A DNA stretch of 62,564 nucleotides from contig DAISRJ010000006.1 in assembly GCA_036828955.1 (NCBI GenBank), positions 1-62,564 on the forward strand. Direction: 5' to 3'. Of the stretch, positions 1 to 62,564 are shown one piece after another. Within the stretch, counting starts at the first letter, position 1. Each line of letters opens with the position of its first letter. The DNA is from Candidatus Dormiibacterota bacterium (GTDB lineage: Bacteria > Chloroflexota > Dormibacteria > Aeolococcales > Aeolococcaceae). Both the position numbers and the translations under genes were made by a program. The notes beneath the pieces were generated by a model that had not been told where the DNA came from, ran no database searches, and saw only the letters and a program-made list of their open reading frames with translations.

Positions 1-92
1 CGCCCTGACCCTCGCTCAACAGTGAAACAGCAGGGTTCGCACGATACGCCGACGGCGCAGCACGATCAAGTCGTACTCGCCCGCCCGCTCCG

Positions 93-132
93 TGCTTACA
101 AAACAGCTGCTCTACCACTGAGCTACGCCGGC
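93..132 (-). tRNA. tRNA-Thr(UGU), 5' 40 nt only; interrupted just after the anticodon loop
   Basis: Minus strand reads GCCGGCG-TA-GCTC-AGTGGTA-GAGC-A-GCTGT-TTTGTAA-GCA: acceptor 5' strand, perfect D-arm, anticodon arm with TGT. The expected GC, variable loop, TTCGA T-loop and CGCCGGC 3' strand do not follow. A TAGACT -10 sits at 150..145. Confidence 0.85.
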
Positions 133-394
133 CAGCGCTCGGTCAGTCTACCCGCCCAGTCGTGAACTCAGCCGCAGGCAGGCGGGAGCTGACCGGGAGC
201 GCGGTGGGAATCCAGCGGGAACCTATCGAAACAACAGGTCTTGACGGGCCCTGCCACCGGCAACCGCGGCATGCTGACCGTGTGGCTCCGTCCCAAGCGG
301 AGTAGCCGCGATGGTCACGGCCAACGCCGGGGGCGGGCTGCATAGTCCGTGCAGGTCTGCGTGTGGAGGCCCCCTGGTGCGCGACACTGCCGCG

Positions 395-883
395 ATGGAG
401 AACCCAGCCTTGCATCCCGACTGCGCAGCACTGGCCTTTCTCTTGGGACGATGGGAGGGTACGGGGCGGGGTCTGTGGACTGCGGAGACGCCGTTCAGAT
501 ATCGCGAGGAGGTTGTCATCGACCACGCAGGCAAGCCATTCCTCCGCTACGCCCAGCGAACATGGGCGGAAGACGACGGCCGGCCCATGCACAGCGAGGT
601 CGGTTATTTTCGTCCGGTCGGCGGGTCGCGTGTCGAACTGCTGCTGGTGCAGCCGACCGGGGTTGCCGAGATCCATGAGGGGCGGATCAAGGGATGGACT
701 CTTGAGCTCGAGGCGGTGCTCGTGGGAGTCACGCCGACAGCCAAACGGGTCACCGACGTGAACCGACACATCTGGGTCGAGCACGACGTGCTCAACTATC
801 GGCTGCTCCTTGGCATGAATGGCGAGCCGCTCAGCGACCACCTGGCTGGAACGTTGCGACGCACCGACCCCGCGGCGGGATGA
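395..883 (+). CDS. Nitrobindin / FABP-like (THAP4-type) heme-binding beta-barrel protein
   Basis: LAFLLGRWEGTG N-terminal motif, Y-x-Q-R-T-W...P-M-H-S-E-x-G-Y and a C-terminal HL (heme-ligand position). Start placed at ATG 395. Confidence 0.85.
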   Translation: MENPALHPDCAALAFLLGRWEGTGRGLWTAETPFRYREEVVIDHAGKPFLRYAQRTWAEDDGRPMHSEVGYFRPVGGSRVELLLVQPTGVAEIHEGRIKGWTLELEAVLVGVTPTAKRVTDVNRHIWVEHDVLNYRLLLGMNGEPLSDHLAGTLRRTDPAAG

Positions 884-886
884 GCC

Positions 887-1444
887 TCACTCCGCCCCCG
901 GCGGCTCCTCATCGATGGCCGGCGGGCGAGCAAGTCGCTCGAGCTGAGCGCGCACCTCAGGATCGAGCCGGTCCCCGAGGCGGTTGGCGAAACCAGCGTC
1001 ACGTCGCCTCCGCGCGGCGTGCTCGTCGACACCGTCCCGGACGCCCCGCACCTGCGCATGCAACGCGGTTGCCCCCACCACCGCCGCTCCCATCGCCATG
1101 ACCATGTCCCGTTGCAAGCGGTCACTGGTGGCCACCGTCACCAACCCGGCGTCCCCATGGTGCGAGGCCATCGAGACGCGCCGCTCGATGACGTGGTCGG
1201 CGCTCTGCGCGCGACTCCCATAGATCACCGTGATGCCGTCGATCTTCTCGCCGGCACCGCGGTCGCGCTCACGGCCGTGGGCGTCGAAGACGACGGTGAC
1301 GTGTTCACCGGTGGCGGCCGCGTACTCGCCGAGCATGGCGACAAGGCGGCGGCGCGCCTCCTCTCCCCTACCGCCCTTGATCAGGGGGGACAGCTCGGGC
1401 CACGCGTGGATGATGTTGTAGCCGTCGACGATCAGCTCACGCAT
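887..1444 (-). CDS. yacP: NYN-domain ribonuclease, YacP/Rae1 family
   Basis: LIVDGYNII, VVFDA, SADHVIE and VATSD motifs; directly downstream of rlmB as in the conserved order. Confidence 0.9.
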   Translation of the reverse strand: MRELIVDGYNIIHAWPELSPLIKGGRGEEARRRLVAMLGEYAAATGEHVTVVFDAHGRERDRGAGEKIDGITVIYGSRAQSADHVIERRVSMASHHGDAGLVTVATSDRLQRDMVMAMGAAVVGATALHAQVRGVRDGVDEHAARRRRDAGFANRLGDRLDPEVRAQLERLARPPAIDEEPPGAE

Positions 1445-2186
1445 CACGAGCCTCACGCGTCGCAAAGCCGCGCTGGCGCGCCACCTCGTAGAGCAACACT
1501 GCCGCCGCCGCCCCGGCATTGAGCGACGACACCCGGCCCGCAAGTGGCAGCGACACCACGGCGTCGCAGTGGCGCCGCGTCAGCGAACGCATGCCCTCGC
1601 CCTCGGCGCCGACCACCAGCGCCACCGGGATGGTGAAGTCAAAGCCGTCGTACCGCGTCGGGCCATCCGCGGCCAGTCCCACCACCCAGATGCCCGCCGC
1701 CTGCATCTGCTCGAGCGCTTGCACCAGGTTGGTGACAACGGCGACAGGAACATGCTCGGTGGCGCCGGCCGATGCCTTGGCCGCCGCGCCGGTGACCCCG
1801 GCGGCGCGATGCCGCGGCAGCACGATGCCGTCGGCGCCCACCGCGTCTGCGGTGCGGATGATCGCCCCGAGGTTTTGCGGATCCTGGATGCCGTCGAGCA
1901 CGACCACCAGTTGCGGGAGGCGGGCCTGCGCCATGAGGTCGTCCAGTGTCAGCGGGGCGCGGCCGTGGAAGTACCCGGCAATCCCCTGGTGGTGCTCGGT
2001 ATGGGAGATGTCGTCGAGGCGGCGGCGCGGGCTCTCCTCCACCGGGATGCCGCGCTCCTCCGCCAGGGCGCGGATCTCGTCGATGCGGAGGTCAGCGGCG
2101 GTCCCGGTGGCGATGACCAGCTTGCGCGCCGCCCTGCCGGCACGGAGTGCCTCGAGCACCGGGTTGCGCCCGTACAGGATGTCCAC
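1437..2186 (-). CDS. rlmB: 23S rRNA Gm2251 2'-O-methyltransferase (TrmH/SpoU family)
   Basis: YGRNPVLEAL, LDGIQDPQNLGAIIRTA, VGAEGEG and SLNAG motifs. Confidence 0.95.
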   Translation of the reverse strand: MDILYGRNPVLEALRAGRAARKLVIATGTAADLRIDEIRALAEERGIPVEESPRRRLDDISHTEHHQGIAGYFHGRAPLTLDDLMAQARLPQLVVVLDGIQDPQNLGAIIRTADAVGADGIVLPRHRAAGVTGAAAKASAGATEHVPVAVVTNLVQALEQMQAAGIWVVGLAADGPTRYDGFDFTIPVALVVGAEGEGMRSLTRRHCDAVVSLPLAGRVSSLNAGAAAAVLLYEVARQRGFATREARDA

Positions 2187-2272
2187 CGGCCGAGTATCGC
2201 CGACGCCCGGCGCCCCAGCCGGTCAGCCTGCCGTCCAGCTCCCGTCGGGCGCAGCGCCGCCAGCACCGCTGA

Positions 2273-3037
2273 TCACGCCACGGCACGACCGAAGGCACGC
2301 GCCGCCAGCACCACCGCGACGATCCCCAGTCCAAGTATCACGGCGAATCCCTGCGCCACCGCGATATCCGTGAGGTGGCTGTTGAACGCCGCCCGGGCCG
2401 CGTCCACCGCGTACTTGAGCGGGTTGAACGCCGCCACGGTGCGCAGCCAGCCCGGCGCCAGCTGCAGGGGCAGGAGCACGCCAGAGAGGAGCAGCAGGGG
2501 AAGCGTGGCACCGAACACGATGGGTGCGAACGCATCCTCGCTCTTCACAGCCAGCGCGATCGTGTAGGACAGCGACGCCGTCAGCAGCCCGATCAGGGCA
2601 ATCAGCAACAGCGCCAGCAGGATCCCGCCGGCGTTGATGGTCAGGCCGAAGGGGATCGCGCAGATGACCAGCAGCAGCGACTGCGCCGTGATGATCACCA
2701 CGTCGCGCAGCGCCCGGCCGAGCAGTAGGGAGATGCGGCTGATCGGCGTCACCCTGAAGCGCTCGATGACCCCCATGCGCAGTTCCGAGATGAGCCCGAA
2801 GCCCACGCCAGAGGCGCCGAACAGGCCCAGCTGCACGAGCAGGCCGGGGATGAAGACGTTGTAGGCCCCGCCCTTGGGGAACCCCGGCGCCGATGACGCC
2901 ACCTTGACCAGCAGAGGCGCGAACAGCACCAGGTACATGATCGGCTGGACGATGCCGAAGAACATCCAGACGGGGTTGCGCAGCGTCTGCAGGATGTAGC
3001 GGCGGAAGACGAGCGCGGTGTCGCGAAGCGGGTTCAT
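2273..3037 (-). CDS. ABC-2 type exporter permease (DrrB-like)
   Basis: Six hydrophobic segments, QP...LF motif, ERFRVTP, NPLKYAVDAAR. Start at ATG 3037. Confidence 0.9.
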   Translation of the reverse strand: MNPLRDTALVFRRYILQTLRNPVWMFFGIVQPIMYLVLFAPLLVKVASSAPGFPKGGAYNVFIPGLLVQLGLFGASGVGFGLISELRMGVIERFRVTPISRISLLLGRALRDVVIITAQSLLLVICAIPFGLTINAGGILLALLLIALIGLLTASLSYTIALAVKSEDAFAPIVFGATLPLLLLSGVLLPLQLAPGWLRTVAAFNPLKYAVDAARAAFNSHLTDIAVAQGFAVILGLGIVAVVLAARAFGRAVA

Positions 3038-3053
3038 GGCTGCCCTCCTCCTG

Positions 3054-4064
3054 TCAGTTGGGGTTGTCGTCGCGGAGCGAGCGACCGGTCTTGGCAAGGA
3101 ACACGTCGTCGAGGCTGGGCCGCGCCACCGTCAGCGTCGCCATCTCGAGGTTGGCCGCGTCGAGTGCGCGCATCAGGGCTGGCATCGCCGTCTCGCCGCG
3201 GTCGACGTAGAGGCGGATCAGGCCACTCTCAGCGCTGGCCTCGCGCACGAACGGCAGCGCCTGCAGCTGCGCGAAGGCGTTCTCGTGCTCACCCTGCAGG
3301 GACAGGGTGATGGCGTCGCCAGCGACCTGACGCTTGAGCGCGTCCGGCGAACCCTCGATGACGATGCTGCCGTGGTCGATGATGGCCACGCGGTCGCAGA
3401 GCGCGTCGGCCTCCTCCAGGTAGTGGGTCGTCAGGAACACCGTGGTCCCCCTGTCGCGCAGCTTGCGGACCTCCGTCCACAGGTGCGCCCGCGCCTGGGG
3501 ATCGAGTCCGGTGGTGGGCTCGTCGAGGAAGACAAGGCGGGGCCGGTGCATCAGGCCGATGGCGATGTCGAGCCGGCGCCGCTGGCCGCCCGAGTACGTC
3601 TGCGTCTTGCGGTCCGCGCAGCTCTCGATCTCGAGGGTCTCGAGCAACTCAGCCGCGCGAACCTCTGCCTGGCTCTTGCTCATCCCGTGGAGGCGCCCCT
3701 GGAACACAAGCTCGCCGCGCCCCGTCTCGATGATGTCGCTGCCGCCCGTCTGGCCGACGTAGCCGATGCGGCGGCGCACCAGGCCTCCCTGGGTGAGCAG
3801 GTCGGCGCCTGCCACCACGGCCTCTCCGCTCGTCGGGGTGAGCAGGGTCGCGAGCATGCGCAGCGTCGTGGTCTTGCCCGCCCCGTTGGGGCCGAGGAAG
3901 CCGAAGATCTCGCCGTTGCGCACCTCGAGGTCGACGCCACGGACGGCCTCGACGGTGCCCCGTCCGCGGGTCGTGAACGTGCGCCGAAGCCGGCGCGTGC
4001 GGATGGCGACGTCCCCGTCGGGGGCCTGGGCGGCGTCGTCTGCGGGGGCGATGGCCGTGGTCAT
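3054..4064 (-). CDS. ABC exporter ATP-binding protein (DrrA-like)
   Basis: Walker A GPNGAGKTT, signature YSGGQ, Walker B FLDEPTTGLD, C-terminal PSLDDVFL. Confidence 0.93.
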   Translation of the reverse strand: MTTAIAPADDAAQAPDGDVAIRTRRLRRTFTTRGRGTVEAVRGVDLEVRNGEIFGFLGPNGAGKTTTLRMLATLLTPTSGEAVVAGADLLTQGGLVRRRIGYVGQTGGSDIIETGRGELVFQGRLHGMSKSQAEVRAAELLETLEIESCADRKTQTYSGGQRRRLDIAIGLMHRPRLVFLDEPTTGLDPQARAHLWTEVRKLRDRGTTVFLTTHYLEEADALCDRVAIIDHGSIVIEGSPDALKRQVAGDAITLSLQGEHENAFAQLQALPFVREASAESGLIRLYVDRGETAMPALMRALDAANLEMATLTVARPSLDDVFLAKTGRSLRDDNPN

Positions 4065-4684
4065 GAATGCAGTCCTCGTGAGGTCTTGGCGATCTCGGTG
4101 TCGGGCAGGTGTGTCTCCCAGTGGAGGCGGCCGGCGCTGATGTCGTCCATCACGGCGCGGCACCAGGCCAGCTCCGCCTCATGGAGGCGCAGACCGAGCT
4201 CAGCCTCGAGGAGGAAGACGCGCGGCAGGCCCACCTCGTCGATCAGCATCCGCTCGGCCGCGTGGCCGCCGGCGATGATGCCCTCGAGGCGCACGACCCG
4301 CGCGCCCAGGGCCTGGGAGACGCGGCTCATGGGCAACACCCCCACCAGCGACATCGCGGCGGTGAACACGGGGTGGCCTGCGACGGGCGATTCGATCAGC
4401 TCACAGACCCAGGCGGCGATCTCGTCGCGCCCGTCGTCGGTGATGCCGTAGACGGTGCGCTCCGGGCGCCGCCCCTCGCGGCTGGTCTCGACTGCGGTGA
4501 CCAGTCCGCGCTGCTCGAGGCGCGCGATGGCGTGGTACAGCGCACGCGGCGGCCCGATCGCGAAGTCCTTGTGGCGCTCGCGGAAGAGGCGCTGGATCTC
4601 GTAGGGGTGCGACGGGCCCTCGGCAAGGACGGCAAGCGCTCCAAGCGCGACAAGGTCCAGCCGCGAACGTGGTACCTCTGCCAT
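4061..4684 (-). CDS. PadR-family transcriptional regulator
   Basis: GPSHPYEI...LYHAIARL...EGRRPERTVYGITDDG; 4-nt overlap with the ATPase start. Confidence 0.9.
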   Translation of the reverse strand: MAEVPRSRLDLVALGALAVLAEGPSHPYEIQRLFRERHKDFAIGPPRALYHAIARLEQRGLVTAVETSREGRRPERTVYGITDDGRDEIAAWVCELIESPVAGHPVFTAAMSLVGVLPMSRVSQALGARVVRLEGIIAGGHAAERMLIDEVGLPRVFLLEAELGLRLHEAELAWCRAVMDDISAGRLHWETHLPDTEIAKTSRGLHS

Positions 4685-4701
4685 AGTGCAGAGTGCACTA
4701 T
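4683..4701. promoter_or_regulatory. Probable PadR operator: perfect 8-3-8 palindrome over the -10 and start codon
   Basis: ATAGTGCA-GAG-TGCACTAT overlaps the TATAGT -10 on the minus strand and the padR ATG. Confidence 0.7.
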
Positions 4702-4732
4702 AGCAGAGGGTCGAGATCCTCGCCCAGCCGGC

Positions 4733-5383
4733 TCAGATGTACGCGGGCTGGGGCCTCGGCCGGAGCAGGGACATGGTCAGCGCCCCGCCGTAGACGAGGT
4801 CGAGAACGAGGCTCAGGACGCCCAGGAGCCCGACCGTTCCCGCCCGGGCGGTGCCGCCGAGGCCGGCGAGGCCGTCGAGGATGGCGAGCACGTCGAGCAG
4901 CAGGAAGACAACGCGCGCCGCGGTGAACTGCGTCAGCCACACGAAGAGAGCGGTGACCAGAGCCGCCGCGACCGCCGCGACCGCGAAGGCGGCGCCGATG
5001 TTGAAGGACTGCACCGTGGTGATCCCCGTGTTGGCATCAAAGATGGGCACGTTGATGTGCTGCACCAGGAGGCCGACGCCGATCAGGATGAGGGCCGTCA
5101 GCACCCCGTATCCGATGGTGATCCAGCGGCAGACGCTGATCCAGTTGGTGCCCGACGCGGTGATGCTCTGCTGGAGTGCGGCGAACCCGCCGGAGCGGAC
5201 TGGTGCCGCGCCGATGTTCGCGAAGCCCGGTGGCGGCGGAGGCGGCGGTGGCGGGTTCGAGCGAGCCGCAACGAGGTTGCGGCCGTCCGGGAGGATCAGT
5301 GCCGTACCGCAGCGCTGGCAGGTGGTTCGCTTGCCGAGCTCCGTCCAGGACCAGCAGTTCGGGCAGCACACGTTCTCGGGCAT
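4733..5383 (-). CDS. Hypothetical membrane protein with N-terminal Zn-ribbon (CPNC...CQRC) and poly-Pro linker
   Basis: ORF track; two CxxC pairs, a P8 run, then about 4 hydrophobic segments. Start inferred at ATG 5383. Confidence 0.7.
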   Translation of the reverse strand: MPENVCCPNCWSWTELGKRTTCQRCGTALILPDGRNLVAARSNPPPPPPPPPGFANIGAAPVRSGGFAALQQSITASGTNWISVCRWITIGYGVLTALILIGVGLLVQHINVPIFDANTGITTVQSFNIGAAFAVAAVAAALVTALFVWLTQFTAARVVFLLLDVLAILDGLAGLGGTARAGTVGLLGVLSLVLDLVYGGALTMSLLRPRPQPAYI

Positions 5384-5540
5384 TTCGCGATTGTGTCGCC
5401 GGGAGCGCGGCACGCTCGCGCCGTCATCGATCAGCGGCCTTTCCGTGACCAAGACGCCAAGTGCGGCGCCACGGGTAGATGGGCGCCGCGGCGCTCCGCC
5501 GCCCCATCAGGGGAATGCGGAGCGCCGCGTGCGGTGCGGC

Positions 5541-6080
5541 CTAGAGCGGGGGCGGGGGCGGGGGGCTGCCGCCGCCGAAGGAATTGCCCGACGTGGTGCC
5601 GTATGCGCTCACGGCCGGCTGCGGATCGGTGCGCTTCAGGTAGCCACCAACGGCGACGACGATCCCCGCGATGATGCCGATGAAGAGCCCGAAACTGGGA
5701 CCGTAGCTGTAGCCGGCGCCGCCTCCTCCGCTGGTGTGTGTGACCAGCCAGAGCAGAGCCATGACAGCGGCGAAGACGCCGATGATCATGTAGATCATCG
5801 CGTCGGTCTGGGGCAGTTGGGGGATGGTGAAGGTCGGCACAAACGTGCGCAGGATGAACAGCGCCAGGCCGACGAGCACTGCCAGGAAGAACAACCAGCC
5901 CGGCCAGTCATTGAGGGCGCTGACTGAGAACGATGTGTTCAAGCCGTTGCAGAGAGCGCTCCCACCGCAGCTGAAACTGGCGCTGTACCAGGGGAGAAAG
6001 GTCGCAATGAAAGCGACAACCAGGCCGATGCCGATGGCGGTGTCACCATTGCTGTAATGACGTCCGGCGACTGCAGGCAA
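5541..6080 (-). CDS. Hypothetical 4-TM membrane protein with Pro-rich C-terminus
   Basis: TTG start 6 nt after AGGAGGG; TATACT -10 at 6132..6127; TFLPWY motif and four hydrophobic stretches. Confidence 0.75.
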   Translation of the reverse strand: MPAVAGRHYSNGDTAIGIGLVVAFIATFLPWYSASFSCGGSALCNGLNTSFSVSALNDWPGWLFFLAVLVGLALFILRTFVPTFTIPQLPQTDAMIYMIIGVFAAVMALLWLVTHTSGGGGAGYSYGPSFGLFIGIIAGIVVAVGGYLKRTDPQPAVSAYGTTSGNSFGGGSPPPPPPL

Positions 6081-6177
6081 CGTGGACCCTCCTCTACATG
6101 GCGATTGCCGGGCATCCGGCGAGCGCAGTATAGGGGCCGGAAGGGCGAGCCGAACACGCGACCGACGGGAGGGCGCC

Positions 6178-6510
6178 TTAGCTTGCCGGGATGATCGGGG
6201 GCGGAACGCCACTGAGGTCGGCACGGCGGGTGAGGTAGTCGATACGGGTGACCTCGCCGCGCGCGTACATCATCTCCAGCTCCGCGACGGCGGGGTTGGG
6301 CAGCGGCGGCGCCAGCGCGCGCCGGCCGTGCAGGGCACCGATGAGCGCACGCACCAGCCACACGATGGCGACGATGACGAGCACCCAGATCACAAAACGC
6401 AGGCAGATGGCGAGCACAGACACGCCGGTGTCATATCCGCCCCGGCCCACGAGTGGGGCATTTCCGCTCAACGCGGAGAATCCTCCGAACCCTCGGCTGC
6501 CTGGTCCCAT
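6178..6510 (-). CDS. SHOCT-domain small membrane protein
   Basis: GAGGAGG RBS before ATG 6510; one TM helix, then AVAELEMMYARGEVTRIDY (SHOCT-like). Confidence 0.75.
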   Translation of the reverse strand: MGPGSRGFGGFSALSGNAPLVGRGGYDTGVSVLAICLRFVIWVLVIVAIVWLVRALIGALHGRRALAPPLPNPAVAELEMMYARGEVTRIDYLTRRADLSGVPPPIIPAS

Positions 6511-6625
6511 CTGCGGTGCCTCCTCTCTGGTCACGCCGGTCCCGGGCGGGCGCATGGATCGACCTGACCGTATGAACCGATTGTGGCGTTTCAACCTTAC
6601 ATGCGAATGACCGCTGACCGCTCGG

Positions 6626-8041
6626 TCAGAGGCGGCGCCAGCGCTGTCCCTCGCCGGTGTCCTCCACCACGATGCCGCGGCCGGCGAGAACCTCGCGGAG
6701 GCGATCCGATTCCGACCACTCGCGTTGCTCTCGCGCCACCCGGCGCAGGTCGAGCAGAGCTCGGTCCTCCTCGCTGAGAGAATTCCCGGCCCTCTCGCCG
6801 GCGACAAGCTCGAGGACCCCGAGGACGTCGTCGACCTCGTCGAGGAACCCGACCAGCGCGCTGTACGAGGCACTGTCCAGCTCCCCTTCGTCGAGCTCCC
6901 TGTTGAGGACGCGGATCAGGCTGAAGACTGTGCCCATCGCCCCGGGCAGGTTGAGGTCGTCGTCCATGGCGGCGCCGAACTCGGAGCGCGCCTCGGCGAT
7001 GCGCTCCACGCGGGCTTCGTTCTCGCCCGCGCGGGGCGGGCGGCCGCGCACCCGCGCGTCGAAGTCGGCGAGGCGGTCCACCGACTCCGTGGCGGCGTGC
7101 AGCGACTCGTCGCTGTAGTTGACCGGCTTGCGGTAATGCGCTGCCGCGGCCAGCATGTAGCGGAGCGCGGAGGGCCGCGCGCCCGAGGCCACCAGGTCGG
7201 GCACGGTGGCGAAGTTGTCCATCGACTTGGCCATCTTCTCGCCCCCGATGCGCAGGTGCGCCGAGTGGCACCAGATTTGCACGAACTGCCGCCCGGTGGC
7301 GGCCTCGCTCTGGGCGATCTCGTTCTCGTGGTGCGGAAAGATGTTGTCGACGCCTCCGCAGTGCAGGTCGAACGACTCGCCGAGCAGCGCCATGCTCATC
7401 GCCGAGCATTCGATGTGCCAGCCGGGACGGCCGCGACCGAGCCGCGTGTCCCAGCCGATCTCGTCGGCGCCGACGGCCTTCCACAGGGCAAAGTCGCGGA
7501 CGTCCTCCTTGTCGTACTCGTCGGCATCGACGCGCCCGCTCGCGCCGGCCACCAGCCCTTCGGCGCGGGCGCCGGAGAGGCGTCCGTAGTGAGGGAAGCC
7601 GGCGACCCGGTAGTAGACGCTGCCCGCGCTCCGGTACGCGACGCCCGCCGCCTCCAGCCTCTCGATGAGCGCAACCATCTCCTCGATGTATTCCGTGGCA
7701 CGTGGGAAGTGCTGGGCGGGACGGATGTTGAGGGTGCGCAGGTCTTCATAGAACTCGTCGATGAACGGTGCCGTCTCAGCGTCCAACCCATGACCTGCGG
7801 CCGCGGCATTGCGGATGATCTTGTCCTCGACATCGGTGAGGTTCATGACGTGGGTGACACGGGCGAAGCGTCGCTCCAGCCAGCGGTGCAGGATGTCCTC
7901 GAACAGAAACGTGCGGAAGTTGCCGACGTGCGCCCGCGCATAGACGGTGGGACCGCACGTGTAGAGGCGCACGTGGCCCTCCTCGAGCGGGGCCACGATG
8001 CGCAGCCTGCGCGTGAGGGTGTCGTGGAGGCGCATCGGCAT
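6626..8041 (-). CDS. cysS: Cysteinyl-tRNA synthetase
   Basis: YTCGPTVY, HVGN (HIGH), GRPGWHIECSAM, HHENEIAQ and KMAKS (KMSKS) motifs. Confidence 0.97.
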   Translation of the reverse strand: MPMRLHDTLTRRLRIVAPLEEGHVRLYTCGPTVYARAHVGNFRTFLFEDILHRWLERRFARVTHVMNLTDVEDKIIRNAAAAGHGLDAETAPFIDEFYEDLRTLNIRPAQHFPRATEYIEEMVALIERLEAAGVAYRSAGSVYYRVAGFPHYGRLSGARAEGLVAGASGRVDADEYDKEDVRDFALWKAVGADEIGWDTRLGRGRPGWHIECSAMSMALLGESFDLHCGGVDNIFPHHENEIAQSEAATGRQFVQIWCHSAHLRIGGEKMAKSMDNFATVPDLVASGARPSALRYMLAAAAHYRKPVNYSDESLHAATESVDRLADFDARVRGRPPRAGENEARVERIAEARSEFGAAMDDDLNLPGAMGTVFSLIRVLNRELDEGELDSASYSALVGFLDEVDDVLGVLELVAGERAGNSLSEEDRALLDLRRVAREQREWSESDRLREVLAGRGIVVEDTGEGQRWRRL

Positions 8042-8096
8042 GACCCGAAGTTTATCGACGAGCGCTCGCCACCCCGGCAGCGATGGGCTGCTCAGC

Positions 8097-8702
8097 TCAG
8101 GCGGCGGCGGACACTGCCTGCTCACGGCGGCTGATGACCTGGTCGATGAGACCCCACGCCAACGCCTGCTCCGCGGTCATGTAGTTGTCGCGCTCGATGT
8201 CGTGGGCGACCTCGTCCAGGGTGCGCCCGCAGTGCCTTGCGTAGATCCCGACGAGCAGGTCGCGCTGGCGCAGGATCTCGCGGGTGTGGACCTCGAGGTC
8301 GCTGGCCTTGCCCTGCAGCCCGGACGCCCATGGCTGGTGGACCAGGATCAGGGAGTTGGGCAGCGCCAGGCGCGTGCCGCGGGCGCCTGCGGCGAGGAGC
8401 AGTGAGCCCCCGCTGGCGGCCATGCCGAGGCAGATCGTCGCCACCGGTGAGCTGACCCACTGCATGGCGTCGTACATCGACAGCGCCGCGGTGACACTGC
8501 CGCCCGGCGAGTTGATGTAGAGGCTGATCGGCTTGCCCGGATCCTCGCTCTCGAGGAAGAGCAGTTGGGCTGTGACCGCATTGGCGAGGTCGTCGGTGAT
8601 CTCGTTGCCGAGGAAGATGATGCGGTCGCGCAGCAGGCGCGAGTAGATGTCGTAGGCGCGCTCGCCCCGGCTGGTGGACTCGACGACGGTCGGGATCAGC
8701 AT
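8097..8702 (-). CDS. clpP: ATP-dependent Clp protease proteolytic subunit
   Basis: [21 protein letters not shown], catalytic S (MAASGG), H (VHQP) and D (RDNYM). Confidence 0.97.
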
Positions 8703-9163
8703 CAGCGTCCATCCTCCCAGCCCGGGATGGCGAAGCCGATGCGACGCCGCGCCGGGGAGGCTGCCGGGCTGGCCAGGTAGCTGCTGAACTGGGCCACCGT
8801 CCGGAGCGCGTCGGGGCTCAGCGCCGCCGTCGCCAGGCGGAGCTGCTCCTGGGGGTTGTGGGCGACCGCCCGGGCGTCGCTGATGGTCTGCGGGGTGAGG
8901 CGATCGGCGATGTCGGCGTAGAGGACGTGGAGGGGCACGTCGAGCGCCGCGGCCATGGCCACCAGCCTCTCGGCGCTCACGTCCTTGCGCCCGCGCTCCA
9001 CCTCGGAGAGGTGGGCCGGCGAGCAGTGCGCCGCGGCGGCGACGTCTGTCAGGGATCGCCCGGCCATCTCCCGGTGGGTGCGCAGCACGGCACCCTGGAC
9101 GCGGCGCAGACGCCCGGCCCGGGTGCGGTTGTCGAGGAGTTCTTCGCTGTCAGCGTAATTCAT
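8702..9163 (-). CDS. XRE-family HTH regulator, ClgR-like, translationally coupled to clpP
   Basis: [40 protein letters not shown] resembles the actinobacterial ClgR HTH. Its stop overlaps the clpP ATG. Confidence 0.8.
9142..9159 (-). promoter_or_regulatory. Putative ClgR operator
   Basis: ATTACGCTGACAGCGAAG fits the Corynebacterium ClgR consensus WNNWCGCYNANRGCGWWS (recalled from memory) at all positions. It lies within codons 2-8 of the regulator. Confidence 0.5.
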
Positions 9164-9214
9164 TTCGCTGTGAGTAGCGTAGCAGATGCTCAGCCGGGTC
9201 GGGCCGGGCGCGGC

Positions 9215-9697
9215 TCAGGTCGCGCTGTCGAGGAGCGCCACGGCAGACGCGGCGATGCCCTCGGACCGGCCCGCGAATCCCATCCCGTCGCTGGTCGTGG
9301 CGGTGACCTGGAGCACGGACCGGTCGACGCCGAGGGCGCCGGCGCAGGCGACCGCCATGGCGTCGAGGTGGCCGCTCAGGCGCGGCTGCTCGGCGATGGC
9401 CACGACCTGGGCCGAGACGACGCGGAGGTCGTGCTCGCGAAGCATCGCCGCCACCGCGCCCAGGAACTCGCTCCCCGGCGTGTCGCGCCAGCGCTCCGCG
9501 CTCGACGGGAAGTGATCGCCCATGTCTCCCAGGCCAGCGGCACCGAGCAGCGCGTCACAGAGCGCGTGGACCACCGCGTCACCATCCGAGTGTCCCGCGA
9601 GGCCCCGTTCGTAGGGGACGTGAACGCAGCCGAGCAGCAGGGGGCGGCCCGCGACCAGGCGGTGCACGTCGATGCCGTGGCCGATGCGCAAGCTCAC
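9215..9697 (-). CDS. ispF: 2-C-methyl-D-erythritol 2,4-cyclodiphosphate synthase
   Basis: RIGHGIDVH, GHSDGDAVVHALCDALLGA and ATTSDGMGF motifs. Confidence 0.96.
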   Translation of the reverse strand: MSLRIGHGIDVHRLVAGRPLLLGCVHVPYERGLAGHSDGDAVVHALCDALLGAAGLGDMGDHFPSSAERWRDTPGSEFLGAVAAMLREHDLRVVSAQVVAIAEQPRLSGHLDAMAVACAGALGVDRSVLQVTATTSDGMGFAGRSEGIAASAVALLDSAT

Positions 9698-10365
9698 GGG
9701 CGCGCGGCCAGCAGGGCGCGGAGCACCACCAGGTCGCGGGGATGGGTCACCTTGAAATTGTCAGGGCTGCCCGCAACGATGTGGACGGGGGTCCCCAGCG
9801 CCTCCACGAGGGCGGCGTCGTCGTCGACGATGAGCGCGTTGACGCGGGCATGGAGGTGGCCGGCCACGAGCAGCTCGCGACGGAATGCCTGCGGGGTCTG
9901 GATGGCGTAGAGGTCATGGCGGTCGAGCGACTGCACGATCATCCCGCCCGCTCCCCGCTTGATGCTGTCGACCATCGGCACCGCCACGGTGGCAGCGCCG
10001 TGCAACCGGGCCGCCTCGACGCAGTCGATGAACAACTGCGGCGCGCAGAGCGGCCGTGCCGCGTCGTGCACCGCCACGACGTCCACCTCACCCACTCTGT
10101 CGAGCGCCCGGCCCACGCTGTCCTGGCGTCGGTCGCCACCCGTGGTGAGCACCACGTCGTCCAGCCCCGCCGCGGCCGCGAGCGCCGCCAGGAGCGCGTG
10201 GCGCTCCGCCGGCGCCGCGATCACGACCTGCCCGAAAGCCCCGGAGGCGGCCGCGGCGGCGAGCGTGTAGGCGATCAGCGGCCGGCCGCCGACATCGGCG
10301 AAGAGCTTGTCCTCCCCCATCCGTTGTGCCCGTCCCGAGGCGGGGATGATGAGGGTCGCGGTCAG
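9694..10365 (-). CDS. ispD: 2-C-methyl-D-erythritol 4-phosphate cytidylyltransferase (probable CTG start)
   Basis: GGDRRQDSV, VHDAARP, QTPQAF, DDAALVE and NFKVT motifs. The conserved IIPASG..QRMG lies upstream of ATG 10320, so the start must be further 5'. Confidence 0.93.
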   Translation of the reverse strand: MTATLIIPASGRAQRMGEDKLFADVGGRPLIAYTLAAAAASGAFGQVVIAAPAERHALLAALAAAAGLDDVVLTTGGDRRQDSVGRALDRVGEVDVVAVHDAARPLCAPQLFIDCVEAARLHGAATVAVPMVDSIKRGAGGMIVQSLDRHDLYAIQTPQAFRRELLVAGHLHARVNALIVDDDAALVEALGTPVHIVAGSPDNFKVTHPRDLVVLRALLAARP

Positions 10366-11528
10366 TTCCGTCCCACCCTGCTGCGCACCGGTCGCACCGT
10401 CTTGCGCGAGGTGTCCGGGCCGTCGGTGGTGGCGAAGATCATGCGCCCGGCCGACGTCTGCAGAACCGACGTCACGGTGGCGCGAACGGTGTCGCCGAGG
10501 CGTGCCTTGGCATTCTCCACGACCACCATGGTGCCGTCGTCGAGGTAGCCGACACCCTGGTGCAACTCCTTGCCCTCACGCACGACGGCGATGGAGATCT
10601 CCTCGCCGGCGCTGAGGATCGGCTTCATGGCGTTGGCGAGGTCGTTGAGGTTGAGCACCCGCAGGCCGGCGATCTGGGCGATCCGGTTGAGGTTGTGGTC
10701 GGTGGTGAGCAGCAGTGCCGACTGCGCCACGGCCAGCTTGATGAGGCGGGCGTCGACCTCGGCCGCCTCCGGGAAGTCGAGGTCGATGATCTCGCAGACG
10801 ACGTCCTCGCGGCGCTGCAACTCCTCGAGGACAGTCAACCCGCGGCGGCCGCGGGCGCGGCGCATCGGATCGCCGGAATCGGCCACCCGCTGCAGCTCCT
10901 CGAGGACAAACCCCGCGATGAGCAAGCGACCGGGCACGAAGCCGGCCTTGGCCACCTCCACGATGCGACCGTCGATCAGCGCCGACGTGTCGACCACCAC
11001 CGGAGGCCCGTCGATGGGCGCCCGGGTAGCCCCGGCGGGCGCGCCGCCGCGAGCCCCACCCACGTCCTCGCTGCGCAGCATCGATGCGAACGCCTGGCGG
11101 CGGCGCGTGCCGGTGCGCGCCCCCACGCTCACCAGGGCGATGGCCAGCAGCAGCGACAGACCCGTGCCCACGTGCAGTGGAAGGGGTCCGAGGAGAACGG
11201 CCACGAGGGCAGCAATGAGGAGGCCGGCGATGACGCCGAGGAGGCCACCGAGGATCTGGCTGGGAGGAGCTTCGTCGAGCATCTGCTCGAGCCAGAGGTA
11301 GGGCTCGACGGTCAGCAGAGGGCCGGCCAGCGCCAGGGCCGCGGCGCCCACGATGGCCGTCCCCGCCAGGACGATGCCGGTCATCACACGGTCGTGGGAG
11401 AACACCCCGGGTGAGTTGGTGACGACAAAACCGGCGTAGTAGATCCCGACGACAACCCCGAGGACGGCGCCGACCGCGCGGGCGGCCCCACGCGCCCGGC
11501 GCAGGCTGTGTGCGGAGTGTCGAGGCAT
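10362..11528 (-). CDS. yacL: PIN/TRAM-domain membrane protein
   Basis: N-terminal TM helices, VDTSALIDGRI PIN motif, GVGYLDDGTMVVVE TRAM motif, QTSAGRMIFA. Confidence 0.92.
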   Translation of the reverse strand: MPRHSAHSLRRARGAARAVGAVLGVVVGIYYAGFVVTNSPGVFSHDRVMTGIVLAGTAIVGAAALALAGPLLTVEPYLWLEQMLDEAPPSQILGGLLGVIAGLLIAALVAVLLGPLPLHVGTGLSLLLAIALVSVGARTGTRRRQAFASMLRSEDVGGARGGAPAGATRAPIDGPPVVVDTSALIDGRIVEVAKAGFVPGRLLIAGFVLEELQRVADSGDPMRRARGRRGLTVLEELQRREDVVCEIIDLDFPEAAEVDARLIKLAVAQSALLLTTDHNLNRIAQIAGLRVLNLNDLANAMKPILSAGEEISIAVVREGKELHQGVGYLDDGTMVVVENAKARLGDTVRATVTSVLQTSAGRMIFATTDGPDTSRKTVRPVRSRVGRN

Positions 11529-11615
11529 TTCCGCTCGATCTAAGCACAGGCGGTGTTGCGGTGCTGCCGATGTCACCCCTTCGCAACCGCAGCGGAAAGG
11601 TGCGCGCCGGCCCGC

Positions 11616-12983
11616 TCAGCTGCTCTGCAGAACCGCCAGCGCCGCCGAGACGCTCGAAACCCGGTGGACACGGAGCCCCGCACCTGCCGGGGCGCGGCCA
11701 CCGTCGGGCACCACCGCGGCGACCTGTCCGAGAGCCGCCGCTTCGCCGAGGCGCGCGTCGAGCCTCGAGGCACGCCTGACCTCCCCGCCGAGCCCGACCT
11801 CGCCGAGAACCACGGTGTCGCGGGGGACCACACGGTCGCGCGCCGCCCCGGCCAGGGCCATGGCGACGCCGAGGTCGACGGCCGGGTCGGCGAGGCGCAC
11901 CCCGCCGACGACGTTGAGGAAGACGTCCGCCTGGCCGAGAGGGACCCCGGCACGGCGCTCGAGCACGGCAAGGATGAGGTGGAGCCGGCCCAGGTCGAAC
12001 CCCGAACTGGTGCGCCGGGGCAGGCCGAAGGAGGTGGGGGCGACCAGGGCCTGGATCTCGACGACGAGAGGACGGGTGCCCTCGCAGGTGACGGTGAGGA
12101 CGTTGCCTGGCACCGAGAGGCTGTTCTCGTCGAGGAAGGCGCGCCCGGGTGCATCGAGTTGACGCAGGCCACCTCCCTCCATCGTGAACAGCCCCAGCTC
12201 GCCGGTGCTGCCGAAGCGGTTCTTCACGCCGCGCAGGAGCCGGTGCTCGCCATGGCGCTCGCCCTCGAGGTAGAGCACCACGTCGACCATGTGCTCCAGG
12301 GTGCGCGGCCCGGCGATGGCGCCCTCCTTGGTGACGTGGCCGACCAGGACGATGGGCACACCGGTCTGCTTGGCGACGGTGAGCAGGCGGGCCACCCCTT
12401 CGCGCACATGGGCCGGGCTCCCCGGTGCGCCCGCGGCATCCGGCGCGCTGAGCGTCTGCACCGAGTCGACCACCGCCAGTGGCGGGCGGGCCATCTCGAT
12501 CGCCTGCGCCACGGCGTCGAGGTCGGTCTCCGCAAGCACGGCGACCGACGGAAGACGGCAGCCGAGCCGCTCGGCGCGCATGGCCACCTGCACCGCCGAC
12601 TCCTCGCCCGCGCAGTACAGGGCGGGGAGGCCGGCGGTGCCCACCCGTGCCGCAAGCTGCAGGGCCAGGGTGGACTTGCCGATGCCGGGGTCGCCCCCGA
12701 GCAGGATCAGCGATCCTGCGACCACGCCGCCGCCGAGGACGCGGTCGAGTTCCGCGATGCCGGTGGGGGTGCGTTGAGCGCTGCCATCCCCGACCTGGTC
12801 GAGCGGCTGGGCGACGACGGCGAGGGCAGCGCTGGGCCGCCGCGCCGCGCTCGACACGGCGACCCCTTCCCCCAGCGTGTTCCACGCTCCGCACCCGTCG
12901 CAACGGCCCTGCCACCGTGGCGCGGTGACGCCGCAGCCGGAGCAGACGTACTGCACTCTGGCGGCGCGCGCCGCCTGGGTCAT
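11616..12983 (-). CDS. radA: DNA repair protein RadA/Sms
   Basis: C4 Zn finger, GGDPGIGKST, KNRFG motif and Lon-like C-terminal domain. Confidence 0.97.
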   Translation of the reverse strand: MTQAARAARVQYVCSGCGVTAPRWQGRCDGCGAWNTLGEGVAVSSAARRPSAALAVVAQPLDQVGDGSAQRTPTGIAELDRVLGGGVVAGSLILLGGDPGIGKSTLALQLAARVGTAGLPALYCAGEESAVQVAMRAERLGCRLPSVAVLAETDLDAVAQAIEMARPPLAVVDSVQTLSAPDAAGAPGSPAHVREGVARLLTVAKQTGVPIVLVGHVTKEGAIAGPRTLEHMVDVVLYLEGERHGEHRLLRGVKNRFGSTGELGLFTMEGGGLRQLDAPGRAFLDENSLSVPGNVLTVTCEGTRPLVVEIQALVAPTSFGLPRRTSSGFDLGRLHLILAVLERRAGVPLGQADVFLNVVGGVRLADPAVDLGVAMALAGAARDRVVPRDTVVLGEVGLGGEVRRASRLDARLGEAAALGQVAAVVPDGGRAPAGAGLRVHRVSSVSAALAVLQSS

Positions 12984-13002
12984 CGTGGGTGCGGAGGGGA
13001 TG

Positions 13003-13016
13003 CGAACATCTGTTCG
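13003..13016. promoter_or_regulatory. LexA (SOS/Cheo-type) box upstream of radA
   Basis: CGAAC-ATCT-GTTCG, a perfect GAAC-N4-GTTC box, directly downstream of a TATGCT -10 (13026..13021, minus strand). Confidence 0.8.
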
Positions 13017-13092
13017 CCGCAGCATACCCGATCCCCCACCCGATGGATTCCCGCGGGCCGGCGCGGCTGGTCCCGTTGCCAGGACGAGAGCC

Positions 13093-14016
13093 CTACTCGC
13101 TTGCGCCGGGAGTGCGCCGGGCGATCGGACCGCGGGATTGGCGCCGCCAGACGAGCAGCCCGATCACGGCGAGGACCAGCAAGGGCAGCGCGCTGACCAC
13201 TCCCTCGAGGGCTGCTCCGGTGACCTGGACAGCGTTCTTCCATCCGCCGCTGAAACCGCCCGCGACCGGGTTGGGCGGCGCCACGACGACCAGGGAGATG
13301 CCGCGCTCGGTCAGCTGGATCGAGGCGGTGGCCAGCTCGACCGAGGCGGTGAGCACGTTGAGCTGGCCCTGGTCGGTGTTGACCTCGGTCTGCACCGCCT
13401 CGATCTCCTGCTCGAGATTGCTGATGTCGCCGATCGAGGTCGCCTTGGCGAGAAGGGCGTTGAGGGCGGCCAGGTGGGCGTGGGCGGAGGCCAGGCGCGC
13501 GTTGACGTCGACGAACTGCGCGGTGTGGTCGATCGCCGAGAAGTTGATCGACGACGCCGTGAAGGTACTGGGCATGCCGTTGAGGAAGGCGGCGATGCTC
13601 GCTGCCGGGATCTTCAACGTGACCGCTCCGCTCACGATGCGGCCGTGGCTGTCGGGCTGCGTGGTCGAGCTGGCAACGTACCCCCCAAGTCCGACGGCGC
13701 GGGCGATCACGCCCTCGAAGGAGGTCAGGAAGCTGCCCTGGGGCACGGTGTACGCCGCCGCCACCGACCGCTCGATGTCGGAACTCGGCGGCGTGCCCAC
13801 GATGATGGTGCTGGCCAGGCCGCCGCTCGGCGAGCCGCTGCCCGGCTGCGCCGCGGCGAAACCGGTCGTGCCCTTGGCCACGGCCGCTGCGGGCGCGCCA
13901 CGGGCGGGCTGGTTGCCCGCCCCACCGGCCGCCTCGCCGGCGGAGGTTGCAGCAGAGGCGCAGCCGGCGAGCGCCGCCGTCGCGAAAAGGGCTGCGATGA
14001 CCTGACGATGTGACAT
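13093..14016 (-). CDS. DUF4349-family lipoprotein
   Basis: Lipobox LAGC; GGYVASS...LKIP...VDVNARL...IGDI..LEQEI..VQ pattern; C-terminal TM helix. Confidence 0.8.
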   Translation of the reverse strand: MSHRQVIAALFATAALAGCASAATSAGEAAGGAGNQPARGAPAAAVAKGTTGFAAAQPGSGSPSGGLASTIIVGTPPSSDIERSVAAAYTVPQGSFLTSFEGVIARAVGLGGYVASSTTQPDSHGRIVSGAVTLKIPAASIAAFLNGMPSTFTASSINFSAIDHTAQFVDVNARLASAHAHLAALNALLAKATSIGDISNLEQEIEAVQTEVNTDQGQLNVLTASVELATASIQLTERGISLVVVAPPNPVAGGFSGGWKNAVQVTGAALEGVVSALPLLVLAVIGLLVWRRQSRGPIARRTPGASE

Positions 14017-14027
14017 GACGGGGTCTC

Positions 14028-14699
14028 CTACGGGATGCCGGGGGCTGAGAGGGTGTCGACGACGCGGCCGGTGGCGGCGTCCACGAACACCAGGACTGTC
14101 TGCGCGGGTGGGATGCCTGGCCGGGCAAAGGCCTTGGAGTCGTTGACAACGCCGCCCTGGATGGGCACGTCGACGATCCAGCAGAGGCAGGTACTGCCCG
14201 GCGCCGGCGCCGCCAGCTGAGCCCAGACCAGCACCGCCGGCCCGGGTGTCTCCGCGTTGACCTGCGCTGTCACCGCCGCCACCTGTGCCTGTGCCGGTGT
14301 GACCTGGGAAGCACCGTGTCCCGCCGGGGACGAGACGGTGGTGCCCGACCGTGCCAGCGCGGCGACGTCAACACCGGGGTAGCTGACGGCTGCCGGGACG
14401 GCGAGGGCGCCTTCAGCTGGATTGGCCGCGAACGAGGACGCGGCTGTCCCGGGTGTGCCGAAGGGGTGACCGGCGATGAGAATCACGATCGCCGCGGTGG
14501 CCGCAGCAACAGCTCCCAGGCCGCCGAGGAGCGCGCCCATGGGCCGGCCCCCGACGGTCAGGGTGCGGCGCCGCCCCGCGAGCATCCGCGCGTCGACGCG
14601 GCGGACGGCGGCGGGCAACGCCACCGCCGTGGTCAGCGCGAAGTAGCGGCGCAGGTCGTCGGCGAGGTCCGGCGCCGACAACGTGGGGTCCTCATGCAT
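14028..14699 (-). CDS. Probable membrane anti-sigma factor with PepSY-like C-terminus
   Basis: Overlaps the sigma factor stop; short cytoplasmic N-terminus, one TM helix, and FVDAATGRVV at the end. Confidence 0.6.
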   Translation of the reverse strand: MHEDPTLSAPDLADDLRRYFALTTAVALPAAVRRVDARMLAGRRRTLTVGGRPMGALLGGLGAVAAATAAIVILIAGHPFGTPGTAASSFAANPAEGALAVPAAVSYPGVDVAALARSGTTVSSPAGHGASQVTPAQAQVAAVTAQVNAETPGPAVLVWAQLAAPAPGSTCLCWIVDVPIQGGVVNDSKAFARPGIPPAQTVLVFVDAATGRVVDTLSAPGIP

Positions 14700-15198
14700 G
14701 GGCCATCTCCTTGCGCATGGACGCCATCGCGCGGGCCAGGTGGGTTCGGACGGAGCCGGCGCCGCAGCTCATCAGGTCGGCGCATTCGTCGATCGAGTAG
14801 CCGTGGTGGTAGTGGAGGAAGACGGCCGCCCGCTGCCTGGGCGAGAGCTTTCGGTAGCTGCGGTCGAGGTCGACGAGGCGGCCCTCGAAGCGAGGGTCGG
14901 CGACGGCGGCGTCGTCGCTGCGCGGGGCGGTGGTGAACCCGCGCAGGCGCAGCCCCTTGCGCCGGTTGATGCAGTGGTTGACGCAGATCCGCACCAGCCA
15001 GGTGGTGCGCGCGCCCTCGTCGCGAAGGCTGTCCCAGCTCCTCCAGGCCTTGAGGAGGGCGTCCTGGAGGGCGTCCTCGGCCTCGGCGTGGTCGCGAAGG
15101 ATCGAGTAGGCGACCCCGTAGAGGCGTTGCCGCTGGGCGTTCAGGAGGGCGTCGAAGCCCGCCTCCGCGTCGGCGGTGCGCACAGTGCCTGGCGCCAT
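14692..15198 (-). CDS. ECF RNA polymerase sigma factor
   Basis: Region 2 AEDALQDAL...W; region 4 LSPRQRAAVFL..GYSIDECA..GSVRTHLARA; AGGAG RBS before ATG 15198. Confidence 0.92.
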   Translation of the reverse strand: MAPGTVRTADAEAGFDALLNAQRQRLYGVAYSILRDHAEAEDALQDALLKAWRSWDSLRDEGARTTWLVRICVNHCINRRKGLRLRGFTTAPRSDDAAVADPRFEGRLVDLDRSYRKLSPRQRAAVFLHYHHGYSIDECADLMSCGAGSVRTHLARAMASMRKEMAHA

Positions 15199-15281
15199 GA
15201 ATGTCTCCTGGGCGGTGTCCACATCAGAACAGACCGCTCACGCGCCTCATCTACTGACACGCGCCGTCAGATTCGTCTGCG

Positions 15282-17330
15282 TCAGCGGCGGCGGGCGTAG
15301 CCTCTCTGCCGCCGCTGGGGGCGCTGCTGCTCCGTCGCGGCCGCCGCCTCGGCCTCCGGGTCTTCGATGCGCCGGCGCAACCCGGTGAGGCGATCGCGCA
15401 ACTCCGCGGCGCGCTCGAACTCGAGGTCGCGCGCGGCGCGCTTCATCTCCCGCTCCACCTCCTTGGCGAGGCGGAGCAGCTCATCCGGTGGCAGCCCTGC
15501 CGACTCCTGGAAGTCGGCGGCGTGGGCGCTGACGTCGTCTCTGTGCGTCTCCATCTGGTACACGGCTTTGACGATCGACAGCGGGGTGACCCCGTGCTCG
15601 AGGTTGTGTGCTGTCTGCACGGCGCGGCGGCGGTCGGTCTCGGCGATGGCGTTCTCCATCGCCTCCGAGCGGGAGTCGGCGTACATGACCACGTGGCCGT
15701 TGATGTTTCGTGCCGCTCGGCCGATGGTCTGGATCAGGGAGCGGTAGCCACGCAGGAAACCCTCCTTGTCGGCGTCGAGGATGCCGATGAACGACACCTC
15801 GGGCAGGTCGAGCCCCTCCCGGAGGAGGTTGATGCCGACCAGGACATCGAAGACGCCGAGGCGCAGGTCTCTGATGATCTCGACGCGTTCCAGGGTGTCG
15901 ATGTCGCTGTGCAGGTAGCGCACCCGCACCCCCGCCTCGCGAAGGTAGTCGGTGAGGTCCTCCGCCATCTTCTTGGTCAACGTGGTGATCAGGCAGCGCT
16001 CCTTGACCTCGACGCGGCGGGCGATCTGGGCGAGCAGGTCGTCGATCTGGCCCTCGGAGGGCTTCACCTCGAGGGTGGGGTCGACAAGCCCCGTGGGGCG
16101 GATGATCTGCTCGACCATCCGCTGCGAGTGCGCCTCCTCGTACGGGCCGGGTGTGGCGGTCACGTAGATCACCTGGCTCACCATCGAGTCCCATTCCGCG
16201 AAGGTCAGCGGCCTGTTGTCGAGAGCCGAGGGCAGCCGGAAGCCGTACTCCACGAGCGGGATCTTGCGCGACCGGTCGCCACCGTACATGCCGCCGATCT
16301 GGGGCACGGCCACGTGCGACTCGTCGACCACCACGAGCGTGTCGTCGGGCAGGAAGTCGAGCAGGCAGAACGGTCTCTCCCCCTCCGCGCGGCCGCTGAG
16401 GTGGCGCGAGTAGTTCTCGATGCCGGCGCACGTGCCCGTCTCCTGCATCATCTCCATGTCGAAGTTGGTGCGCTGCAGCAGGCGCTGCGCCTCGAGCAGC
16501 CGTCCCCGCGACTCCAGCTCGGCGACGCGCTCGGTGAGCTCGTCGCGGATGCGCTCCAGGGCGCCCTTCATCTGCTCCTGGGGGGTGACGTAGTGCGACG
16601 CCGGGAAGATGGTGAACTCCTCGCGGTGGGCGAGGATCTCTCCCGTCAGGGGGTCGAACTCCTTGATGGATTCGATCTCGTCGCCGAAGAACTCGACGCG
16701 AGTGGCCACCTCCTCGTACGCAGGTTGGACGTCGAGCACATCGCCGCGCACGCGGAAGCGGGAGCGCCCGAAGTCCATGTCGTTGCGCGAGTACTGGAGG
16801 TCGGCGAGCTTGCGCAGCAGGATGTCCCGTCGCCATGTCGAGCCCCGCTCCACCTTGAGTGACTCGCCGAGGTAGTTCTCCGGGGAGCCGATCCCGTAGA
16901 TGCACGAGATCGAGGCAACCACGATGACGTCGCGGCGGGTGAGCAGCGCCCGGGTGGCGCTGTTGCGCAGGCGGTCGATCTCGTCGTTGCGCGACGAATC
17001 CTTCTCGATGTAGGTGTCGGTGCGCGCGATATACGCCTCGGGCTGATAGAAGTCGTAGTAGGACACGAAGTATTCGACGGCGTTGTTGGGGAAGAACTCC
17101 CGGAACTCCGCCCAGAGCTGGGCGGCCAGCGTCTTGTTGGGTGAGAGCACCAGCATGGGGCGCTGGATGCGCTGGGCGAGGTGGGCCACCGTGAAGGTCT
17201 TGCCCGACCCGGTCACGCCCATCAGCGTCTGCTCGCGCAGGCCCTCAGCCACGCCGCCGGTGAGGCTGTTGATGGCCGCCGGTTGATCACCGGCGGGGGC
17301 AAACGACGAGACCAATTCGAGGGCAGGCAC
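15282..17330 (-). CDS. uvrB: Excinuclease ABC subunit B
   Basis: [40 protein letters not shown] and C-terminal UVR motif. GTG start at 17330. Confidence 0.97.
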
Positions 17331-17386
17331 GCGGTCCAGTCTACCGGCAGGCCTGAGGGCGTCCGCGTGGCGGGGCGCGGCGCCCA

Positions 17387-18433
17387 TCAGGTGGCGAGCA
17401 CCTCGTCGTACACCTCCTCGAGGCGGCGGCCGATCCGATCCCAGGAATGCGTCGCGCGCACGCGCTCCCGGCCCGCATGGGCCAGCTGGTCACGTCGGCG
17501 TGGGTCGTCGATGAGCTCGAGGCAGACCCGGGTCATGGCGTCCTCGTCGTCGGCCGGGACGAGGAGGCTCGGCTCGGCGATGGCATCGCGAAGGCCGTCG
17601 ACGTCGTAGCCGACCGCGACCGCTCCCTGCGCCTGCGCTTCGAGAGCCACCAGCCCGAGACCCTCGTAGTGCGACGGCACGAGCACGATCGATGCTCGCG
17701 CGTACTCCGCAAGCAGTCGTTGCTCGGTGAGGCGGCCGGTGACCTCGACCCCGGGGATGCCCGCGGCGAACCCGCGAACGTGTGCCTCGAGGCTGCCGCC
17801 ACCGACGACGAGACCGGTTGAGCCCGGGCGCTGGCGGATCACGTCGCGCATCACCCCCAGGGCTGCCGGCGCTCCCTTCTGAGGCTCCATTCGTCCCACG
17901 AAAAGAAGCCGGACGCTGTCGCGCGGCGACGGCGGGGCATCGGGCACGTCGACGCCCGGCGGCAGCACCTCGATGCGGCCGGGCGGCACTCCCAACCCGC
18001 GCACCGCCGCCGCCGTCGACGCCGAGATGGCGAGGACCCGCGCCGCGCGGCGGTACGCACGCGCTTCCAGTGGCGAGAGGAGTCGCCGCAGTGAGGCACG
18101 GCCGTGAGCCATCCGATACGTGTGATTGGCGGTGTAGACGAGCGGGACGTCGAGTCCGCGCAGGAGCAGCACCCCGCCGGGGCCGCCGAGCGCATGCACC
18201 ACGTCGGGCCTGGTGGCGGTGATCAGGCGGATGTGGCGGTTGACGTGGAGGGAGAAGTCGAGGGGCGCGCGCCCGGTGACGCGCGCAAAGCGCTGCGCGT
18301 GGTTCCCATGCCCCGCGATCGTGGTCACCTCGTGACCGCGAGCGGAGAGAGCCGAACGCATGCCGCGCAGCTCGACGCCCTGGCCGCCGAGAGGAGGATC
18401 GTCGTCGTAGCTGACCAACGTGACCCGCGTCAT
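17387..18433 (-). CDS. Family 4 (GT-B) glycosyltransferase
   Basis: [10 protein letters not shown] and [14 protein letters not shown] (E-x7-E) motifs. ATG overlaps the mutM stop. Confidence 0.9.
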
Positions 18434-19254
18434 CGCTGGCATGACGGGCACCAGACGGTGGTGCGCCCGGCCACCGTCGCGTGCTTCAGGGTGGTGCCGC
18501 AACGCAGGCACGGCCTGCCGGCGCGCCCGTAGACCTGGAGGCGTTCCTGGTTGCCCCCCTTGGCGTTCCACACGTCGCGGTAGTCGTCGATGCTGCTGCC
18601 GCGGTTGCTGATCGCCGACACGAGCACCACCGGGATGGCAGCGTGGAGGGCGGCGCGCTGTGTGCGAGTCAGCGTGTGGCAGCGGCGCTGCGGTCGAATG
18701 CCCGCCAGGTGGCAGGCCTCGTCGACGTAGATGTTGCCGAGCCCGGCCACCCCGCGTTGATCGAGCAGCGCCGCCTTGATGGTGCGCGTCGTCGTGCGCA
18801 GAACGGCGTCGAAGCGCTGCGCCGTGAAGTCCTCGGACAACGGTTCGACACCCAGCGCGGGAAGCGCGCGGGACTCCTCGAGTGTGCTCCGTGGCCCGAG
18901 CAGGATCCGGCCGAAGCGGCGCGCGTCGTCGTAGCGCAGCTCACGGCCGTCGTCGAGAAGGGCGCGCAGGTGGGTGTGCCGCGCCGGCTCGGTGTGCGCC
19001 TCGCACACCAGCACGTGGCCGGTCATGCCGAGGTGGAAGACCAGGTCCTCGCCGCCGTCGAGCGCGCAGAAGATGAACTTTCCGCGCCGGGTGACCGCCT
19101 CGAACCGTCGCCCCGGCAGCAGCGCCGCGAACACCTCGGGGACGGGAAAGCGCAGCACCTTGGGGTGCCCCAGCGTCACCGCCATCACCTGCCGTCCCAC
19201 CACCGCGGCGCGCAGGTCGCGCGCCACCGTCTCGACCTCAGGAAGCTCCGGCAC
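18430..19254 (-). CDS. mutM: Formamidopyrimidine-DNA glycosylase
   Basis: N-terminal PELPEVE, HLGMTG, GLGNIYVDE and C4 Zn finger. Confidence 0.97.
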   Translation of the reverse strand: MPELPEVETVARDLRAAVVGRQVMAVTLGHPKVLRFPVPEVFAALLPGRRFEAVTRRGKFIFCALDGGEDLVFHLGMTGHVLVCEAHTEPARHTHLRALLDDGRELRYDDARRFGRILLGPRSTLEESRALPALGVEPLSEDFTAQRFDAVLRTTTRTIKAALLDQRGVAGLGNIYVDEACHLAGIRPQRRCHTLTRTQRAALHAAIPVVLVSAISNRGSSIDDYRDVWNAKGGNQERLQVYGRAGRPCLRCGTTLKHATVAGRTTVWCPSCQR

Positions 19255-22015
19255 TCGCCGTCTCGCGGAGCGGTGTCATCGCCTGCCAGTTGACACCGAC
19301 CTTGACGTCGACGACCAGCGGCACCACCAGCTCCGCGGCGCCGCCCATGGCGTCGCGGACGAGCGCGACCGCGCTGTCGACCTCGTCGTCCGGGCACTCG
19401 AGGAGCAGTTCGTCGTGCACCTGGAGAAGCAGGCGCGAGCGCACCCCCGCCTCGCGCAGGGCGGCGTCGCAGCGGATCATGGCCAGCTTCATGATGTCGG
19501 CGGCCGCCCCCTGGATGGGCATGTTGACCGCCATCCGCTCGGCGGCGCCGCGCAGCTGGCGGTTGGCGGCGCGGATGTCGGAGAGGTGGCGGCGGCGGCC
19601 CATGAAGGTCTCAACCCATCCCCACTCGCGGGCGTGCATGCGGGTGCGTTCGAGGTACTGCGTGATCGCCGGGAAGCTCGCGAAGTACTTCTCGATGAAG
19701 ACGCGGGCCGACTCCTGCTCCATGCCCGTGTCACGCGCCAAACCAAAGTCGGACAGGCCATACACCACCCCGAAGTTGACAACCTTGGCGATGCGCCGCT
19801 GGTCGGGCGTGACCGCGTCGGGGGCTACGTCGTACACCTCGGCCGCGGTGCGGCGATGGATGTCCTCGCCGCGCTCGAAGGCGGCGATCAGGTCGGGCTC
19901 CCCGCTGACGTGGGCGAGCACGCGCAGCTCGATCTGCGAGTAGTCGGCGCTCACCAGGCGCTGGCCGTCGTCCGCGACGAACGCGTGGCGGATGCGCTGA
20001 CCCCAGGCGGTGCGCACCGGCACGTTCTGCAGGTTGGGGTCGGCGGAGCTGAGCCGGCCTGTGGCCGCGACCGCCTGGTTGAACGAGGTGTGCACACGGC
20101 CGTCTGCCGCGCACAGCAGGGGGAGCGCGTCGACGTAGGTGCTCTTCAACTTGGTGAGCTGGCGCCACTCCAGGACGACGTCCACCACCGCGTGTTCGCC
20201 ACGCAGTGACTCGAGGCTGTCGGCGTCGGTGCTGCGCCCGGTCTTGGTGCGCCTCCCCGAGGCGAGGCCGAGGTTGTCGTAGAGGAAGGCGGCGAGTTGC
20301 TGGGTGGAGCCGGGGTTGAAGGTGTATCCGGCGGTCTCGGCGACGATGCCCTCCAGCTCGCCGATGCGCTGGTGCAGCTCCGCGGAGAGGCGGCCAAGCT
20401 CGTCGCAGTCGACACGGATGCCGACCCGTTCCATCGCCGCCAGGATGGGCACAAGTGGCATCTCCAGCGTGTCGAACAGCGCCCGCAGTGTTCCCTCGGC
20501 GAGCTGCTTCTCCAGGGCCGCGCGCACCGGTGGCACCATGGCGACCCAGTTGCCGTAGTACGCGGCCGCCTCCTCCACGGGTACGTCGGCGACGCTGCGC
20601 CGGCTGCGCCCGCTGCCGAGCAGTGTGTCCTCTGGTTGCTCGGTCGTGCCGCAGAGGTCGTGGGCGAGAACGGTCAGCGAGGGCACGCGCGTGCGGGTGG
20701 TGATGCACAGGTAGGCGGCCAGCATGCAGTCGAAGCCGAGGCGCGCCACGGTCGCGCCACGCGCGTTCCAGGCGAGCAGCTCCTGCTTGAGGTCGTACCC
20801 GTGCACGGTGACGGATGTGTCGGCGAGCAGGGCGGTGAGCACGTCGAGGGCGCTGCCGGGCGCGTTCTCCCCGGCGTGCGCCACGGGGATGTAGTAGGCC
20901 GGGTCCGGGGAGGCCATCGAGCACAGCGCCACGCCCGCCACCTCGCCGCGGCGCGCGCTGCCGTCGATGACGCTGCGCAGCGCGATGTCACCACTCTCAC
21001 GCAGCCGCGATGCCATGTCGTCGGCCATGGACGCGTCCTCGATGACCACCACCTCCACGCCTCCGGCGCCAGGGGCTGTGTCGAGATCGAACAGCCCCTG
21101 GCCACCGGGTGGAGCCGCCGCCGCTGTGGCCGCCGCCGGCTCGGTGTCGTAGGTGGGGATGCGGCTCAGCAGGGAACGGAACTCGAGGCGGTCGAACACG
21201 GCGTGGATGGCCGCATCGTCGTGCGGCCCGAGGCGCGAGGCCTCGAGGTCGAGCGAGATGTCCATGTCGAGCTGGATGGTGGCCAGCTGCTTGCTGAGGC
21301 GCGCCTCGTCCGCGTGCTCGGTGAGCAGGCGCCGGACCTTGCCCTCCTTCATGGTGGGAACGGCTTCCAGGATCGCCTCGAGCGTTCCGTACTGCTGCAC
21401 CAGGCTCATCGCCGTCTTGTCGCCGATGCCGGGGACACCGGGGATGTTGTCGGAGACGTCACCGCGCAACGATTTGAAGTCGACAACAAGCGGCGGTGCG
21501 AAGCCGTAGCGCTCGAAGACGCGGTCGATGTCGTAGACGATCGTGTCCGAGATGCCACGGCGGTTGGCAAAGACGCGCACGTGCTCGGTGACCAGTTGCA
21601 GGGCGTCGAGGTCGCCGGTGACGATGATCACGTCGAGGCCTGCCTTCTCTCCCTGCACGCTGAGCGTGCCGATGACGTCGTCGGCCTCGAAGGTGGGCAC
21701 CTCGATGATGGGGATGCTCAGCGCCTGGACCACCTCACGGCACCAGGGGAACTGAGGGATGAGGTCGTCGGGCGTGGGCCGGCGGCCCGCCTTATACGTG
21801 GAGTCCTGCTCGTGTCGGAAGGTGCGCCCGGGGGGATCGAAGGCCGCCACGGCGTGCGTGGGCCGATGGTCGCCGAGGGCCTTCAGCAGCATCGAGGTGA
21901 AGCCGTACGCCGCGTTGGTGACCTCGCCGCGGCTGTTGGTCAGCGCGGGCATCGCGAAGAAGGCGCGGTAGACCAGCGAGTGGCCGTCGATGAGCAGGAG
22001 GGTGTCGCGTTCCAC
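19238..22015 (-). CDS. polA: DNA polymerase I
   Basis: 5'-3' exonuclease motifs (IDGHSLVYRAF, EADDVIG) and Pol A motifs DYSQIELRVLAH, R..AK.VNFG..YG, QVHDEL. Confidence 0.98.
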   Translation of the reverse strand: MERDTLLLIDGHSLVYRAFFAMPALTNSRGEVTNAAYGFTSMLLKALGDHRPTHAVAAFDPPGRTFRHEQDSTYKAGRRPTPDDLIPQFPWCREVVQALSIPIIEVPTFEADDVIGTLSVQGEKAGLDVIIVTGDLDALQLVTEHVRVFANRRGISDTIVYDIDRVFERYGFAPPLVVDFKSLRGDVSDNIPGVPGIGDKTAMSLVQQYGTLEAILEAVPTMKEGKVRRLLTEHADEARLSKQLATIQLDMDISLDLEASRLGPHDDAAIHAVFDRLEFRSLLSRIPTYDTEPAAATAAAAPPGGQGLFDLDTAPGAGGVEVVVIEDASMADDMASRLRESGDIALRSVIDGSARRGEVAGVALCSMASPDPAYYIPVAHAGENAPGSALDVLTALLADTSVTVHGYDLKQELLAWNARGATVARLGFDCMLAAYLCITTRTRVPSLTVLAHDLCGTTEQPEDTLLGSGRSRRSVADVPVEEAAAYYGNWVAMVPPVRAALEKQLAEGTLRALFDTLEMPLVPILAAMERVGIRVDCDELGRLSAELHQRIGELEGIVAETAGYTFNPGSTQQLAAFLYDNLGLASGRRTKTGRSTDADSLESLRGEHAVVDVVLEWRQLTKLKSTYVDALPLLCAADGRVHTSFNQAVAATGRLSSADPNLQNVPVRTAWGQRIRHAFVADDGQRLVSADYSQIELRVLAHVSGEPDLIAAFERGEDIHRRTAAEVYDVAPDAVTPDQRRIAKVVNFGVVYGLSDFGLARDTGMEQESARVFIEKYFASFPAITQYLERTRMHAREWGWVETFMGRRRHLSDIRAANRQLRGAAERMAVNMPIQGAAADIMKLAMIRCDAALREAGVRSRLLLQVHDELLLECPDDEVDSAVALVRDAMGGAAELVVPLVVDVKVGVNWQAMTPLRETASAGAS

Positions 22016-22036
22016 GTCAGGCTATGGTACGCAGCC
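22016..22036. promoter_or_regulatory. Overlapping divergent -10 elements (bidirectional promoter) for polA and the PTPS gene
   Basis: TATGGT (plus, 22023..22028) and TACCAT (minus, 22029..22024) each lie 8 nt from a start codon in a 21-bp gap. Confidence 0.55.
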
Positions 22037-22498
22037 ATGGAGGCCGGCCTCGAGCTCGTCCGTGGCGACATCGGCTTCAGCGCGGCCCATTTCTCCATCC
22101 ACGACGGCCGCAGCGAACGCCTCCACGGGCACAACTATCTGGTGCGACTGTGGGTGCGCGGAGCCGTCGGCGCCGAGGGCACCGTGATGGATTTCGCGGC
22201 TCTGAAGACTGTTCTCCGCGCCCTCTGCGCCGATCTCGACGAACGCATGCTGGTGCCCACGCTGTCGCCGCACATCGCGGTGGAGGAGACGCTGGAGACG
22301 GTCACGCTCCGCGAGGGCTCGCGCCACTTCGTCCTGCCCCGGGGCGATGTCGTCCTCCTGCCCATCGTCAGCACCACCTGCGAGTGCCTGGCGGCCCATC
22401 TCCTCGGTGAGGTCCGCCAGCGCCTCGGGCCCGGCGAGTTCCGGCTCACCCTCCTGGTGGAGGAAACCCCCGGGCAGGGCGCCAGCGTCTCCGAGTGA
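22037..22498 (+). CDS. 6-pyruvoyl-tetrahydropterin synthase family protein, PTPS-III-type motif
   Basis: FSAAHF...SERLHGHNY: E-x2-HGH with no Cys in the QueD C-x3-HGH position. Confidence 0.85.
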   Translation: MEAGLELVRGDIGFSAAHFSIHDGRSERLHGHNYLVRLWVRGAVGAEGTVMDFAALKTVLRALCADLDERMLVPTLSPHIAVEETLETVTLREGSRHFVLPRGDVVLLPIVSTTCECLAAHLLGEVRQRLGPGEFRLTLLVEETPGQGASVSE

Positions 22499-22546
22499 CC
22501 ACCCCTGGGCCGGGGGCGGCTCGGGGACCGGCGCTATCATCGGCGC

Positions 22547-23083
22547 ATGGCCGACCTCATCGAGATGACCGTTGACAGCATCCGGGTGCACATGCCCACG
22601 GGCCAACACGTGGTGATCCTCAAGGAGAAGAGCGCCGAGCGGTACCTCCCCATCTGGATCGGCATCAACGAGGCCAACGCGATCGCGCTGAAGATCACCG
22701 GGATGACGCCGGAACGACCGATCACCCATGACCTCCTCGCCAACATCCTCGGTGCGATCGATGTCGACGTCGACCGCATCGTGGTGACGTCATTGGCCAA
22801 CGAGGTGTTCTACGCGCGCATCCTCGCCCACCTCGACGGGCGCCGCCTGGAGATCGACTCGCGCCCCTCCGACGCCATCGCCGTCGCGGTACGGGTGGGG
22901 GCGGGCATCTTCGTGGCCACCGACGTGCTCGACCGGGCCGGGGTTCTGCCCGAGCTCGACCACGACGGCGCGCTGGGCGAGACGGACGAGGAGACCACCG
23001 AGCGGCTCTCCAAGATCCGCGACTGGGTCAACGAGCTCAACCTCCCCGACCTCGGCGGCGAGAGCCCTCTCTCCCAGAGCTGA
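22547..23083 (+). CDS. Bifunctional nuclease / DUF151 family protein
   Basis: RYLPIWIGINEANAI, RPITHDLL and IDSRPSDAIAVA motifs. Confidence 0.92.
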   Translation: MADLIEMTVDSIRVHMPTGQHVVILKEKSAERYLPIWIGINEANAIALKITGMTPERPITHDLLANILGAIDVDVDRIVVTSLANEVFYARILAHLDGRRLEIDSRPSDAIAVAVRVGAGIFVATDVLDRAGVLPELDHDGALGETDEETTERLSKIRDWVNELNLPDLGGESPLSQS

Positions 23084-23156
23084 GCGTCGCGGCTCCCGGG
23101 CGGAGGACGGCGGCAACGCCGCATTGTTCGGCTGCCCCGCACGGCGCCCCGTTTGA

Positions 23157-25370
23157 TCAGGTCGGCAACGGCGTGGCCACCGGGGCTGGGATGGCGGTGG
23201 GTACCGGCGTTGGCGTGGCTGTCGGGGTCGGCGTCGCCCTCGCTGTCGGGGTCGGCGTCGCCCGCGCGGACGGCGTCGGGCTGGCAGCGCTGCTCGGGCT
23301 GGCGGTCGGTGAAGCCCTCGGACTCGCCGACGGTGAGGGTGACGCTGCAGCCGTCGCGATCGGGGTCGGTCCCACGCCGAAGTTGGGTGCGAGGACACCG
23401 ATCCGGAGCAGGTCCTGCTGCCCGCTGGAGAATGGGGCTCGATCGCTCGGTGACGCGGCCACCAGCGCCGCCACTGCCGCCGCCGCGACCATCGCCGTCA
23501 GGGTCACCGGGGCGACGAGCGCTGTCTTCCGCCAGGTGGGGCGATCGCCCGTGTTCTGTGGCGAGCGGGCGTAGGCCGCCCGCTCCGGGGTGAGGATGAT
23601 GCCCTCGGCAGCCATGCTGGCCCACGGCGCGTTGGAGTAGACGAAGCCTTCGAAGAACAGCAGCAACCCCAGCACCACGGTGGCCAGCGCCGGGGAGCGC
23701 AGCAGCATGACCGCGCCGCCGATGGCCGCCGCGCAGGTGAGCACGGTCTCGGATCGGGAGGCTCGCAACGCGGAGAGGAGGGAGCCGCCCTCCTTGCTCT
23801 TGGGGGTGCGCAGGAACTCCGCGCGCCTCTGGACCAGGCCCCGCATGCAGGCCAGGGTCACCACCCACGACAGCGCGAACCAGACGCGCAGCGCGTAGAA
23901 GGCGTCGGTGCGTGTGCAGCGGCATGCTCGTCGCATCGCCCACATCGCGCGCACCACCCCGGTGGCGGCGAATGCCAGGGGAATGGCCAGCACCGCACCC
24001 GTCAGCTGACGCACCGGCAGCCGTTGGTGCACCGCTGTCGCCAGAGCGGTGGCGAGGAGCAGGACGGTGAAGATGGCGGTGAGCACCTCGGCGAACCACT
24101 GCACACTGCCGAGCAGGTAGTGGACACGCTGCGCGACGGTCAGACGGAGGCGGTGCCGCGCCATGGGGACGAGCTCGCGCCAGTGGATCTTGAGGATCTG
24201 GATGCCGCCAAGCGCCCAGCGGAATCGCTGCTTCTTGAGGCCGTCGAAATCCAGGGGCATCAGTCCCTCGCCGAACGCGGTGGGGTCGTAGACGCCGCGG
24301 TAGCCGGCGCCGAGCATGCGCAGGGACGCCTCAGCGTCCTCGGTGATGCAGTCCTGGTTCCAGCCGCCGATCTCATTGAACGTGGAGCGGCGGATCAGCC
24401 CCATGGTGCCGCAGAAGATGATCGCGTTGCGGTGGTTGCGCGCCGGCATGCTGAGGTCGAAGAAGTAGCGGAAGCTGTAGAAGAGGCCGCGCAGATATTT
24501 GTTGTCCTCCCAGTTCCTGTAGTGCTGTGAGGTCTGCACAAAGGCCACCGAGGGGTCGTCGAAGTGGCCGATCGTCTCCTGCAGCCACGGAGGGCGGACG
24601 CGGTAGTCGGCGTCGACGATGCCGAGGATCTCCACCTGCTCGGGCAGGTACTTGGTGGACTCGTTGAGCGCCCCTGCCTTGAAGCCGGGCCAGTCCTCCA
24701 GATGCACGAAGGAGAACCGCTCGCCCAGCTCCTTGCAGAGCTCTTCGAGAGGTTTCCACACCGCCGGGTCGCTGGTGTTGTTGTCGACCACCTGGACAAG
24801 CAGGTTGGGGTAGTCGACCTTGGCCAGCGAGAGGAGCGTCGGGCGCACCACGTCCACAGGCTCGTTGTAGGAGGGCACCTGGAGCGCCACCCACGGCACG
24901 CGTGTGAGTGGGGGGACGACGCGCGCGATCTCGCGGCGCGAGAGCACGTCGCAGATCTCGAAGGTGAACGAGATGGAGAGGAGCAGCGCGAGCACCTCCA
25001 GCACCAGCAGGATCACCGAGGCGATCACCGCGACCACGGAGAGGCCGGCGAGGAAGGTCTGGAACGCCGCATACACAAGGTAGGCGATCGACGCCACCGT
25101 CACCGCCACGAACAGTTGCGCGCCCATGAAGCTCCAGCGCGGTTGCAGCGCGCGCATGAGCAGCACCAGCGCCACGGTGCCGATGACCAGCACGCTCATC
25201 GCCGGTCCGTCCCTCTCGATGCCGAGGAACGCCGCAGCAGTCACGGCCACGGCGAGAGCGCAGACAGGCACACCGATCCAGAACGGTGCCCTGATCGTGG
25301 CCGGGAGCAGGGCCAGGATCATGGTGCTGACCAGCAGCAGCGCGAAGAAGATGACGATCTCGAGAATCAC
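23157..25370 (-). CDS. Processive membrane GT2 beta-glucan synthase (cellulose synthase/NdvB-like) with C-terminal Pro/Thr tail
   Basis: PSYNE, VDNN, GFKAGAL, DAD, TED and QRFRW (QxxRW) motifs; multiple TM helices; no PilZ-like segment recognised. Confidence 0.9.
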   Translation of the reverse strand: MILEIVIFFALLLVSTMILALLPATIRAPFWIGVPVCALAVAVTAAAFLGIERDGPAMSVLVIGTVALVLLMRALQPRWSFMGAQLFVAVTVASIAYLVYAAFQTFLAGLSVVAVIASVILLVLEVLALLLSISFTFEICDVLSRREIARVVPPLTRVPWVALQVPSYNEPVDVVRPTLLSLAKVDYPNLLVQVVDNNTSDPAVWKPLEELCKELGERFSFVHLEDWPGFKAGALNESTKYLPEQVEILGIVDADYRVRPPWLQETIGHFDDPSVAFVQTSQHYRNWEDNKYLRGLFYSFRYFFDLSMPARNHRNAIIFCGTMGLIRRSTFNEIGGWNQDCITEDAEASLRMLGAGYRGVYDPTAFGEGLMPLDFDGLKKQRFRWALGGIQILKIHWRELVPMARHRLRLTVAQRVHYLLGSVQWFAEVLTAIFTVLLLATALATAVHQRLPVRQLTGAVLAIPLAFAATGVVRAMWAMRRACRCTRTDAFYALRVWFALSWVVTLACMRGLVQRRAEFLRTPKSKEGGSLLSALRASRSETVLTCAAAIGGAVMLLRSPALATVVLGLLLFFEGFVYSNAPWASMAAEGIILTPERAAYARSPQNTGDRPTWRKTALVAPVTLTAMVAAAAVAALVAASPSDRAPFSSGQQDLLRIGVLAPNFGVGPTPIATAAASPSPSASPRASPTASPSSAASPTPSARATPTPTARATPTPTATPTPVPTAIPAPVATPLPT
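23221..23263. repeat. 19-nt direct repeat with 24-nt period, within the Pro/Thr-rich coding tail
   Basis: gtcggggtcggcgtcgccc at 23221 and 23245, encoding ARATPTPT x2. Confidence 0.8.
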
Positions 25371-25373
25371 CGG

Positions 25374-26603
25374 TCAGCCTCCATCGAGGTTGGGGAGCGC
25401 ACCCGCCACCAGGGCGAGCCCGAACCACACCCAGTTCTGCTCGAAGTAATTGGACGCGTCGCCGAAGAACGCGGGGGGACCGGGATGAAAGCTGGACAGA
25501 AGGTGCTGCTCGATCTGTGTCGCCGCGGTGGGGTCGGCAACGACGAAGGCGCCGATGTCACCGCCGTAGACAGTGGGGTCGTCGTAGCCGCTGACCACGG
25601 TGCCATCGTGCCCGTACACCGGGTCGAGACGCTGTGCGGTGTTCCAGCGGGTGCGCAGGAAGTCGTTGCGGGTCAGGTAGTCGCGAGCGCGCTGCTCGTT
25701 GTTCCAGACGGCGTCGAGCGCAACCCGCCACATCACTCGGAACGCGTCGTAGCCGTAGTCGTCTGCGCCGGCGATCTGGGGGAAGGACACGATGCTGCCG
25801 TTGCCACGCGCGATCGCGCACCAGTTGGGTGGCAGGCCGGCACCGTGCTTTCCGTCGAGCGTGGCTGCGGAGCAGCGGTCGAGAAGGGTGTACGAACTGT
25901 CGACGAGGCCGGCCCACGGGTGGGTGGCGTCCTCACGCGCGAAGATCCTGTAGGCGTACGGCGCGAAGTACGACGGGTTGATCACCGGCCCCGGAACCTG
26001 TTGCACGGCCGCCCAGTTGCCCGCCGTGAGCACGTTCATCCCATCGATGGACACGACATCGTGCTGCCACATGCCGGACAGCACGGTCAGCGCCGCTGTG
26101 TGGTACGCCCCGTCCCCGAAGCGGCGTGCGCCGAAGAGCAGCGCCAGGGCGATGTCGGAGTCGGCGTCGCTGGCGCTGTTGTTGTCCTGCACCTTTCCGC
26201 CGTTCCAGAGGGAGGCGAAGAGGCCATCGCCGCGGACCTGGAGGTGGGCCGCGGTCCAGCCCCACACCGTGTCGAATGTCGGCTGATCGCCCATCCACGC
26301 GGCGCGCAGGAGCGCGTAGCTCTGTCCTTCGGAGGTGGTGACGCCGCCGCGCTTGGGATCGGCGACCCGACCGTCCGAGGCGATGAAGACAGACCTGTAG
26401 CCGGCCCACGCCTGCGCGAGGATCGAGAGATCGCGCGCCGGGGGCGTCGCGCTCGCCGGATGGGCGCCTGCGGACCGAGTCGCGCTCACGCCCGGCGCGC
26501 CGGCACAGCCGGCGAGCAACAGCGCAGCGAGCGAGGCGGCCGCGACCAAGGAGAGCGATCCAAGCGGGGCAGCGCTCCGAGCCGGGGTGCGGTCATACGG
26601 CAA
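25374..26603 (-). CDS. Glycoside hydrolase family 8 (BcsZ-like endoglucanase) lipoprotein
   Basis: Lipobox LLLAGC; TTSEGQSYAL, SASDADSDIALALL, NPSYFAP and YDAFRV motifs. TTG start. Confidence 0.9.
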   Translation of the reverse strand: MPYDRTPARSAAPLGSLSLVAAASLAALLLAGCAGAPGVSATRSAGAHPASATPPARDLSILAQAWAGYRSVFIASDGRVADPKRGGVTTSEGQSYALLRAAWMGDQPTFDTVWGWTAAHLQVRGDGLFASLWNGGKVQDNNSASDADSDIALALLFGARRFGDGAYHTAALTVLSGMWQHDVVSIDGMNVLTAGNWAAVQQVPGPVINPSYFAPYAYRIFAREDATHPWAGLVDSSYTLLDRCSAATLDGKHGAGLPPNWCAIARGNGSIVSFPQIAGADDYGYDAFRVMWRVALDAVWNNEQRARDYLTRNDFLRTRWNTAQRLDPVYGHDGTVVSGYDDPTVYGGDIGAFVVADPTAATQIEQHLLSSFHPGPPAFFGDASNYFEQNWVWFGLALVAGALPNLDGG

Positions 26604-26733
26604 TCAAAGAACCTCGCCCCTCCCCTGAGCCCGCCGTTGGAAGGCAAGCTGATAGTAGGGTGCACATATTATCTGGTCCGGGCCAAGGGCCGCCGCCTCG
26701 CCCGCTGACATGGCACAGTTGGCGACTGTCATC

Positions 26734-26816
26734 GCCGGGGTGGCGGAACGGTAGACGCAGCGGTCTCAAAAACCGCCGGAGGCAACTCCGTGAGGGTTCG
26801 ACTCCCTCTCCCGGCA
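26734..26816 (+). tRNA. tRNA-Leu(CAA)
   Basis: Full cloverleaf: GCCGGGG/TCCCGGC acceptor, anticodon loop CTCAAAA, long variable arm CGGAG-GCAA-CTCCG, GTTCGACTC T-loop, discriminator A. CCA is not encoded. Confidence 0.97.
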
Positions 26817-26934
26817 CGTTGATGCAGATAAGCGATCTCGCCTCAGTAGCCGCTCGCCAGAGTTCGCGAGGTCCGGTGTGACTGCCAGGTGACAGCCCCA
26901 GGTGTGGCCCGCCGGCCACCAGCCCAGATCAGTC

Positions 26935-27420
26935 CTATCGCGGCGGGGGCTGTGGGAGCGCCTGGCCCTGCTTGAACCATGGGCCGGGCACCACCTCGCC
27001 AGCCGAGGTGAGCACAGCAATGGTGCGTCCTCGGCCGTCGTCGTAGTAGCGCCTGCCGTCGGCGGCCCGGTACGGAGTCCATCCACATGGCGGGTTGTGC
27101 AGCGTGGCCATCAGGCGCACCGCCTCAGCGGCAGAGTGCTCGGGATCGGGCAGGGCTGCGTCCAGCTCAATTGCGGCCAGGAAGAGCGCCTCCCAGGCAT
27201 CTCCCGCGAGGCGCTCCACCTGCTCGTCATCCTCGAGCGTCGTCTGGCGCCGGCGCTGGACCTCCTCACGTCTCTCCAGAGCCTCGTCGACGGCTCGGCT
27301 GGCCTCCAGGTAGGCGGTGCACGCGGCGACAGGCGTGTCACCGAAGGGTTGCGTGCACCGACCATCGCGGCGCTCCTTCACGGTCTGGCGAGCCGTGAGC
27401 AACATGCCACCAGCACTCAT
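26935..27420 (-). CDS. Hypothetical protein
   Basis: 161-aa ORF with protein-like composition, convergent on tRNA-Leu; no family recognised. Confidence 0.55.
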   Translation of the reverse strand: MSAGGMLLTARQTVKERRDGRCTQPFGDTPVAACTAYLEASRAVDEALERREEVQRRRQTTLEDDEQVERLAGDAWEALFLAAIELDAALPDPEHSAAEAVRLMATLHNPPCGWTPYRAADGRRYYDDGRGRTIAVLTSAGEVVPGPWFKQGQALPQPPPR

Positions 27421-27508
27421 CAGTTCACTCTATGCGACCGCGATGGGCATTTCCCACCGACCGCGGAAGCGATCGAGGGCACCCCGGGGGTCGACCCTGG
27501 CCACCACG

Positions 27509-28762
27509 TCATGCATCCCTCCGCGCCCCGGCGGACGGTACTGCCGGCATCGCCGTCGGTGCTGAAAAGCCGCGCGCCAGCGCCTCCCTGCTCACCTCCT
27601 CGACCATCGCCGGCGCCAGGCCATCCGCGACCAGCGCGATGGCGCAACCACCGAAGCCCCCACCCGTCATGCGCGCCCCGAGCGCGCCCGCCCGCGTGGC
27701 CGCGTCCACCACCATGTCAAGGGCGGGCGTACTCACCTCGAGGTCGTCGCGCAACGACGCGTGCGAGCTGGTCAGCAGCGGCCCGATCTCGGCGAGCCGC
27801 CCCTGCCGCAGCAGCTCCGCCGTGCGCACGGTTCGGGCGTTCTCGGTGACCACATGGCGCACCTTGCGAGCAAGCACGGGCGCACCTGCCAGCGCAGCGA
27901 GCGCCTCGTCGAGCCGTTCGGTGGAGACATCGCGCAGGGCCGCCACGCCGAGCCGTGCGGCGGCGGTCGCGCACGCCTGCCGCAGATCCGCGTACGCGCC
28001 TCGGGCGTGGCTGTGCTTGGCGTGCGTGTTGAGGACCAGCAGGGTCAGGCCGGCGGCGGCCGGATCGAAGCCGATCTGCTCGGTGGCACCGCTGCGTGTG
28101 TCGAAGAACAGGGCGTGGCCGGCGGTGGCGAGCATGGACACCATCTGGTCCATCAGACCGCAGGGGACGCCGACGAAGTCGTTCTCGGCACGCTGCGCGA
28201 CGCGAGCCAGCGACGCCGGCGCGACCGCGACGTCGTAGAGGTCGGCCAGCGCGAGAGCCACAGCACACTCGATGGCTGCGGACGACGCCAGCCCGGCGCC
28301 CGCCGGCACAGCGCCGTCGACGACGAGGTCGACACCCTCGACGCCGTGGTCCGCCTCATGCAGCGACCACACGACACCCGCGACGTAAGCGGCCCAGCCC
28401 TCGACCGCCCCGGGCGCCAGCGCATCGAGGGGGATCGACATGCGCTCGTCCGGGCGCTGTCGGGAGCGGACGCAGAGCATGTGGTCGTCACGTCGGGCGG
28501 CCGCGACCGCGGTGCGCAAGTGCAACGCGAAGGGCAGCACAAAGCCCTCGTTGTAGTCGGTGTGTTCGCCGATGAGGTTGACCCGGCCAGGAGCGGACCA
28601 GACGCCCTCGGGCCTGCGGCCCGTGTGCGCGAGGAATGCATCAGCGGCGGGGCTCGTGTCGCTGCCCGCATTCGCTGCGCGCTGGCGAGCGTCGTCACCT
28701 CCCCCGCCGCCGTGTGCCTCGCCGGCGTGTCCGCCACGGCCGCCCTTACGTGGTGGCGTCAT
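27509..28762 (-). CDS. galK: Galactokinase (GHMP kinase)
   Basis: APGRVNLIGEHTDYNEG, GAGLASSAA, CGLMDQ and GARMTGGGFGGC motifs; about 40-aa Gly-rich N-terminal extension. Confidence 0.93.
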   Translation of the reverse strand: MTPPRKGGRGGHAGEAHGGGGGDDARQRAANAGSDTSPAADAFLAHTGRRPEGVWSAPGRVNLIGEHTDYNEGFVLPFALHLRTAVAAARRDDHMLCVRSRQRPDERMSIPLDALAPGAVEGWAAYVAGVVWSLHEADHGVEGVDLVVDGAVPAGAGLASSAAIECAVALALADLYDVAVAPASLARVAQRAENDFVGVPCGLMDQMVSMLATAGHALFFDTRSGATEQIGFDPAAAGLTLLVLNTHAKHSHARGAYADLRQACATAAARLGVAALRDVSTERLDEALAALAGAPVLARKVRHVVTENARTVRTAELLRQGRLAEIGPLLTSSHASLRDDLEVSTPALDMVVDAATRAGALGARMTGGGFGGCAIALVADGLAPAMVEEVSREALARGFSAPTAMPAVPSAGARRDA

Positions 28763-28848
28763 GGCCGAGCTGCCTTGAGACGGCAGGCTCTCGTCGCAAC
28801 CAGCTTCGATTCGTCGCAGCACGTCGAGATTGTGGCGGCCGCAGCGCA

Positions 28849-29319
28849 GTGCTGCTCCTGGTCTGCGCCGCACCCTCGCGTGCGAACCATCCGTTGAGGC
28901 TCGATGTCCTGCGTGGTGCCGCCGTCGTCTACATGGCCGTCACGGGGATTGTGTTCACGCTTCTGCTCAGCGGCACCGACGTCGACACCGCCATACCGTG
29001 GGTCAACACCGTTGTCCACGAACTGATGCCGTTGGTGCTCCTTCCCGACTGGCTGCTGGGCGCACCCGTGGAGCGGCTGAGCGTTCACCACGGGCTCCTC
29101 TGGCTGAGTTTCCCGCTCGCCTGGATCGTCTACACGCTCATCCGCGGCTCGATCAGCGGACTGTACCCGTATCCGTTTCTGAACCCCGTCAACGGAGGCT
29201 ACGCAAGCGTCGCCGCGTACTCCTTCGCCGTGCTTGTGCTGATGGCGCTGGTGTGTGCGGCGGTTCTCTGGCTCGGTAACACCCGGAACGCTGCCCGCAC
29301 TGTCGGACAGCCGATATAG
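28849..29319 (+). pseudogene. Pr6Pr-family membrane protein, apparently 5'-truncated
   Basis: RGAAVVYMAVTGIVF, HELMP..DWL and YPYPFLNP motifs are present. The usual N-terminal F-S-Y-F-T-x-x-S-N segment is not found in frame. Confidence 0.55.
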
Positions 29320-29370
29320 GGGACGCGGCCAATCCCACGGGGTGGCGCGCCGCAGCCGTAGGCTGCGGTC

Positions 29371-30039
29371 ATGTCCAAGGACTGGCTGGCGTGGCATCGC
29401 CCCTATGACGAAGCCGGTTCACCGCTGCAGCTGCGCCTCGCCGCTGTCCAAGCGGACATCCGCCGCGCCCTGGCTGCGTGGCCGCCCGGACCGATCCGGG
29501 TGGTCAGCATATGTGCCGGCCAGGGCCGCGACCTGCTCGAGGTGCTCGTCGACCATCCGCGACGGGTGGACGTCACCGCCCATCTTGTCGAGCTGGACGA
29601 ACGCAATGTCGACCGGGCCCGTACGACAGCGGATGTCGCGGGGTTGACGGGCGTCGAGGTGGTCCGGGCCGACGCCTCCTCCACCAGCGCCTACGAGCGG
29701 CTGGTGCCGGCCGACCTCCTTCTTGTGTGCGGTGTCTTCGGCAACATCACCGACGCCGATATCCACGGCACGGTGGGCGCGCTGTCCAGCCTGTGCGCCC
29801 CTGGGGCGACGGTGATCTGGACGCGCTACCCGCGCGACCCCGACCTGCTGCCTGCGGTTGACGGCTGGTTCCGCGACGCCGGCTTCGAGCTCGTCTCACT
29901 GGAGACGGGCCTGGACGGGCGCCAGTTCGGCGTCGGGGTGCACCGGTTGACGGCACCTCCGCAGCCCTACCTCCGCGGCGTTCGGCTCTTCACCTTCCTC
30001 GAGCACCCCGACCCCACCGGCACACGCCACGGTCTGTGA
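29371..30039 (+). CDS. SAM-dependent methyltransferase (actinobacterial type)
   Basis: DWLAWHRPYD, VVSICAGQGRDL, LVELD, ADAS and CGVFGNI motifs. Confidence 0.85.
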   Translation: MSKDWLAWHRPYDEAGSPLQLRLAAVQADIRRALAAWPPGPIRVVSICAGQGRDLLEVLVDHPRRVDVTAHLVELDERNVDRARTTADVAGLTGVEVVRADASSTSAYERLVPADLLLVCGVFGNITDADIHGTVGALSSLCAPGATVIWTRYPRDPDLLPAVDGWFRDAGFELVSLETGLDGRQFGVGVHRLTAPPQPYLRGVRLFTFLEHPDPTGTRHGL

Positions 30040-30070
30040 CGTCAGCCGGCGGGAACGCCCAGGCGTACCC

Positions 30071-30271
30071 TCATGCGGCCCTCGGGTCGGTCGCGGCCTC
30101 GTCCTGCTCGATGCCCACCGGGCCGAGAACGACCTCGGTCGGGCCGCGCCAGGTGCGCGCCCGGGGATCGAAATGAAGGTGGTGGAAGGTCGTGACCTGG
30201 GCTGTGGACATGCTCTCGCTGTCGTCCGGCGCCACAGGCGCGGCTGCCTGCTGGGTGGCGGTTTCACTCAT
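30071..30271 (-). CDS. Small hypothetical protein (66 aa), divergent from ArsR
   Basis: Strong GGAGG RBS 7 nt before the ATG; sits behind a double palindrome. Confidence 0.65.
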   Translation of the reverse strand: MSETATQQAAAPVAPDDSESMSTAQVTTFHHLHFDPRARTWRGPTEVVLGPVGIEQDEAATDPRAA

Positions 30272-30294
30272 GTCAGGTCCTCCGTTGTGGTATT

Positions 30295-30337
30295 GTTCGA
30301 TCGGGATCGTACCTTATTAGTTCGATGGGTGTCAAAC
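30295..30337. promoter_or_regulatory. Two tandem imperfect palindromes, probable ArsR operators
   Basis: GTTCGAT-cggg-ATCGTAC (30295..30312) and GTTCGAT-gggt-GTCAAAC (30320..30337), both approximating GTTCGAT-N4-ATCGAAC. Confidence 0.7.
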
Positions 30338-30338
30338 A

Positions 30339-30716
30339 ATGCCATGGGTGACGGAGATCCCGGAGGGGGTCTCCTACGACAGCAGCCAGCTGGCCCCACG
30401 TCCCGTGGCGGGCATCACCGAACTGCTCCAGGCGCTCGCCGACCCCGTCCGTCTCGACGTGGTCCGTGACCTCGCCAATTCCCCGGGCCCGCGTCCGTGC
30501 GGCAGCCTGGTCACCTCGGTGACCAAGTCGACACTGAGCCACCACATGCGCGTGCTCCGCGAGGCCGGGATCATCGAGATGCGCGTCGACGGCACCCGCA
30601 AGCTCACCAGCCTTCGCCGTGCGGAGCTGGAGGCAGCCTGCCCCGGCCTGCTCGACAGCATCCTCCGCGCCCCCGTGGCTGAGCCGGCCGCCGCAGAGCC
30701 GGCGCCGGCGGGCTGA
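30339..30716 (+). CDS. ArsR/SmtB-family regulator
   Basis: LQALADPVRL...RPCG...KSTLSHHMRVLREAG. The true start may be GTG 30348. Confidence 0.9.
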   Translation: MPWVTEIPEGVSYDSSQLAPRPVAGITELLQALADPVRLDVVRDLANSPGPRPCGSLVTSVTKSTLSHHMRVLREAGIIEMRVDGTRKLTSLRRAELEAACPGLLDSILRAPVAEPAAAEPAPAG

Positions 30717-30721
30717 CGCCC

Positions 30722-32209
30722 TCAGCTGTTCTGAGGGAAGCCCAGGTCGACCCGGCTGGTGCTGGGATCGGGCCAGCGTGACGTGACCACCTTGGTCCGC
30801 GTGTAGAAGTGGATGCCGTCCGGCCCGTACATGTGCGTATCGCCGAAGAGCGACGCCTTCCAGCCACCGAAGCTGTAGTAGGCGACGGGCACCGGGATGG
30901 CCACGTTGACGCCCACCATCCCCGCCTGCACCTCGAACTGGAACCTGCGCGCCGCCCCACCGTCGCGGGTGAAGATGGCAACCCCGTTGCCGTAGGGGCT
31001 GTCGTTGACCAGGCGCACCGCATCCTCGTACGTCGCCACGCGGACCACGGAGAGCACCGGCCCGAAGATCTCGTCGTCGTAGACGCGCGTGCCCGGGGTG
31101 ACCGCGTCGACAAGGGAGGCGCCGAGGAAGAATCCGTCGCCCTCGAAGCTCTGGGAGCGACCGTCCACCACCACCCGGGCTCCGCCGAGCGCGGCGTCGT
31201 CGAGGTACGACGCCACCCGGTCGCGGTGCTCGCGGGTCACCAGGGGGCCCATCTGCGAATCGGGGTCATCGCCCGGGCCGATCGTGACCGACGGGATTCG
31301 CCGAGCGATGGCGTCCACCAGCCGGTCGGCGACGTCCCCGACGGCGACCACAGCCGACACCGCCATGCAGCGCTCCCCCGCCGAGCCGTAGCCTGCCGAC
31401 ACCGCGGCGTCCGCGGCCATGTCGACGTCCGCGTCGGGGAGCACCACCATGTGGTTCTTGGCGCCGCCGAGCGCCTGGACGCGCTTGCCGTTGCGCGTGC
31501 CCGTCTCGTACACGTGGCGCGCGATCGGGGTCGAGCCCACGAACGACACCGCGGCGATGCCGGGGTGCTCGAGGATGCGGTTCACCGCCTCGCGATCGCC
31601 GTTGACCACGGAGAACACACCGGCGGGCAGGCCGGCCTCGTGCCATAGCTCGGCGAAGAGGAGAGACGGAGAGGGGTCCTTCTCGCTCGGCTTGAGGATG
31701 AAGCAGTCGCCGCAGGCGATGGCGTTGCTGAACATCCACATCGGCACCATGGCGGGGAAGTTGAACGGCGTGATCCCGGCCACGACCCCGAGCGGCTGGC
31801 GGATCGAGTACACGTCGACCTCGCGCGACACCTGCTCGGAGAACCCTCCCTTGAGGAGGTGGGGCACGCCGCAGGCGAACTCGACGTTCTCCAGCCCGCG
31901 CGCCACCTCGCCGAGTGCGTCGGAGAGCACCTTGCCGTGCTCTGCCGTGATCAACCGGGCAATGTCCTGGCGGTGCGAGTCGACCAGGTCGCGAAAGCGG
32001 AAGAGGATCTCGGAACGCGCCGACAGTGAGGTCGCGCGCCACGCCGGGAACGCGCCGGCAGCACTCTCCGCGGCCGCGTCCAGCTCGGCCGCCGAAGCCA
32101 GGTCGACGACAGCGGTCTGCGCGCCGGTCGCCGGGTTGAACACCGGCCCCTGTCTTCCCGAGGTCCCGGCCACGCGGCCGTCGTCGATCCAGTGGGTGAT
32201 CTGCTTCAT
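30722..32209 (-). CDS. mmsA: CoA-acylating (methyl)malonate-semialdehyde dehydrogenase
   Basis: GITPFNFPAMVP, LKPSEKDP, FVGSTP, GAKNH, GSAGERCMA and EIFGPVL motifs. Confidence 0.93.
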   Translation of the reverse strand: MKQITHWIDDGRVAGTSGRQGPVFNPATGAQTAVVDLASAAELDAAAESAAGAFPAWRATSLSARSEILFRFRDLVDSHRQDIARLITAEHGKVLSDALGEVARGLENVEFACGVPHLLKGGFSEQVSREVDVYSIRQPLGVVAGITPFNFPAMVPMWMFSNAIACGDCFILKPSEKDPSPSLLFAELWHEAGLPAGVFSVVNGDREAVNRILEHPGIAAVSFVGSTPIARHVYETGTRNGKRVQALGGAKNHMVVLPDADVDMAADAAVSAGYGSAGERCMAVSAVVAVGDVADRLVDAIARRIPSVTIGPGDDPDSQMGPLVTREHRDRVASYLDDAALGGARVVVDGRSQSFEGDGFFLGASLVDAVTPGTRVYDDEIFGPVLSVVRVATYEDAVRLVNDSPYGNGVAIFTRDGGAARRFQFEVQAGMVGVNVAIPVPVAYYSFGGWKASLFGDTHMYGPDGIHFYTRTKVVTSRWPDPSTSRVDLGFPQNS

Positions 32210-33492
32210 GCAGTCGCGGTGAGCGCCTCGTCGAGCGTGGCCACAGCCGACCCCAGCTGCTCCTCGGTGATCACCAGCGGCGGCTGGATGCGCAGCACGT
32301 TGCCGAAGAAACCGCCGATGCCGATGATCAGCCCCCGCTCTCGGCAGGCGGCGCGCATCTGCACCGCCTGCTGCGCGGCCGTCGTGGCGCCGCCACGGTC
32401 GGCGAGCTCGATGCCCACCATCAGGCCCTTGCCGCGCACCTCGGCGATCGCCGGCTGACGCGCCGCCACCGTCTCGAGCTTGGCGAGCAGCCACTGGCCG
32501 AGGCGCGCGCTGTTCTCGCACAGGCGCTCGTCCTCGATGACGTCGAGCGTCGCCACCGCCGCGGCGCAGGACACTGGGTTGCCGCCGAACGTGGAGAGGT
32601 GCTCGCCCGGCTGGAAGGCGTCGGCGATCTCCGGGCGGGCGATGAAGCCTCCGAGCGGGAAGCCGCTGGCGATTCCCTTGGCCATGGCCATGATGTCGGG
32701 CTCCACGCCGAAATGCTCGATGCCGAACATGCGCCCGGTTCGCCCGAAGCCGGTCTGCACCTCGTCGACGATGAGCAGGATGCCGTGGCGGTCGAGGATC
32801 TCCTTGACGCGCCGGAAGTAGTCGGGGTGGGGCACGACGATGCCCGCCTCGCCGAGCACAGGCTCGGCGATGAACGCCGCCACGTTGCCTGAGGTGTGGT
32901 AGTTGATGACGTCCTCGACCGCATCAGCGCAGCGCAGCGTGCACGCCCCACCGCAGACGCGGCAGCGGGTGAGGTGCGGGGCGGGCGCGAAAGCGACGCC
33001 GCCCAGGTACGGGCCGCCGTGCTGCTTGCGCTTGCGGTTGCCGGTGACCGCCAGGGTCGCGTTGGTGCGCCCGTGGAAGCCCGTCTCCAGGGCGATGAAT
33101 TCGGTCCGCCCGGTGAAGGCCCGAGCCAGTCTCATCGCTCCCTCAACCGCCTCGGCGCCGCTGTTGGAGAAGAAGGTCTTCTGCAGCGCTCCCGGCGACA
33201 CCTGGGCAAGCCGCGCGGCCAGCTCCCCCACCACCGGCACCTCGTAGAGGAGGCTGCCGCAGTGGATGAACCGCTCCATCTGCTCGCGAGCCGCCTCCAC
33301 CACCCGTGGGTGGGAGTGCCCGGTGCTCACCACCGAGATGCCCGCGAAGCAGTCAAGGTAGCGGCGGCCGTCGACGTCCCAGAGCTCCGCGCCCCGGCCG
33401 CGCTCCACGGTGATGGGCTCGACCCCGGCGACGGGGCTGAGGTTGAGGTAGCGCTGGTAGAGCTCGGAGGCGGACCTCCCGGCGACCGTCAT
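32206..33492 (-). CDS. Class III PLP aminotransferase (beta-alanine/omega-amino acid type)
   Basis: FSNSGAEAVE, GFHGRT, IVDEVQTGFGRTG and MAKG (PLP Lys) motifs; overlaps the mmsA start. Confidence 0.9.
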   Translation of the reverse strand: MTVAGRSASELYQRYLNLSPVAGVEPITVERGRGAELWDVDGRRYLDCFAGISVVSTGHSHPRVVEAAREQMERFIHCGSLLYEVPVVGELAARLAQVSPGALQKTFFSNSGAEAVEGAMRLARAFTGRTEFIALETGFHGRTNATLAVTGNRKRKQHGGPYLGGVAFAPAPHLTRCRVCGGACTLRCADAVEDVINYHTSGNVAAFIAEPVLGEAGIVVPHPDYFRRVKEILDRHGILLIVDEVQTGFGRTGRMFGIEHFGVEPDIMAMAKGIASGFPLGGFIARPEIADAFQPGEHLSTFGGNPVSCAAAVATLDVIEDERLCENSARLGQWLLAKLETVAARQPAIAEVRGKGLMVGIELADRGGATTAAQQAVQMRAACRERGLIIGIGGFFGNVLRIQPPLVITEEQLGSAVATLDEALTATA

Positions 33493-33544
33493 CGCTCGCA
33501 GTGTGGCGAGGGCCGTGCCACGAGCGCAAGGCCACGCCCGCGCC

Positions 33545-34627
33545 TCAGGAGGGCCGGTAATCGAGCCCGTCGGGACGGAGCAGGCGATGCGTCGCGTCCC
33601 CTGTCCATTGCCAGACAACCGTCGAGGTGGTGGGGTCGACGATGACGATGCGGTTGTCGTAGTCGTCGCAGATGGCGACCCGGTTGCTGGCCAGGGGGAT
33701 GGCGATCGACGGGTGGTCGAGCTGGGCCGCTCCTCGCGGCGAGTACCGCCACAGCACGGTCCCATCGGCGCCCACGCGAAGGACGGAGCCGACGCTGGAG
33801 TAGTCGGTGAGAAGCACGGAGCCGTCGGGGTACGCCATGGCATCCGACGGGTAGCCGACCGGCACCCGGTGGCTCCAGCGCACCGTGCCGTCCGCGTTCA
33901 ACCAGGTGACCCGGCTGCCGCTGATCTCGGTGACCACCAGTGACCCGCCGGCGGTGGGGAAGGCGCCGTTCGGCTCGGAGAACTGACGTGGCGGATTGTG
34001 AGCGCACCCGTGGCCGCCGAGCACGGTCATCACCGCCCCCGTGGAGCCGTCGAGGTGGAGGATCCGGCAGTTGCGAATGTCGGCCAGCCATACCGACCCA
34101 TCGGCCGCGGGCACGGCGTCGTCGGGGTTGTTGAACTGGGTGAGGTCGCCACCACGGCGGAAGAGAGAGCCCGCCTGCCAGATCACCGCACCGGTCAGCC
34201 GGTTCACGGCCATCGCCTCCTGCCCCTCCTCCGAGTTGGCGACGATGGCCGAGCCGTCGACGGTGTAGAAGGCATCGTCGGGCGGTCCGAGCGGACGCCC
34301 AAGGGGCGGCGCGGTGGTTGTGAGTGCCCACGTCACAGCGCCGCTGGGGTCGATCTCGAGGATGCGGCTGTGGCTGCTGCTCTCTGCGATGAGCAGGTGG
34401 CCGATGAACGGCACCCCCGGCGCGAGTGCGGGCAGGCCTGCCCCGGCGCCGGGCAGCAGGAACCCTGCCTGGCCGAGCGGTGCCGATGGCGAGGCCGGCG
34501 GGCGCTGCAGGCCCGGCTGGCTTGGCGCGACGTGCTGCGCCACCGGCTGCGGGAGTGATGAGCACGAGGTGAGCAGCCAGGCCAGACCCAACGCGCTGAG
34601 CACCGCGCGCCGTGATCGCCGGATCAC
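33545..34627 (-). CDS. Beta-propeller (NHL/PQQ-like repeat) lipoprotein
   Basis: RRSRR plus LLTSC lipobox; repeated P-D/S-D-A...G..vW blades. Confidence 0.75.
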   Translation of the reverse strand: MIRRSRRAVLSALGLAWLLTSCSSLPQPVAQHVAPSQPGLQRPPASPSAPLGQAGFLLPGAGAGLPALAPGVPFIGHLLIAESSSHSRILEIDPSGAVTWALTTTAPPLGRPLGPPDDAFYTVDGSAIVANSEEGQEAMAVNRLTGAVIWQAGSLFRRGGDLTQFNNPDDAVPAADGSVWLADIRNCRILHLDGSTGAVMTVLGGHGCAHNPPRQFSEPNGAFPTAGGSLVVTEISGSRVTWLNADGTVRWSHRVPVGYPSDAMAYPDGSVLLTDYSSVGSVLRVGADGTVLWRYSPRGAAQLDHPSIAIPLASNRVAICDDYDNRIVIVDPTTSTVVWQWTGDATHRLLRPDGLDYRPS

Positions 34628-35622
34628 CCGGTCACCCCGCAGGCCGGCAACGAGTACAGAGCGTGGGTGGTGGCATCGACGATCTCCAACGTCCCTGCGG
34701 CTGTGACCGCCAGGCCCTGGGGAGCGGGCAGGTTGACCGCGATGGGCGTCGACGCCCCAGAGACCGGGTCGACGGCGACGACATCGTGGCGATCCAGCTC
34801 GGTGACATAGAGAAGGCCGGCGTGCTCCACCACCTCATCGAGGTCGGCGAAGTGCCCCAGCGTCCGCCGTCCCCCGCTCGCGGAGAGCACCACCAGGGCG
34901 GGGGTGGATTCACTCGCGACGACGATGTCGCCGGCGGGGTCGGTGGTCGCATCCACCGGCCGGCCCAACCCTGTCGCCACAAGGTGCGGCGCAGCAGCTT
35001 GCTGCAGGGGCACGCTGAACAGCTGGCCGGTCGGGCTGTCCGGCAACAGCAACTGTCCGCCCGACCCGACGGCGATACCGTCGATGCCGGCGTTGCCGGT
35101 TCGGTTGGGGAAGGTCACCAGCGTGCGCGTGGCCGGCGTCACCACGGCGATGGCGTTGACGTTCTGCTGGGCCACGTACACGCCGGAGGCGTCGACGGCG
35201 ATGCCCTCGGGTCCACCGGCGACCGTCTGCGTGCTGACCGGGCTTCCGTCCGGGTTGAGGGTGGTCAGCAGGTTGGCCTCCCTGGCCGTGACCCAGATCC
35301 GGTTGGCGACGTCGACAGCGACATCGTCAGGTGACGTGGCGAAGCGGTGCACCACGTGGAGGGCTCCGCGGTCGACCGCGGCCGCGCAGCTGGCCAGGGT
35401 CACCGCGGGGGTTGGAGACGGCGTTGGCGGTGGGATGGCCGCGATCGCGGTTGCCCGCGGTGGCACCGTGGGGACGGCCGTCGGACGGGAGGAGACACCG
35501 GTGGTGCAGCCGGCCAGCGCCGCGGAGATCATCAGCGCGGCGACCGCGCGGGCAAGCGGCGGCCGGGCCGGCGCATTCACCGGGCCATTCTCACCAACCG
35601 GCCGGGCCGCCGGCGTTGACAC
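34624..35622 (-). CDS. Beta-propeller (NHL/SMP-30-like) lipoprotein
   Basis: LAGC lipobox, Pro/Thr linker, repeated PDDVAV/PEGIAV/DGIAV/PQGLAV blades. Start uncertain (35622 or 35580). Confidence 0.75.
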   Translation of the reverse strand: MSTPAARPVGENGPVNAPARPPLARAVAALMISAALAGCTTGVSSRPTAVPTVPPRATAIAAIPPPTPSPTPAVTLASCAAAVDRGALHVVHRFATSPDDVAVDVANRIWVTAREANLLTTLNPDGSPVSTQTVAGGPEGIAVDASGVYVAQQNVNAIAVVTPATRTLVTFPNRTGNAGIDGIAVGSGGQLLLPDSPTGQLFSVPLQQAAAPHLVATGLGRPVDATTDPAGDIVVASESTPALVVLSASGGRRTLGHFADLDEVVEHAGLLYVTELDRHDVVAVDPVSGASTPIAVNLPAPQGLAVTAAGTLEIVDATTHALYSLPACGVTG

Positions 35623-35665
35623 TCGGCGCGGGCCGGTGTTGGGCGCCCCGGGATACCCTCATCCC

Positions 35666-36469
35666 GTGGTCCACGTGAAAGAGCCGTTGACGCTGCGTGA
35701 TGAGAGCAGTGCGACCCCGGCGCCGGCGCCGCCTCAGCCACCATCGATACGACCGGCGGCTCGGCGCCGGCGCTGGCCGAGGCGGCTCATCCGAGCGCTG
35801 CTCGGAGTCCTCGTCGTGGCCTGTGGCGGCCTGGCGCTGACCGAGCTGCTCACACCCTCTGTCGTGGACGCCTCGGCTCGCGTCGCCGCCTTGGACGCCT
35901 CGCATCACACCCACCCGGTGAGCGTCGTGGCCACGGACAGGATCGCGCTGGCGACGGTCGCCGCCGAGGACGAGCGTTTCTACAGCCACCACGGCATCGA
36001 CACGCTGGGAGCGCTGCGGGGCCTGTGGGGGCGCATCACCGGCGTCGACCTCGGCGGCAGCACCCTCGACCAGCAACTCGCCAAGAACCTCTACACCGTC
36101 AATGATTCCGGCTTCAGCAGCAGCGTCATCGACGCCGCGCTCGCCCTCAAGCTGGAGGGCCACTACACCAAGGCGGCCATCCTGAGCATGTATGTCGACG
36201 TTGTGTACTACGGCCACGGCTACTACGGGATCGCGGCCGCCAGCATGGGCTACTTCGGAGTGCCGGTGGACCGGCTGACCTGGGCACAGGCCGCCATGCT
36301 TGCCGGTCTGCCCCAGGCCCCGAGCCTGCTCGACCCGTTCCGAAACCCCACCATGGCCAAGCAGCGCCAGGACTATGTCCTCAGCCGCCTGGCGGCCACC
36401 GGCGTTCTCAGCGAGACGGCCGCGGACGCCGCGGACGCGGCGCCTCTCACGCTGCGGCCGGTGCCATGA
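35666..36469 (+). CDS. Monofunctional peptidoglycan transglycosylase (GT51 domain only)
   Basis: AEDERFYSHHGID, GGSTLDQQLAKNLY, K..ILSMY...YYG and LAGLPQAPS motifs; no transpeptidase domain. Confidence 0.9.
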   Translation: MVHVKEPLTLRDESSATPAPAPPQPPSIRPAARRRRWPRRLIRALLGVLVVACGGLALTELLTPSVVDASARVAALDASHHTHPVSVVATDRIALATVAAEDERFYSHHGIDTLGALRGLWGRITGVDLGGSTLDQQLAKNLYTVNDSGFSSSVIDAALALKLEGHYTKAAILSMYVDVVYYGHGYYGIAAASMGYFGVPVDRLTWAQAAMLAGLPQAPSLLDPFRNPTMAKQRQDYVLSRLAATGVLSETAADAADAAPLTLRPVP

Positions 36470-36485
36470 CGGCATCGCCCGCCCG

Positions 36486-37568
36486 GTGAGCGCAGCCGAG
36501 GCGGCCCGCATCGTCGTCCTGCCCGGCGACGGGGTGGGACCGGAGGTCACATCCGCCGCTCTGGAGGTGCTCGACGCGGCCTGCCACGCCGGCGGCATTT
36601 CGATCGCGGTTGAGCAACGCCTCGTCGGCGGCGCCGCCTTTGAGGCGGAGGGCGCGGCGATCTCACCGGAGACATTCGAGCGGTGCCGGCAGAGCACCGC
36701 GATCCTCTTCGGCGCCAGCGGCGCCCCGCGCTGGGATCACCTCACCGGTGACGCCCGGCCGGGCTCGGCGCTGATCCGCCTGCGACGCTCGCTCGGGCTG
36801 TGCGTGAACCTCCGCCCCGTCCGCGTCCACCCCGGCCTCGAGGAACGCAGCAGCCTCCGTGCCGACGTGGTGCGCGGGTGCGACCTGGTCGTCGTCCGTG
36901 AGCTGGCCGGCGGCATCTACTACGGCGAGAGGGGTCGCGCCGGCGAGGGGCCCGAGGAACGTGCCTTCGACACCATGACGTACTCACGCGCGGAGATCGA
37001 GCGCGTCGCCTCAGCCGCATTCGACCTGGCGCGCACCCGGCGCACCCGGGTGGTCTCCGTCGACAAGGCCAACGTGCTCACCAGCAGCCGGCTCTGGCGG
37101 GAGGTTGTCACCGATGTCGGTCGCGCCCATCCCGACGTCGCCCTCGAGCACGCGCTGGTCGACAGCTTCGCCCTGCGCCTCGTCCAGCGACCCCGCGACC
37201 TCGACGTGGTGCTCGCCGAGAACCTCTTCGGCGACATCCTCAGCGACCTCGCCGCCGCCCTCAGCGGCTCCATCGGCGTCCTGCCGTCGGCGAGCCTGCC
37301 CGCCGCCGCACAGCCTGGGCCCGCCATGTACGAACCGGTGCACGGCAGCGCCCCCGACATCGCCGGCCGCGGCATCGCCAATCCCATCGGCGCGATCCTC
37401 AGCGTGGCCCTGCTCCTCGAGCACTCCCTGCACCACTCCGATGCCGCCGCCCGTGTCCGCGCCGCCGTCGACCGCGTCATCGCCGACGCGGTCCTGACCC
37501 GCGACCTCGGAGGCACGGCGGCGACCGCCGAGGTCACGACTGCGGTGGTCGCGGCCCTGCCGGCGTGA
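36486..37568 (+). CDS. leuB: Beta-decarboxylating dehydrogenase, LeuB-like (possibly serving as homoisocitrate dehydrogenase)
   Basis: LPGDGVGPEV, NLRP, VRELAGGIY, VDKANVL, ENLFGDILSD and EPVHGSAPDIAG motifs. Confidence 0.85.
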   Translation: MSAAEAARIVVLPGDGVGPEVTSAALEVLDAACHAGGISIAVEQRLVGGAAFEAEGAAISPETFERCRQSTAILFGASGAPRWDHLTGDARPGSALIRLRRSLGLCVNLRPVRVHPGLEERSSLRADVVRGCDLVVVRELAGGIYYGERGRAGEGPEERAFDTMTYSRAEIERVASAAFDLARTRRTRVVSVDKANVLTSSRLWREVVTDVGRAHPDVALEHALVDSFALRLVQRPRDLDVVLAENLFGDILSDLAAALSGSIGVLPSASLPAAAQPGPAMYEPVHGSAPDIAGRGIANPIGAILSVALLLEHSLHHSDAAARVRAAVDRVIADAVLTRDLGGTAATAEVTTAVVAALPA

Positions 37569-37597
37569 CCCAGCGCAGGGTTCGGGCGCGCTCCTGG

Positions 37598-37627
37598 TTG
37601 ACGAAATCCGCAGTCGGCGGTTACGCT
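37598..37627 (+). promoter_or_regulatory. Sigma-70-type promoter of the lysine operon
   Basis: TTGACG (37598..37603), 18-nt spacer, TACGCT (37622..37627). Confidence 0.6.
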
Positions 37628-37637
37628 GCGCAGCGCA

Positions 37638-37724
37638 ATGCAGATGTCCCCTGTCGCCCAGAAAGCGATGGCACCGTCGTTCCCCGCCGGGAAACCTGAC
37701 GTGCCGCGCGACGTCGCACGCTGA
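37638..37724 (+). CDS. Putative 28-aa attenuation leader peptide MQMSPVAQKAMAPSFPAGKPDVPRDVAR
   Basis: Short ORF between the promoter and terminator, with two AAA Lys codons (37662 and 37692). Below the ORF-track cutoff. Confidence 0.4.
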   Translation: MQMSPVAQKAMAPSFPAGKPDVPRDVAR

Positions 37725-37753
37725 CCGCAAGCTCAGCAAGCAACACCGAGCAC

Positions 37754-37788
37754 AAAGAGGATCCCCGCGGGGGTCCTCTTTTCTTTTT
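37754..37788 (+). terminator. Intrinsic terminator (attenuator) in the 5' leader of the lysine operon
   Basis: 12-bp stem AAAGAGGATCCC-CGCG-GGGGTCCTCTTT followed by TCTTTTT, 34 nt before the hcs ATG. Confidence 0.85.
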
Positions 37789-37822
37789 GCCCATCCACTT
37801 CCCCACATCGGACTGATTTCAA

Positions 37823-38950
37823 ATGCCCATTCCCCGGCTGGCCATCATCGAATCCACCCTCCGCGAGGGAGAACAGTTCGCCGCCGCCAACTTCACACCC
37901 GACCAGCGCCGCCAGATCGCGCACGCCGTCGACGATTTCGGCGTCGAGTACATCGAGGTCACCAGCCCGGTGGCCTCGCCGCAGGCTGCGCAGTCCTGCC
38001 GCGAGATTGCCGCGCTGCCCCTCAGCGCGACGGTGCTCACCCACACCCGCTGCGTCCCCGACGACGTTCGCCTCGCCATCGATTGCGGAGTCGGCGGTGT
38101 CGACCTGCTCTTCGGAACCTCGTCATGGCTGCGCACGCATTCCCACGGGCTCAGCGTCGACGAGATCGTCGAGGCGGCCGCGGTGTGCATCGAGCTCACC
38201 CGGGAGGCCGGTGTCGAGGTGCGCTTCAGCTGCGAGGACGCATTCCGCACCGACCCGGCCGACCTGCTGCGCATCCATCGCGCCGTCGCGGCTCTGGGCG
38301 TCGACCGCGTCGGCCTCGCCGACACCGTGGGGGTGGCCACGCCATCGCAGGTCGCGGCCCTCGTCGCCGAGGTCCGCGCCGCCGTCGACTGCGACATCGA
38401 GTTCCACGCCCACAATGACACCGGCTGTGCCGTCGCCAACGCCCTGGCCGCGCTCGAGGCCGGCGCCACGCACATCGACACGACGGTGCTCGGCATCGGC
38501 GAGCGCAACGGCATCGTGTCGCTGTCCGGGCTGGTGGCGCGTCTGCTCACCGTGCAACCCGGCCTGGTCGCCGGCTACCGCCTCGACCAGCTCACCGCCA
38601 TCGACCAGATGGTGGCGGGCATCATCGGGCTGGAGATTCCCTTCACGTCGCCGATCACAGCGCCATTCGCCTTCCACCACAAGGCGGGGATCCACACCAA
38701 CGCGGTGCTTCGAGATCCACGCACGTATGAGCCGTTCCCGCCTGAGCAGTTCGGCATCGAGCGCCGCGTGCTCGTCGCCCACCAGTTGGTGGGACGCCAC
38801 GCCCTGCGCGAGCGTGCCACCTCCCTGGGCATCGACGGCGATGAGGGCTGGCTGCTGCGCGTGACCGCCGAGGTCAAGCGCCACGCCGGTGAACGCCTCC
38901 TCTACGACGACGAGGTCGACGAGATGCTGCGCGCGTCGGCGGGGGCCTGA
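37823..38950 (+). CDS. hcs: Homocitrate synthase
   Basis: IIESTLREGEQF, YIEVTSP, LFGTS, RFSCED, GLADTVG, HAHND and HKAGIH motifs; closely follows the Thermus/fungal HCS pattern as I recall it. Confidence 0.92.
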   Translation: MPIPRLAIIESTLREGEQFAAANFTPDQRRQIAHAVDDFGVEYIEVTSPVASPQAAQSCREIAALPLSATVLTHTRCVPDDVRLAIDCGVGGVDLLFGTSSWLRTHSHGLSVDEIVEAAAVCIELTREAGVEVRFSCEDAFRTDPADLLRIHRAVAALGVDRVGLADTVGVATPSQVAALVAEVRAAVDCDIEFHAHNDTGCAVANALAALEAGATHIDTTVLGIGERNGIVSLSGLVARLLTVQPGLVAGYRLDQLTAIDQMVAGIIGLEIPFTSPITAPFAFHHKAGIHTNAVLRDPRTYEPFPPEQFGIERRVLVAHQLVGRHALRERATSLGIDGDEGWLLRVTAEVKRHAGERLLYDDEVDEMLRASAGA

Positions 38951-38954
38951 CGAC

Positions 38955-40190
38955 ATGGGAACGCTCGTCGAGGAGATCATCTCCAACCGCCTCGGCCGCC
39001 AGGTCGTCGCGGGTGACACCGTCGTCGCCCCCGTCGACTGCGCATTCGCCCACGACGTCACCGCGCCGCTCGCCATCGAGGCCTTCGAACGCATGGGCAT
39101 GCCGCTCCACGATCCCGGACGGGTCGTGCTCGTCTTCGACCACGTCATGCCGGCAGCCACCGTCGCCGCCGCCGAGCTGCACGTGCGCATCCGCCGTTTC
39201 GCGGCCGACCATGCCGTCCGCAACCTCTTCGCGGAGGGCATCTGCCACATCATCATGGTGGAGCGCGGCTACGCCCGCCCCGGCGGGATCGTGGTGGGCG
39301 CCGACTCGCACAGCACCACGTACGGGGCATTGGGCTGCTTCTCCACCGGCATGGGCAGCACCGATGTCGGCGTGATCCTGGCCACCGGGCGCACCTGGTT
39401 CCGGGTCCCGGAGACGTTGCGCATCGAGGTCGCCGGTGAGCTGGCAGCGCCACTCACCGCCAAGGATGTCGCGCTCCACGTGCTCGGTCGCATCGGCGGG
39501 GACGGCGCCGACTACATGGCCGTCGAGTGGGGTGGCGAGACCGTGGAACGGATGACGCTCGACCAGCGCCTGACCCTTGCCAACCTCAGCGCGGACATGG
39601 GCGGCAAGGCCGGGCTGTGCGAGGTCGACGACACCACCCTCGCCGGCAGCAGCCCGGTCGATGGGGTGCCCATCCCACGCCCGCGCTCACCGCACTACGC
39701 CGATGTCCTCCATGTCGATGTGAGCAACCTGCAGCCGCAGGTGGCCATGCCCCCGGCCGCGGACAACGTCCACGACATCGGCGACGTGGAGGGCACCCCG
39801 ATCGACGAGGTGTACATCGGCAGCTGCACCAACGGTCGCCTCGAGGACATGGAGGTGGTGGCCGGCTACCTCGCCGGGCGCACCGTCCACCCCAACACGC
39901 GAACGGTCGTGGTGCCGGCATCGCGGCGCATCTACACCGAGGCGCTGCGCCGCGGTTGGATCGAGACCATCATCGAGGCCGGCGCGCTGGTCATGAACCC
40001 CGGCTGCGGGCCCTGCCTGGGACGCCAGCACGGCGTCGTCGCCGCGGGCGAGCGCGTCGTCTCCACCAGCAACCGCAACTACCCCGGGCGCATGGGCAGC
40101 CCCGACGCGGAGATCTACCTGACCAGTCCTGCCGTGGCGGCCGCAACCGCCGTGGCGGGGCGCATCACCGACCCTCGGAGGCACCACTGA
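38955..40190 (+). CDS. lysT: Homoaconitase large subunit
   Basis: DSHSTTYG, GSCTNGR and GCGPCLG ([4Fe-4S] Cys), STSNRNYPGRMG; position in the lysine operon. Confidence 0.88.
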   Translation: MGTLVEEIISNRLGRQVVAGDTVVAPVDCAFAHDVTAPLAIEAFERMGMPLHDPGRVVLVFDHVMPAATVAAAELHVRIRRFAADHAVRNLFAEGICHIIMVERGYARPGGIVVGADSHSTTYGALGCFSTGMGSTDVGVILATGRTWFRVPETLRIEVAGELAAPLTAKDVALHVLGRIGGDGADYMAVEWGGETVERMTLDQRLTLANLSADMGGKAGLCEVDDTTLAGSSPVDGVPIPRPRSPHYADVLHVDVSNLQPQVAMPPAADNVHDIGDVEGTPIDEVYIGSCTNGRLEDMEVVAGYLAGRTVHPNTRTVVVPASRRIYTEALRRGWIETIIEAGALVMNPGCGPCLGRQHGVVAAGERVVSTSNRNYPGRMGSPDAEIYLTSPAVAAATAVAGRITDPRRHH

Positions 40191-40690
40191 TGGGACGCGC
40201 ATGGGTGCTCGGCGACGGCATCTCGACGGATGCCATCATGCCGGGGCGCTTCAACCTGACAACCGACCCGGACGCGCTGGCCAGGGCCTGCCTGTGCGAG
40301 GCGCGCCCCGAGTTCGCGGAGAACGTTCGGCCAGGTGACGTCATCGTGGCGGGGCGCAACTTCGGCTGCGGCTCCTCGCGCGAGCACGCCCCGGTGTCAA
40401 TCCGCGCCAACGGCGTCGTGGCCGTCGTGGCGGTGGGCTTCGCCCGGATCTTCGCGCGCAACGCCGTCAACATCGGCCTCCCGGTGATCCGCTGCGGCGA
40501 GGCCGTGGCGGCCATCGCCGACGGCGACGAGGTCGAGGTCGACACCCGCACCGGCACTGTGAGCAGCGCCGGCCGCACCTTCGCAGGCGAGCCGCCCAGC
40601 GCGCTGGCGATGCGCATCGCCGAGGCGGGTGGCCTCGTCGAGCTGGTCCGCGGCGCCGGCTGGGCCACCCTCGAAGAGGCGCCGGTGTGA
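40190..40690 (+). CDS. lysU: Homoaconitase small subunit
   Basis: ISTDAIMPGRF, AGRNFGCGSSREHA and FARIFARNAVNIG motifs. Confidence 0.88.
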   Translation: MGRAWVLGDGISTDAIMPGRFNLTTDPDALARACLCEARPEFAENVRPGDVIVAGRNFGCGSSREHAPVSIRANGVVAVVAVGFARIFARNAVNIGLPVIRCGEAVAAIADGDEVEVDTRTGTVSSAGRTFAGEPPSALAMRIAEAGGLVELVRGAGWATLEEAPV

Positions 40691-40857
40691 TGAGCGCCCA
40701 GTGCCCGGAATGCGAGGCCACCGTCCCATGCGACGACGACACCGTCGTCGGCGAGGTGGTGCCCTGCCCGGACTGCGGCGCCGACCTCGAGGTGAGTGCG
40801 CTGCGACCGCCCGTGCTCGTGCTCGCGCCTCCCGAGGAGGAGGACTGGGGTGAGTGA
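40690..40857 (+). CDS. lysW: Amino-group carrier protein LysW (55 aa)
   Basis: Translated by hand: MSAQCPECEATVPCDDDTVVGEVVPCPDCGADLEVSALRPPVLVLAPPEEEDWGE, with two CxxC and the terminal EDWGE. Missing from the ORF track. Confidence 0.97.
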   Translation: MSAQCPECEATVPCDDDTVVGEVVPCPDCGADLEVSALRPPVLVLAPPEEEDWGE

Positions 40858-41737
40858 GCCGCGCCTCGCCATGCTCGCCTCGCGGGTGCGCGTCGAGGAG
40901 AAGATGCTTCTCGATGCGTTCGCACGCCGCCACGTCGACGTGGAGCTGGTCGACGTGCGTCGCCTCCTGGTCGACACCCACCGCGCCGTGCCCGCCTGGG
41001 ACGCGGTCCTCGATCGCTCCCTGCAGCTGTCCCACGCGCTCGCCGCCCTGCGCCTGCTCGAGGACCGCGGCGTGGTCGCCGTCAACGCGCACGAGGTCGT
41101 CGTCAACTGCTCCGACAAGGTGGTGACCACGTCGCTGCTCAGCGCCGCCTGTGTCCCGGTGCCGCGCACCATCGTCGCCTTCTCCGTGGCCGGCGCCCTG
41201 GAGGCGATCGAAGCCGTGGGCTACCCCGCCGTGATCAAGCCGCCGGTGGGTTCGTGGGGCCGGCTCGTCGCCCGTGTCAACGACCGCGACGCCGCCGAGG
41301 CGCTCCTCGAGCACAAGGCGACCCTCGGTTCGGTGGCTCACCACGTCTTCTACGTCCAGGAGCACATCGCCAAGCCGGGTCGCGACATCCGTGTGTTCGT
41401 CGCCGGCAGCGAGGTGCTCTGCGCCATCGAGCGGGTGTCAGAGCACTGGGTGACCAACACCGCGCGAGGCGCGAGCACTCGCAACCGGCCGGTCAGCGCC
41501 GAGATCGCCGAGCTGTCGTTGCGCGCGGCTGTGGCCGTCGGCGGCGGTGTGCTCGCCGTCGACCTCCTCGAGGACGGGGAGCGCCTGCTGGTCAGCGAGG
41601 TCAACCACACCATGGAATTCCGCAACTCGGTCGATGTCACGGGTGTCGACATCGCCGGGCGCATCGTCGACCACTTCGTGGCCGCCGCTCGGCTGGGCGC
41701 CCCTCCAGCGCCGATGGCCCTGGCGGTGAACGCGTGA
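40850..41737 (+). CDS. lysX: Alpha-aminoadipate--LysW ligase (ATP-grasp)
   Basis: KPPVGSWGRL, YVQEHI, RDIRVFV, HWVTNTARG and EVNHTMEFRN motifs. Confidence 0.95.
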   Translation: MSEPRLAMLASRVRVEEKMLLDAFARRHVDVELVDVRRLLVDTHRAVPAWDAVLDRSLQLSHALAALRLLEDRGVVAVNAHEVVVNCSDKVVTTSLLSAACVPVPRTIVAFSVAGALEAIEAVGYPAVIKPPVGSWGRLVARVNDRDAAEALLEHKATLGSVAHHVFYVQEHIAKPGRDIRVFVAGSEVLCAIERVSEHWVTNTARGASTRNRPVSAEIAELSLRAAVAVGGGVLAVDLLEDGERLLVSEVNHTMEFRNSVDVTGVDIAGRIVDHFVAAARLGAPPAPMALAVNA

Positions 41738-42792
41738 GCGTGAGCCTCGCCGTCGGCACCGCGCTCGACCCCGCGGCCCTCCTCGACGACCTGCTCCGCA
41801 TCCCCTCGCCGACGGGCGCGGTCGACGCCGCCGCCGCCCGCGTCGCCGCCCTGGCGGGCGATGCGGGATTCGATGTCGCGCGCGACGCCGCCGGCAACGT
41901 CCGGATGACCTGGGGCGGCGGCGACCCGGCCGGCGCGGTCGTGCTGCTCGGCCACCTCGACACGGTGCCGGGAGACATCCCGGTGCGCCTTGCGGAGGGA
42001 CGCCTCCACGGCCGCGGCGCGGTGGACGCCAAGGGGCCGCTCGCAGCCGCCCTCGCCGCCACGTCGCGATTGGAGCGGCGAGCCGATCGGCCCGTGGTGG
42101 TCATCGCCGCCTGCGATGAGGAGGGGGCGTCGCTCGGCGCTCGCCACCTCCGCAACGGCGTCCCACCCGCAGCTCTGATCGTGCTCGAGCCGAGCGGCTG
42201 GGACACGATCACCACCGGCTACCGCGGCTGCGTCAGGCTGTCGGCGACCGTGACCCGTGGCGCGGCCCACCACGCCGGTCCCGAGGCCGGTGCCGCCGAC
42301 CGCCTGGTGGACGCGCTGGCCGCGCTGCGCAGCGACCTCGCCGGCACGGCGGGGCGCGCCGTCGACCGTGTCCAGGTGCGCGTCAACGCGCTCACCGTGG
42401 AAGGCGCGGGCGGCGTCGAGAGCGCCACCGCGGGCATCGAGCTACGCATCCCCCTCGGCGCCGCCGTCGACGACGTCCTGGGCAGCGCCGCGGCGCTGCT
42501 GGGAGACGCCACCATCGCGGTCCACAGCTCATGCGAGGCGGTCGCGGTGTCGCGGAGCAACCCCGCGGTGCGCGCCCTGGCCCGTGCCATCAGCGCGTCC
42601 GGCGGGCGCCCGCGCTACACGACCAAGACGGGAACGTCCGACCTCAACGTCGTGCTCCCGGCTTGGCAGTGCCCGGCCGCGGTGTACGGGCCGGGCGACT
42701 GCGCCCTCGACCACACCCCCCGCGAATCCATCGACATCGCCGAGCTGCGGACGGGCACGGACGTGCTCGAGGCCGCGCTGCGAGCGCTGTGA
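41734..42792 (+). CDS. lysK: LysW-lysine hydrolase (M20 carboxypeptidase)
   Basis: GHLDTVPG, GRGAVDAKG, DEEG, EPSG, TSDLN and DHTPRE motifs. Confidence 0.92.
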   Translation: MSVSLAVGTALDPAALLDDLLRIPSPTGAVDAAAARVAALAGDAGFDVARDAAGNVRMTWGGGDPAGAVVLLGHLDTVPGDIPVRLAEGRLHGRGAVDAKGPLAAALAATSRLERRADRPVVVIAACDEEGASLGARHLRNGVPPAALIVLEPSGWDTITTGYRGCVRLSATVTRGAAHHAGPEAGAADRLVDALAALRSDLAGTAGRAVDRVQVRVNALTVEGAGGVESATAGIELRIPLGAAVDDVLGSAAALLGDATIAVHSSCEAVAVSRSNPAVRALARAISASGGRPRYTTKTGTSDLNVVLPAWQCPAAVYGPGDCALDHTPRESIDIAELRTGTDVLEAALRAL

Positions 42793-43850
42793 TGATCAAC
42801 GCCGCACCGAGTCGCCTCCGGGTCGCTGTCGTGGGCGCCGCCGGGTACACGGGGGGTGAGCTGCTCCGCCTGCTCGTCGCACACCGCGGCGTCGACGTGG
42901 TCGCGGCGACGAGCGAGCGTCTCGCCGGCCACTACGTGCACCACACGCACCCGGTGCTTCGCGGGCGCTCGTCACTGCGTTTCACAACCCGGAGCGCCCT
43001 GCCGGGGTGCGACGCGGTCTTCGCGGCGCTCCCCCACGGCGACTCGGAGGCGATCATCGACGAGCTCCGCGGCCACGCCCCGGTGGTGGTGGACCTCTCC
43101 GCCGACTTCCGGCTGCGCGACCGCGGCGATTACCAGCGCTGGTATGGAAGACAGCACGCCCGACCCGAGCTTCTCGACACCGCTGTGTACGCGCTCCCCG
43201 AGATCGACAGGCCGCGCATCCGCAACGCCGACCTGCTTGCCACCGGTGGATGCGTCGCCACCGCCGCGATCCTCGCCCTGCTGCCGCTGGCGGCCGCCGG
43301 GGTGGTCGACACGAGCCGGCCGCTGATCGTCGACGCCAAGGTGGGGTCCTCGGCGGCGGGCGCGCAGCCGAGCAGCTCGTCGCATCATCCCCACCGCAGC
43401 GGCGCAATGCGTTCGTTCGCGCCCACCGGTCATCGCCACACAGCGGAGATCGTCCAGGAGACGGGGCTCGACAACGTGGCCCTCTCGGTGACCGCGGTCG
43501 AGGCCGTACGCGGTGTGCTCGTGACCGCGCATGTCCCGCTCGCCGACGCCGGCGTCGACGACCGCGCGCTGCGCGCCATCTTCCGCGACCGCTACCTCGC
43601 CGAGCCCTTCGTGCGGGTCATCACCGAGACACGCGGGATCCATCGCTACCCCGAGCCCAAGCTCCTCGCCGGCACCAACTTCTGCGATGTCGGCTTTGAG
43701 CGCGATCCCCACGGCGCGCGCGTGGTGGTCATGGCGGCGATCGACAACCTCGGCAAGGGCAGCGCGGCGCAGGCGGTGCACGCGCTCAACGTCCGCGCCG
43801 GCCTCGACGAATGCGCGGGGCTGGACTTTGCGGGGCTGTACCCCACATGA
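42792..43850 (+). CDS. lysY: LysW-aminoadipyl-phosphate reductase (ArgC family)
   Basis: GAAGYTGGEL, DLSADFRL, GC (catalytic Cys), HRHTAEI and IDNLGKGSA motifs. Confidence 0.93.
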   Translation: MINAAPSRLRVAVVGAAGYTGGELLRLLVAHRGVDVVAATSERLAGHYVHHTHPVLRGRSSLRFTTRSALPGCDAVFAALPHGDSEAIIDELRGHAPVVVDLSADFRLRDRGDYQRWYGRQHARPELLDTAVYALPEIDRPRIRNADLLATGGCVATAAILALLPLAAAGVVDTSRPLIVDAKVGSSAAGAQPSSSSHHPHRSGAMRSFAPTGHRHTAEIVQETGLDNVALSVTAVEAVRGVLVTAHVPLADAGVDDRALRAIFRDRYLAEPFVRVITETRGIHRYPEPKLLAGTNFCDVGFERDPHGARVVVMAAIDNLGKGSAAQAVHALNVRAGLDECAGLDFAGLYPT

Positions 43851-44671
43851 CCCGCGCTCCCCTGGTGGTCAAGATCGGCGGCAGCCTCACGGATCCCTCC
43901 GGTCTTCTCGACGACATCGCCGCCTTCGGCGCGCCACTGATCGTCGTCCACGGCGCCCACCGCATCCTCGACGACCTGGCGGTGCGGCTCGGCACTCCTC
44001 CCCGTTTCGTCACCTCGGTCGCGGGCGCGACCAGCAGGTACACCGACGACGCCGCCATGGACCAGTTCCTGATGGCCTATTGCGGCCAGGCCAACAAGCG
44101 CCTCGTCGAGCAGCTGCTCTGGCGCGGCGTGGCGCCCGTGGGACTGGCGGCGATGGACGGCGGCATGGTGCGCGGCCGGCGTCGCGCCGACCTCCGCGTC
44201 CGCGAGGATGGCCGGACGCTGGTGCTCCACGGCGACCACACCGGCAGCATCGAGCAGGTCGACACCACGCTGCTGCACACACTGCTGCAGGGCGGCTTGC
44301 TGCCCGTGCTGTGCCCGCCGGCGCTCGGTCACGATGGCACCCCGATCAACGTCGACGGCGACCGTCTCGCCGCCGAGGTGGCCATTGCGATGGGCGCCGA
44401 GCGGCTGGTCATCGCCTCCGACACCGCCGGCTTTCTCGCCGACGCGGCCGACCCGTCGAGCACCGTGGACCGTGCCTGCGCGGACGACCTGGCCGGGCTG
44501 GCCGGGTCGGCGCAGGGCCGCGCCCGCGTCAAGCTCACCGCCGTGGGGCGGGCGCTGTCCGGCGGGGTGGGCTCGGTGGGGCTCTGCGACGGTCGCGGCG
44601 CCCACCCACTCCAGGCGGCTCTCGCCGGTGCGGGCAGCTGGTTCACGCGGTCGGCCGTGGTGGCCGTGTGA
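43847..44671 (+). CDS. lysZ: LysW-aminoadipate kinase (ArgB family)
   Basis: VVKIGG, VHGA, SRYTD and INVDGDR motifs. Confidence 0.93.
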   Translation: MTRAPLVVKIGGSLTDPSGLLDDIAAFGAPLIVVHGAHRILDDLAVRLGTPPRFVTSVAGATSRYTDDAAMDQFLMAYCGQANKRLVEQLLWRGVAPVGLAAMDGGMVRGRRRADLRVREDGRTLVLHGDHTGSIEQVDTTLLHTLLQGGLLPVLCPPALGHDGTPINVDGDRLAAEVAIAMGAERLVIASDTAGFLADAADPSSTVDRACADDLAGLAGSAQGRARVKLTAVGRALSGGVGSVGLCDGRGAHPLQAALAGAGSWFTRSAVVAV

Positions 44672-45855
44672 TGGCGGCATCCACCGTCCCCACCGTCGGC
44701 GGCGGTGCGCTGCGTCCGATGTCGCTGCATGCCGGCCGCGGCATCAGCCTGGTGAGCGGCCACGGCTCGACCCTGGTCGACGCGACCGGGCGCGAGTACA
44801 TCGACCTGGTCAGCAACTACGGCGTCAACGTGCTCGGCCACGCTCACTCCGCGGTCACGGCGGCGATCACCGAACAGGCGGCACTGCTGCCGAGCGCGCA
44901 TCAGTCGTTCGGGAGCCCGGTGCGCGATGCGTTCGTCGCGGCGCTCGGCGCCATGCTGCCGCGAAAGCTGACCCAGGTGTGCTTCGTCAACTCGGGCAGC
45001 GAGGCTCTCGAGGTGGCCATCAAGCTGGCCCGTGTGGCCACCGGGCGCACGCGGATCATCGCCATGCACCGCGGCTACCACGGCCGCACCCTCGGCGCCC
45101 TGAGCCTCACATCGGCGGCCGCGTACCGTGACCCGTTCACCCCGCTGCTCCCCGGCGTCGTCCACGTCCCGTACGACGACCTCACTGCGCTGGAAGAGGC
45201 CCTCGAGGGGCGCGTCGCCGCCGTCGTGGTGGAGCCCATCCAGGGCGAGGCCGGGGTGCGCGTCCCTCACCACGGGTACCTGCGCGGCGTGCGCGAGCTC
45301 TGCAGCGCGGCCGGCGCGCTCCTCGTCACCGACGAGGTGCAGACGGGCTTCCGCACCGGGGCGTTCCTGGCCGCCGACCAGGACGGCGTGGTGCCCGACA
45401 TCCTCTGCCTGGGCAAGGGCATCGCCAACGGACTGCCGATGGCGGTCACGGTCTGCACCGAGGCGGTCGGGGCGAGCATGCCGCGGGGCGGGCACGGCAG
45501 CACCTTCGCCGGCAGTCCGCTGGTCTGTGCCGCCGGGGCGGCCACGGTGGGCCTGCTCGCCGACCCGGCCCTGAGCGCCCGCGTCCGCGCCAGCGGGGCT
45601 GTGGCGATGGAACGCCTCGCCGTGCTGCCCGGGGCGATCGTCCGCGAGGTGCGCGGGAGGGGTCTGATGATCGGCATCGACCTGCGCGCGCCGGCCGCCC
45701 CGCTCATCGCGGAGGCGCAGAGGCGCGGCGTCCTGGTGCTCGGGGCAGGGCGCACCGTGATCAGGCTCCTGCCCCCGTTGGTCATCGATGAGGTCACCCT
45801 GGCGACGGCGCTGGACTGCCTGGCTGAGATCATCGAGGGCGCCGCCGCGGCCTGA
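44671..45855 (+). CDS. lysJ: LysW-aminoadipate semialdehyde aminotransferase (ArgD family)
   Basis: NSGSEALE, GYHGRT, EPIQGEAG, DEVQTG and LGKG motifs; last gene of the operon. Confidence 0.92.
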   Translation: MAASTVPTVGGGALRPMSLHAGRGISLVSGHGSTLVDATGREYIDLVSNYGVNVLGHAHSAVTAAITEQAALLPSAHQSFGSPVRDAFVAALGAMLPRKLTQVCFVNSGSEALEVAIKLARVATGRTRIIAMHRGYHGRTLGALSLTSAAAYRDPFTPLLPGVVHVPYDDLTALEEALEGRVAAVVVEPIQGEAGVRVPHHGYLRGVRELCSAAGALLVTDEVQTGFRTGAFLAADQDGVVPDILCLGKGIANGLPMAVTVCTEAVGASMPRGGHGSTFAGSPLVCAAGAATVGLLADPALSARVRASGAVAMERLAVLPGAIVREVRGRGLMIGIDLRAPAAPLIAEAQRRGVLVLGAGRTVIRLLPPLVIDEVTLATALDCLAEIIEGAAAA

Positions 45856-45954
45856 TCCAGCGCATGCGTCCGTCGCGGCCGATCCCGGGTTTCCAAGCAG
45901 ACTCACAGCTTCGCGTCAGGAGTCCGTAAGGCGATCACGGCTACGCTCTCAGCC

Positions 45955-46254
45955 ATGCGGCAGTCATCGTCGGCCGACCGTGACCGCGCCCAACGGCGTG
46001 TCCGTTCGATAACGGTGAGGTCCGCCGTGGCCGCCGGGGCGCTGACGCTTGTCGGTGCCGCCGTGACCGCCGGGACCTTCGCGGGGCGAACCGTCGGCGT
46101 CAATCAATCGATCCAAACGTCGCCAACGCCGGACCCCAACACCGGTCTTCTCCCACCGCTGCAGGCGCCCGGTGACGGGTCCGGCTTTGGTGGTGGCGGC
46201 GGCGGCGGCGGCAACGTGTCGGCCGGCCCTCCTGTCGTCTCCGGGGGGTCGTAA
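45955..46254 (+). CDS. Small membrane-anchored or exported protein ending in VSGGS (putative flavinylation substrate)
   Basis: Basic N-terminus, one hydrophobic helix, Pro/Gly linker and terminal SGGS; stop is 3 nt before the apbE start. Confidence 0.75.
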   Translation: MRQSSSADRDRAQRRVRSITVRSAVAAGALTLVGAAVTAGTFAGRTVGVNQSIQTSPTPDPNTGLLPPLQAPGDGSGFGGGGGGGGNVSAGPPVVSGGS

Positions 46255-46257
46255 CCC

Positions 46258-47181
46258 GTGTTCAGCACAGGGTGGCGCGCCCTGGGAACCACGGTCGTGG
46301 TCGCGGTGACCGACGCCGACGCCCTCGAGGCGGCACGTGACGCGGTTGCCGTCGAGGTCGACGCCCTGGACCGGGCCTGCAGCCGCTTCCGCGACGACTC
46401 CGACCTGACCCGCCTCAACGAAGCCGGCGGGCTCCCCGTGGTCGTGAGCCCGCTCCTCGCAGAGGCGATCCGCGTGGCGCTGCGCGCCGCCCGGCTCACT
46501 GACGGCGACGTCGATCCCACGGTCGGCGGGGCCCTGGAGGCGATCGGCTACGACGTCGACTTCTCGGCCATCGAGCCGGACCGCGCGGACTTCGCCCTCA
46601 AGCACCGGGCAGCCCCGGGGTGGACCAACGTCGTGATCACCGACCTGCCTGCCGTGGTCACCCTGCCTGCGGGGACCGTCCTCGACCTCGGCGCCACCGC
46701 CAAGGCCCTCGGGGCCGACCGCGCCGCCCGCGCCGCTCATGCCGCCACCGCCACCGGCGTGCTCGTCAGCCTGGGGGGCGACATCGCGACAGCGGGACGG
46801 CCACCTGTGGGCGGCTGGCCCGTCCGGGTCACCGATGACCACGCCGCCCATCTCGAGGCGCCGGGCCAGTCGATCACAGTGCACAGCGGAGGCCTGGCGA
46901 CCTCCACAACCACGCTGCGTCGCTGGCAGCGGGGTGGCCTGCCCGTGCACCACATCGTCGATCCCCGCACGGGCGCGCCCGCAGACTCGCCCTACCGCAC
47001 CATCAGCGTCGCCGCCGCCAGCTGTGTCGACGCCAACACGGCGAGCACCGCGGCGATCGTGCGCGGCCGGAGCGGCGCCGACTGGTTGGAGTCAACCGGC
47101 CTGCCCTCGCGGCTGGTGACCCACGATGGCGTGGTCGTGCACCTCAACCGCTGGCCGGTCGCGGCGGAGCTGGCGGCGTGA
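46258..47181 (+). CDS. apbE: FAD:protein FMN transferase (flavin transferase)
   Basis: ALGTTV, SRFRDDSDL, DPTVG, DLGATAKA, SLGGDIA, LATS, HHIVDPRTG and DANTAST motifs. Confidence 0.93.
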   Translation: MFSTGWRALGTTVVVAVTDADALEAARDAVAVEVDALDRACSRFRDDSDLTRLNEAGGLPVVVSPLLAEAIRVALRAARLTDGDVDPTVGGALEAIGYDVDFSAIEPDRADFALKHRAAPGWTNVVITDLPAVVTLPAGTVLDLGATAKALGADRAARAAHAATATGVLVSLGGDIATAGRPPVGGWPVRVTDDHAAHLEAPGQSITVHSGGLATSTTTLRRWQRGGLPVHHIVDPRTGAPADSPYRTISVAAASCVDANTASTAAIVRGRSGADWLESTGLPSRLVTHDGVVVHLNRWPVAAELAA

Positions 47182-48206
47182 TCGCGGCCTCCGGGCCCAC
47201 CGCACTCTGGTACACGGCGCGCAGCACCGGGTACGTGAGCCTGCTGCTGCTCACCGCCATCCTGGTCCTGGGAATCATCACCGCCATGCGCGTGGACAGC
47301 CGGGAGTGGCCGCGCTTCCTGAGCCAGGCGGTGCACCGCAACCTGTCCCTGCTGGTGCTCGTCTTCCTGGCCATCCACATCCTCACCTCGATCATCGACC
47401 CCTTCGCGGGGATCGCGGCGCTCAACACGGTGGTCCCGTTCACCGGCTCGTACCGACCCATCTGGCTGGGGCTTGGCGTGCTCTCGGTGGAACTGATGGT
47501 GGCCTTGACGGTCACCAGCCTCCTGCGTCACCGCATCGGTTTCCGGCTGTGGCGGGTCATCCACTGGGCCGCGTACGCGGCCTGGCCCCTGGCCCTGGTG
47601 CACACCCTCGGCACGGGCAGCGATGTCCGTTCGGCATGGGCGCTCGTCTTGACCCTCGGTTGCGTCGGCGCTGTGGTGTTCACGCTCGTGTGGCGGCTGA
47701 CCAGCGACCGCGCTGCCATGCCGCTGGCGGTCCGCGGGCTCGCCCTGGTGGCCACCGCCGTGACCACCGTCGCCCTTGCCGGCTTCGCGGCCGCCGGGCC
47801 GCTCCACACTGGCTGGGCCAAGTCGGCGGGCACGCCCGGCCGGCTGCTGGTCGCCAACGGCTCCGCCTCACCGGCGGCAACGCCGACACCCGCCCCGGTA
47901 CCCGCGCTGGCGACCAACCTCCGCGATCCCTTGACGGGCACCGTCGTGCAGAACGGTCGCACCGTCCAGGTCGACCTCAGCGATACAGCCAACGCCACGC
48001 TGAAGATGGCCGTCGCCGTCCGCGGCGAGGCGACCAGCGGCCGCCTGGTCATCACCGAGGGCGGGGTCACCGTCTGTGACACGACGGCGTCGGTCGTGCA
48101 GGACGTCGTGGCCACATGCGGGCGCACCTCTGTCGACATCAGCCTGGGCCAGCAGCCTGACGGCTCGATCACGGGTCAGCTCGTGACCGGCGTGGCCGCT
48201 CCGTGA
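47178..48206 (+). CDS. Ferric-reductase-like (MsrQ-like) heme b membrane protein with C-terminal extracytoplasmic extension
   Basis: LWY.ARSTG, HRNL, H (IHIL), WRVIHW.AY..W..ALVH (heme His residues); GWAKSAG then a Pro-rich linker. Confidence 0.88.
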   Translation: MIAASGPTALWYTARSTGYVSLLLLTAILVLGIITAMRVDSREWPRFLSQAVHRNLSLLVLVFLAIHILTSIIDPFAGIAALNTVVPFTGSYRPIWLGLGVLSVELMVALTVTSLLRHRIGFRLWRVIHWAAYAAWPLALVHTLGTGSDVRSAWALVLTLGCVGAVVFTLVWRLTSDRAAMPLAVRGLALVATAVTTVALAGFAAAGPLHTGWAKSAGTPGRLLVANGSASPAATPTPAPVPALATNLRDPLTGTVVQNGRTVQVDLSDTANATLKMAVAVRGEATSGRLVITEGGVTVCDTTASVVQDVVATCGRTSVDISLGQQPDGSITGQLVTGVAAP

Positions 48207-49459
48207 TCGCCCCGGCGGAGACGCTGCGCCTCCTCGACGGCCCGCTGCCGGCAGACGGCGCCGAGTCCCTGCAGTCGCACCTCGCCCGCCTCGGCCCGCG
48301 ACCATCCCACAGCGGCGGCGCGTTCATCGATATCGTCGACCGGGCCGGACTGCGGGGGCGGGGCGGCGCCGGCTTCCCCACCGCGACCAAGTGGGCGGCG
48401 ACGCGCGACCGGTCGCGTGGCAACGCCATCGTGGTCGCCAACGGAGCCGAGACCGAGCCGATGAGTGCCAAGGACCGGGCGCTCATGACCACCCGCCCAC
48501 ACCTGGTCCTCGACGGCCTGCTCCTCGCCGCCGAGGCCGTGGCCGCCAAGCGCGCCGTCGTCTACATCTCCAGGGCGCACGACGACGCGGCGGCGGCCGT
48601 GACCGCGGCCATCGACGAGCGCCGCGCGGCCAGGGACCTCCCTGTGCCGATCACGCTGGCACGAGCCCCGCACCGCTATGTCGCCGGTGAGGAGTCGGCG
48701 GCGATCGCCCACCTCAACGGGGGCGCGGCGCGGCCGACCATGGTGCCGCCGCGTCCGTTCGAACGAGGGGTGGACGGGAGGCCGACCGTCGTCAACAACG
48801 TCGAGACGCTCGCCCACGCGGCACTCATCGCCCGCCACGGTCCCGAGATGTATCAGCGCCTGGGAGCCGATGGGGCCACCGGCACGGTGCTGGTCACGAT
48901 GGCGTCGGCCGTCCACAGCCCCGGTGTCCACGAGCTGCCCGGGGGCTCCACCGTGGCCCAGGCGATCGGCGCCGCCGGCGGGGCCACCGCCTCGGTGGCT
49001 GCGGTGCTGGTCGGCGGCTACTTCGGTCGATGGGTCGCCGCTGAGGACGCCTGGGACCTGCGTCTGGGCATCGACGTGCCCCTCGGAGCCGGGGTCATCG
49101 CGGTGTTTCCACACGGCCGCTGCGGGGTCACCCAGACGGCTGCACTGATGGGTTTCCTGGCACGGGAGAGCGCCCGCCAGTGCGGACCGTGCGAGCATGG
49201 ACTGGCCGCCCTCGCGGGGACCACCGCTGAGCTGGCGGCCGGGAGGGCGAAGCCGCGCGACGCCGACCGCCTCAACCGCTGGATCGAACAGATCGCCGGG
49301 CGCGGCGCCTGCCACCACCCCGACGGCGCCCTCGCGCTCCTCGCCAGCGGGCTGCGCGTCTTTGCCGGCGACGTGTCGACCCACCTTCGTCGGGGCCGCT
49401 GCGACCGCGACCCCGCGCTGCTGCTGCCCGCGCCGGATTGGACGGGGAGGCGCGGATGA
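48203..49459 (+). CDS. NuoF-like FMN/NADH-binding Fe-S protein
   Basis: LRGRGGAGFP, NGAETEP...KD, YVAGEESA, NNVETLA, GGYFG, ESARQCGPC and GACHHPDG motifs. Confidence 0.9.
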   Translation: MIAPAETLRLLDGPLPADGAESLQSHLARLGPRPSHSGGAFIDIVDRAGLRGRGGAGFPTATKWAATRDRSRGNAIVVANGAETEPMSAKDRALMTTRPHLVLDGLLLAAEAVAAKRAVVYISRAHDDAAAAVTAAIDERRAARDLPVPITLARAPHRYVAGEESAAIAHLNGGAARPTMVPPRPFERGVDGRPTVVNNVETLAHAALIARHGPEMYQRLGADGATGTVLVTMASAVHSPGVHELPGGSTVAQAIGAAGGATASVAAVLVGGYFGRWVAAEDAWDLRLGIDVPLGAGVIAVFPHGRCGVTQTAALMGFLARESARQCGPCEHGLAALAGTTAELAAGRAKPRDADRLNRWIEQIAGRGACHHPDGALALLASGLRVFAGDVSTHLRRGRCDRDPALLLPAPDWTGRRG

Positions 49460-49668
49460 TCCGCCTGCGGGTCAACCCCATCCGTTGCGACGGTTTCGGC
49501 ATGTGCGCCGAGCTGCTCCCGGAACGGCTCACCCTCGATGACTGGGGCTACCCCATCGTGGACGGACGGCCGCTCAGCCCCGAGCTGGTCGCACTGGCGC
49601 GGCGTGCCGTGGCCGCGTGCCCGACCGCGGCACTTCGTCTCGCCGAGGAGGCTGAGCCTCACCGCTGA
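49456..49668 (+). CDS. Ferredoxin (actinobacterial 3Fe-4S/4Fe-4S type)
   Basis: C-D-G-F-G-M-C...DDWGYP...ACPTAAL. Confidence 0.9.
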   Translation: MIRLRVNPIRCDGFGMCAELLPERLTLDDWGYPIVDGRPLSPELVALARRAVAACPTAALRLAEEAEPHR

Positions 49669-49681
49669 GGTCGGAGCCGGT

Positions 49682-52288
49682 TCAGCTTCTCGTCGGGGTC
49701 GTGGCGGCCTTGCCGAGGATGCCGTCGACCATGGCCAGGAACTCGGTGACCTTGGCGGGTTTGGTGAGGTAGGCGACCGCGCCCGCGGCGAGCAGGCGCT
49801 GGACCTCGCGTTCGGTGGCGTCGGCGCTGTACATGACGACCGGTATGGCGGCCGTGCGCGGATCGGCGCGCAGGCGACCGATCACCTCGGCGCCGTCGAG
49901 GTCGGGGAGGTGGAGGTCGAGAACGATGAGCTCCGGGAGATGCTCGCGCGCCAGCTCCACGGCAATGCTGCCCTGCATGGCGGTGAGAAGGCGGATGGTC
50001 GGGCGCAGAGCGAACACGGACTCCACGAGTGCGATCGTGGCGAGGTTGTCCTCGACGACCAGGACGGTGTGCTCGGCGACGGCGTCCGCCAGCACCGAGG
50101 GCGCCCTGGCCGGGACGACCAGGGGCCTGTCGGTGCCCGTCGCCTGCTGAAGGCGCACCGTGAACGCGGCCCCCTCGCCGCGCACGCTGCGGGCCTCGAG
50201 GCTGCCGCCCATGCCCACGGCGAGCTGCCGCGACAGCGCCAGCCCGAGGCCTGTTCCCGGGACGTGGCCGCGCTCCGCGCCGAGCCGCTCGAACGGCTGG
50301 AAGAGACGCGCGGCGTAACCCTCCTCGAGGCCGGGGCCGTCGTCGATGACGTCGATGTCGACGAAGCCATCCCGGGCAGCGGCGCCGACGATGACGTGCC
50401 CGCCCTCCGCGCCGTACTTGATGGCGTTGCTGAGCAGGTTCAGGAGCACCTGGACGAGGCGCTGGCGGTCGGCGCGCACGTAGATGTCGCCGGAGCCGTC
50501 GAGGCGGGTGGTGATTGTCACGCGGCGGGCGGCGGCCGCGTGCCCGACCAGGCCGACGCACTCCTCGAGGACGGAGCTGACGTCGACCGGCTGCAGAGAG
50601 AGCGACTCCCGGCCGGCATCGATGCGGGCGATGTCCAGGACGTCGTTGACCATTCCCAGGAGGTGTGCGCCGGCGCGCTGGATGGCGTCGATGGCCACCA
50701 TCTGGTCCTCACGCGGAGCGCGCATCTCGAGCAGGTCGCTGAAGCCGAGCATCGCCGCCAGCGGAGTGCGCAGCTCATGGCTCATCCGAGACAGGTACTG
50801 GCTCTTGGCATTGCTGGCCAGCTCCGCGGCGTCTCGAGCGCGGCGAAGCTCGTCGGCCACGCGGTTCTCGTCGCTGATGTCGCGGTTGATCTCCAGCACC
50901 GTGACGGGCGCCCCGTTCGCATCCCGGCGCAGGGCCCAGCGGGCGCTGATGGGGAGCGTGCGCCCGTCCTTGGTCCGCTGGACCAGCTTGCCCTCCCAGT
51001 GGTCGTTCCTCAGGAGGTCGGTCAGGATCAGGTCGACCGGGACGGGATATTGCGTGTGGAGCAGGTCCTGCGCGTCGGACCCGAGGGCTTCGGCCGCGCT
51101 GAATCCGTAGAGCTCGGACGCGGCCTTGTTCCAGTACTGGTTTTGGCGAGAGGCGAAGTCCCAGCTGAAGATGGCGTCGTGGGCGAGGTCGAGCAGCTCG
51201 GCGTTGCGGCGCACCCCACCCACCAGGTGGACGCGGTCCAGTGCGACCGTGATCGACGCCGCGTACTGGCTGAGCCTGGCCAGCTCCTCATCCCCGAACA
51301 GCGGGGTGAACGGACCGCCGAGCACGGCCAGGTACCCGGTGCCGGCCTCGGAATGGATCGGCGCCACGGCGATCGTCCCCAGCGAAGTGTTGAACGCAAG
51401 GCCCGGCGACTCGGTGATGCCGTCGATGTCGATGTGGAGTTGACCGACGGCAGCGGCTGCGATGCCCGACGCCGCGAGAACCCGACCGTCGAGCGCGATC
51501 AGCGCCCCCGCGCCGCCGAGAAGGCGGGCCGCCCACTCCGACGCGCGCTCGGCGAGAGTCGCTTCATCAGGGGAGTACAGCAGCAGCTGGCTGATGGCCA
51601 GACGCAGCTGCACCTCCTCGCGTTCGCGCCAGATGCGACGCAGCCAGACCGGCGGCGAAAGAGCAATCCCCAGCAGGGGAATGCTCACCAGGACGACGCT
51701 GTCGATGGCGAGGTCAGCCGCTGTGCCGGACGCAGCCACGGCGGCCACGCCGGCACCGAGGAGGGCCAGCACGATCCCGGTGAACCCCGCGTTCAGCGCG
51801 CGAAGCCGGGCGCGCTGCACGGAGGGCAACGCGCCCGACACCCGCCACAGCTTCACGATCGACTCGCCCACCACGGCGCACCACGCCAGGACGAGGATGA
51901 GGTCGGCGGTGAGGGCGAGGTGAACCGGGCGCGACGTCGCTTCGCCGAGGTTGGCGACGATGGCGGCGGCCGTGGCCAGGATCACGGCGCCTGTCCACAG
52001 TCCAAGGGCGCGGCGCCCGACCGTGATCAGGCTGTGACGGAAGAGGAGAAACGCGTACGCCGACCCCATGAGCAGCGCGAGGCTGATCACCGTGACCGGC
52101 ATCCACGCGGTGCCCGCGGCCTTGGTGACCTGCCCGAGAACCGCGAGGAGCCCGAAGAGTCCGACCGCGAGCGCCAGGTACAGGCGGCTGCGTCCGCGGT
52201 GCCGCAACCAGGAGACGAGGGTGAGCAGACCAAGCATCGCGAGCCCGGCTGACACCGCCCATTGCAGTACCGCGAGTGCCTGGGTCAC
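49682..52288 (-). CDS. Hybrid sensor histidine kinase (multi-TM sensor, GAF-like, PAS, HisKA, HATPase, receiver)
   Basis: SHELRTPL H-box, N/G1/F/G2 boxes, PAS (YWNKAAS.LYG...W.G) and receiver (VEDN, LDLHLPD, KP). Start inferred at GTG 52288. Confidence 0.92.
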   Translation of the reverse strand: MTQALAVLQWAVSAGLAMLGLLTLVSWLRHRGRSRLYLALAVGLFGLLAVLGQVTKAAGTAWMPVTVISLALLMGSAYAFLLFRHSLITVGRRALGLWTGAVILATAAAIVANLGEATSRPVHLALTADLILVLAWCAVVGESIVKLWRVSGALPSVQRARLRALNAGFTGIVLALLGAGVAAVAASGTAADLAIDSVVLVSIPLLGIALSPPVWLRRIWREREEVQLRLAISQLLLYSPDEATLAERASEWAARLLGGAGALIALDGRVLAASGIAAAAVGQLHIDIDGITESPGLAFNTSLGTIAVAPIHSEAGTGYLAVLGGPFTPLFGDEELARLSQYAASITVALDRVHLVGGVRRNAELLDLAHDAIFSWDFASRQNQYWNKAASELYGFSAAEALGSDAQDLLHTQYPVPVDLILTDLLRNDHWEGKLVQRTKDGRTLPISARWALRRDANGAPVTVLEINRDISDENRVADELRRARDAAELASNAKSQYLSRMSHELRTPLAAMLGFSDLLEMRAPREDQMVAIDAIQRAGAHLLGMVNDVLDIARIDAGRESLSLQPVDVSSVLEECVGLVGHAAAARRVTITTRLDGSGDIYVRADRQRLVQVLLNLLSNAIKYGAEGGHVIVGAAARDGFVDIDVIDDGPGLEEGYAARLFQPFERLGAERGHVPGTGLGLALSRQLAVGMGGSLEARSVRGEGAAFTVRLQQATGTDRPLVVPARAPSVLADAVAEHTVLVVEDNLATIALVESVFALRPTIRLLTAMQGSIAVELAREHLPELIVLDLHLPDLDGAEVIGRLRADPRTAAIPVVMYSADATEREVQRLLAAGAVAYLTKPAKVTEFLAMVDGILGKAATTPTRS

Positions 52289-52415
52289 AGGCCGAGTATG
52301 ACGACGGTGTTCCACAGTGAATGCCGGCTGTTTCCGTTCCGCCACCGCCGTCGATTGCGGACGTCGACGCAGGCCGGTGGTCCGCGGCCACACCTGCGGG
52401 GAGACAATCATCCCG

Positions 52416-53030
52416 GTGCCTCACTACTTCGACACCGACCCGCTGGCGCCCTCGCATCCGCGCGAGGTGGTGCTGAGGCTGCCCGAGACCACGGTGCGAC
52501 TGCACAGTGACGCAGGGGTCTTCGGACGCGGCGCCGTGGACAGCGGAACCATGTTCCTCTTGCGGCGCGCGCCCTCGCCTCCCCTCGACGGCGACATCCT
52601 CGACCTGGGAACGGGGTACGGCGCGATCGCGGTCACGCTCGGGCTGCGGTCCCCAAAGGCCCGGGTGTGGGCCGTCGACATCAATCGCCGCGCCCTCGAG
52701 CTGACCGCGCGCAATGCGGCGCGAGCCGGGGTGGACAACGTGGTCGCGTCGACGCCCGATGAGGTTCCGGGCAGCGTGCGCTTCGCCGCCATCTACTCCA
52801 ACCCGCCGGTGCGCATCGGCCTTGCCCTGCTTCATCCGCTGCTCACGGCATGGCTCGACCGGCTCCATCCGGGCGCGGTCGCGCACCTGGTGGTGCATCG
52901 CCACCTCGGGTCGGATTCGCTGGCGCGGTGGCTGGCCGCCCAGGGCTTCGGGGTGGAGCGGGTCGCCTCTCACGACGGCTACCGGATCCTGTCCGTGCGC
53001 CCCCGCCCGGTGGTGGGGGATGATCGCTGA
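52416..53030 (+). CDS. Small class I SAM methyltransferase (MTS/RsmC-like)
   Basis: HYF, GVF...VDSGT, LDLGTGYG, AVDINRRA and SNPPVRIG motifs. Confidence 0.88.
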   Translation: MPHYFDTDPLAPSHPREVVLRLPETTVRLHSDAGVFGRGAVDSGTMFLLRRAPSPPLDGDILDLGTGYGAIAVTLGLRSPKARVWAVDINRRALELTARNAARAGVDNVVASTPDEVPGSVRFAAIYSNPPVRIGLALLHPLLTAWLDRLHPGAVAHLVVHRHLGSDSLARWLAAQGFGVERVASHDGYRILSVRPRPVVGDDR

Positions 53031-53888
53031 ATGGTCATGCCTGTGTCCGATGCCGCCCTCGGGATCATCCGCATCGACATCGACCCGGTGATCCACCTGG
53101 GCAGCCTGTCGGTGCACTGGTACGGCGTCATGTACGCCCTGGCCTTCCTGGTGGCCTTCCGCTACGGGGTGCTGCCCCACCTGGTGCCGCGCGGTGTGGA
53201 CCGCGGCACGGCGGAGCGCGGCCTGATCTGGACGATCATCTTCGGGCTGCTGGGAGCGCGTCTGTACTACGTGGTCCAGCAACCGAACCTCGGTGACTAC
53301 CTCCACGACCCGGTACGCATCATCGCCGTCTGGGAGGGGGGCATGGCCTTCTTCGGCGCCATCATCGCGGGGCTCGCCACGGTCACTGTGTTCGCGTGGC
53401 GCAACCGTTTGTCCACATGGCTGATGTGGGACGCGGCGGTGATCTTTGCGGTCGTCGGTCAGCCGATCGGCCGCATCGGCAACGTCATCAACGGCGACAT
53501 CCTCGGGGCGGCGAGCACGCTGCCCTGGGCCACCGCGTACGTCAACCCCCACGCGGTCCTGCAGACCGGGTTTCAGCTCTGCACGACGTCCAGCTGCACC
53601 GCGTACCAGCCCGCGGCGGTGTACGAGGCCATCGGCACCATCCTCATCGGGGTGATCCTCTTCGCGCTGCGCCGCCGCGGAGTGCGCAACGGCGCACTCG
53701 CCGTGGCCTACATTCCCCTCTATGCGGTCAGCCAGCTCATCCTCTTCCAGTTCCGTGCCAGCGAGCCCGTTCTCGGCCTCGGCCTGCACCAGGCGCAGTG
53801 GACGGCGCTGGTGATCCTTCTCGTGGTGGCCCCGCTGGTGTTCTTCGCCTGGCGCCGCCATCTCGACACCGTGGCGGCCCCGGCGTGA
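53031..53888 (+). CDS. lgt: Prolipoprotein diacylglyceryl transferase
   Basis: IDPV..G.L.V.WYG, GARLYY, WEGGMAF.G, GRIGNVING and YE motifs. Confidence 0.93.
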   Translation: MVMPVSDAALGIIRIDIDPVIHLGSLSVHWYGVMYALAFLVAFRYGVLPHLVPRGVDRGTAERGLIWTIIFGLLGARLYYVVQQPNLGDYLHDPVRIIAVWEGGMAFFGAIIAGLATVTVFAWRNRLSTWLMWDAAVIFAVVGQPIGRIGNVINGDILGAASTLPWATAYVNPHAVLQTGFQLCTTSSCTAYQPAAVYEAIGTILIGVILFALRRRGVRNGALAVAYIPLYAVSQLILFQFRASEPVLGLGLHQAQWTALVILLVVAPLVFFAWRRHLDTVAAPA

Positions 53889-54445
53889 TCGGCAACGACA
53901 CCCTGGCGTCCGTGGTCGACCTGCTCTTCACCATCCTCGAGCTTCTCGTGTTCGCCCGAGTGATGCTGTCGTGGCTGCCGATCAGCCCGTGGAACCCGAT
54001 CGCGCGATGGCTGGTGCGCATCGCCGACCCCATCCTGCGCCCCTTCCGGCGCGTGCTCCCGGCCTTCAGCGGCGTCGATTTCTCTCCGTTGCTCGCGCTG
54101 GCGGTGCTCTACGTGCTTCAGCAGGTGGCCCATTCGCTGCTGACCGTCGGCACTGTGTCACCCGGGCTTGCCGTGCTCGAGGTGGTGCGCCAGGTCGTGC
54201 TCGGGATCATCGTGTTCTTCTGCATCGTCCTCTTCGCCCGGCTGCTGTTCTCGCTGTTCCACGCCGATCCCTGGCACCCCATCGTGGTGATGGTGCGACG
54301 CTTCACGGACCCGCTGGTGCGCCCCTTCGCGGGCCTGGTCCCGCGCGGCGCTGCAATGGACGGCGGTGCCGCGATCGCCTTCCTGGTGTTCCTTGTGCTG
54401 TTCTTTGTCGGACGCGCGTTGTTCGACGCCGTCGGCACGTTCTGA
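53885..54445 (+). CDS. yggT: YggT-family membrane protein (two repeats)
   Basis: Two R..SW...NP/HP.....DP..RPF...D units. Confidence 0.88.
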   Translation: MIGNDTLASVVDLLFTILELLVFARVMLSWLPISPWNPIARWLVRIADPILRPFRRVLPAFSGVDFSPLLALAVLYVLQQVAHSLLTVGTVSPGLAVLEVVRQVVLGIIVFFCIVLFARLLFSLFHADPWHPIVVMVRRFTDPLVRPFAGLVPRGAAMDGGAAIAFLVFLVLFFVGRALFDAVGTF

Positions 54446-54460
54446 GCGTCGGTCGGCGCC

Positions 54461-57400
54461 TTACCCGCGCCGTCCGGCTCCCCACGCCTCTCGTTCCGGC
54501 GCGCGCACGCGGAGGGTCTCGAGCCGGTACGCGCCGGCACCGAGCAGCAACTCCACGGCCCGTTCCATCGCCGGCCCCGGCTCGACGGTGAAGTCATCGT
54601 CGAGGGCGATGTCGTCGATCGACTCGGCGCTCTCCACGTGGATGACCACGGGCGCCTCGCCGGTGTGCTCGGCGATCGCCCTGTGCAACGGCCCCACCAG
54701 GTCGTGCTGGTCGGGGCCGAGGCGGACGTGCACCACGCTGTTGCGCCGCCAGGCGACGAGGCGGGGATCGTCGATGGCGAAGATGGCGTCGGCGCGGATC
54801 TTGGCGGGCTCGTTGTCGCGCTCCTCGTCGTCCGCTCCACTCGGTGTGGGGCGGCCGATCTCGACCTTTCCGCGAATGATCACCACCGCGTCGGGGCGAA
54901 GCAGCTCCGCCACCTCCTCGAAGACGCGGTTGAACACCACGACCTCACACGAACCGGTCAGGTCCTCGATCTGAAGGAAGGCCATTCGCTGCCCCGTCGT
55001 GCTCTTGCGGGGGACGAAGGCGCGAACGTCGCGGATGCACCCGCCGACCTGGACGACAAGACCGTCGAGGTGCGCTCCCATCTCGTTGATGGAGGTGTCG
55101 ACGCGCTCCTGGAGGGTCGCGGCGATGCGTCGCAGGGGGTGGTCGCTGAGGTACATGCCGAGCAGGTCACGCTCCCATGCCAGCCAGGACTCGTCGCCTC
55201 CGTTGGGCCCGGCGTCGGCGGCCGCGGTTGTGTGCGGGATGAGCGTGCCCATGATGTCGACGGAGTCACCGAAGAGGGCCGTCTGGCCGAGGTCCCGCTC
55301 GCGGCGCACCGCCGCGGCGTGGTCCATGACCGAGTCGAGCTGACGGAGCAGCCGGTGGCGGTCGCCGAGCGGGTCGAGTGCTCCGCACTGGATCAGTGAT
55401 TCAAGCACGCGCCGGTTGAGGTCGCGGCTCTCCACCCGCATGCACAGGTCGAGGAGGCTGGTGAAGGGGCCGTCCCTGTCGCGGGCGGCAATGACCGAAT
55501 CGATGACGCCGACGCCGACGTTCTTGATGTGTTGGAGCCCGAAGAGGATCTCTGCCTCGGCGACGTTGCCGACCCCGAACCCGGCGCCACTGCGGTTGAT
55601 GTCGGGCTTGTGGACGACGAGTCCATGGGCGTGGGCGTCGAGGATGGTCTGTTTCAACTTGTCGAAGTCCCCGCCGCGGCTGTTGAGCAGTGCCGCCATG
55701 TATTCGAGCGGGTGGTTCGCCTTGAGGTATGCGGTCTGATACGAGATCAGCGCATAGGCGACGCTGTGCGCCTTGTTGAACCCGTAGCCGGCGAAGTGCG
55801 CCATGAGCTCGAACAGCTCCGCGCCGCGGGCGGCGTCGATGCCGTGGACCGCCGCGCCGGCGAGGAACTTCTCGCGCTGCTTGGCCATCTTCGCCTTGTC
55901 CTTCTTGCCCATGGCTCCACGCAGCACGTCCGCCTCGCCGAGGGTGAAGTCCGCGACCGCCTGCGCGATCTTCATCACCTGGTCCTGGTAGACGATGGTG
56001 CCGAGCGTCTCCGCGAGAACCGGCTCGAGAAGCTCCTGGAGCCCCGCCGGGTATTCCACCTGCAGCTCGCCGCGCTTGCGCTTGGTGTACATGTCGGTGG
56101 CGCCACCCTCGATCGGTCCCGGACGGTTGAGGGCGCCCGCCAGGCCGACGTCCTCCAGCGAATGCGGCTGCATGTCGATGAGGATGCGCTTGGCGAAGGT
56201 GGCCTCGAGCTGGAACACGCCGTGCGTGTCGGCCTTGCAGAGCAGCGCGTACGTCGCCGGGTCGTCGAGGGGGATCTCGTCGATGTCGATGCGCGTCCCT
56301 GTGGACTGCTCGATCGTCTGCAACGCCTCCTCGATCACCGTGAGGTTGGTGAGCCCGAGGAGGTCGATCTTGAGCAGGCCAACCCTGGAGACCCCGTCCA
56401 TGTCGAACATGGTCACGGCGGTGCTGCGGTCACCCGTGGTGGAGCGCTGCAATGGCACGATGTTGGTGAGCGGCTCGGCGCCGATGACCACTCCCGCCGC
56501 GTGCGTCGACGCGTTGCGGCAGATCCCCTCGAGCCGGCGAGCGTTGTCGATGACCTGGCGCGCCCAGCCCTCACTCTCGTAGAGGCCGCGCAGTTCCCTG
56601 CTGTCCGTGAGCGCCTTGTCCAGCGTGATCTTCACGCTCAGCGGCACCAGCTTGGCGAGACGATCGACGTCGGGAAGTGGCACGTTGAGGACGCGGCCGA
56701 CATCGCGGATGGCGGCGCGGGCGGCCATCGTCCCGAAGGTGATGATCTGCGCGACGTGATCCTCGCCGTACTTCTTCTGCACGTACTGCAGGACACGGTC
56801 GCGACGGCGGTCGTCGAAGTCGATGTCGATGTCGGGCATCTCGACGCGTTCGCGGTTGAGGAAGCGCTCGAAGATGAGCCCATAGCGAAGCGGGCAGATG
56901 TTGGTGATGCGCAACACGTACGCCACCAGCGAGCCGGCCGAGCTGCCCCGTCCAGGGCCGACCACGACGCCGTCCGCGCGCGCCGCCCGGATCAGGTCCC
57001 AGACGATCAGGAAGTAGGGTGCGAAGCCGGTCGTCTCGATGACGTCGAGCTCCATCGCGAGGCGCTCCCTCGCCTCCGTCGTGATGCCGTCGCCGTAGCG
57101 CTCGCGCAGGCCCACCTCGCACAGCTCGCGCAGGTAGCTCGCCGGCGTCTCCCCCGGCGGGATCGGCGAGTAGGTCGGCAGGAGGTTGCCACCCAGCTTG
57201 AGCTCGAGGTCGCACAGGTCGGCGACGGCAAGGGTGTTGCGCACCGCGTCGCCGTACGCGGCGAAGCGATCGCGCATCTCAGCACCACTGGTCACGGAGA
57301 AGTGGGGCCCGGCGAAACGGAAGCGGCGTTCATCGTCGCGCCGCGCCTGCGTCTGGATGCAGAGGAGGATGTCATGCGCCTCGGCGTCGTCGACGCCGAT

Positions 57401-58066
57401 GTAGTGGGCGTCGTTGGTGGCCACCAGCGGCAGGCCGGTGCGCCGGGCGATCTCCAGCAGGCCGCCGCGGATCGCCTCCTCCTCGGCGATGCCGTGGTCC
57501 ATGATCTCGAGGAAATACCCGTCGGGGCCGAAGATCTCCATGTGCTGGCGGGCGACTCCCTCGGCGGCGTCCATGTCACCGGCGAGGATTGCCTGGGGCA
57601 GCTCGCCGCCGATGCACGCGGAGAGGCAGATGAGCCCGTCGGCGTGCTCCGCCATCAACTCCTTGTCGATGCGCGGCTTGTAGTAGTAGCCCTCGAGGTG
57701 CGACTTGCTGACCAGCTGGATGAGGTTGCGGTAGCCCGTCTCGTTGCGCGCCAGGAGGATGAGGTGGTTGGGATCACGGTCGGTCCTTCCCTCCTTGTCG
57801 TGGCGCGACCGCGGCGCCATGTACATCTCGCAACCGATGATCGGTTTGATGCCCGCAGCCTTTGCCGACGTGTAGAACTTGACCGCCCCGTAGAGCGCGC
57901 CGTGGTCCGTGATCGCCAGGGCCGGCTGGCCAAGGCGCTTGGCCGTGCCAACGAGGTCGGCGATGCGCGACGCGCCGTCGAGCAGCGAGTACTCGGTGTG
58001 CGTGTGCAGATGTACGAAGGGCTCGGTCCCCGCGTCATCTGCACCAGTCGTCGGTGTGCTGGCCAT
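54461..58066 (-). CDS. dnaE: DNA polymerase III alpha subunit (DnaE1 type, intact PHP domain)
   Basis: HLHTHTEYSLLDG, GPGRGSSAGS, MPDIDIDF, LLKIDLLGL, FNKAHS, OB fold. No intein evident. Confidence 0.97.
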   Translation of the reverse strand: MASTPTTGADDAGTEPFVHLHTHTEYSLLDGASRIADLVGTAKRLGQPALAITDHGALYGAVKFYTSAKAAGIKPIIGCEMYMAPRSRHDKEGRTDRDPNHLILLARNETGYRNLIQLVSKSHLEGYYYKPRIDKELMAEHADGLICLSACIGGELPQAILAGDMDAAEGVARQHMEIFGPDGYFLEIMDHGIAEEEAIRGGLLEIARRTGLPLVATNDAHYIGVDDAEAHDILLCIQTQARRDDERRFRFAGPHFSVTSGAEMRDRFAAYGDAVRNTLAVADLCDLELKLGGNLLPTYSPIPPGETPASYLRELCEVGLRERYGDGITTEARERLAMELDVIETTGFAPYFLIVWDLIRAARADGVVVGPGRGSSAGSLVAYVLRITNICPLRYGLIFERFLNRERVEMPDIDIDFDDRRRDRVLQYVQKKYGEDHVAQIITFGTMAARAAIRDVGRVLNVPLPDVDRLAKLVPLSVKITLDKALTDSRELRGLYESEGWARQVIDNARRLEGICRNASTHAAGVVIGAEPLTNIVPLQRSTTGDRSTAVTMFDMDGVSRVGLLKIDLLGLTNLTVIEEALQTIEQSTGTRIDIDEIPLDDPATYALLCKADTHGVFQLEATFAKRILIDMQPHSLEDVGLAGALNRPGPIEGGATDMYTKRKRGELQVEYPAGLQELLEPVLAETLGTIVYQDQVMKIAQAVADFTLGEADVLRGAMGKKDKAKMAKQREKFLAGAAVHGIDAARGAELFELMAHFAGYGFNKAHSVAYALISYQTAYLKANHPLEYMAALLNSRGGDFDKLKQTILDAHAHGLVVHKPDINRSGAGFGVGNVAEAEILFGLQHIKNVGVGVIDSVIAARDRDGPFTSLLDLCMRVESRDLNRRVLESLIQCGALDPLGDRHRLLRQLDSVMDHAAAVRRERDLGQTALFGDSVDIMGTLIPHTTAAADAGPNGGDESWLAWERDLLGMYLSDHPLRRIAATLQERVDTSINEMGAHLDGLVVQVGGCIRDVRAFVPRKSTTGQRMAFLQIEDLTGSCEVVVFNRVFEEVAELLRPDAVVIIRGKVEIGRPTPSGADDEERDNEPAKIRADAIFAIDDPRLVAWRRNSVVHVRLGPDQHDLVGPLHRAIAEHTGEAPVVIHVESAESIDDIALDDDFTVEPGPAMERAVELLLGAGAYRLETLRVRAPEREAWGAGRRG

Positions 58067-58084
58067 GCTCTCCTCGCGCGCTGA

Positions 58085-58098
58085 CGAACGGACGTACG
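58085..58098. promoter_or_regulatory. Possible LexA box at the dnaE promoter
   Basis: CGAAC-GGAC-GTACG, one mismatch to CGAAC-N4-GTTCG, overlapping an extended -10 TG-A-TACCGT on the minus strand. Confidence 0.4.
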
Positions 58099-58181
58099 GT
58101 ATCACTCAGGCGGGAGGGTCGATGACCGGGGCGGCCGCGCGGCGCAGACATCGATCGCCGCCCCTGTAATCTGCGCTCCCC

Positions 58182-59141
58182 GTGGACTTTCTCACCGGCC
58201 TGCATGGCGCCGTCGCGACGGTGCTGATCTGCGTCCTCCTCTTCGTCGACGAGGCGGGCGTGCCTCTGCCGTTCATTCCCAACGAGGTCCTGCTCATCGT
58301 GGCCGGCCTGCTCATCGCGGCGGGAAGCCTGAACCCGTTCATCTTCTATCCCATCGCGTGCGTGGCCCTCTACGGCGGTTCGTTCACCGGGTACAGCTGG
58401 GCGAAGCGGGTGGGTCCCCGGCAGCTGCGCCGGGTGGCGACCATGCTGCGCGCGACCAAGCCCTACGACAGGGCGACCCGCCGGATGGCCAACGCGGACG
58501 CTCGCCACATCGCGCTGAGCCGTGTGATCCCGGGGATCCGGGTATACGCCACCCTCTGCGCCGGCGCGGCGCAGGTGCCGGTTCGCACCTTCTGGGAGGC
58601 CAACGTGCCGGCGATCCTCGGCTGGGTCGCCGCGATGACGGGGATCGGGTTCGTCGTCGGTGTGCCGGCGGAGCACTTCCTCACCGCCGTCGAGGCCCAG
58701 CTCTTCAACTTCGCCCTCAGCGGCGGGTTGCTCGTGGCCCTGGGGCTGATCGCCTACCGGGCGGCGCGGCGCGCCCCCGACCCGCGAGTCGAGCCGGCAT
58801 CCGGCCCCTTCCATGGCCTCGCGACCCGCGACCGCTATTGGCTGGCATCCGCGGTCGACGCGGGGATCATCGCCACCGTCGTCGCGGGGTTCGACCGCAT
58901 CACCCGGGCGCTGCTGCACTTCAAGTACCAGATCCTCCCCGAGGGACGCTACGACGTCGGCGTGATCGTGCTGGCCATCGCCCTTGCGTACATCGTGGTC
59001 AGCAGGCGCAGCTCCAGCGGCGAGACGGCTGGCGAGCGGCTCTTCGACGTGAGTTATGTGCACCATCGCCCGCGCACGCCCATGGCCCCCGACCCGTTCG
59101 ACGACGACGACGACGACGGCGACGATGTTGGGGGGGTGTAG
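58182..59141 (+). CDS. DedA/VTT-family membrane protein with RDD-like C-terminal extension and acidic tail
   Basis: DEAGVPLPFIPNEVLL, SRVIPGIR and AGA motifs; then R..LA..VD...G.TAGERLF; ends in DDDDDDGDD. Confidence 0.82.
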   Translation: MDFLTGLHGAVATVLICVLLFVDEAGVPLPFIPNEVLLIVAGLLIAAGSLNPFIFYPIACVALYGGSFTGYSWAKRVGPRQLRRVATMLRATKPYDRATRRMANADARHIALSRVIPGIRVYATLCAGAAQVPVRTFWEANVPAILGWVAAMTGIGFVVGVPAEHFLTAVEAQLFNFALSGGLLVALGLIAYRAARRAPDPRVEPASGPFHGLATRDRYWLASAVDAGIIATVVAGFDRITRALLHFKYQILPEGRYDVGVIVLAIALAYIVVSRRSSSGETAGERLFDVSYVHHRPRTPMAPDPFDDDDDDGDDVGGV

Positions 59142-59795
59142 GCGGCCCTGCCGCACGCCGGGGTGGGCTGCGGGGTTTGCCGCGGTGTTTCTGCGGAGTT
59201 GGTCGTGTCGGGCACCGCGCGTTGGGCGTTCGCTGTCTGCGAACTGATGTTGGCGGACGCTGCGCGCCCAATGTCCGTGGGATCAGCGCGCACATGTCGG
59301 CGCACACTTCGCGCCAAATATCCCTTACCAGCTAAGCTCTTTCGCATCTTGCTTGCTGCTCAGCGAATAAGCACGTGGCCCATGACGAGAATCCATATCA
59401 GCAATTCTTAGGCTCTGTGGTTGTCCATCGATCTCCTGACCGCAGGACGTTTGCTTCGCCTAACGTGTCTGCGCGAGGAGTCATTGCTGTGGCGCCGAAC
59501 GTGCCCGAGCCGTTAGAGACTCTGTTATTGCGGTTGGAGAGATCGTCAAGGAGCGTCTCGCGCGGGCCCGCGAGATCTTTGTCGAAGCTCTTGCGACTCT
59601 CCCCCTCTCTAGATTGAGTCCCTGCCGCCTGTCGAGTTCGTCGAACCTACCGTGGAGGATGCGGGCAGGGCGCGAAGCACGACGTGAGCTCCCAAGCAGT
59701 TCACTGACCTATCCGGCGTCAACCAGATACTGCGCCCTCTACTCGGATATCTTGATGGCGCCGGGCTCGAGGAGGAAGGGCTACGGGGCGTCACA

Positions 59796-60635
59796 ATGGA
59801 TGCTATGGGTAAGACGGCATCGTCCAAACGCAAGAACGCCAGGAACCTGACTACCAAGGCCTACAAGAAGGAGATGCTGCGTTTGCAGGTGGAGCTGGTT
59901 AGGCTTCAGGAATGGGTGCGTGACAGCGGCGCCCGGGTGGCGGTGGTCTTCGAAGGGCGCGACGGTGCGGGCAAGGGTGGCACCATCAGCCGCATCACGC
60001 AGTACCTGAACCCCCGCGTGGTGAAGGTGGCCGCCCTGCCGTCGCCGTCGGATCGCGAACGTTCCCAGTGGTACTTCCAGCGCTACATCGAGCACCTGCC
60101 GTCGGCCGGCGAGATCGTCCTTTTCGACCGATCCTGGTACAACCGTGGCGGCGTCGAGTACGTGATGGGGTACTGCACCCACGACGAGCACCGGTTGTTC
60201 CTGCGCCAATGCCCGATTTTCGAGCAGCTGCTGGTCGAGTCCGGACTGATCCTCATCAAGTACTGGTTCTCGGTGAGCGATCAAGAGCAGGAACGGCGCT
60301 TCCAGCTACGCCTGCTTGACCCACTGAAGCAATGGAAGCTGAGCGAGATCGACCTGCAGTCCCGACTACGATGGGTGGAGTACTCGCGCGCCAAAGACAT
60401 CATGTTCGTCCACACGGACACCCCCGAGTCGCCGTGGTTCGTGGTAGAAGCCGACGACAAGCAGCGGGCTCGCCTGAACTGCTTCGCCCATCTGCTGTCG
60501 AAGGTGCCTTACAAGGACGTCCTGCAGATCCCCGTGACGCTGCCCCCGCGCCAGTCCGACGAAGGCTACGTCCGCCCGAGCCGCGACACCTACACATACG
60601 TACCCGACCACGTCGTGGCCCTCCTCGACCCGTAG
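59796..60635 (+). CDS. ppk2: Polyphosphate kinase 2 (single-domain)
   Basis: FEGRDGAGKGG, QWYFQRY, FDRSWYNR, KQWKLS and DDKQRARLN motifs. The start may be ATG 59805. Confidence 0.95.
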   Translation: MDAMGKTASSKRKNARNLTTKAYKKEMLRLQVELVRLQEWVRDSGARVAVVFEGRDGAGKGGTISRITQYLNPRVVKVAALPSPSDRERSQWYFQRYIEHLPSAGEIVLFDRSWYNRGGVEYVMGYCTHDEHRLFLRQCPIFEQLLVESGLILIKYWFSVSDQEQERRFQLRLLDPLKQWKLSEIDLQSRLRWVEYSRAKDIMFVHTDTPESPWFVVEADDKQRARLNCFAHLLSKVPYKDVLQIPVTLPPRQSDEGYVRPSRDTYTYVPDHVVALLDP

Positions 60636-60916
60636 CGCCGATAGAGAGCTCCCGCACCCCTCATCGTGACGCCGCCACCTGCCGAGCCGTATCGTTTGGC
60701 TTGCTATGAATGTCCGCGCGAGCAGCTGATGCGCGGCTCTCGAACGTCTTGAAGCTGCATCACAGGCAAGTCCGAGCCGCAGAGCATGGCGCTACCTTCC
60801 CCCGGCATCGCGGTTAGCGCCATCCTTGGCCTATACTTGCCGCCACATGGCACGAGCTCGTCGGACAGGGCCGTCACGCCGCCGCACGAGGCAGCAGGGT
60901 GGGGTCTACTCCTGTA

Positions 60917-62431
60917 TCAGAGCCTGATGCGCAGGCGCTTTGCGGACACGGTCGTCCACACCGACGGCCACTCCGCGCGCAGGCGGGCTCTCTCGGCACG
61001 CTGATGAGCGATGAGCTCACCGGCCACCAGGCGGCTGACCGGCATGGCATCGGCGGCCTCTCTCAGCCACCTCTCCGCCACGACCGTGTCCTGGTGATCA
61101 CCGAGAACTGTCTGCAGACGGCTGACGGCCACCGCGAGGCGCGCGGCCCGCTCGCCCGCGACCGGCGTCACTGCCTCGGCTGCGTACCGGCATCGCTTGG
61201 CCTTGATCCGGACGTTGTGCAGGGCGGCGTCCGGCGGGTCATCGCCGAGAGCGGCCACGGCGTCGGCCAGGCGCCCCCAGCGCTTGCGAACCAGGTTGGT
61301 CATGATCCTGGCATCGCGTTTCGAGCTCCGTTGCAGCGCATCCTCTGGGAGCCGAAGCCCCGAGCCAGCGACTCGGACCAGCCCGTCGAGCAGGAGGTCG
61401 TAGCGCTCGCTGCGCAGGGCGGCGAGCATCGACTCCCGCGCGTTTCGCGCCTGCCGTCGAAGGCGTTTGAGAAGGTGCTGCGCGAGCGTCACGTCATCCG
61501 CAGGCAGAGCATCGATGGCACGCTGCAAGTTACCAGCGAGAACGTGGTTGTCGCGCACCCTGCCGACCTCAGTCCCGAGCCAGCGAAGCTCCTCGCGCAG
61601 CCACTCCGCCTGCTCTCCGTTTAGGAAGTCGGTAAATGTTCCGAGGTCGGATCGCAGCCGTCGCGTGGCCACGCGAAACTTGTGCACGCCCTCCTCGTCA
61701 TCGCCGAGACGAACGCTCGCATCCTGCTGCAAAAGTTGCACCACGGATCCGGCAAGGGCGTGTCGGGCCAATTTGTCTGGTCCCGGGTGCGCGCCGAGAT
61801 CGGGCACCACGACCTCGGCGGGGCGCGAGGCGAGGGAGCCGATGGCCCGGATCAACTTGGGCATCGGTTGCTCGCCTGTGTAGCCTGCGGCGGTGACGCG
61901 ATCCACCGCCGAGCGAAGGACTCCACGTCCCCTGCGGCCGTCGTCCTTCGTCTCGATCTCGATTTCACGGAACCGACGTGTCACGCGCCGCCCCACATGA
62001 ACCGACACCGCGTCGTCGACGATTTCAGCGAGGAGAATCCCGTCGGGCTCGCGAATATCGATGGGATTCCGTGAGGTGTGCAGCCGAGCCACCGGGATCA
62101 GCGCGCGGCCTCGCACATACGCGCGGACGAGATCGGCCGCCTCTCGCGGAATAGACATCTGGTCACCCGCAAACCCCAGTTCCTGCCGTTCCAGTGCTTG
62201 GCCCGTCGCGGCGCCGGGCAGCTTGAGCGTCCAGGCGACACCGGGCTCGCCGGTCCGGTGGCGCAGCGTGACGCCCCAGCGGGCAAGCTGGAATTCGGCG
62301 GTGTCGTAGTAGATCGCCTGGAGTTCCAGTCTCGGCCGTGTCACCGCGATTGCCCCTTCGATCAGACCGCCCATTGGTGGCAGCTGGAAAGCCGCGGTGA
62401 CCGCCAGTTTCGCTTCTCGTTCGAGGCTCAT
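60917..62431 (-). CDS. CYTH plus CHAD domain protein
   Basis: EREAK (ExExK), YYDT, LRHR, WTLKLP and EIEIE for CYTH; VHKFRVATRRLRS, LHNVRIKAKRCRY and LGDHQD for CHAD. Confidence 0.92.
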   Translation of the reverse strand: MSLEREAKLAVTAAFQLPPMGGLIEGAIAVTRPRLELQAIYYDTAEFQLARWGVTLRHRTGEPGVAWTLKLPGAATGQALERQELGFAGDQMSIPREAADLVRAYVRGRALIPVARLHTSRNPIDIREPDGILLAEIVDDAVSVHVGRRVTRRFREIEIETKDDGRRGRGVLRSAVDRVTAAGYTGEQPMPKLIRAIGSLASRPAEVVVPDLGAHPGPDKLARHALAGSVVQLLQQDASVRLGDDEEGVHKFRVATRRLRSDLGTFTDFLNGEQAEWLREELRWLGTEVGRVRDNHVLAGNLQRAIDALPADDVTLAQHLLKRLRRQARNARESMLAALRSERYDLLLDGLVRVAGSGLRLPEDALQRSSKRDARIMTNLVRKRWGRLADAVAALGDDPPDAALHNVRIKAKRCRYAAEAVTPVAGERAARLAVAVSRLQTVLGDHQDTVVAERWLREAADAMPVSRLVAGELIAHQRAERARLRAEWPSVWTTVSAKRLRIRL

Positions 62432-62564
62432 GGCGATGGTCTTTGCGTCCCTTCGAGATGCGGGCGTAGGTACCGACCCTGACCGTTATGGACCCACATT
62501 ACCAATCTGTAGGACACCACATCCGGCGCTGGGCGGACGGTTGCGAGACCCGCGTGGACAACCT

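Follow-up and report, generated by a model that had tools for sequence, protein, structure and literature searches.

This locus raises the question of what a tRNA gene that breaks off directly behind its anticodon loop represents: a gene interrupted by an intron, a gene split by an integrated element, or the remains of one that no longer works. The window, by which we mean the whole 62,564-nt stretch of DNA that was analyzed (G+C ~70%), carries the piece at its very start (Table 1). Read on the minus strand from 132 to 96, it consists of the 5′ strand of the acceptor stem (GCCGGCG), the dinucleotide TA, a perfect D arm (GCTC-AGTGGTA-GAGC), a single A, the 5′ strand of the anticodon stem (GCTGT) and the 7-nt loop TTTGTAA with its anticodon UGU. 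The first 37 nt of the intact tRNA-Thr(TGT) genes that ARAGORN called in two related, Dormibacterota-like metagenome contigs (L004 8747–8821 and L015 1911–1984) are identical to it at 37 of 37 positions, and the piece is an end piece of the tRNA that includes the 5′ end, not an internal one. A first-pass annotation had described the first 40 nt as a textbook tRNA-Thr; the 5′ part of tRNA-Thr(UGU) is indeed there, but the match is 37 nt long and ends at window 96.

Table 1. Features at the start of the window, with positions in the window and the basis for each assignment
Feature	Position	Strand	Basis
tRNA-Thr(UGU) 5′ fragment, nt 1–37	96..132	minus	Read directly; 37/37 match to intact genes
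Recombination junction	92..95	minus	GCAC in the window versus ACAG in the intact gene; alignments
Membrane-gene 5′ leader (~90 nt)	4..95	minus	Homologous to the ORF leader in L003, L004, L005 and L017
Hairpin AGTACGA/TCGTGCT	77..59	minus	Inside the leader
CGTCGGC stretch	54..48	minus	Paired with the acceptor strand by Rfam
SD-like GAGGG	13..9	minus	Upstream of the membrane-protein ORF
Membrane-protein ORF start codon	1..3	minus	Alignment; GTG in L003 and L004, GCG in the window
Upstream block, alpha type, duplicated with the 5′ fragment	133..280	minus	Homologous to the beta-type block of the intact genes
Candidate −10 hexamer TAGACT	145..150	minus	12 nt before the tRNA 5′ end
Nitrobindin/THAP4-type haem-binding beta-barrel gene	395..883 (possible alternative start 311)	plus	Translation; PF08768 on homologues

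Homology to the intact genes stops, within 3 nt, at the final base of the anticodon loop (window 96). At this edge the alignment shows TTTTGTAA followed by ACAGC in the intact gene and TTTTGTAA followed by GCACG in the fragment, and the BLAST block shared by the window and L004 stops at window 93. The region failed as a complete cloverleaf: GCACG (95..91) pairs with the anticodon stem at 3 of 5 positions, a 30-nt stretch replaces the T arm, which is absent after the break, and ARAGORN was negative in both the window and L003. ARAGORN had been named in the first-pass annotation as a check; its sole call in the whole window was a tRNA-Leu(CAA) at 26734–26817. The window edge lies 95 nt past the fragment, and neither a second copy of the fragment nor an att repeat was found within the 62,564 nt. 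Elsewhere in the window, 23196–23277 holds three tandem 24-nt units (TGTCGGGGTCGGCGTCGCCC...), with a fourth related copy at 26153, which are probably a coding repeat.

The first-pass annotation had allowed that an intact tRNA-Thr(UGU) elsewhere would make the piece a pseudogene. Intact genes are present in L004 and L015, and the window copy is therefore a non-functional remnant: window 96–132 is a dead, displaced 5′ fragment of tRNA-Thr(UGU) with its native upstream (promoter) block. We hold with high confidence to this core of the interpretation, namely that the fragment is dead, that an intact copy lies downstream and that no intron is involved.

The similarity between the fragment and the intact genes extends well upstream of the tRNA. 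Window 93–280 matches L004 8587–8786 at 85% over 200 nt and L015 1945–2149 at 81% in BLAST, and the upstream block agrees with the upstream region of the intact genes at 83–89% of aligned bases over ~150–190 nt. The result is a direct repeat of 188–200 nt, made up of ~150 nt of upstream DNA and the first 37–40 nt of the tRNA. Two types of upstream block, alpha and beta, differ by 11–17% and by an 11-nt indel. The beta block (the intact copy of L004, L005, L015 and L017) carries an 11-nt tandem duplication, GAGTTCCCGTC followed directly by GAGTTCACG, which the alpha block (the window, L003 and the fragment copy of L004) does not have; the site lies at about window 160–170, or L004 8700–8720. 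The tRNA had also been said to have its own TAGACT promoter. The hexamer is present, read from 150 to 145, and makes a plausible −10 box, but a sigma-70 consensus scan returned no promoter match. It reads TAAACT in the intact copies, and the form TA[G/A]ACT is kept in 6 of 7 aligned copies, the exception being copy A of L004 (TAGGACT). TAGACT is thus a candidate promoter element.

Five other independent assemblies share the junction (L003, L004, L005, L017 and L018), and the comparisons rest on metagenome contigs, several of which are short. L003, which a metagenome scan for the junction sequence brought up, agrees with window 3–3000 at 99% and extends 660 nt past the window edge; no tRNA 3′ half was found in these 660 nt. 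The scan pattern ended in G, and the beta-type junctions (GCACT) were recovered outside that pattern, through protein look-ups. One candidate for the missing 3′ end of the tRNA, CGCCGGCACCA, lies 660 nt past the window edge in L003 and L004 and was rejected: no T arm or anticodon-stem strand adjoins it, Rfam was negative and it is absent from L005, L017, L006 and L016. GCCGGC (compare CGCCGGCACCA) is a palindrome that is very common in this DNA. L018 starts inside the fragment, and L008 (8217) and L009 (3433), both found via a SpoU protein, end at the repeat. Contig ends of several independent assemblies (the window edge, L003, L008, L009 and L018) cluster at or within the repeat, consistent with a repeat, or a region variable between strains, at which short-read assemblies break.

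What lies beyond the break can be read in L004, part of a 47-kb ENA contig that is collinear with window 3–4880 at 91%. In tRNA orientation, L004 runs from the nitrobindin gene (minus strand) through an upstream block and the 5′ fragment (from 4758), the membrane-protein gene (4888–5412), a Clp_N gene, a PRC-barrel gene (minus strand) and a NUDIX gene (minus strand) to a second upstream block and the intact tRNA-Thr(TGT), beyond which follows an IS481/rve-type transposase. The intact gene, besides being called by ARAGORN, scores 72 bits in Rfam. It lies ~3.9 kb from the fragment and in the same orientation, on the plus strand of the locus, and the interval between them, which holds the membrane-protein, Clp_N, PRC-barrel and NUDIX genes on both strands, has a G+C content of 62–66%, compared with ~70% in the flanks. 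The nearest tRNA 3′ half in L004 belongs to this complete 75-nt gene, which comes with a 5′ half and an upstream block of its own. Neither the called genes of the interval nor an ORF-level Pfam search nor a six-frame one (5413–8590) yielded an integrase or recombinase, and BLAST of the 4-kb interval against phages and plasmids returned only generic tRNA-Thr and Clp_N matches. An integrase search had been among the checks listed in the first-pass annotation; it came back empty for the L004 interval and likewise, with Pfam and PHROGs, for the partial variants L005, L016 and L017. Neither the junction nor the 37-nt 5′ half had a match in scans of viral contigs.

Several further features of this region deserve mention. 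In L004, the NUDIX gene (8199–8590) is broken by a stop codon and the middle of the membrane-protein ORF (5210–5290) is frame-shifted relative to L003; these disruptions may reflect pseudogenization or assembly indel errors. Just after the membrane-protein gene, ~570–600 nt past window position 1 (L003 12265–12302, L004 5453–5492), stands GTCGCCGGCACCA, separated by 7 nt from TGTTTTGTATACA. The latter agrees at 12 of 13 positions with TGTTTTGTAAACA, the anticodon-loop region of the intact tRNA, and among the 18 fetched loci GTTTTGTA occurs otherwise only in the tRNA-Thr copies and once in the unrelated L002. TGTTTTGTATACA could represent a second att core or 5′ fragment, now decayed, that a tandem insertion left behind, or it could be a product of chance; the pair of motifs GTCGCCGGCACCA and TGTTTTGTATACA is absent from the other right-flank variants.

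A second relative, L015, looks like an unoccupied version of the same neighborhood. It has neither the fragment nor the insert and carries one intact tRNA-Thr(TGT) with a beta-type upstream block; it shares the nitrobindin gene at 96% nucleotide identity, and its DNA past the tRNA matches L004 10205–10689 at 94%. However, nitrobindin and the tRNA are separated by an AAA_22 ATPase gene, and the upstream block is of the type found at the intact copy of L004. Directly 3′ of tRNA-Thr, where L004 has its IS481/rve-type transposase in two ORFs (8933–10008), L015 has a GT87 glycosyltransferase (666–1901), followed by DNA common to both, so that the 3′ side of the tRNA is also variable. On the other side, the nitrobindin gene forms the chromosomal left flank of the fragment, in divergent orientation. 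The nitrobindin gene alone (311/347–888) is 93–96% identical at the nucleotide level to its counterparts in L001 and L015, and the DNA on both sides of it is unrelated. A highly conserved nitrobindin gene in three contexts suggests that recombination is frequent in these populations. A scan of a genome collection with the nitrobindin protein returned only L001, without synteny, and one unrelated match. Among named records, MAGs of Candidatus Dormibacterota/Dormibacteria come closest, which suggests that the window stems from that phylum.

The DNA that directly follows the break had been described as a structured insert. Three hairpins are indeed present, and the 140-nt stretch folds somewhat better than its shuffles (z = −3.3), but in the alignment of the five fragment-bearing copies, which has low power for covariation, 0 of 28 pairs showed two-sided changes. 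The helices tested were the pseudo-acceptor stem, the D and anticodon arms, the hairpin at 77..59 and CCCTG/CAGGG. In L005 and L017, which are diverged copies, the hairpins decay and several pairs are broken, and L005 has a G4A change in the acceptor strand without compensation. The stretch is instead homologous to the leader of a protein gene. This leader is only 77–80% identical between the lineage of the window and L003 and that of L005 and L017, and it is partly homologous in L006, from which the tRNA fragment is absent and which has a similar CGTCAGC upstream of the membrane-protein gene. In this GC-rich DNA, the exact complement CGCCGGC has a frequency of 1.1 per kb and strand. Given the lack of covariation, the position of CGTCGGC within the leader and the commonness of CGCCGGC, the supposed structured insert is a GC-rich leader, not a ribozyme or the body of a tRNA.

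The gene behind this leader encodes, in L003 (11700–12224), a protein of 174 aa with several hydrophobic stretches that matches no Pfam or PHROG family. We treat it as a real gene because its homologues form eight clusters at 64–95% identity. In the window, where the start position reads GCG, translation may begin at an in-frame GTG or ATG further downstream, or the gene may be impaired in this strain.

How, then, did the 5′ half come to be separated from its gene? The first-pass annotation had offered, as its second explanation, an integrated element that splits the tRNA gene and must excise, or supply the 5′ half elsewhere, to restore it. The arrangement in L004 bears this out in outline, since a second upstream block and 5′ half are found fused to the 3′ half 3.9 kb on, but no integrase is present in the interval. 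In the model that we favor, a DNA segment of ~3.9 kb would have recombined with the tRNA gene just where the anticodon loop ends on its 3′ side. If the far end of the segment carried its own copy of the upstream block and of the tRNA 5′ half, the product would read host upstream block and 5′ half, insert, insert upstream block and 5′ half, and finally host 3′ half. The downstream end would thereby regain a functional tRNA, with the original 5′ half stranded upstream as the piece seen in the window. The membrane-protein gene would be the first gene of the insert, now placed behind the stranded tRNA promoter, which may drive it. The recombination would have been of the integrase type, with the integrase since lost or acting in trans, and the genome from which the window derives presumably shares the downstream arrangement of L004.

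This arrangement can be compared with what is known of islands in tRNA genes. In the Islander survey, 159 of 3919 islands had a 5′ tDNA fragment and 2083 of 3919 an anticodon-centered attP, and its rule for the former places the 5′ fragment on the upstream side of the tDNA, with both in one orientation (PMC4383910). L004 combines an intact tDNA and its cognate fragment on one replicon, the 5′ fragment (4758) lying upstream of the tRNA (8747–8821) on the same strand. The interval, with ~3.9 kb between the junction and the first base of the intact gene, falls within the 2–200 kb range of the survey, and the crossover coincides within 3 nt with a recognized subsite, the end of the anticodon loop. 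A tyrosine integrase in the interval is lacking in L004, where there is only the IS481/rve transposase beyond the tRNA, and the integrase filter of Islander would therefore reject the locus. Like the Islander islands with the anticodon-centered "A" subsite, the inserted DNA restores the tRNA gene and displaces an end fragment; unlike them, it has no integrase, it comes with ~150 nt of extra repeat, and its cargo is only four small, ordinary-looking genes. The locus shows the known island-in-tRNA signature in its rarer 5′-fragment form, without an integrase.

The other variants add to this picture. L005 has the identical junction, and its left flank departs from ~100 nt upstream of the tRNA start. 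In L017, which is only 1.5 kb long, a NUDIX gene, a beta-type upstream block and the 5′ half are joined directly to the junction and the membrane-protein gene, a layout that an excised circle, a tandem copy or a mis-join at the repeat would produce. The junction is thus attached to three left flanks: nitrobindin (the window, L003 and L004), unrelated genes (L005) and NUDIX with a beta block (L017). L006 and L007 carry the membrane-protein gene without the tRNA fragment, and L006 also has the PRC gene. In L016, a relative of the membrane-protein gene that is 74% identical keeps its homology (220–260) through TTTTGTCAGCAC, which comprises the loop core and the junction; upstream of TTTTGTCAGCAC the sequence is unrelated and AT-richer, with no tRNA 5′ half. 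Either the fragment in L016 has decayed heavily or a different left partner was joined at the same core.

The state of preservation of the fragment is also informative. All 37 nt are shared by the window, L003, L017 and both intact genes, and 36 of 37 and 32 of 37 are kept in L005 and in the L004 fragment, respectively, whereas the flanks of the fragment are ~77–89% identical between lineages. A neutral, old, in-place duplicate at 11–17% divergence would be expected to show ~4–6 changes in 37 nt. The pristine 5′ half thus points to one of three histories: the upstream blocks diverged in separate lineages, each on a working tRNA, and have only recently met; the junction arose more than once, each time at one and the same nucleotide; or the fragment is kept unchanged by gene conversion from the intact copy.

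Taken together, these observations make a site-specific-type insertion at the anticodon loop that left a displaced 5′ fragment the best explanation of the locus, to which we assign a probability of roughly 0.6. The exact break point, the three left flanks, the pristine 5′ half, the layout of L017 and the lower G+C of the interval form the basis for regarding site-specific integration as the most likely origin. We class the feature itself as a displaced 5′ tDNA fragment, an attL-type scar, an assignment that follows from the presence in L004 of everything that Islander looks for save the integrase. With no mobility gene in the interval of L004, the mechanism of insertion is one that we infer, and a site-specific mechanism, taken alone, seems to us slightly better than an even bet. 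Besides the missing integrase, several points tell against it: gene conversion could account for the pristine 5′ half, L017 could be a mis-join, L006 and L007 have the membrane-protein gene but no fragment, the cargo (membrane protein, Clp_N, PRC-barrel and NUDIX) resembles ordinary chromosomal genes, and the repeat runs ~150 nt past the tRNA into non-tRNA DNA. So long an extension is unusual for attP/attB identity and fits the DNA of a related chromosome. In addition, the upstream block of L015 is 93% identical to the downstream copy of L004, compared with 79% to the fragment-linked copy, which is the opposite of what the simplest assignment of host and element would give.

These points lend some weight to an origin of the same dead fragment without site-specific machinery. 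DNA of a related chromosome might have entered with homologous recombination at one end and illegitimate recombination at the other, or a circular fragment by a single crossover; in a variant, a local duplication was followed by a deletion. Under both versions, gene conversion from the intact copy would preserve the 37 nt, and the position of the break at the loop edge would be coincidental. An origin of this kind would sit well with the absence of an integrase anywhere in the interval, with a repeat that takes in ~150 nt of non-tRNA upstream DNA, with a mosaic neighborhood in which nitrobindin alone is shared with L001 and L015 (93–96%) between differing flanks, and with insert genes that look chromosomal and are found without the fragment in L006. 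It is harder to reconcile with a break exactly at the boundary of the anticodon loop, the commonest integrase crossover subsite (PMC4383910), since a chance break would fall in a window of so few nucleotides about 1 time in 10. Nor does it readily account for an identical junction on three different left flanks or for a pristine 5′ half beside diverged flanks in four lineages, though gene conversion could explain the latter. We regard such an origin as the serious alternative, if on the whole an unlikely one.

A stronger version of site-specific insertion would have the segment still active, as an integrase-less mini-island of Dormibacterota that enters and leaves tRNA-Thr(UGU) at the loop by means of a recombinase encoded elsewhere, with the stranded half serving as a captured strong promoter and leader. 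If this were true, each integration, in supplying a tRNA promoter and 5′ half of its own, would give the displaced tRNA promoter of the host to the gene for the 174-aa membrane protein. Integrase-less islands bounded by att sites and mobilized by a helper element, known as CIMEs (cis-mobilizable elements), have been described in streptococci. The locus resembles them in its att-like direct repeats in a tRNA gene and its lack of a recombination module, and L017, if it is not a mis-assembly, is compatible with a circle or tandem junction; the locus differs in that its boundaries are set only by comparison of metagenome contigs. An active element of this kind strikes us as doubtful.

Far less probable is a functional product of the fragment, either a non-canonical tRNA-like RNA of 86 nt (window 47–132) that would have an acceptor stem, a D arm, a weak anticodon arm and a long hairpin in place of the T arm, or the 5′ half of a split tRNA completed in trans. 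The high conservation of the 37 nt could be read in this way, as could a match of the Rfam tRNA model (RF00005) to 47–132, which reaches 29.2 bits against a gathering score of 29 with 7 of 7 acceptor pairs. The match requires that the acceptor strand pair with CGUCGGC (54..48) in the leader and that the 30-nt stretch at the T arm be skipped, and a single G-to-A difference in L003 cuts the score to 15.9 bits. ARAGORN is negative, the G4A change in L005 is uncompensated and no pair covaries; the CGTCGGC partner is part of the leader of the membrane-protein gene, with the similar CGTCAGC in the fragment-less L006, and CGCCGGC arises often enough by itself at the frequency given above. In the split tRNA genes of Nanoarchaeum, the halves are joined in trans. 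Like such a 5′ half, the fragment has a promoter of its own and breaks off directly behind the anticodon loop; it differs in belonging to a bacterium, in that no free-standing 3′ half was found in L003 or L004 and no joining complement, and in that relatives have an intact gene.

The first explanation of the first-pass annotation, a tRNA-Thr split by a self-splicing group I intron whose remainder lies beyond the window edge, can for practical purposes be discarded. Group I (IC3) introns do sit in the anticodon loops of bacterial tRNAs, such as the cyanobacterial tRNA-Leu and the tRNA-Ile of Azoarcus, and the break adjoins such a loop and is followed by local hairpins that fold better than shuffles. 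However, no Intron_gpI or other intron model of Rfam matched in three scans: window 1–1500 and L003 11450–12357 at E ≤ 10, and L004 4500–9000, the whole interval from the fragment to the intact tRNA, at E ≤ 1. Beyond the tRNA model, no other credible Rfam family appeared in window 1–1500 at E ≤ 10. The break comes after the last base of the loop and is followed by a conserved leader and a protein ORF, and the helices likened to P4 and P5 of such introns show no covariation and are not conserved in the five-copy alignment. A lone 3′ exon was not found either: the only downstream 3′ half in L004 stands 3.9 kb away, across an interval that codes for proteins on both strands, in a complete tRNA gene with its own 5′ half. 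An assembly chimera at ~92–96, a concern raised by the first-pass annotation and by the ending of the window and several related contigs near the locus, is negligible in view of the identical junction in six independent assemblies (JGI and ENA), the five others among them, including a 47-kb contig that spans it.

For annotation, the feature should be labeled a 5′ pseudogene fragment of tRNA-Thr, or an att-type scar, marking a variable region, and not an intron-containing or split tRNA. Our results mark tRNA-Thr(UGU) as a hot spot of recombination in a phylum of uncultured soil and peat bacteria, which explains the assembly breaks at this position. If the insert can move, it would represent, on a small scale, the rarer class of tRNA-targeting islands whose insertion replaces both the promoter and the 5′ half of the target.

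Follow-up and report, generated by a model that had tools for sequence, protein, structure and literature searches.

A five-gene MsrQ-like operon from Dormibacterota with a short disordered peptide as candidate flavin carrier

MsrQ-like apbE clusters are known (Meheust et al., 2021, eLife), with a NuoF-like (PF10589) donor in 31/1797 (PMC8238504). In this NuoF-like subtype a PF01794 cytochrome is clustered with apbE, and an extracytosolic flavin is proposed to receive electrons that originate from cytosolic NAD(P)H. In the MsrQ-FMN-bind1 fusion (Huang et al., 2024, mSystems, PMC11334425, Fig. 5B) the cytochrome is fused to a folded domain of ~120 aa that carries the flavin. What ApbE requires of a substrate is a linear motif of seven residues, in which Ser is tolerated and the Asp is hardly needed, and terminal tags work best (PMC12052999). 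A short terminal motif also suffices in the synthetic Flavin-tag (Tong et al.; PMC12052999; PMC9400968), whose engineered versions retain D-x-x-S-G-A-T (F1 = GVDGLSGATLTS). Unstructured C-terminal extensions are flavinylated in nature as well (PMC11334425), as was shown experimentally for FMN reductases and their cognate ApbE (Huang et al., 2024, PMC11334425).

The operon described here lies in a window of 62,564 nucleotides, the whole stretch of DNA that was analysed, from a Candidatus Dormiibacterota bacterium. Five genes follow one another on the + strand: a peptide of 99 aa ('pep', 45955-46254), an ApbE-family FAD:protein FMN transferase of 307 aa (46258-47181; PF02424, E 5e-51, domain from residue 9), the MsrQ/NOX/STEAP-type ferric-reductase-domain membrane protein Fre (47178-48206; PF01794 Ferric_reduct, E 5e-8), a NuoF-like NAD(P)H-binding flavoprotein (48203-49459; Complex1_51K, SLBB and NADH_4Fe-4S) and a small 3-Cys ferredoxin (Fdx, 49456-49668; Fer4_15). 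All five ORFs were found where the earlier note had placed them, and reading the junctions bore out the tight spacing it had described: a 3-nt gap (TAA-CCC-GTG), in which CCC is the sole in-frame codon separating the peptide stop from the apbE start, is followed by GTGA, GTGA and ATGA overlaps. The longest ferredoxin ORF begins at TTG 49438; the likely start is ATG 49456, which is part of the ATGA overlap and is preceded by GGGAGG at a distance of 6 nt. It had also been claimed that no FMN-binding domain is encoded, and indeed FMN_bind and other flavinylated domains are absent from the five proteins (E <= 0.1), as are DUF2271, DUF3570 and NqrB-type domains. No terminal acceptor gene was found encoded nearby.

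We hold, with moderate confidence, that this operon is a self-contained 'MsrQ-like' electron exporter in which a minimal disordered flavin carrier takes the place of the usual FMN-binding domain. The peptide would most likely be this minimal new carrier, moving electrons out of the cell, and as an ApbE substrate it probably represents a new class. Gene content, conservation, synteny, motifs, folds and sidedness predictions were computed; from these we infer flavinylation, the order of carriers, export after modification and the acceptor. The cytoplasmic NuoF-like flavoprotein would oxidise NAD(P)H, and electrons would run from its Fe-S cluster through the ferredoxin to the inner heme of Fre (His53/His129) and on to the outer heme (His67/His142). 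Held N-in, C-out by a basic N-region and a hydrophobic helix, the peptide would present a flexible tail of ~55 residues whose end, P-V-V-S-G-G-S, may be a 'flavin tag' of natural origin: the ApbE of the operon would take FMN from FAD and attach it to the last Ser. The tethered FMN would be loaded at the outer face of Fre, by its beta domain, its conserved outer loops or both, and would deliver to an acceptor encoded outside the cluster; candidates are Fe(III), humic or quinone compounds, O2 and an envelope protein.

Fre has six TM helices and four His residues (His53, His67, His129 and His142) that are invariant among 111 and 47 homologues. The best Foldseek matches of its membrane domain (AF2 model, pLDDT 77) are STEAP1, SpNOX and STEAP2, and the four His together with this fold point to a bis-heme ferric-reductase-type membrane protein. 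The His form two pairs on two helices, with spacings of 14 and 13 residues, which we take to be the NOX pattern. Unlike NOX, STEAP and SpNOX, Fre has no fused FAD/NADPH dehydrogenase domain, the donor being a separate NuoF-like protein plus ferredoxin, and an extra helix in the seventh position would take the C-terminal beta domain outside. This eight-stranded domain (residues 249-339, nt 47922-48194) carries the invariant Cys300/Cys314; the positive-inside loops and this Cys pair predict that it faces outward. A search of it for FMN_bind or another flavinylated domain gave nothing at E <= 10. The likeness to the MsrQ-FMN-bind1 fusion (PMC11334425) would lie in a bis-heme domain serving an outer-face flavinylated element, but here the beta domain has no FMN_bind signal and the flavinylation-like motif sits on a separate disordered peptide. 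On the donor side, the NuoF-like protein keeps GLRGRGGAGFPT and the flavin/NADH loops of T. thermophilus Nqo1, while the cluster motif ESCGKCTPCREG of Nqo1 has become ESARQCGPCEHG, with Ala for the first Cys, a change conserved in orthologues. The ferredoxin has three Cys (CxxxxxC...CP) and is probably of the [3Fe-4S] type.

Aligned to TM1553 and 4xdt, the ApbE of the window retains ATS...HHIVDP...D-A-N, and the active-site Ser/His/Asp region, whose residues are named in PMC12052999, is kept. It has neither a signal peptide nor a lipobox, and the module ApbE orthologues examined are likewise signal-less; all are therefore probably cytoplasmic. This sets it apart from the NuoF-like subtype as surveyed, and since the survey admitted ApbE/FMN-bind genes only if they had a lipobox or signal peptide (PMC8238504), the subtype was probably under-counted there. 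Cytosolic ApbEs exist (PMC12052999): that of Klebsiella pneumoniae likewise has no signal peptide and flavinylates its substrate in the cytoplasm, but this substrate, a soluble fumarate reductase, stays there, whereas the acceptor of the window is predicted outside. This mismatch between a signal-less ApbE and an acceptor Ser predicted to be extracytoplasmic counts against our reading, which has to assume export of the modified tail. Because ApbE has no export signal, FMN attachment would most likely take place in the cytoplasm, the compartment that supplies FAD, and the modified short tail would then be translocated post-translationally.

GC3 peaks in the peptide's own reading frame, and across 12 orthologues 39/40 columns vary at third codon positions as against 13/40 at positions 1 and 2; the codons vary synonymously, so conservation acts at the level of the protein. 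An artefact might be suspected, as 4-15 nt separate the motif from the start of apbE and chance ORFs abound in GC-rich genomes. We give a chance ORF and a ribosome-binding site of apbE (GGNGG) mistaken for a motif practically no probability, even jointly. The former is ruled out by the codon-position variability and by homologues across distant lineages. As to the latter, the Gly codons of SGGS are mostly GGC-GGC, are not Shine-Dalgarno-like and vary synonymously, so that selection has kept the tip as protein, not as DNA or Shine-Dalgarno; moreover, the motif is still there when Fre comes next, when the following gene is 78-111 nt off and when that gene is on the opposite strand.

No Pfam or NCBIfam model matches the peptide family. 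Fifty close homologues were found, an HMM search of 1.84e9 representatives with the peptide profile gave 26 matches, and a broader profile gave 100, all named ones being 'hypothetical'. Judged by these matches, the peptide is a member of a large, multi-lineage family and no oddity of the window. Identity among members falls below 30% outside the conserved features, which in 113 full-length members are only the anchor, a mid-tether LQxPxQxP and the terminal P-[VI]-[VT]-S-G-G-S-COOH.

The AF2 model of the peptide is a single helix (residues 6-40) followed by coil. Three alignments agree on a conserved basic cytoplasmic N-region (residues 8-20, DRDRAQRRVRSIT; 45976-46014, + strand), with the family-wide pattern R-D-x-A-x-R-R-V/L-R and a mean net charge of +3.6 on the N-flank; the canonical Tat pattern (TatP regex) matches it in just 8/113 members. 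The hydrophobic helix at residues 19-44 (46009-46086, + strand), ending A-G-T / F-A-G-R, could anchor the peptide in the membrane or could be a signal-peptide h-region. Its best 19-residue hydropathy window is moderately hydrophobic (family mean 1.74), and A-x-[TAS] stands just before F-[AP]-G-[RKH] in 82/92 members. What the earlier note called an anchor could thus be a cleaved signal peptide. In 98/113 members the N-flank is more positively charged than the C-flank, which predicts an N-in, C-out orientation. Within the tail, pLDDT is raised only at the mid-tether motif GLLPPLQAP (L-Q-x-P-x-Q-x-P; residues 64-72; 46144-46170, + strand), a possible docking element whose L65, P68, Q70 and P72 are invariant in one alignment and which recurs as 'LQPPAQAP' in distant members. 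The run of eight Gly to which the earlier note had drawn attention proved not to be conserved: it lies in a GGC/GGT repeat, and at L001, a locus of 94% identity, it is Gly4.

The most conserved feature of the family is the C-terminal [ST]-G-[GAS]-[ST], in the window P-V-V-S-G-G-S-COOH (residues 93-99; 46231-46251, + strand), the proposed ApbE flavinylation site with the last residue, Ser99, as putative FMN acceptor. No other [ST]G[AGS][ST] exists in the module, as ApbE, Fre, the NuoF-like protein and Fdx have none. Among 113 members, position 0 is S in 103 and T in 10, -1 is G in 105, S in 4 and A in 4, -2 is G in all 113, -3 is S in 101 and T in 12, and -6 is P in 80 and H in 14. The tail resembles a natural Flavin-tag, but P-[VI]-[VT]-S-G-G-S has no Asp, Gly for Ala, a putative Ser acceptor and nothing after it; measured against D-x-x-[S/T]-G-A-[S/T], 0/113 members have Asp at -6, where Pro or His is found, and 105/113 have Gly where Ala is usual. 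In the cited literature we found no report on the effect of Ala-to-Gly in the ApbE motif. At three loci 1-2 extra residues follow the motif, and we argue that it is the motif that is selected rather than a free C-terminus. As in the FMN reductases, the putative acceptor lies in a disordered C-terminal stretch. There, however, the tethered FMN folds back into the existing flavin pocket of the same protein (PMC11334425), whereas the peptide has no folded domain, so that any flavin pocket must come from a partner.

Synteny was sampled at 57 loci picked through Fre alone. A tip-type ORF lies directly upstream in 50 of them, 47 ending in the motif and 3 with the motif plus 1-2 residues, while chance would give a motif-ended ORF at ~1e-3 per ORF. 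The prediction that small ORFs ahead of apbE/Fre would end in a conserved (S/T)G(G/A)S is thereby confirmed, also in 124/132 family members; a lack of conservation in syntenic homologues, which had been named as speaking against the idea, was looked for, and the motif is conserved. ApbE stands between peptide and Fre in 29 of the 50 peptide-bearing loci, and no apbE is adjacent in the other 21 SGG[ST]-type loci, nor at L006, L009, L016 and L020; the peptide is therefore more closely associated with Fre than with ApbE. The complete order pep-ApbE-Fre-NuoF-Fdx is found in the window and most of 13 Dormibacterota loci and recurs in the distant loci L014, L021 and L024, and remote peptide homologues have ApbE directly after them at L018, L019, L022 and L023. 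Tether length co-varies with the presence of the outward-facing beta domain of Fre. In a sister group of five loci ApbE is kept and the homologous peptide ends in CH(S/G)TPxHPC instead of SGGS. A small exported protein from an apbE cluster with another membrane partner (DsbD) also has, as its conserved feature, a redox-capable motif at its extreme C-terminus, a parallel in layout to the sister peptides.

The prevalence of the peptide beside Fre (50/57, with ApbE in 29 of those 50) favours another reading, which we think possible but rather doubtful: the peptide may be a dedicated Fre/NuoF-like/Fdx subunit with an unflavinylated tip that serves as a docking, plug or regulatory element or bears some other modification, ApbE having its substrate elsewhere. 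The tip is non-canonical, without Asp and with Gly for Ala; ApbE bears no signal peptide, yet the tip is predicted to lie outside; ApbE is still present with CH(S/G)TPxHPC-tipped homologues; and the frequently adjoining OmpR-type two-component system counts in the same direction. Yet the tip fits the ApbE core S/T-G-x-S/T, its substitutions are confined to S/T at 0 and -3 and G/A/S at -1, the positions that matter, and no cluster examined holds another ApbE substrate. The three loci with residues past the motif again favour a selected motif over a free C-terminus, and in canonical MsrQ-like systems a flavinylated partner holds this very position (PMC8238504, PMC11334425).

Two further readings retain the flavin on the tip and are both improbable in our estimation. 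The tail might be cytoplasmic, its tip, flavinylated by a cytoplasmic ApbE, acting as a swinging arm from the NuoF-like/ferredoxin pair to the inner heme of Fre. One need then not suppose that a modified tail is exported, export signals are absent from ApbE, NuoF-like and Fdx, and Actinobacterial-type members are rich in Lys/Arg/His just past the hydrophobic segment: over the first 30 residues the mean net charge is +2.25 in non-Dormibacterota members. However, the charge bias of the flanks predicts C-out, N-out would require translocation of a stretch containing four or five Arg, and the FMN and Fe-S clusters of NuoF already give cytoplasmic 2e-/1e- conversion; in addition, the flavinylated domain is extracytosolic in related fused systems (PMC11334425, Fig. 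5B legend) and tether length tracks the outward beta domain. Alternatively, cleavage of a signal peptide would free a secreted flavopeptide of ~55 aa (FAGR...VVSGGS-FMN) as a diffusible electron shuttle, for which the small -3/-1 residues before F-[AP]-G-[RKH] and the moderately hydrophobic h-region would be suited. Against this, the conserved cytoplasmic R-D-x-A-x-R-R-V/L-R and polar helix residues are unusual for a disposable signal peptide, and the conserved FPG, like the basic residue soon after the site, may just as well mark where a TM helix ends.

Upstream of the peptide gene, the -10-like TANNNT hexamer TACGCT (45942-45947, + strand), read from the sequence, ends 7 nt before the ATG. 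A sigma-70 consensus scan gave no match. All 14 Dormibacterota-type loci have a TANNNT 6-8 nt 5' of the start codon and no Shine-Dalgarno, which agrees with the earlier description of the operon as leaderless, although sequence cannot prove it. Farther 5' of the TANNNT these loci conserve CCGTAAGG, GTCAGGA and GACTCACAG. An OmpR-type two-component system often adjoins the peptide loci and is sometimes co-oriented with the peptide.

Five open reading frames, all in one direction on the + strand, lie between positions 45955 and 49668 of the window, which has a G+C content of approximately 70%. The first encodes a 99-residue peptide (pep, 45955-46254) without a Pfam or NCBIfam family. It is followed by ApbE (46258-47181; PF02424, E 5e-51), a ferric-reductase-domain membrane protein referred to as Fre (47178-48206; PF01794 Ferric_reduct, E 5e-8), a NuoF-like protein (48203-49459; Complex1_51K, SLBB and NADH_4Fe-4S) and a Fer4_15 ferredoxin (Fdx) that ends at 49668. 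The likelier ferredoxin start is ATG 49456 rather than TTG 49438, because the former gives an ATGA overlap and is preceded by GGGAGG. The gene junctions read, in order, TAA-CCC-GTG, GTGA, GTGA and ATGA, with a gap of 3 nt between pep and apbE and an overlap of 4 nt between apbE and fre. The tightly coupled five-gene operon described in the earlier note is thus present in every part, and there is hardly any doubt that its features are real. Its statement that the operon encodes no recognisable FMN-binding domain also holds, as profile searches of the five proteins against Pfam and NCBIfam gave no match to FMN_bind or to another domain known to be flavinylated. MsrQ-like systems (PMC8238504) likewise have a PF01794 membrane protein within an apbE gene cluster. 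The closest public locus (L001) belongs to a Candidatus Dormibacterota MAG (palsa_875) and is 94-97% identical protein by protein; all 13 species-level genome matches to the peptide are Dormibacterota.

The peptide gene is not a chance reading frame: its GC3 is the highest of the three frames, and in an alignment of 12 orthologues codon position 3 is variable in 39 of the 40 columns, where positions 1 and 2 vary in 13 of 40. Upstream of it, a TANNNT hexamer stands 6-8 nt before the start codon without a Shine-Dalgarno sequence in all 14 Dormibacterota-type loci, and further elements are conserved in the order GACTCACAG, GTCAGGA, CCGTAAGG and then TANNNT (window 45895-45954 and the same region of L001-L014). 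Judged from this conservation, the region resembles a promoter and operator for a leaderless transcript. An Rfam scan returned nothing relevant, and scans for the sigma-70 consensus and for terminators gave no match in this region. The description of the operon as leaderless is therefore plausible, given the spacing of the hexamer and the missing Shine-Dalgarno sequence in all 14 loci, but it goes further than a sequence can prove. In the window the peptide and ApbE share a reading frame, and stop-codon read-through could in principle join them. Other frames or overlaps are used in L004, L005, L014, L021 and L022, and ApbE is absent from that place in four loci, which rules this explanation out.

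The family to which the peptide belongs has a constant plan and a variable middle. All 50 close homologues (90-104 aa) end in P-[VI]-[VT]-[ST]-G-[GS]-S. A profile run against 1.84 billion representative proteins, followed by a broader profile, recovered many much more distant homologues of 90-214 aa. Members begin with a basic region (R-D-x-A-L-x-R-L/V-R), continue with a moderately hydrophobic helix ending F-[AP]-G-[RKH] and a conserved L-Q-x-P-x-Q-x-P element, and then pass into a variable, low-complexity tether rich in Pro, Ala, Glu and Ser, before [VIA]-[VTS]-S-G-G-S as the very last residues. The AF2 model of the peptide, built from a 34-sequence alignment, has a single helix at residues 6-40 and low-confidence coil for the remainder, which fits a predicted anchor with a disordered tail. 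The run of eight glycines to which the earlier note gave a part in the tether (window 46186-46212, encoded by a GGT/GGC trinucleotide repeat) is not a conserved feature. Its counterpart in the 94%-identical locus L001 is a shorter, interrupted run (Gly4), so that the length of the run is probably unstable through slippage and without function of its own. The family lacks a model in Pfam and NCBIfam, and all members named in their source are called 'hypothetical protein'. In one database protein, P0049 (124 aa, JGI), residues 1-43 of the peptide run on into a PF03631 membrane-protein segment; it is probably an assembly or gene-calling chimera.

Conservation of the terminal motif was the point on which the flavin-carrier proposal had been made to depend, and it is borne out: 124 of the 132 collected sequences end in [ST]G[GAS][ST]. 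The S-G-G-S codons show synonymous variation (GGC/GGG/GGA/GGT and TCC/TCG/TCA) and the Gly pair is mostly GGC-GGC, unlike a Shine-Dalgarno sequence; the constraint therefore acts on the protein. The alternative that the motif serves as ribosome-binding site for the next gene is rejected on the same grounds, and also because the motif is kept where no co-oriented gene lies downstream. Readings as a Pup-like protein, a RiPP precursor or a sortase/exosortase sorting signal are set aside, since they find neither the partner enzymes nor the motif positions they require in the cluster.

Is the peptide a dedicated part of the module or a frequent neighbour? The Dormibacterota loci share the order pep-ApbE-Fre-NuoF-Fdx, except for L006 and L009, which lack apbE and have pep immediately before Fre. 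More distantly, two Fre homologues at only 46-49% identity were traced. Upstream of one (L014) is a 106-aa ORF ending ...PVIVSGGS, followed by ApbE-Fre-NuoF-Fdx, and upstream of the other (L016) an uncalled 98-aa ORF ending ...PVTISGGS, followed by Fre-NuoF-Fdx. Among remote peptide homologues, ApbE comes directly after the peptide in L018, L019, L022 and L023, the full module in L021 and L024, and Fre-NuoF-Fdx without ApbE in L020, while one JGI contig carries the peptide homologue alone with ApbE 5 kb away. For a sample independent of the peptide, metagenome contigs were scanned with the Fre alignment and the 57 loci with at least 330 nt upstream were analysed. An upstream ORF ends in [ST]G[GAS][ST] in 47 of them (ApbE adjacent in 29) and carries the motif plus one or two residues (SGGTSL, SGGTGF, SGGTGW) in three, none with an adjacent ApbE. 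Five further loci, all with ApbE adjacent, have an ORF with a homologous anchor and the different tip CH(S/G)TPxHPC, and the last two have neither kind of ORF and no adjacent ApbE. A random ORF would end in the motif with a probability of about 1e-3. The frequency in the sample therefore indicates that the peptide is integral to the Fre/NuoF-like/Fdx module, and we are highly confident that it is a dedicated part of it. ApbE is a frequent but non-universal member: it neighbours the peptide in the window and in most loci, and, counted by adjacency, apbE is found in 29 and missing in 21 of the 50 peptide-bearing Fre-anchored loci.

ApbE attaches FMN within the motif D-x-x-[S/T]-G-A-[S/T] (PMC12052999), and the tip matches it in part. 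Among 113 full-length members, the last residue (position 0, the proposed acceptor) is Ser in 103 and Thr in 10, position -3 is Ser in 101 and Thr in 12, and position -2 is Gly in all 113. Position -1, which is Ala in the ApbE motif, is Gly in 105, Ser in 4 and Ala in only 4, and Asp is never found at position -6, where Pro (80) and His (14) prevail. Replacement of the Asp by Ala has only minor effects in the fumarate reductase of K. pneumoniae (PMC12052999). A change of the motif's Ala to Val leaves about 50% flavinylation, and the effect of a change to Gly is unreported in the ApbE literature surveyed. A seven-residue linear motif is sufficient for ApbE, with terminal tags working best, Asp nearly dispensable and Ser accepted (PMC12052999), and in FMN reductases a C-terminal extension without structure is flavinylated by the cognate ApbE (PMC11334425). 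No other flavinylation site was found in the module: the pattern [ST]G[AGS][ST] is absent from ApbE, Fre, the NuoF-like protein and Fdx, so that the peptide tip is the module's sole candidate ApbE site. On balance we lean towards a tip that is flavinylated and works on the outer side of the membrane.

The side on which the flavin would be attached is a separate matter. Aligned to solved ApbEs (TM1553, 4xdt and others), the ApbE of the window retains ATS...HHIVDP...D-A-N, with the Ser/His/Asp region (residue roles from PMC12052999). All ApbEs examined in the module start directly with the ApbE domain (at residue 9 in the window) and lack a signal peptide. In the window, the frame upstream is closed by the stop codon of the peptide. 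This makes a cytoplasmic location of ApbE probable, as for the second of the K. pneumoniae ApbEs (PMC12052999). A survey of extracytosolic flavinylation filtered for a signal peptide or lipobox on ApbE and/or its substrate (PMC8238504); the window ApbE has neither, and the peptide does have an N-terminal hydrophobic segment. The flanks of this segment in the peptide carry net charges of +3.6 (N) and +1.2 (C), and the N-terminal flank is the more positive in 98 of 113 members, from which the tail is predicted to lie outside the cell. Were it to remain inside, the peptide would act as a cytoplasmic swinging arm, on the same side as ApbE but at odds with the charges of the flanks. Alternatively, the N-terminal segment could be a cleaved signal peptide and the product a free flavopeptide. 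An arginine pair does precede the hydrophobic region in 95 of 113 members, and the hydropathy of that region and the basic residue after it are compatible with Tat export without being diagnostic. By the pattern RR-x-[FGAVML]-[LITMVF] followed by a weakly hydrophobic region, only 8 of 113 members fit, and a canonical Tat signal is rejected. FAD is made in the cytoplasm. We prefer, as an inference, cytoplasmic flavinylation of the peptide followed by post-translational export of its short unfolded tail.

Fre has the features of a ferric-reductase domain. His53, His67, His129 and His142 are invariant in sets of 47 and 111 homologues and lie on helices 2 and 4, and the AF2 model (pLDDT 77) has six transmembrane helices and an eight-stranded beta domain at residues 249-339. 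Foldseek matches the membrane part best to STEAP1, SpNOX and STEAP2 (probability 0.95-1.00, E only about 0.02). With two His pairs on two helices of a six-helix core, Fre is predicted to bind heme. Loop charges obey the positive-inside rule with the beta domain outside, and an invariant Cys300/Cys314 pair agrees with this orientation. The idea that the beta domain is a cryptic or split FMN_bind is unsupported: FMN_bind was absent from Pfam searches of 22 members (E <= 10), a PDB profile search and the best Foldseek matches, which gave only weak Ig-like or beta-barrel hints. The domain is missing in some lineages (L021). Among the 37 loci of L001-L105 in which both genes could be parsed, the tether measures 44-79 residues where Fre has the domain (31 loci) and 104-145 where it does not (6 loci; Mann-Whitney p 1.4e-4, uncorrected for shared ancestry).

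The NuoF-like protein keeps the flavin- and NADH-binding Gly-rich loops (GLRGRGGAGFPT). It scores 218 bits against a NuoF equivalog cut-off of 559 bits, and Ala replaces the first Cys of the N3 [4Fe-4S] motif C-x2-C-x2-C, a change conserved in orthologues; we therefore call it NuoF-like and not NuoF. The cluster region (residues about 323-334 and 366-376, ESARQCGPCEHG...GRGACHHPDGA) is left with three Cys, the last with two His beside it, and the ferredoxin has only three Cys.

The best reading of the module is that of the earlier note, amended. NAD(P)H would reduce the NuoF-like flavoprotein, from which Fe-S clusters would pass electrons to the inner heme of Fre (His53/129) and then to its outer heme (His67/142). 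The outer heme would in turn reduce the FMN placed by ApbE on the terminal Ser of the tethered peptide, and this FMN would pass them to an acceptor for which no gene lies nearby. The neighbouring genes are an apparent LysW-type lysine operon upstream and, downstream, those for a hybrid PAS histidine kinase, a methyltransferase, Lgt and DnaE. Systems of this type are known from comparative genomics only, and 31 of 1797 MsrQ-like apbE clusters contain a NuoF-like gene (PMC8238504). If the reading is right, the peptide would be the missing flavinylated partner in this subtype.

The five sister loci (ApbE-Fre-NuoF-Fdx) qualify the picture. In the place of the peptide they encode proteins with the same N-terminal anchor (..RDxALRRV..WT..), at L036:53-610, L038:1385-1780, L054:1904-2551, L062:1913-2563 and L064:2151-2570, with a partial copy at L037:2-172. 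These have a poly-Pro tether, an internal [AS]SG[WIGT]x site and CH(S/G)TPxHPC in place of SGGS at the C-terminus; before each lies another small ORF, whose product has a Gly/Asp-rich tail at its end. CH(S/G)TPxHPC could be an alternative redox tip, metal- or thiol-based, and the redox tip may thus be exchangeable within a family of tethers. As these loci also contain ApbE, they caution against taking each pair of ApbE and peptide as a flavinylation pair.

More speculatively, and with less conviction than we attach to flavinylation of the tip, the whole family might be pictured as 'redox fishing lines', anchored at the N-terminus, with 45-145 disordered residues as the tether and a tip that is the sole functional group. 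A Fre with the outer beta domain would go with a short tether, and a Fre without it with a long one, rich in Pro, Glu and Ala. The tip would usually be FMN on SGGS, attached by the cytoplasmic ApbE before export, which would avoid having to supply FAD outside the cell, and in the sister group the Cys/His motif. Reduced at the outer heme of Fre, the tip would reach distant acceptors by swinging or diffusing through the envelope. The result would be a natural domain-free flavoprotein and a new electron route across the cell wall.

Known natural ApbE substrates are, in the literature surveyed, folded domains or extensions of these (FMN_bind, NqrB/RnfD, DUF2271, DUF3570, Flavodoxin_4 and FMN_red). 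A substrate consisting solely of an anchor, a tether without fold and a tip of seven residues would be the minimal natural flavoprotein, and the natural counterpart of the synthetic Flavin-tag. We found no description of the family in the literature on the tip sequence, on disordered ApbE substrates or on actinobacterial flavinylated systems; the system type is already known, and the peptide is probably a new class of ApbE substrate within it. Since the peptide has no family model and its ApbE no signal peptide, surveys based on domains and signal peptides would miss the system. It also raises a cell-biological question: is the cofactor added to an unfolded tail in the cytoplasm and exported together with it? 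Metagenomes of soil and peat commonly contain the family, in Dormibacterota among others, and it probably also occurs in actinobacterial lineages, an assignment based solely on neighbouring genes. In such habitats, extracellular transfer of electrons to iron and humic substances is relevant.

Several observations concern the surroundings of the module. In the window, the operon upstream (36279-45855) encodes a homoisocitrate/isopropylmalate-type dehydrogenase, homocitrate synthase, an aconitase-family protein, a LysX-type ATP-grasp protein, an amino-acid kinase-like ORF and a class-III aminotransferase; it looks like the LysW-type (alpha-aminoadipate) lysine pathway and ends 99 nt before the peptide gene. 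The hybrid PAS kinase (49682-52411, minus strand) is convergent with the module. Outside Dormibacterota, the module is almost always adjoined by an OmpR-type response regulator and a HAMP/HisKA histidine kinase (L016, L020, L021, L022, L023, L024 and one JGI contig), and in two of these loci, L023 and L024, the kinase gene runs in the same direction as the peptide gene and stops 15-45 nt upstream of it. At L025:1794-2099, a member ending VVSGGSR abuts a phage-type integrase gene on the opposite strand with no Fre or ApbE nearby; here a mobile element seems to have disrupted the module. Finally, a membrane protein of about 225 aa lies directly upstream of the peptide in L021 (4319-4993), and a 236-aa gene is found likewise in the JGI contig of P0225. 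The L021 protein has weak matches to cytochrome b561 (E 8e-3) and to DUF4405 (E 3e-3), a class of flavinylation-associated cytochromes.
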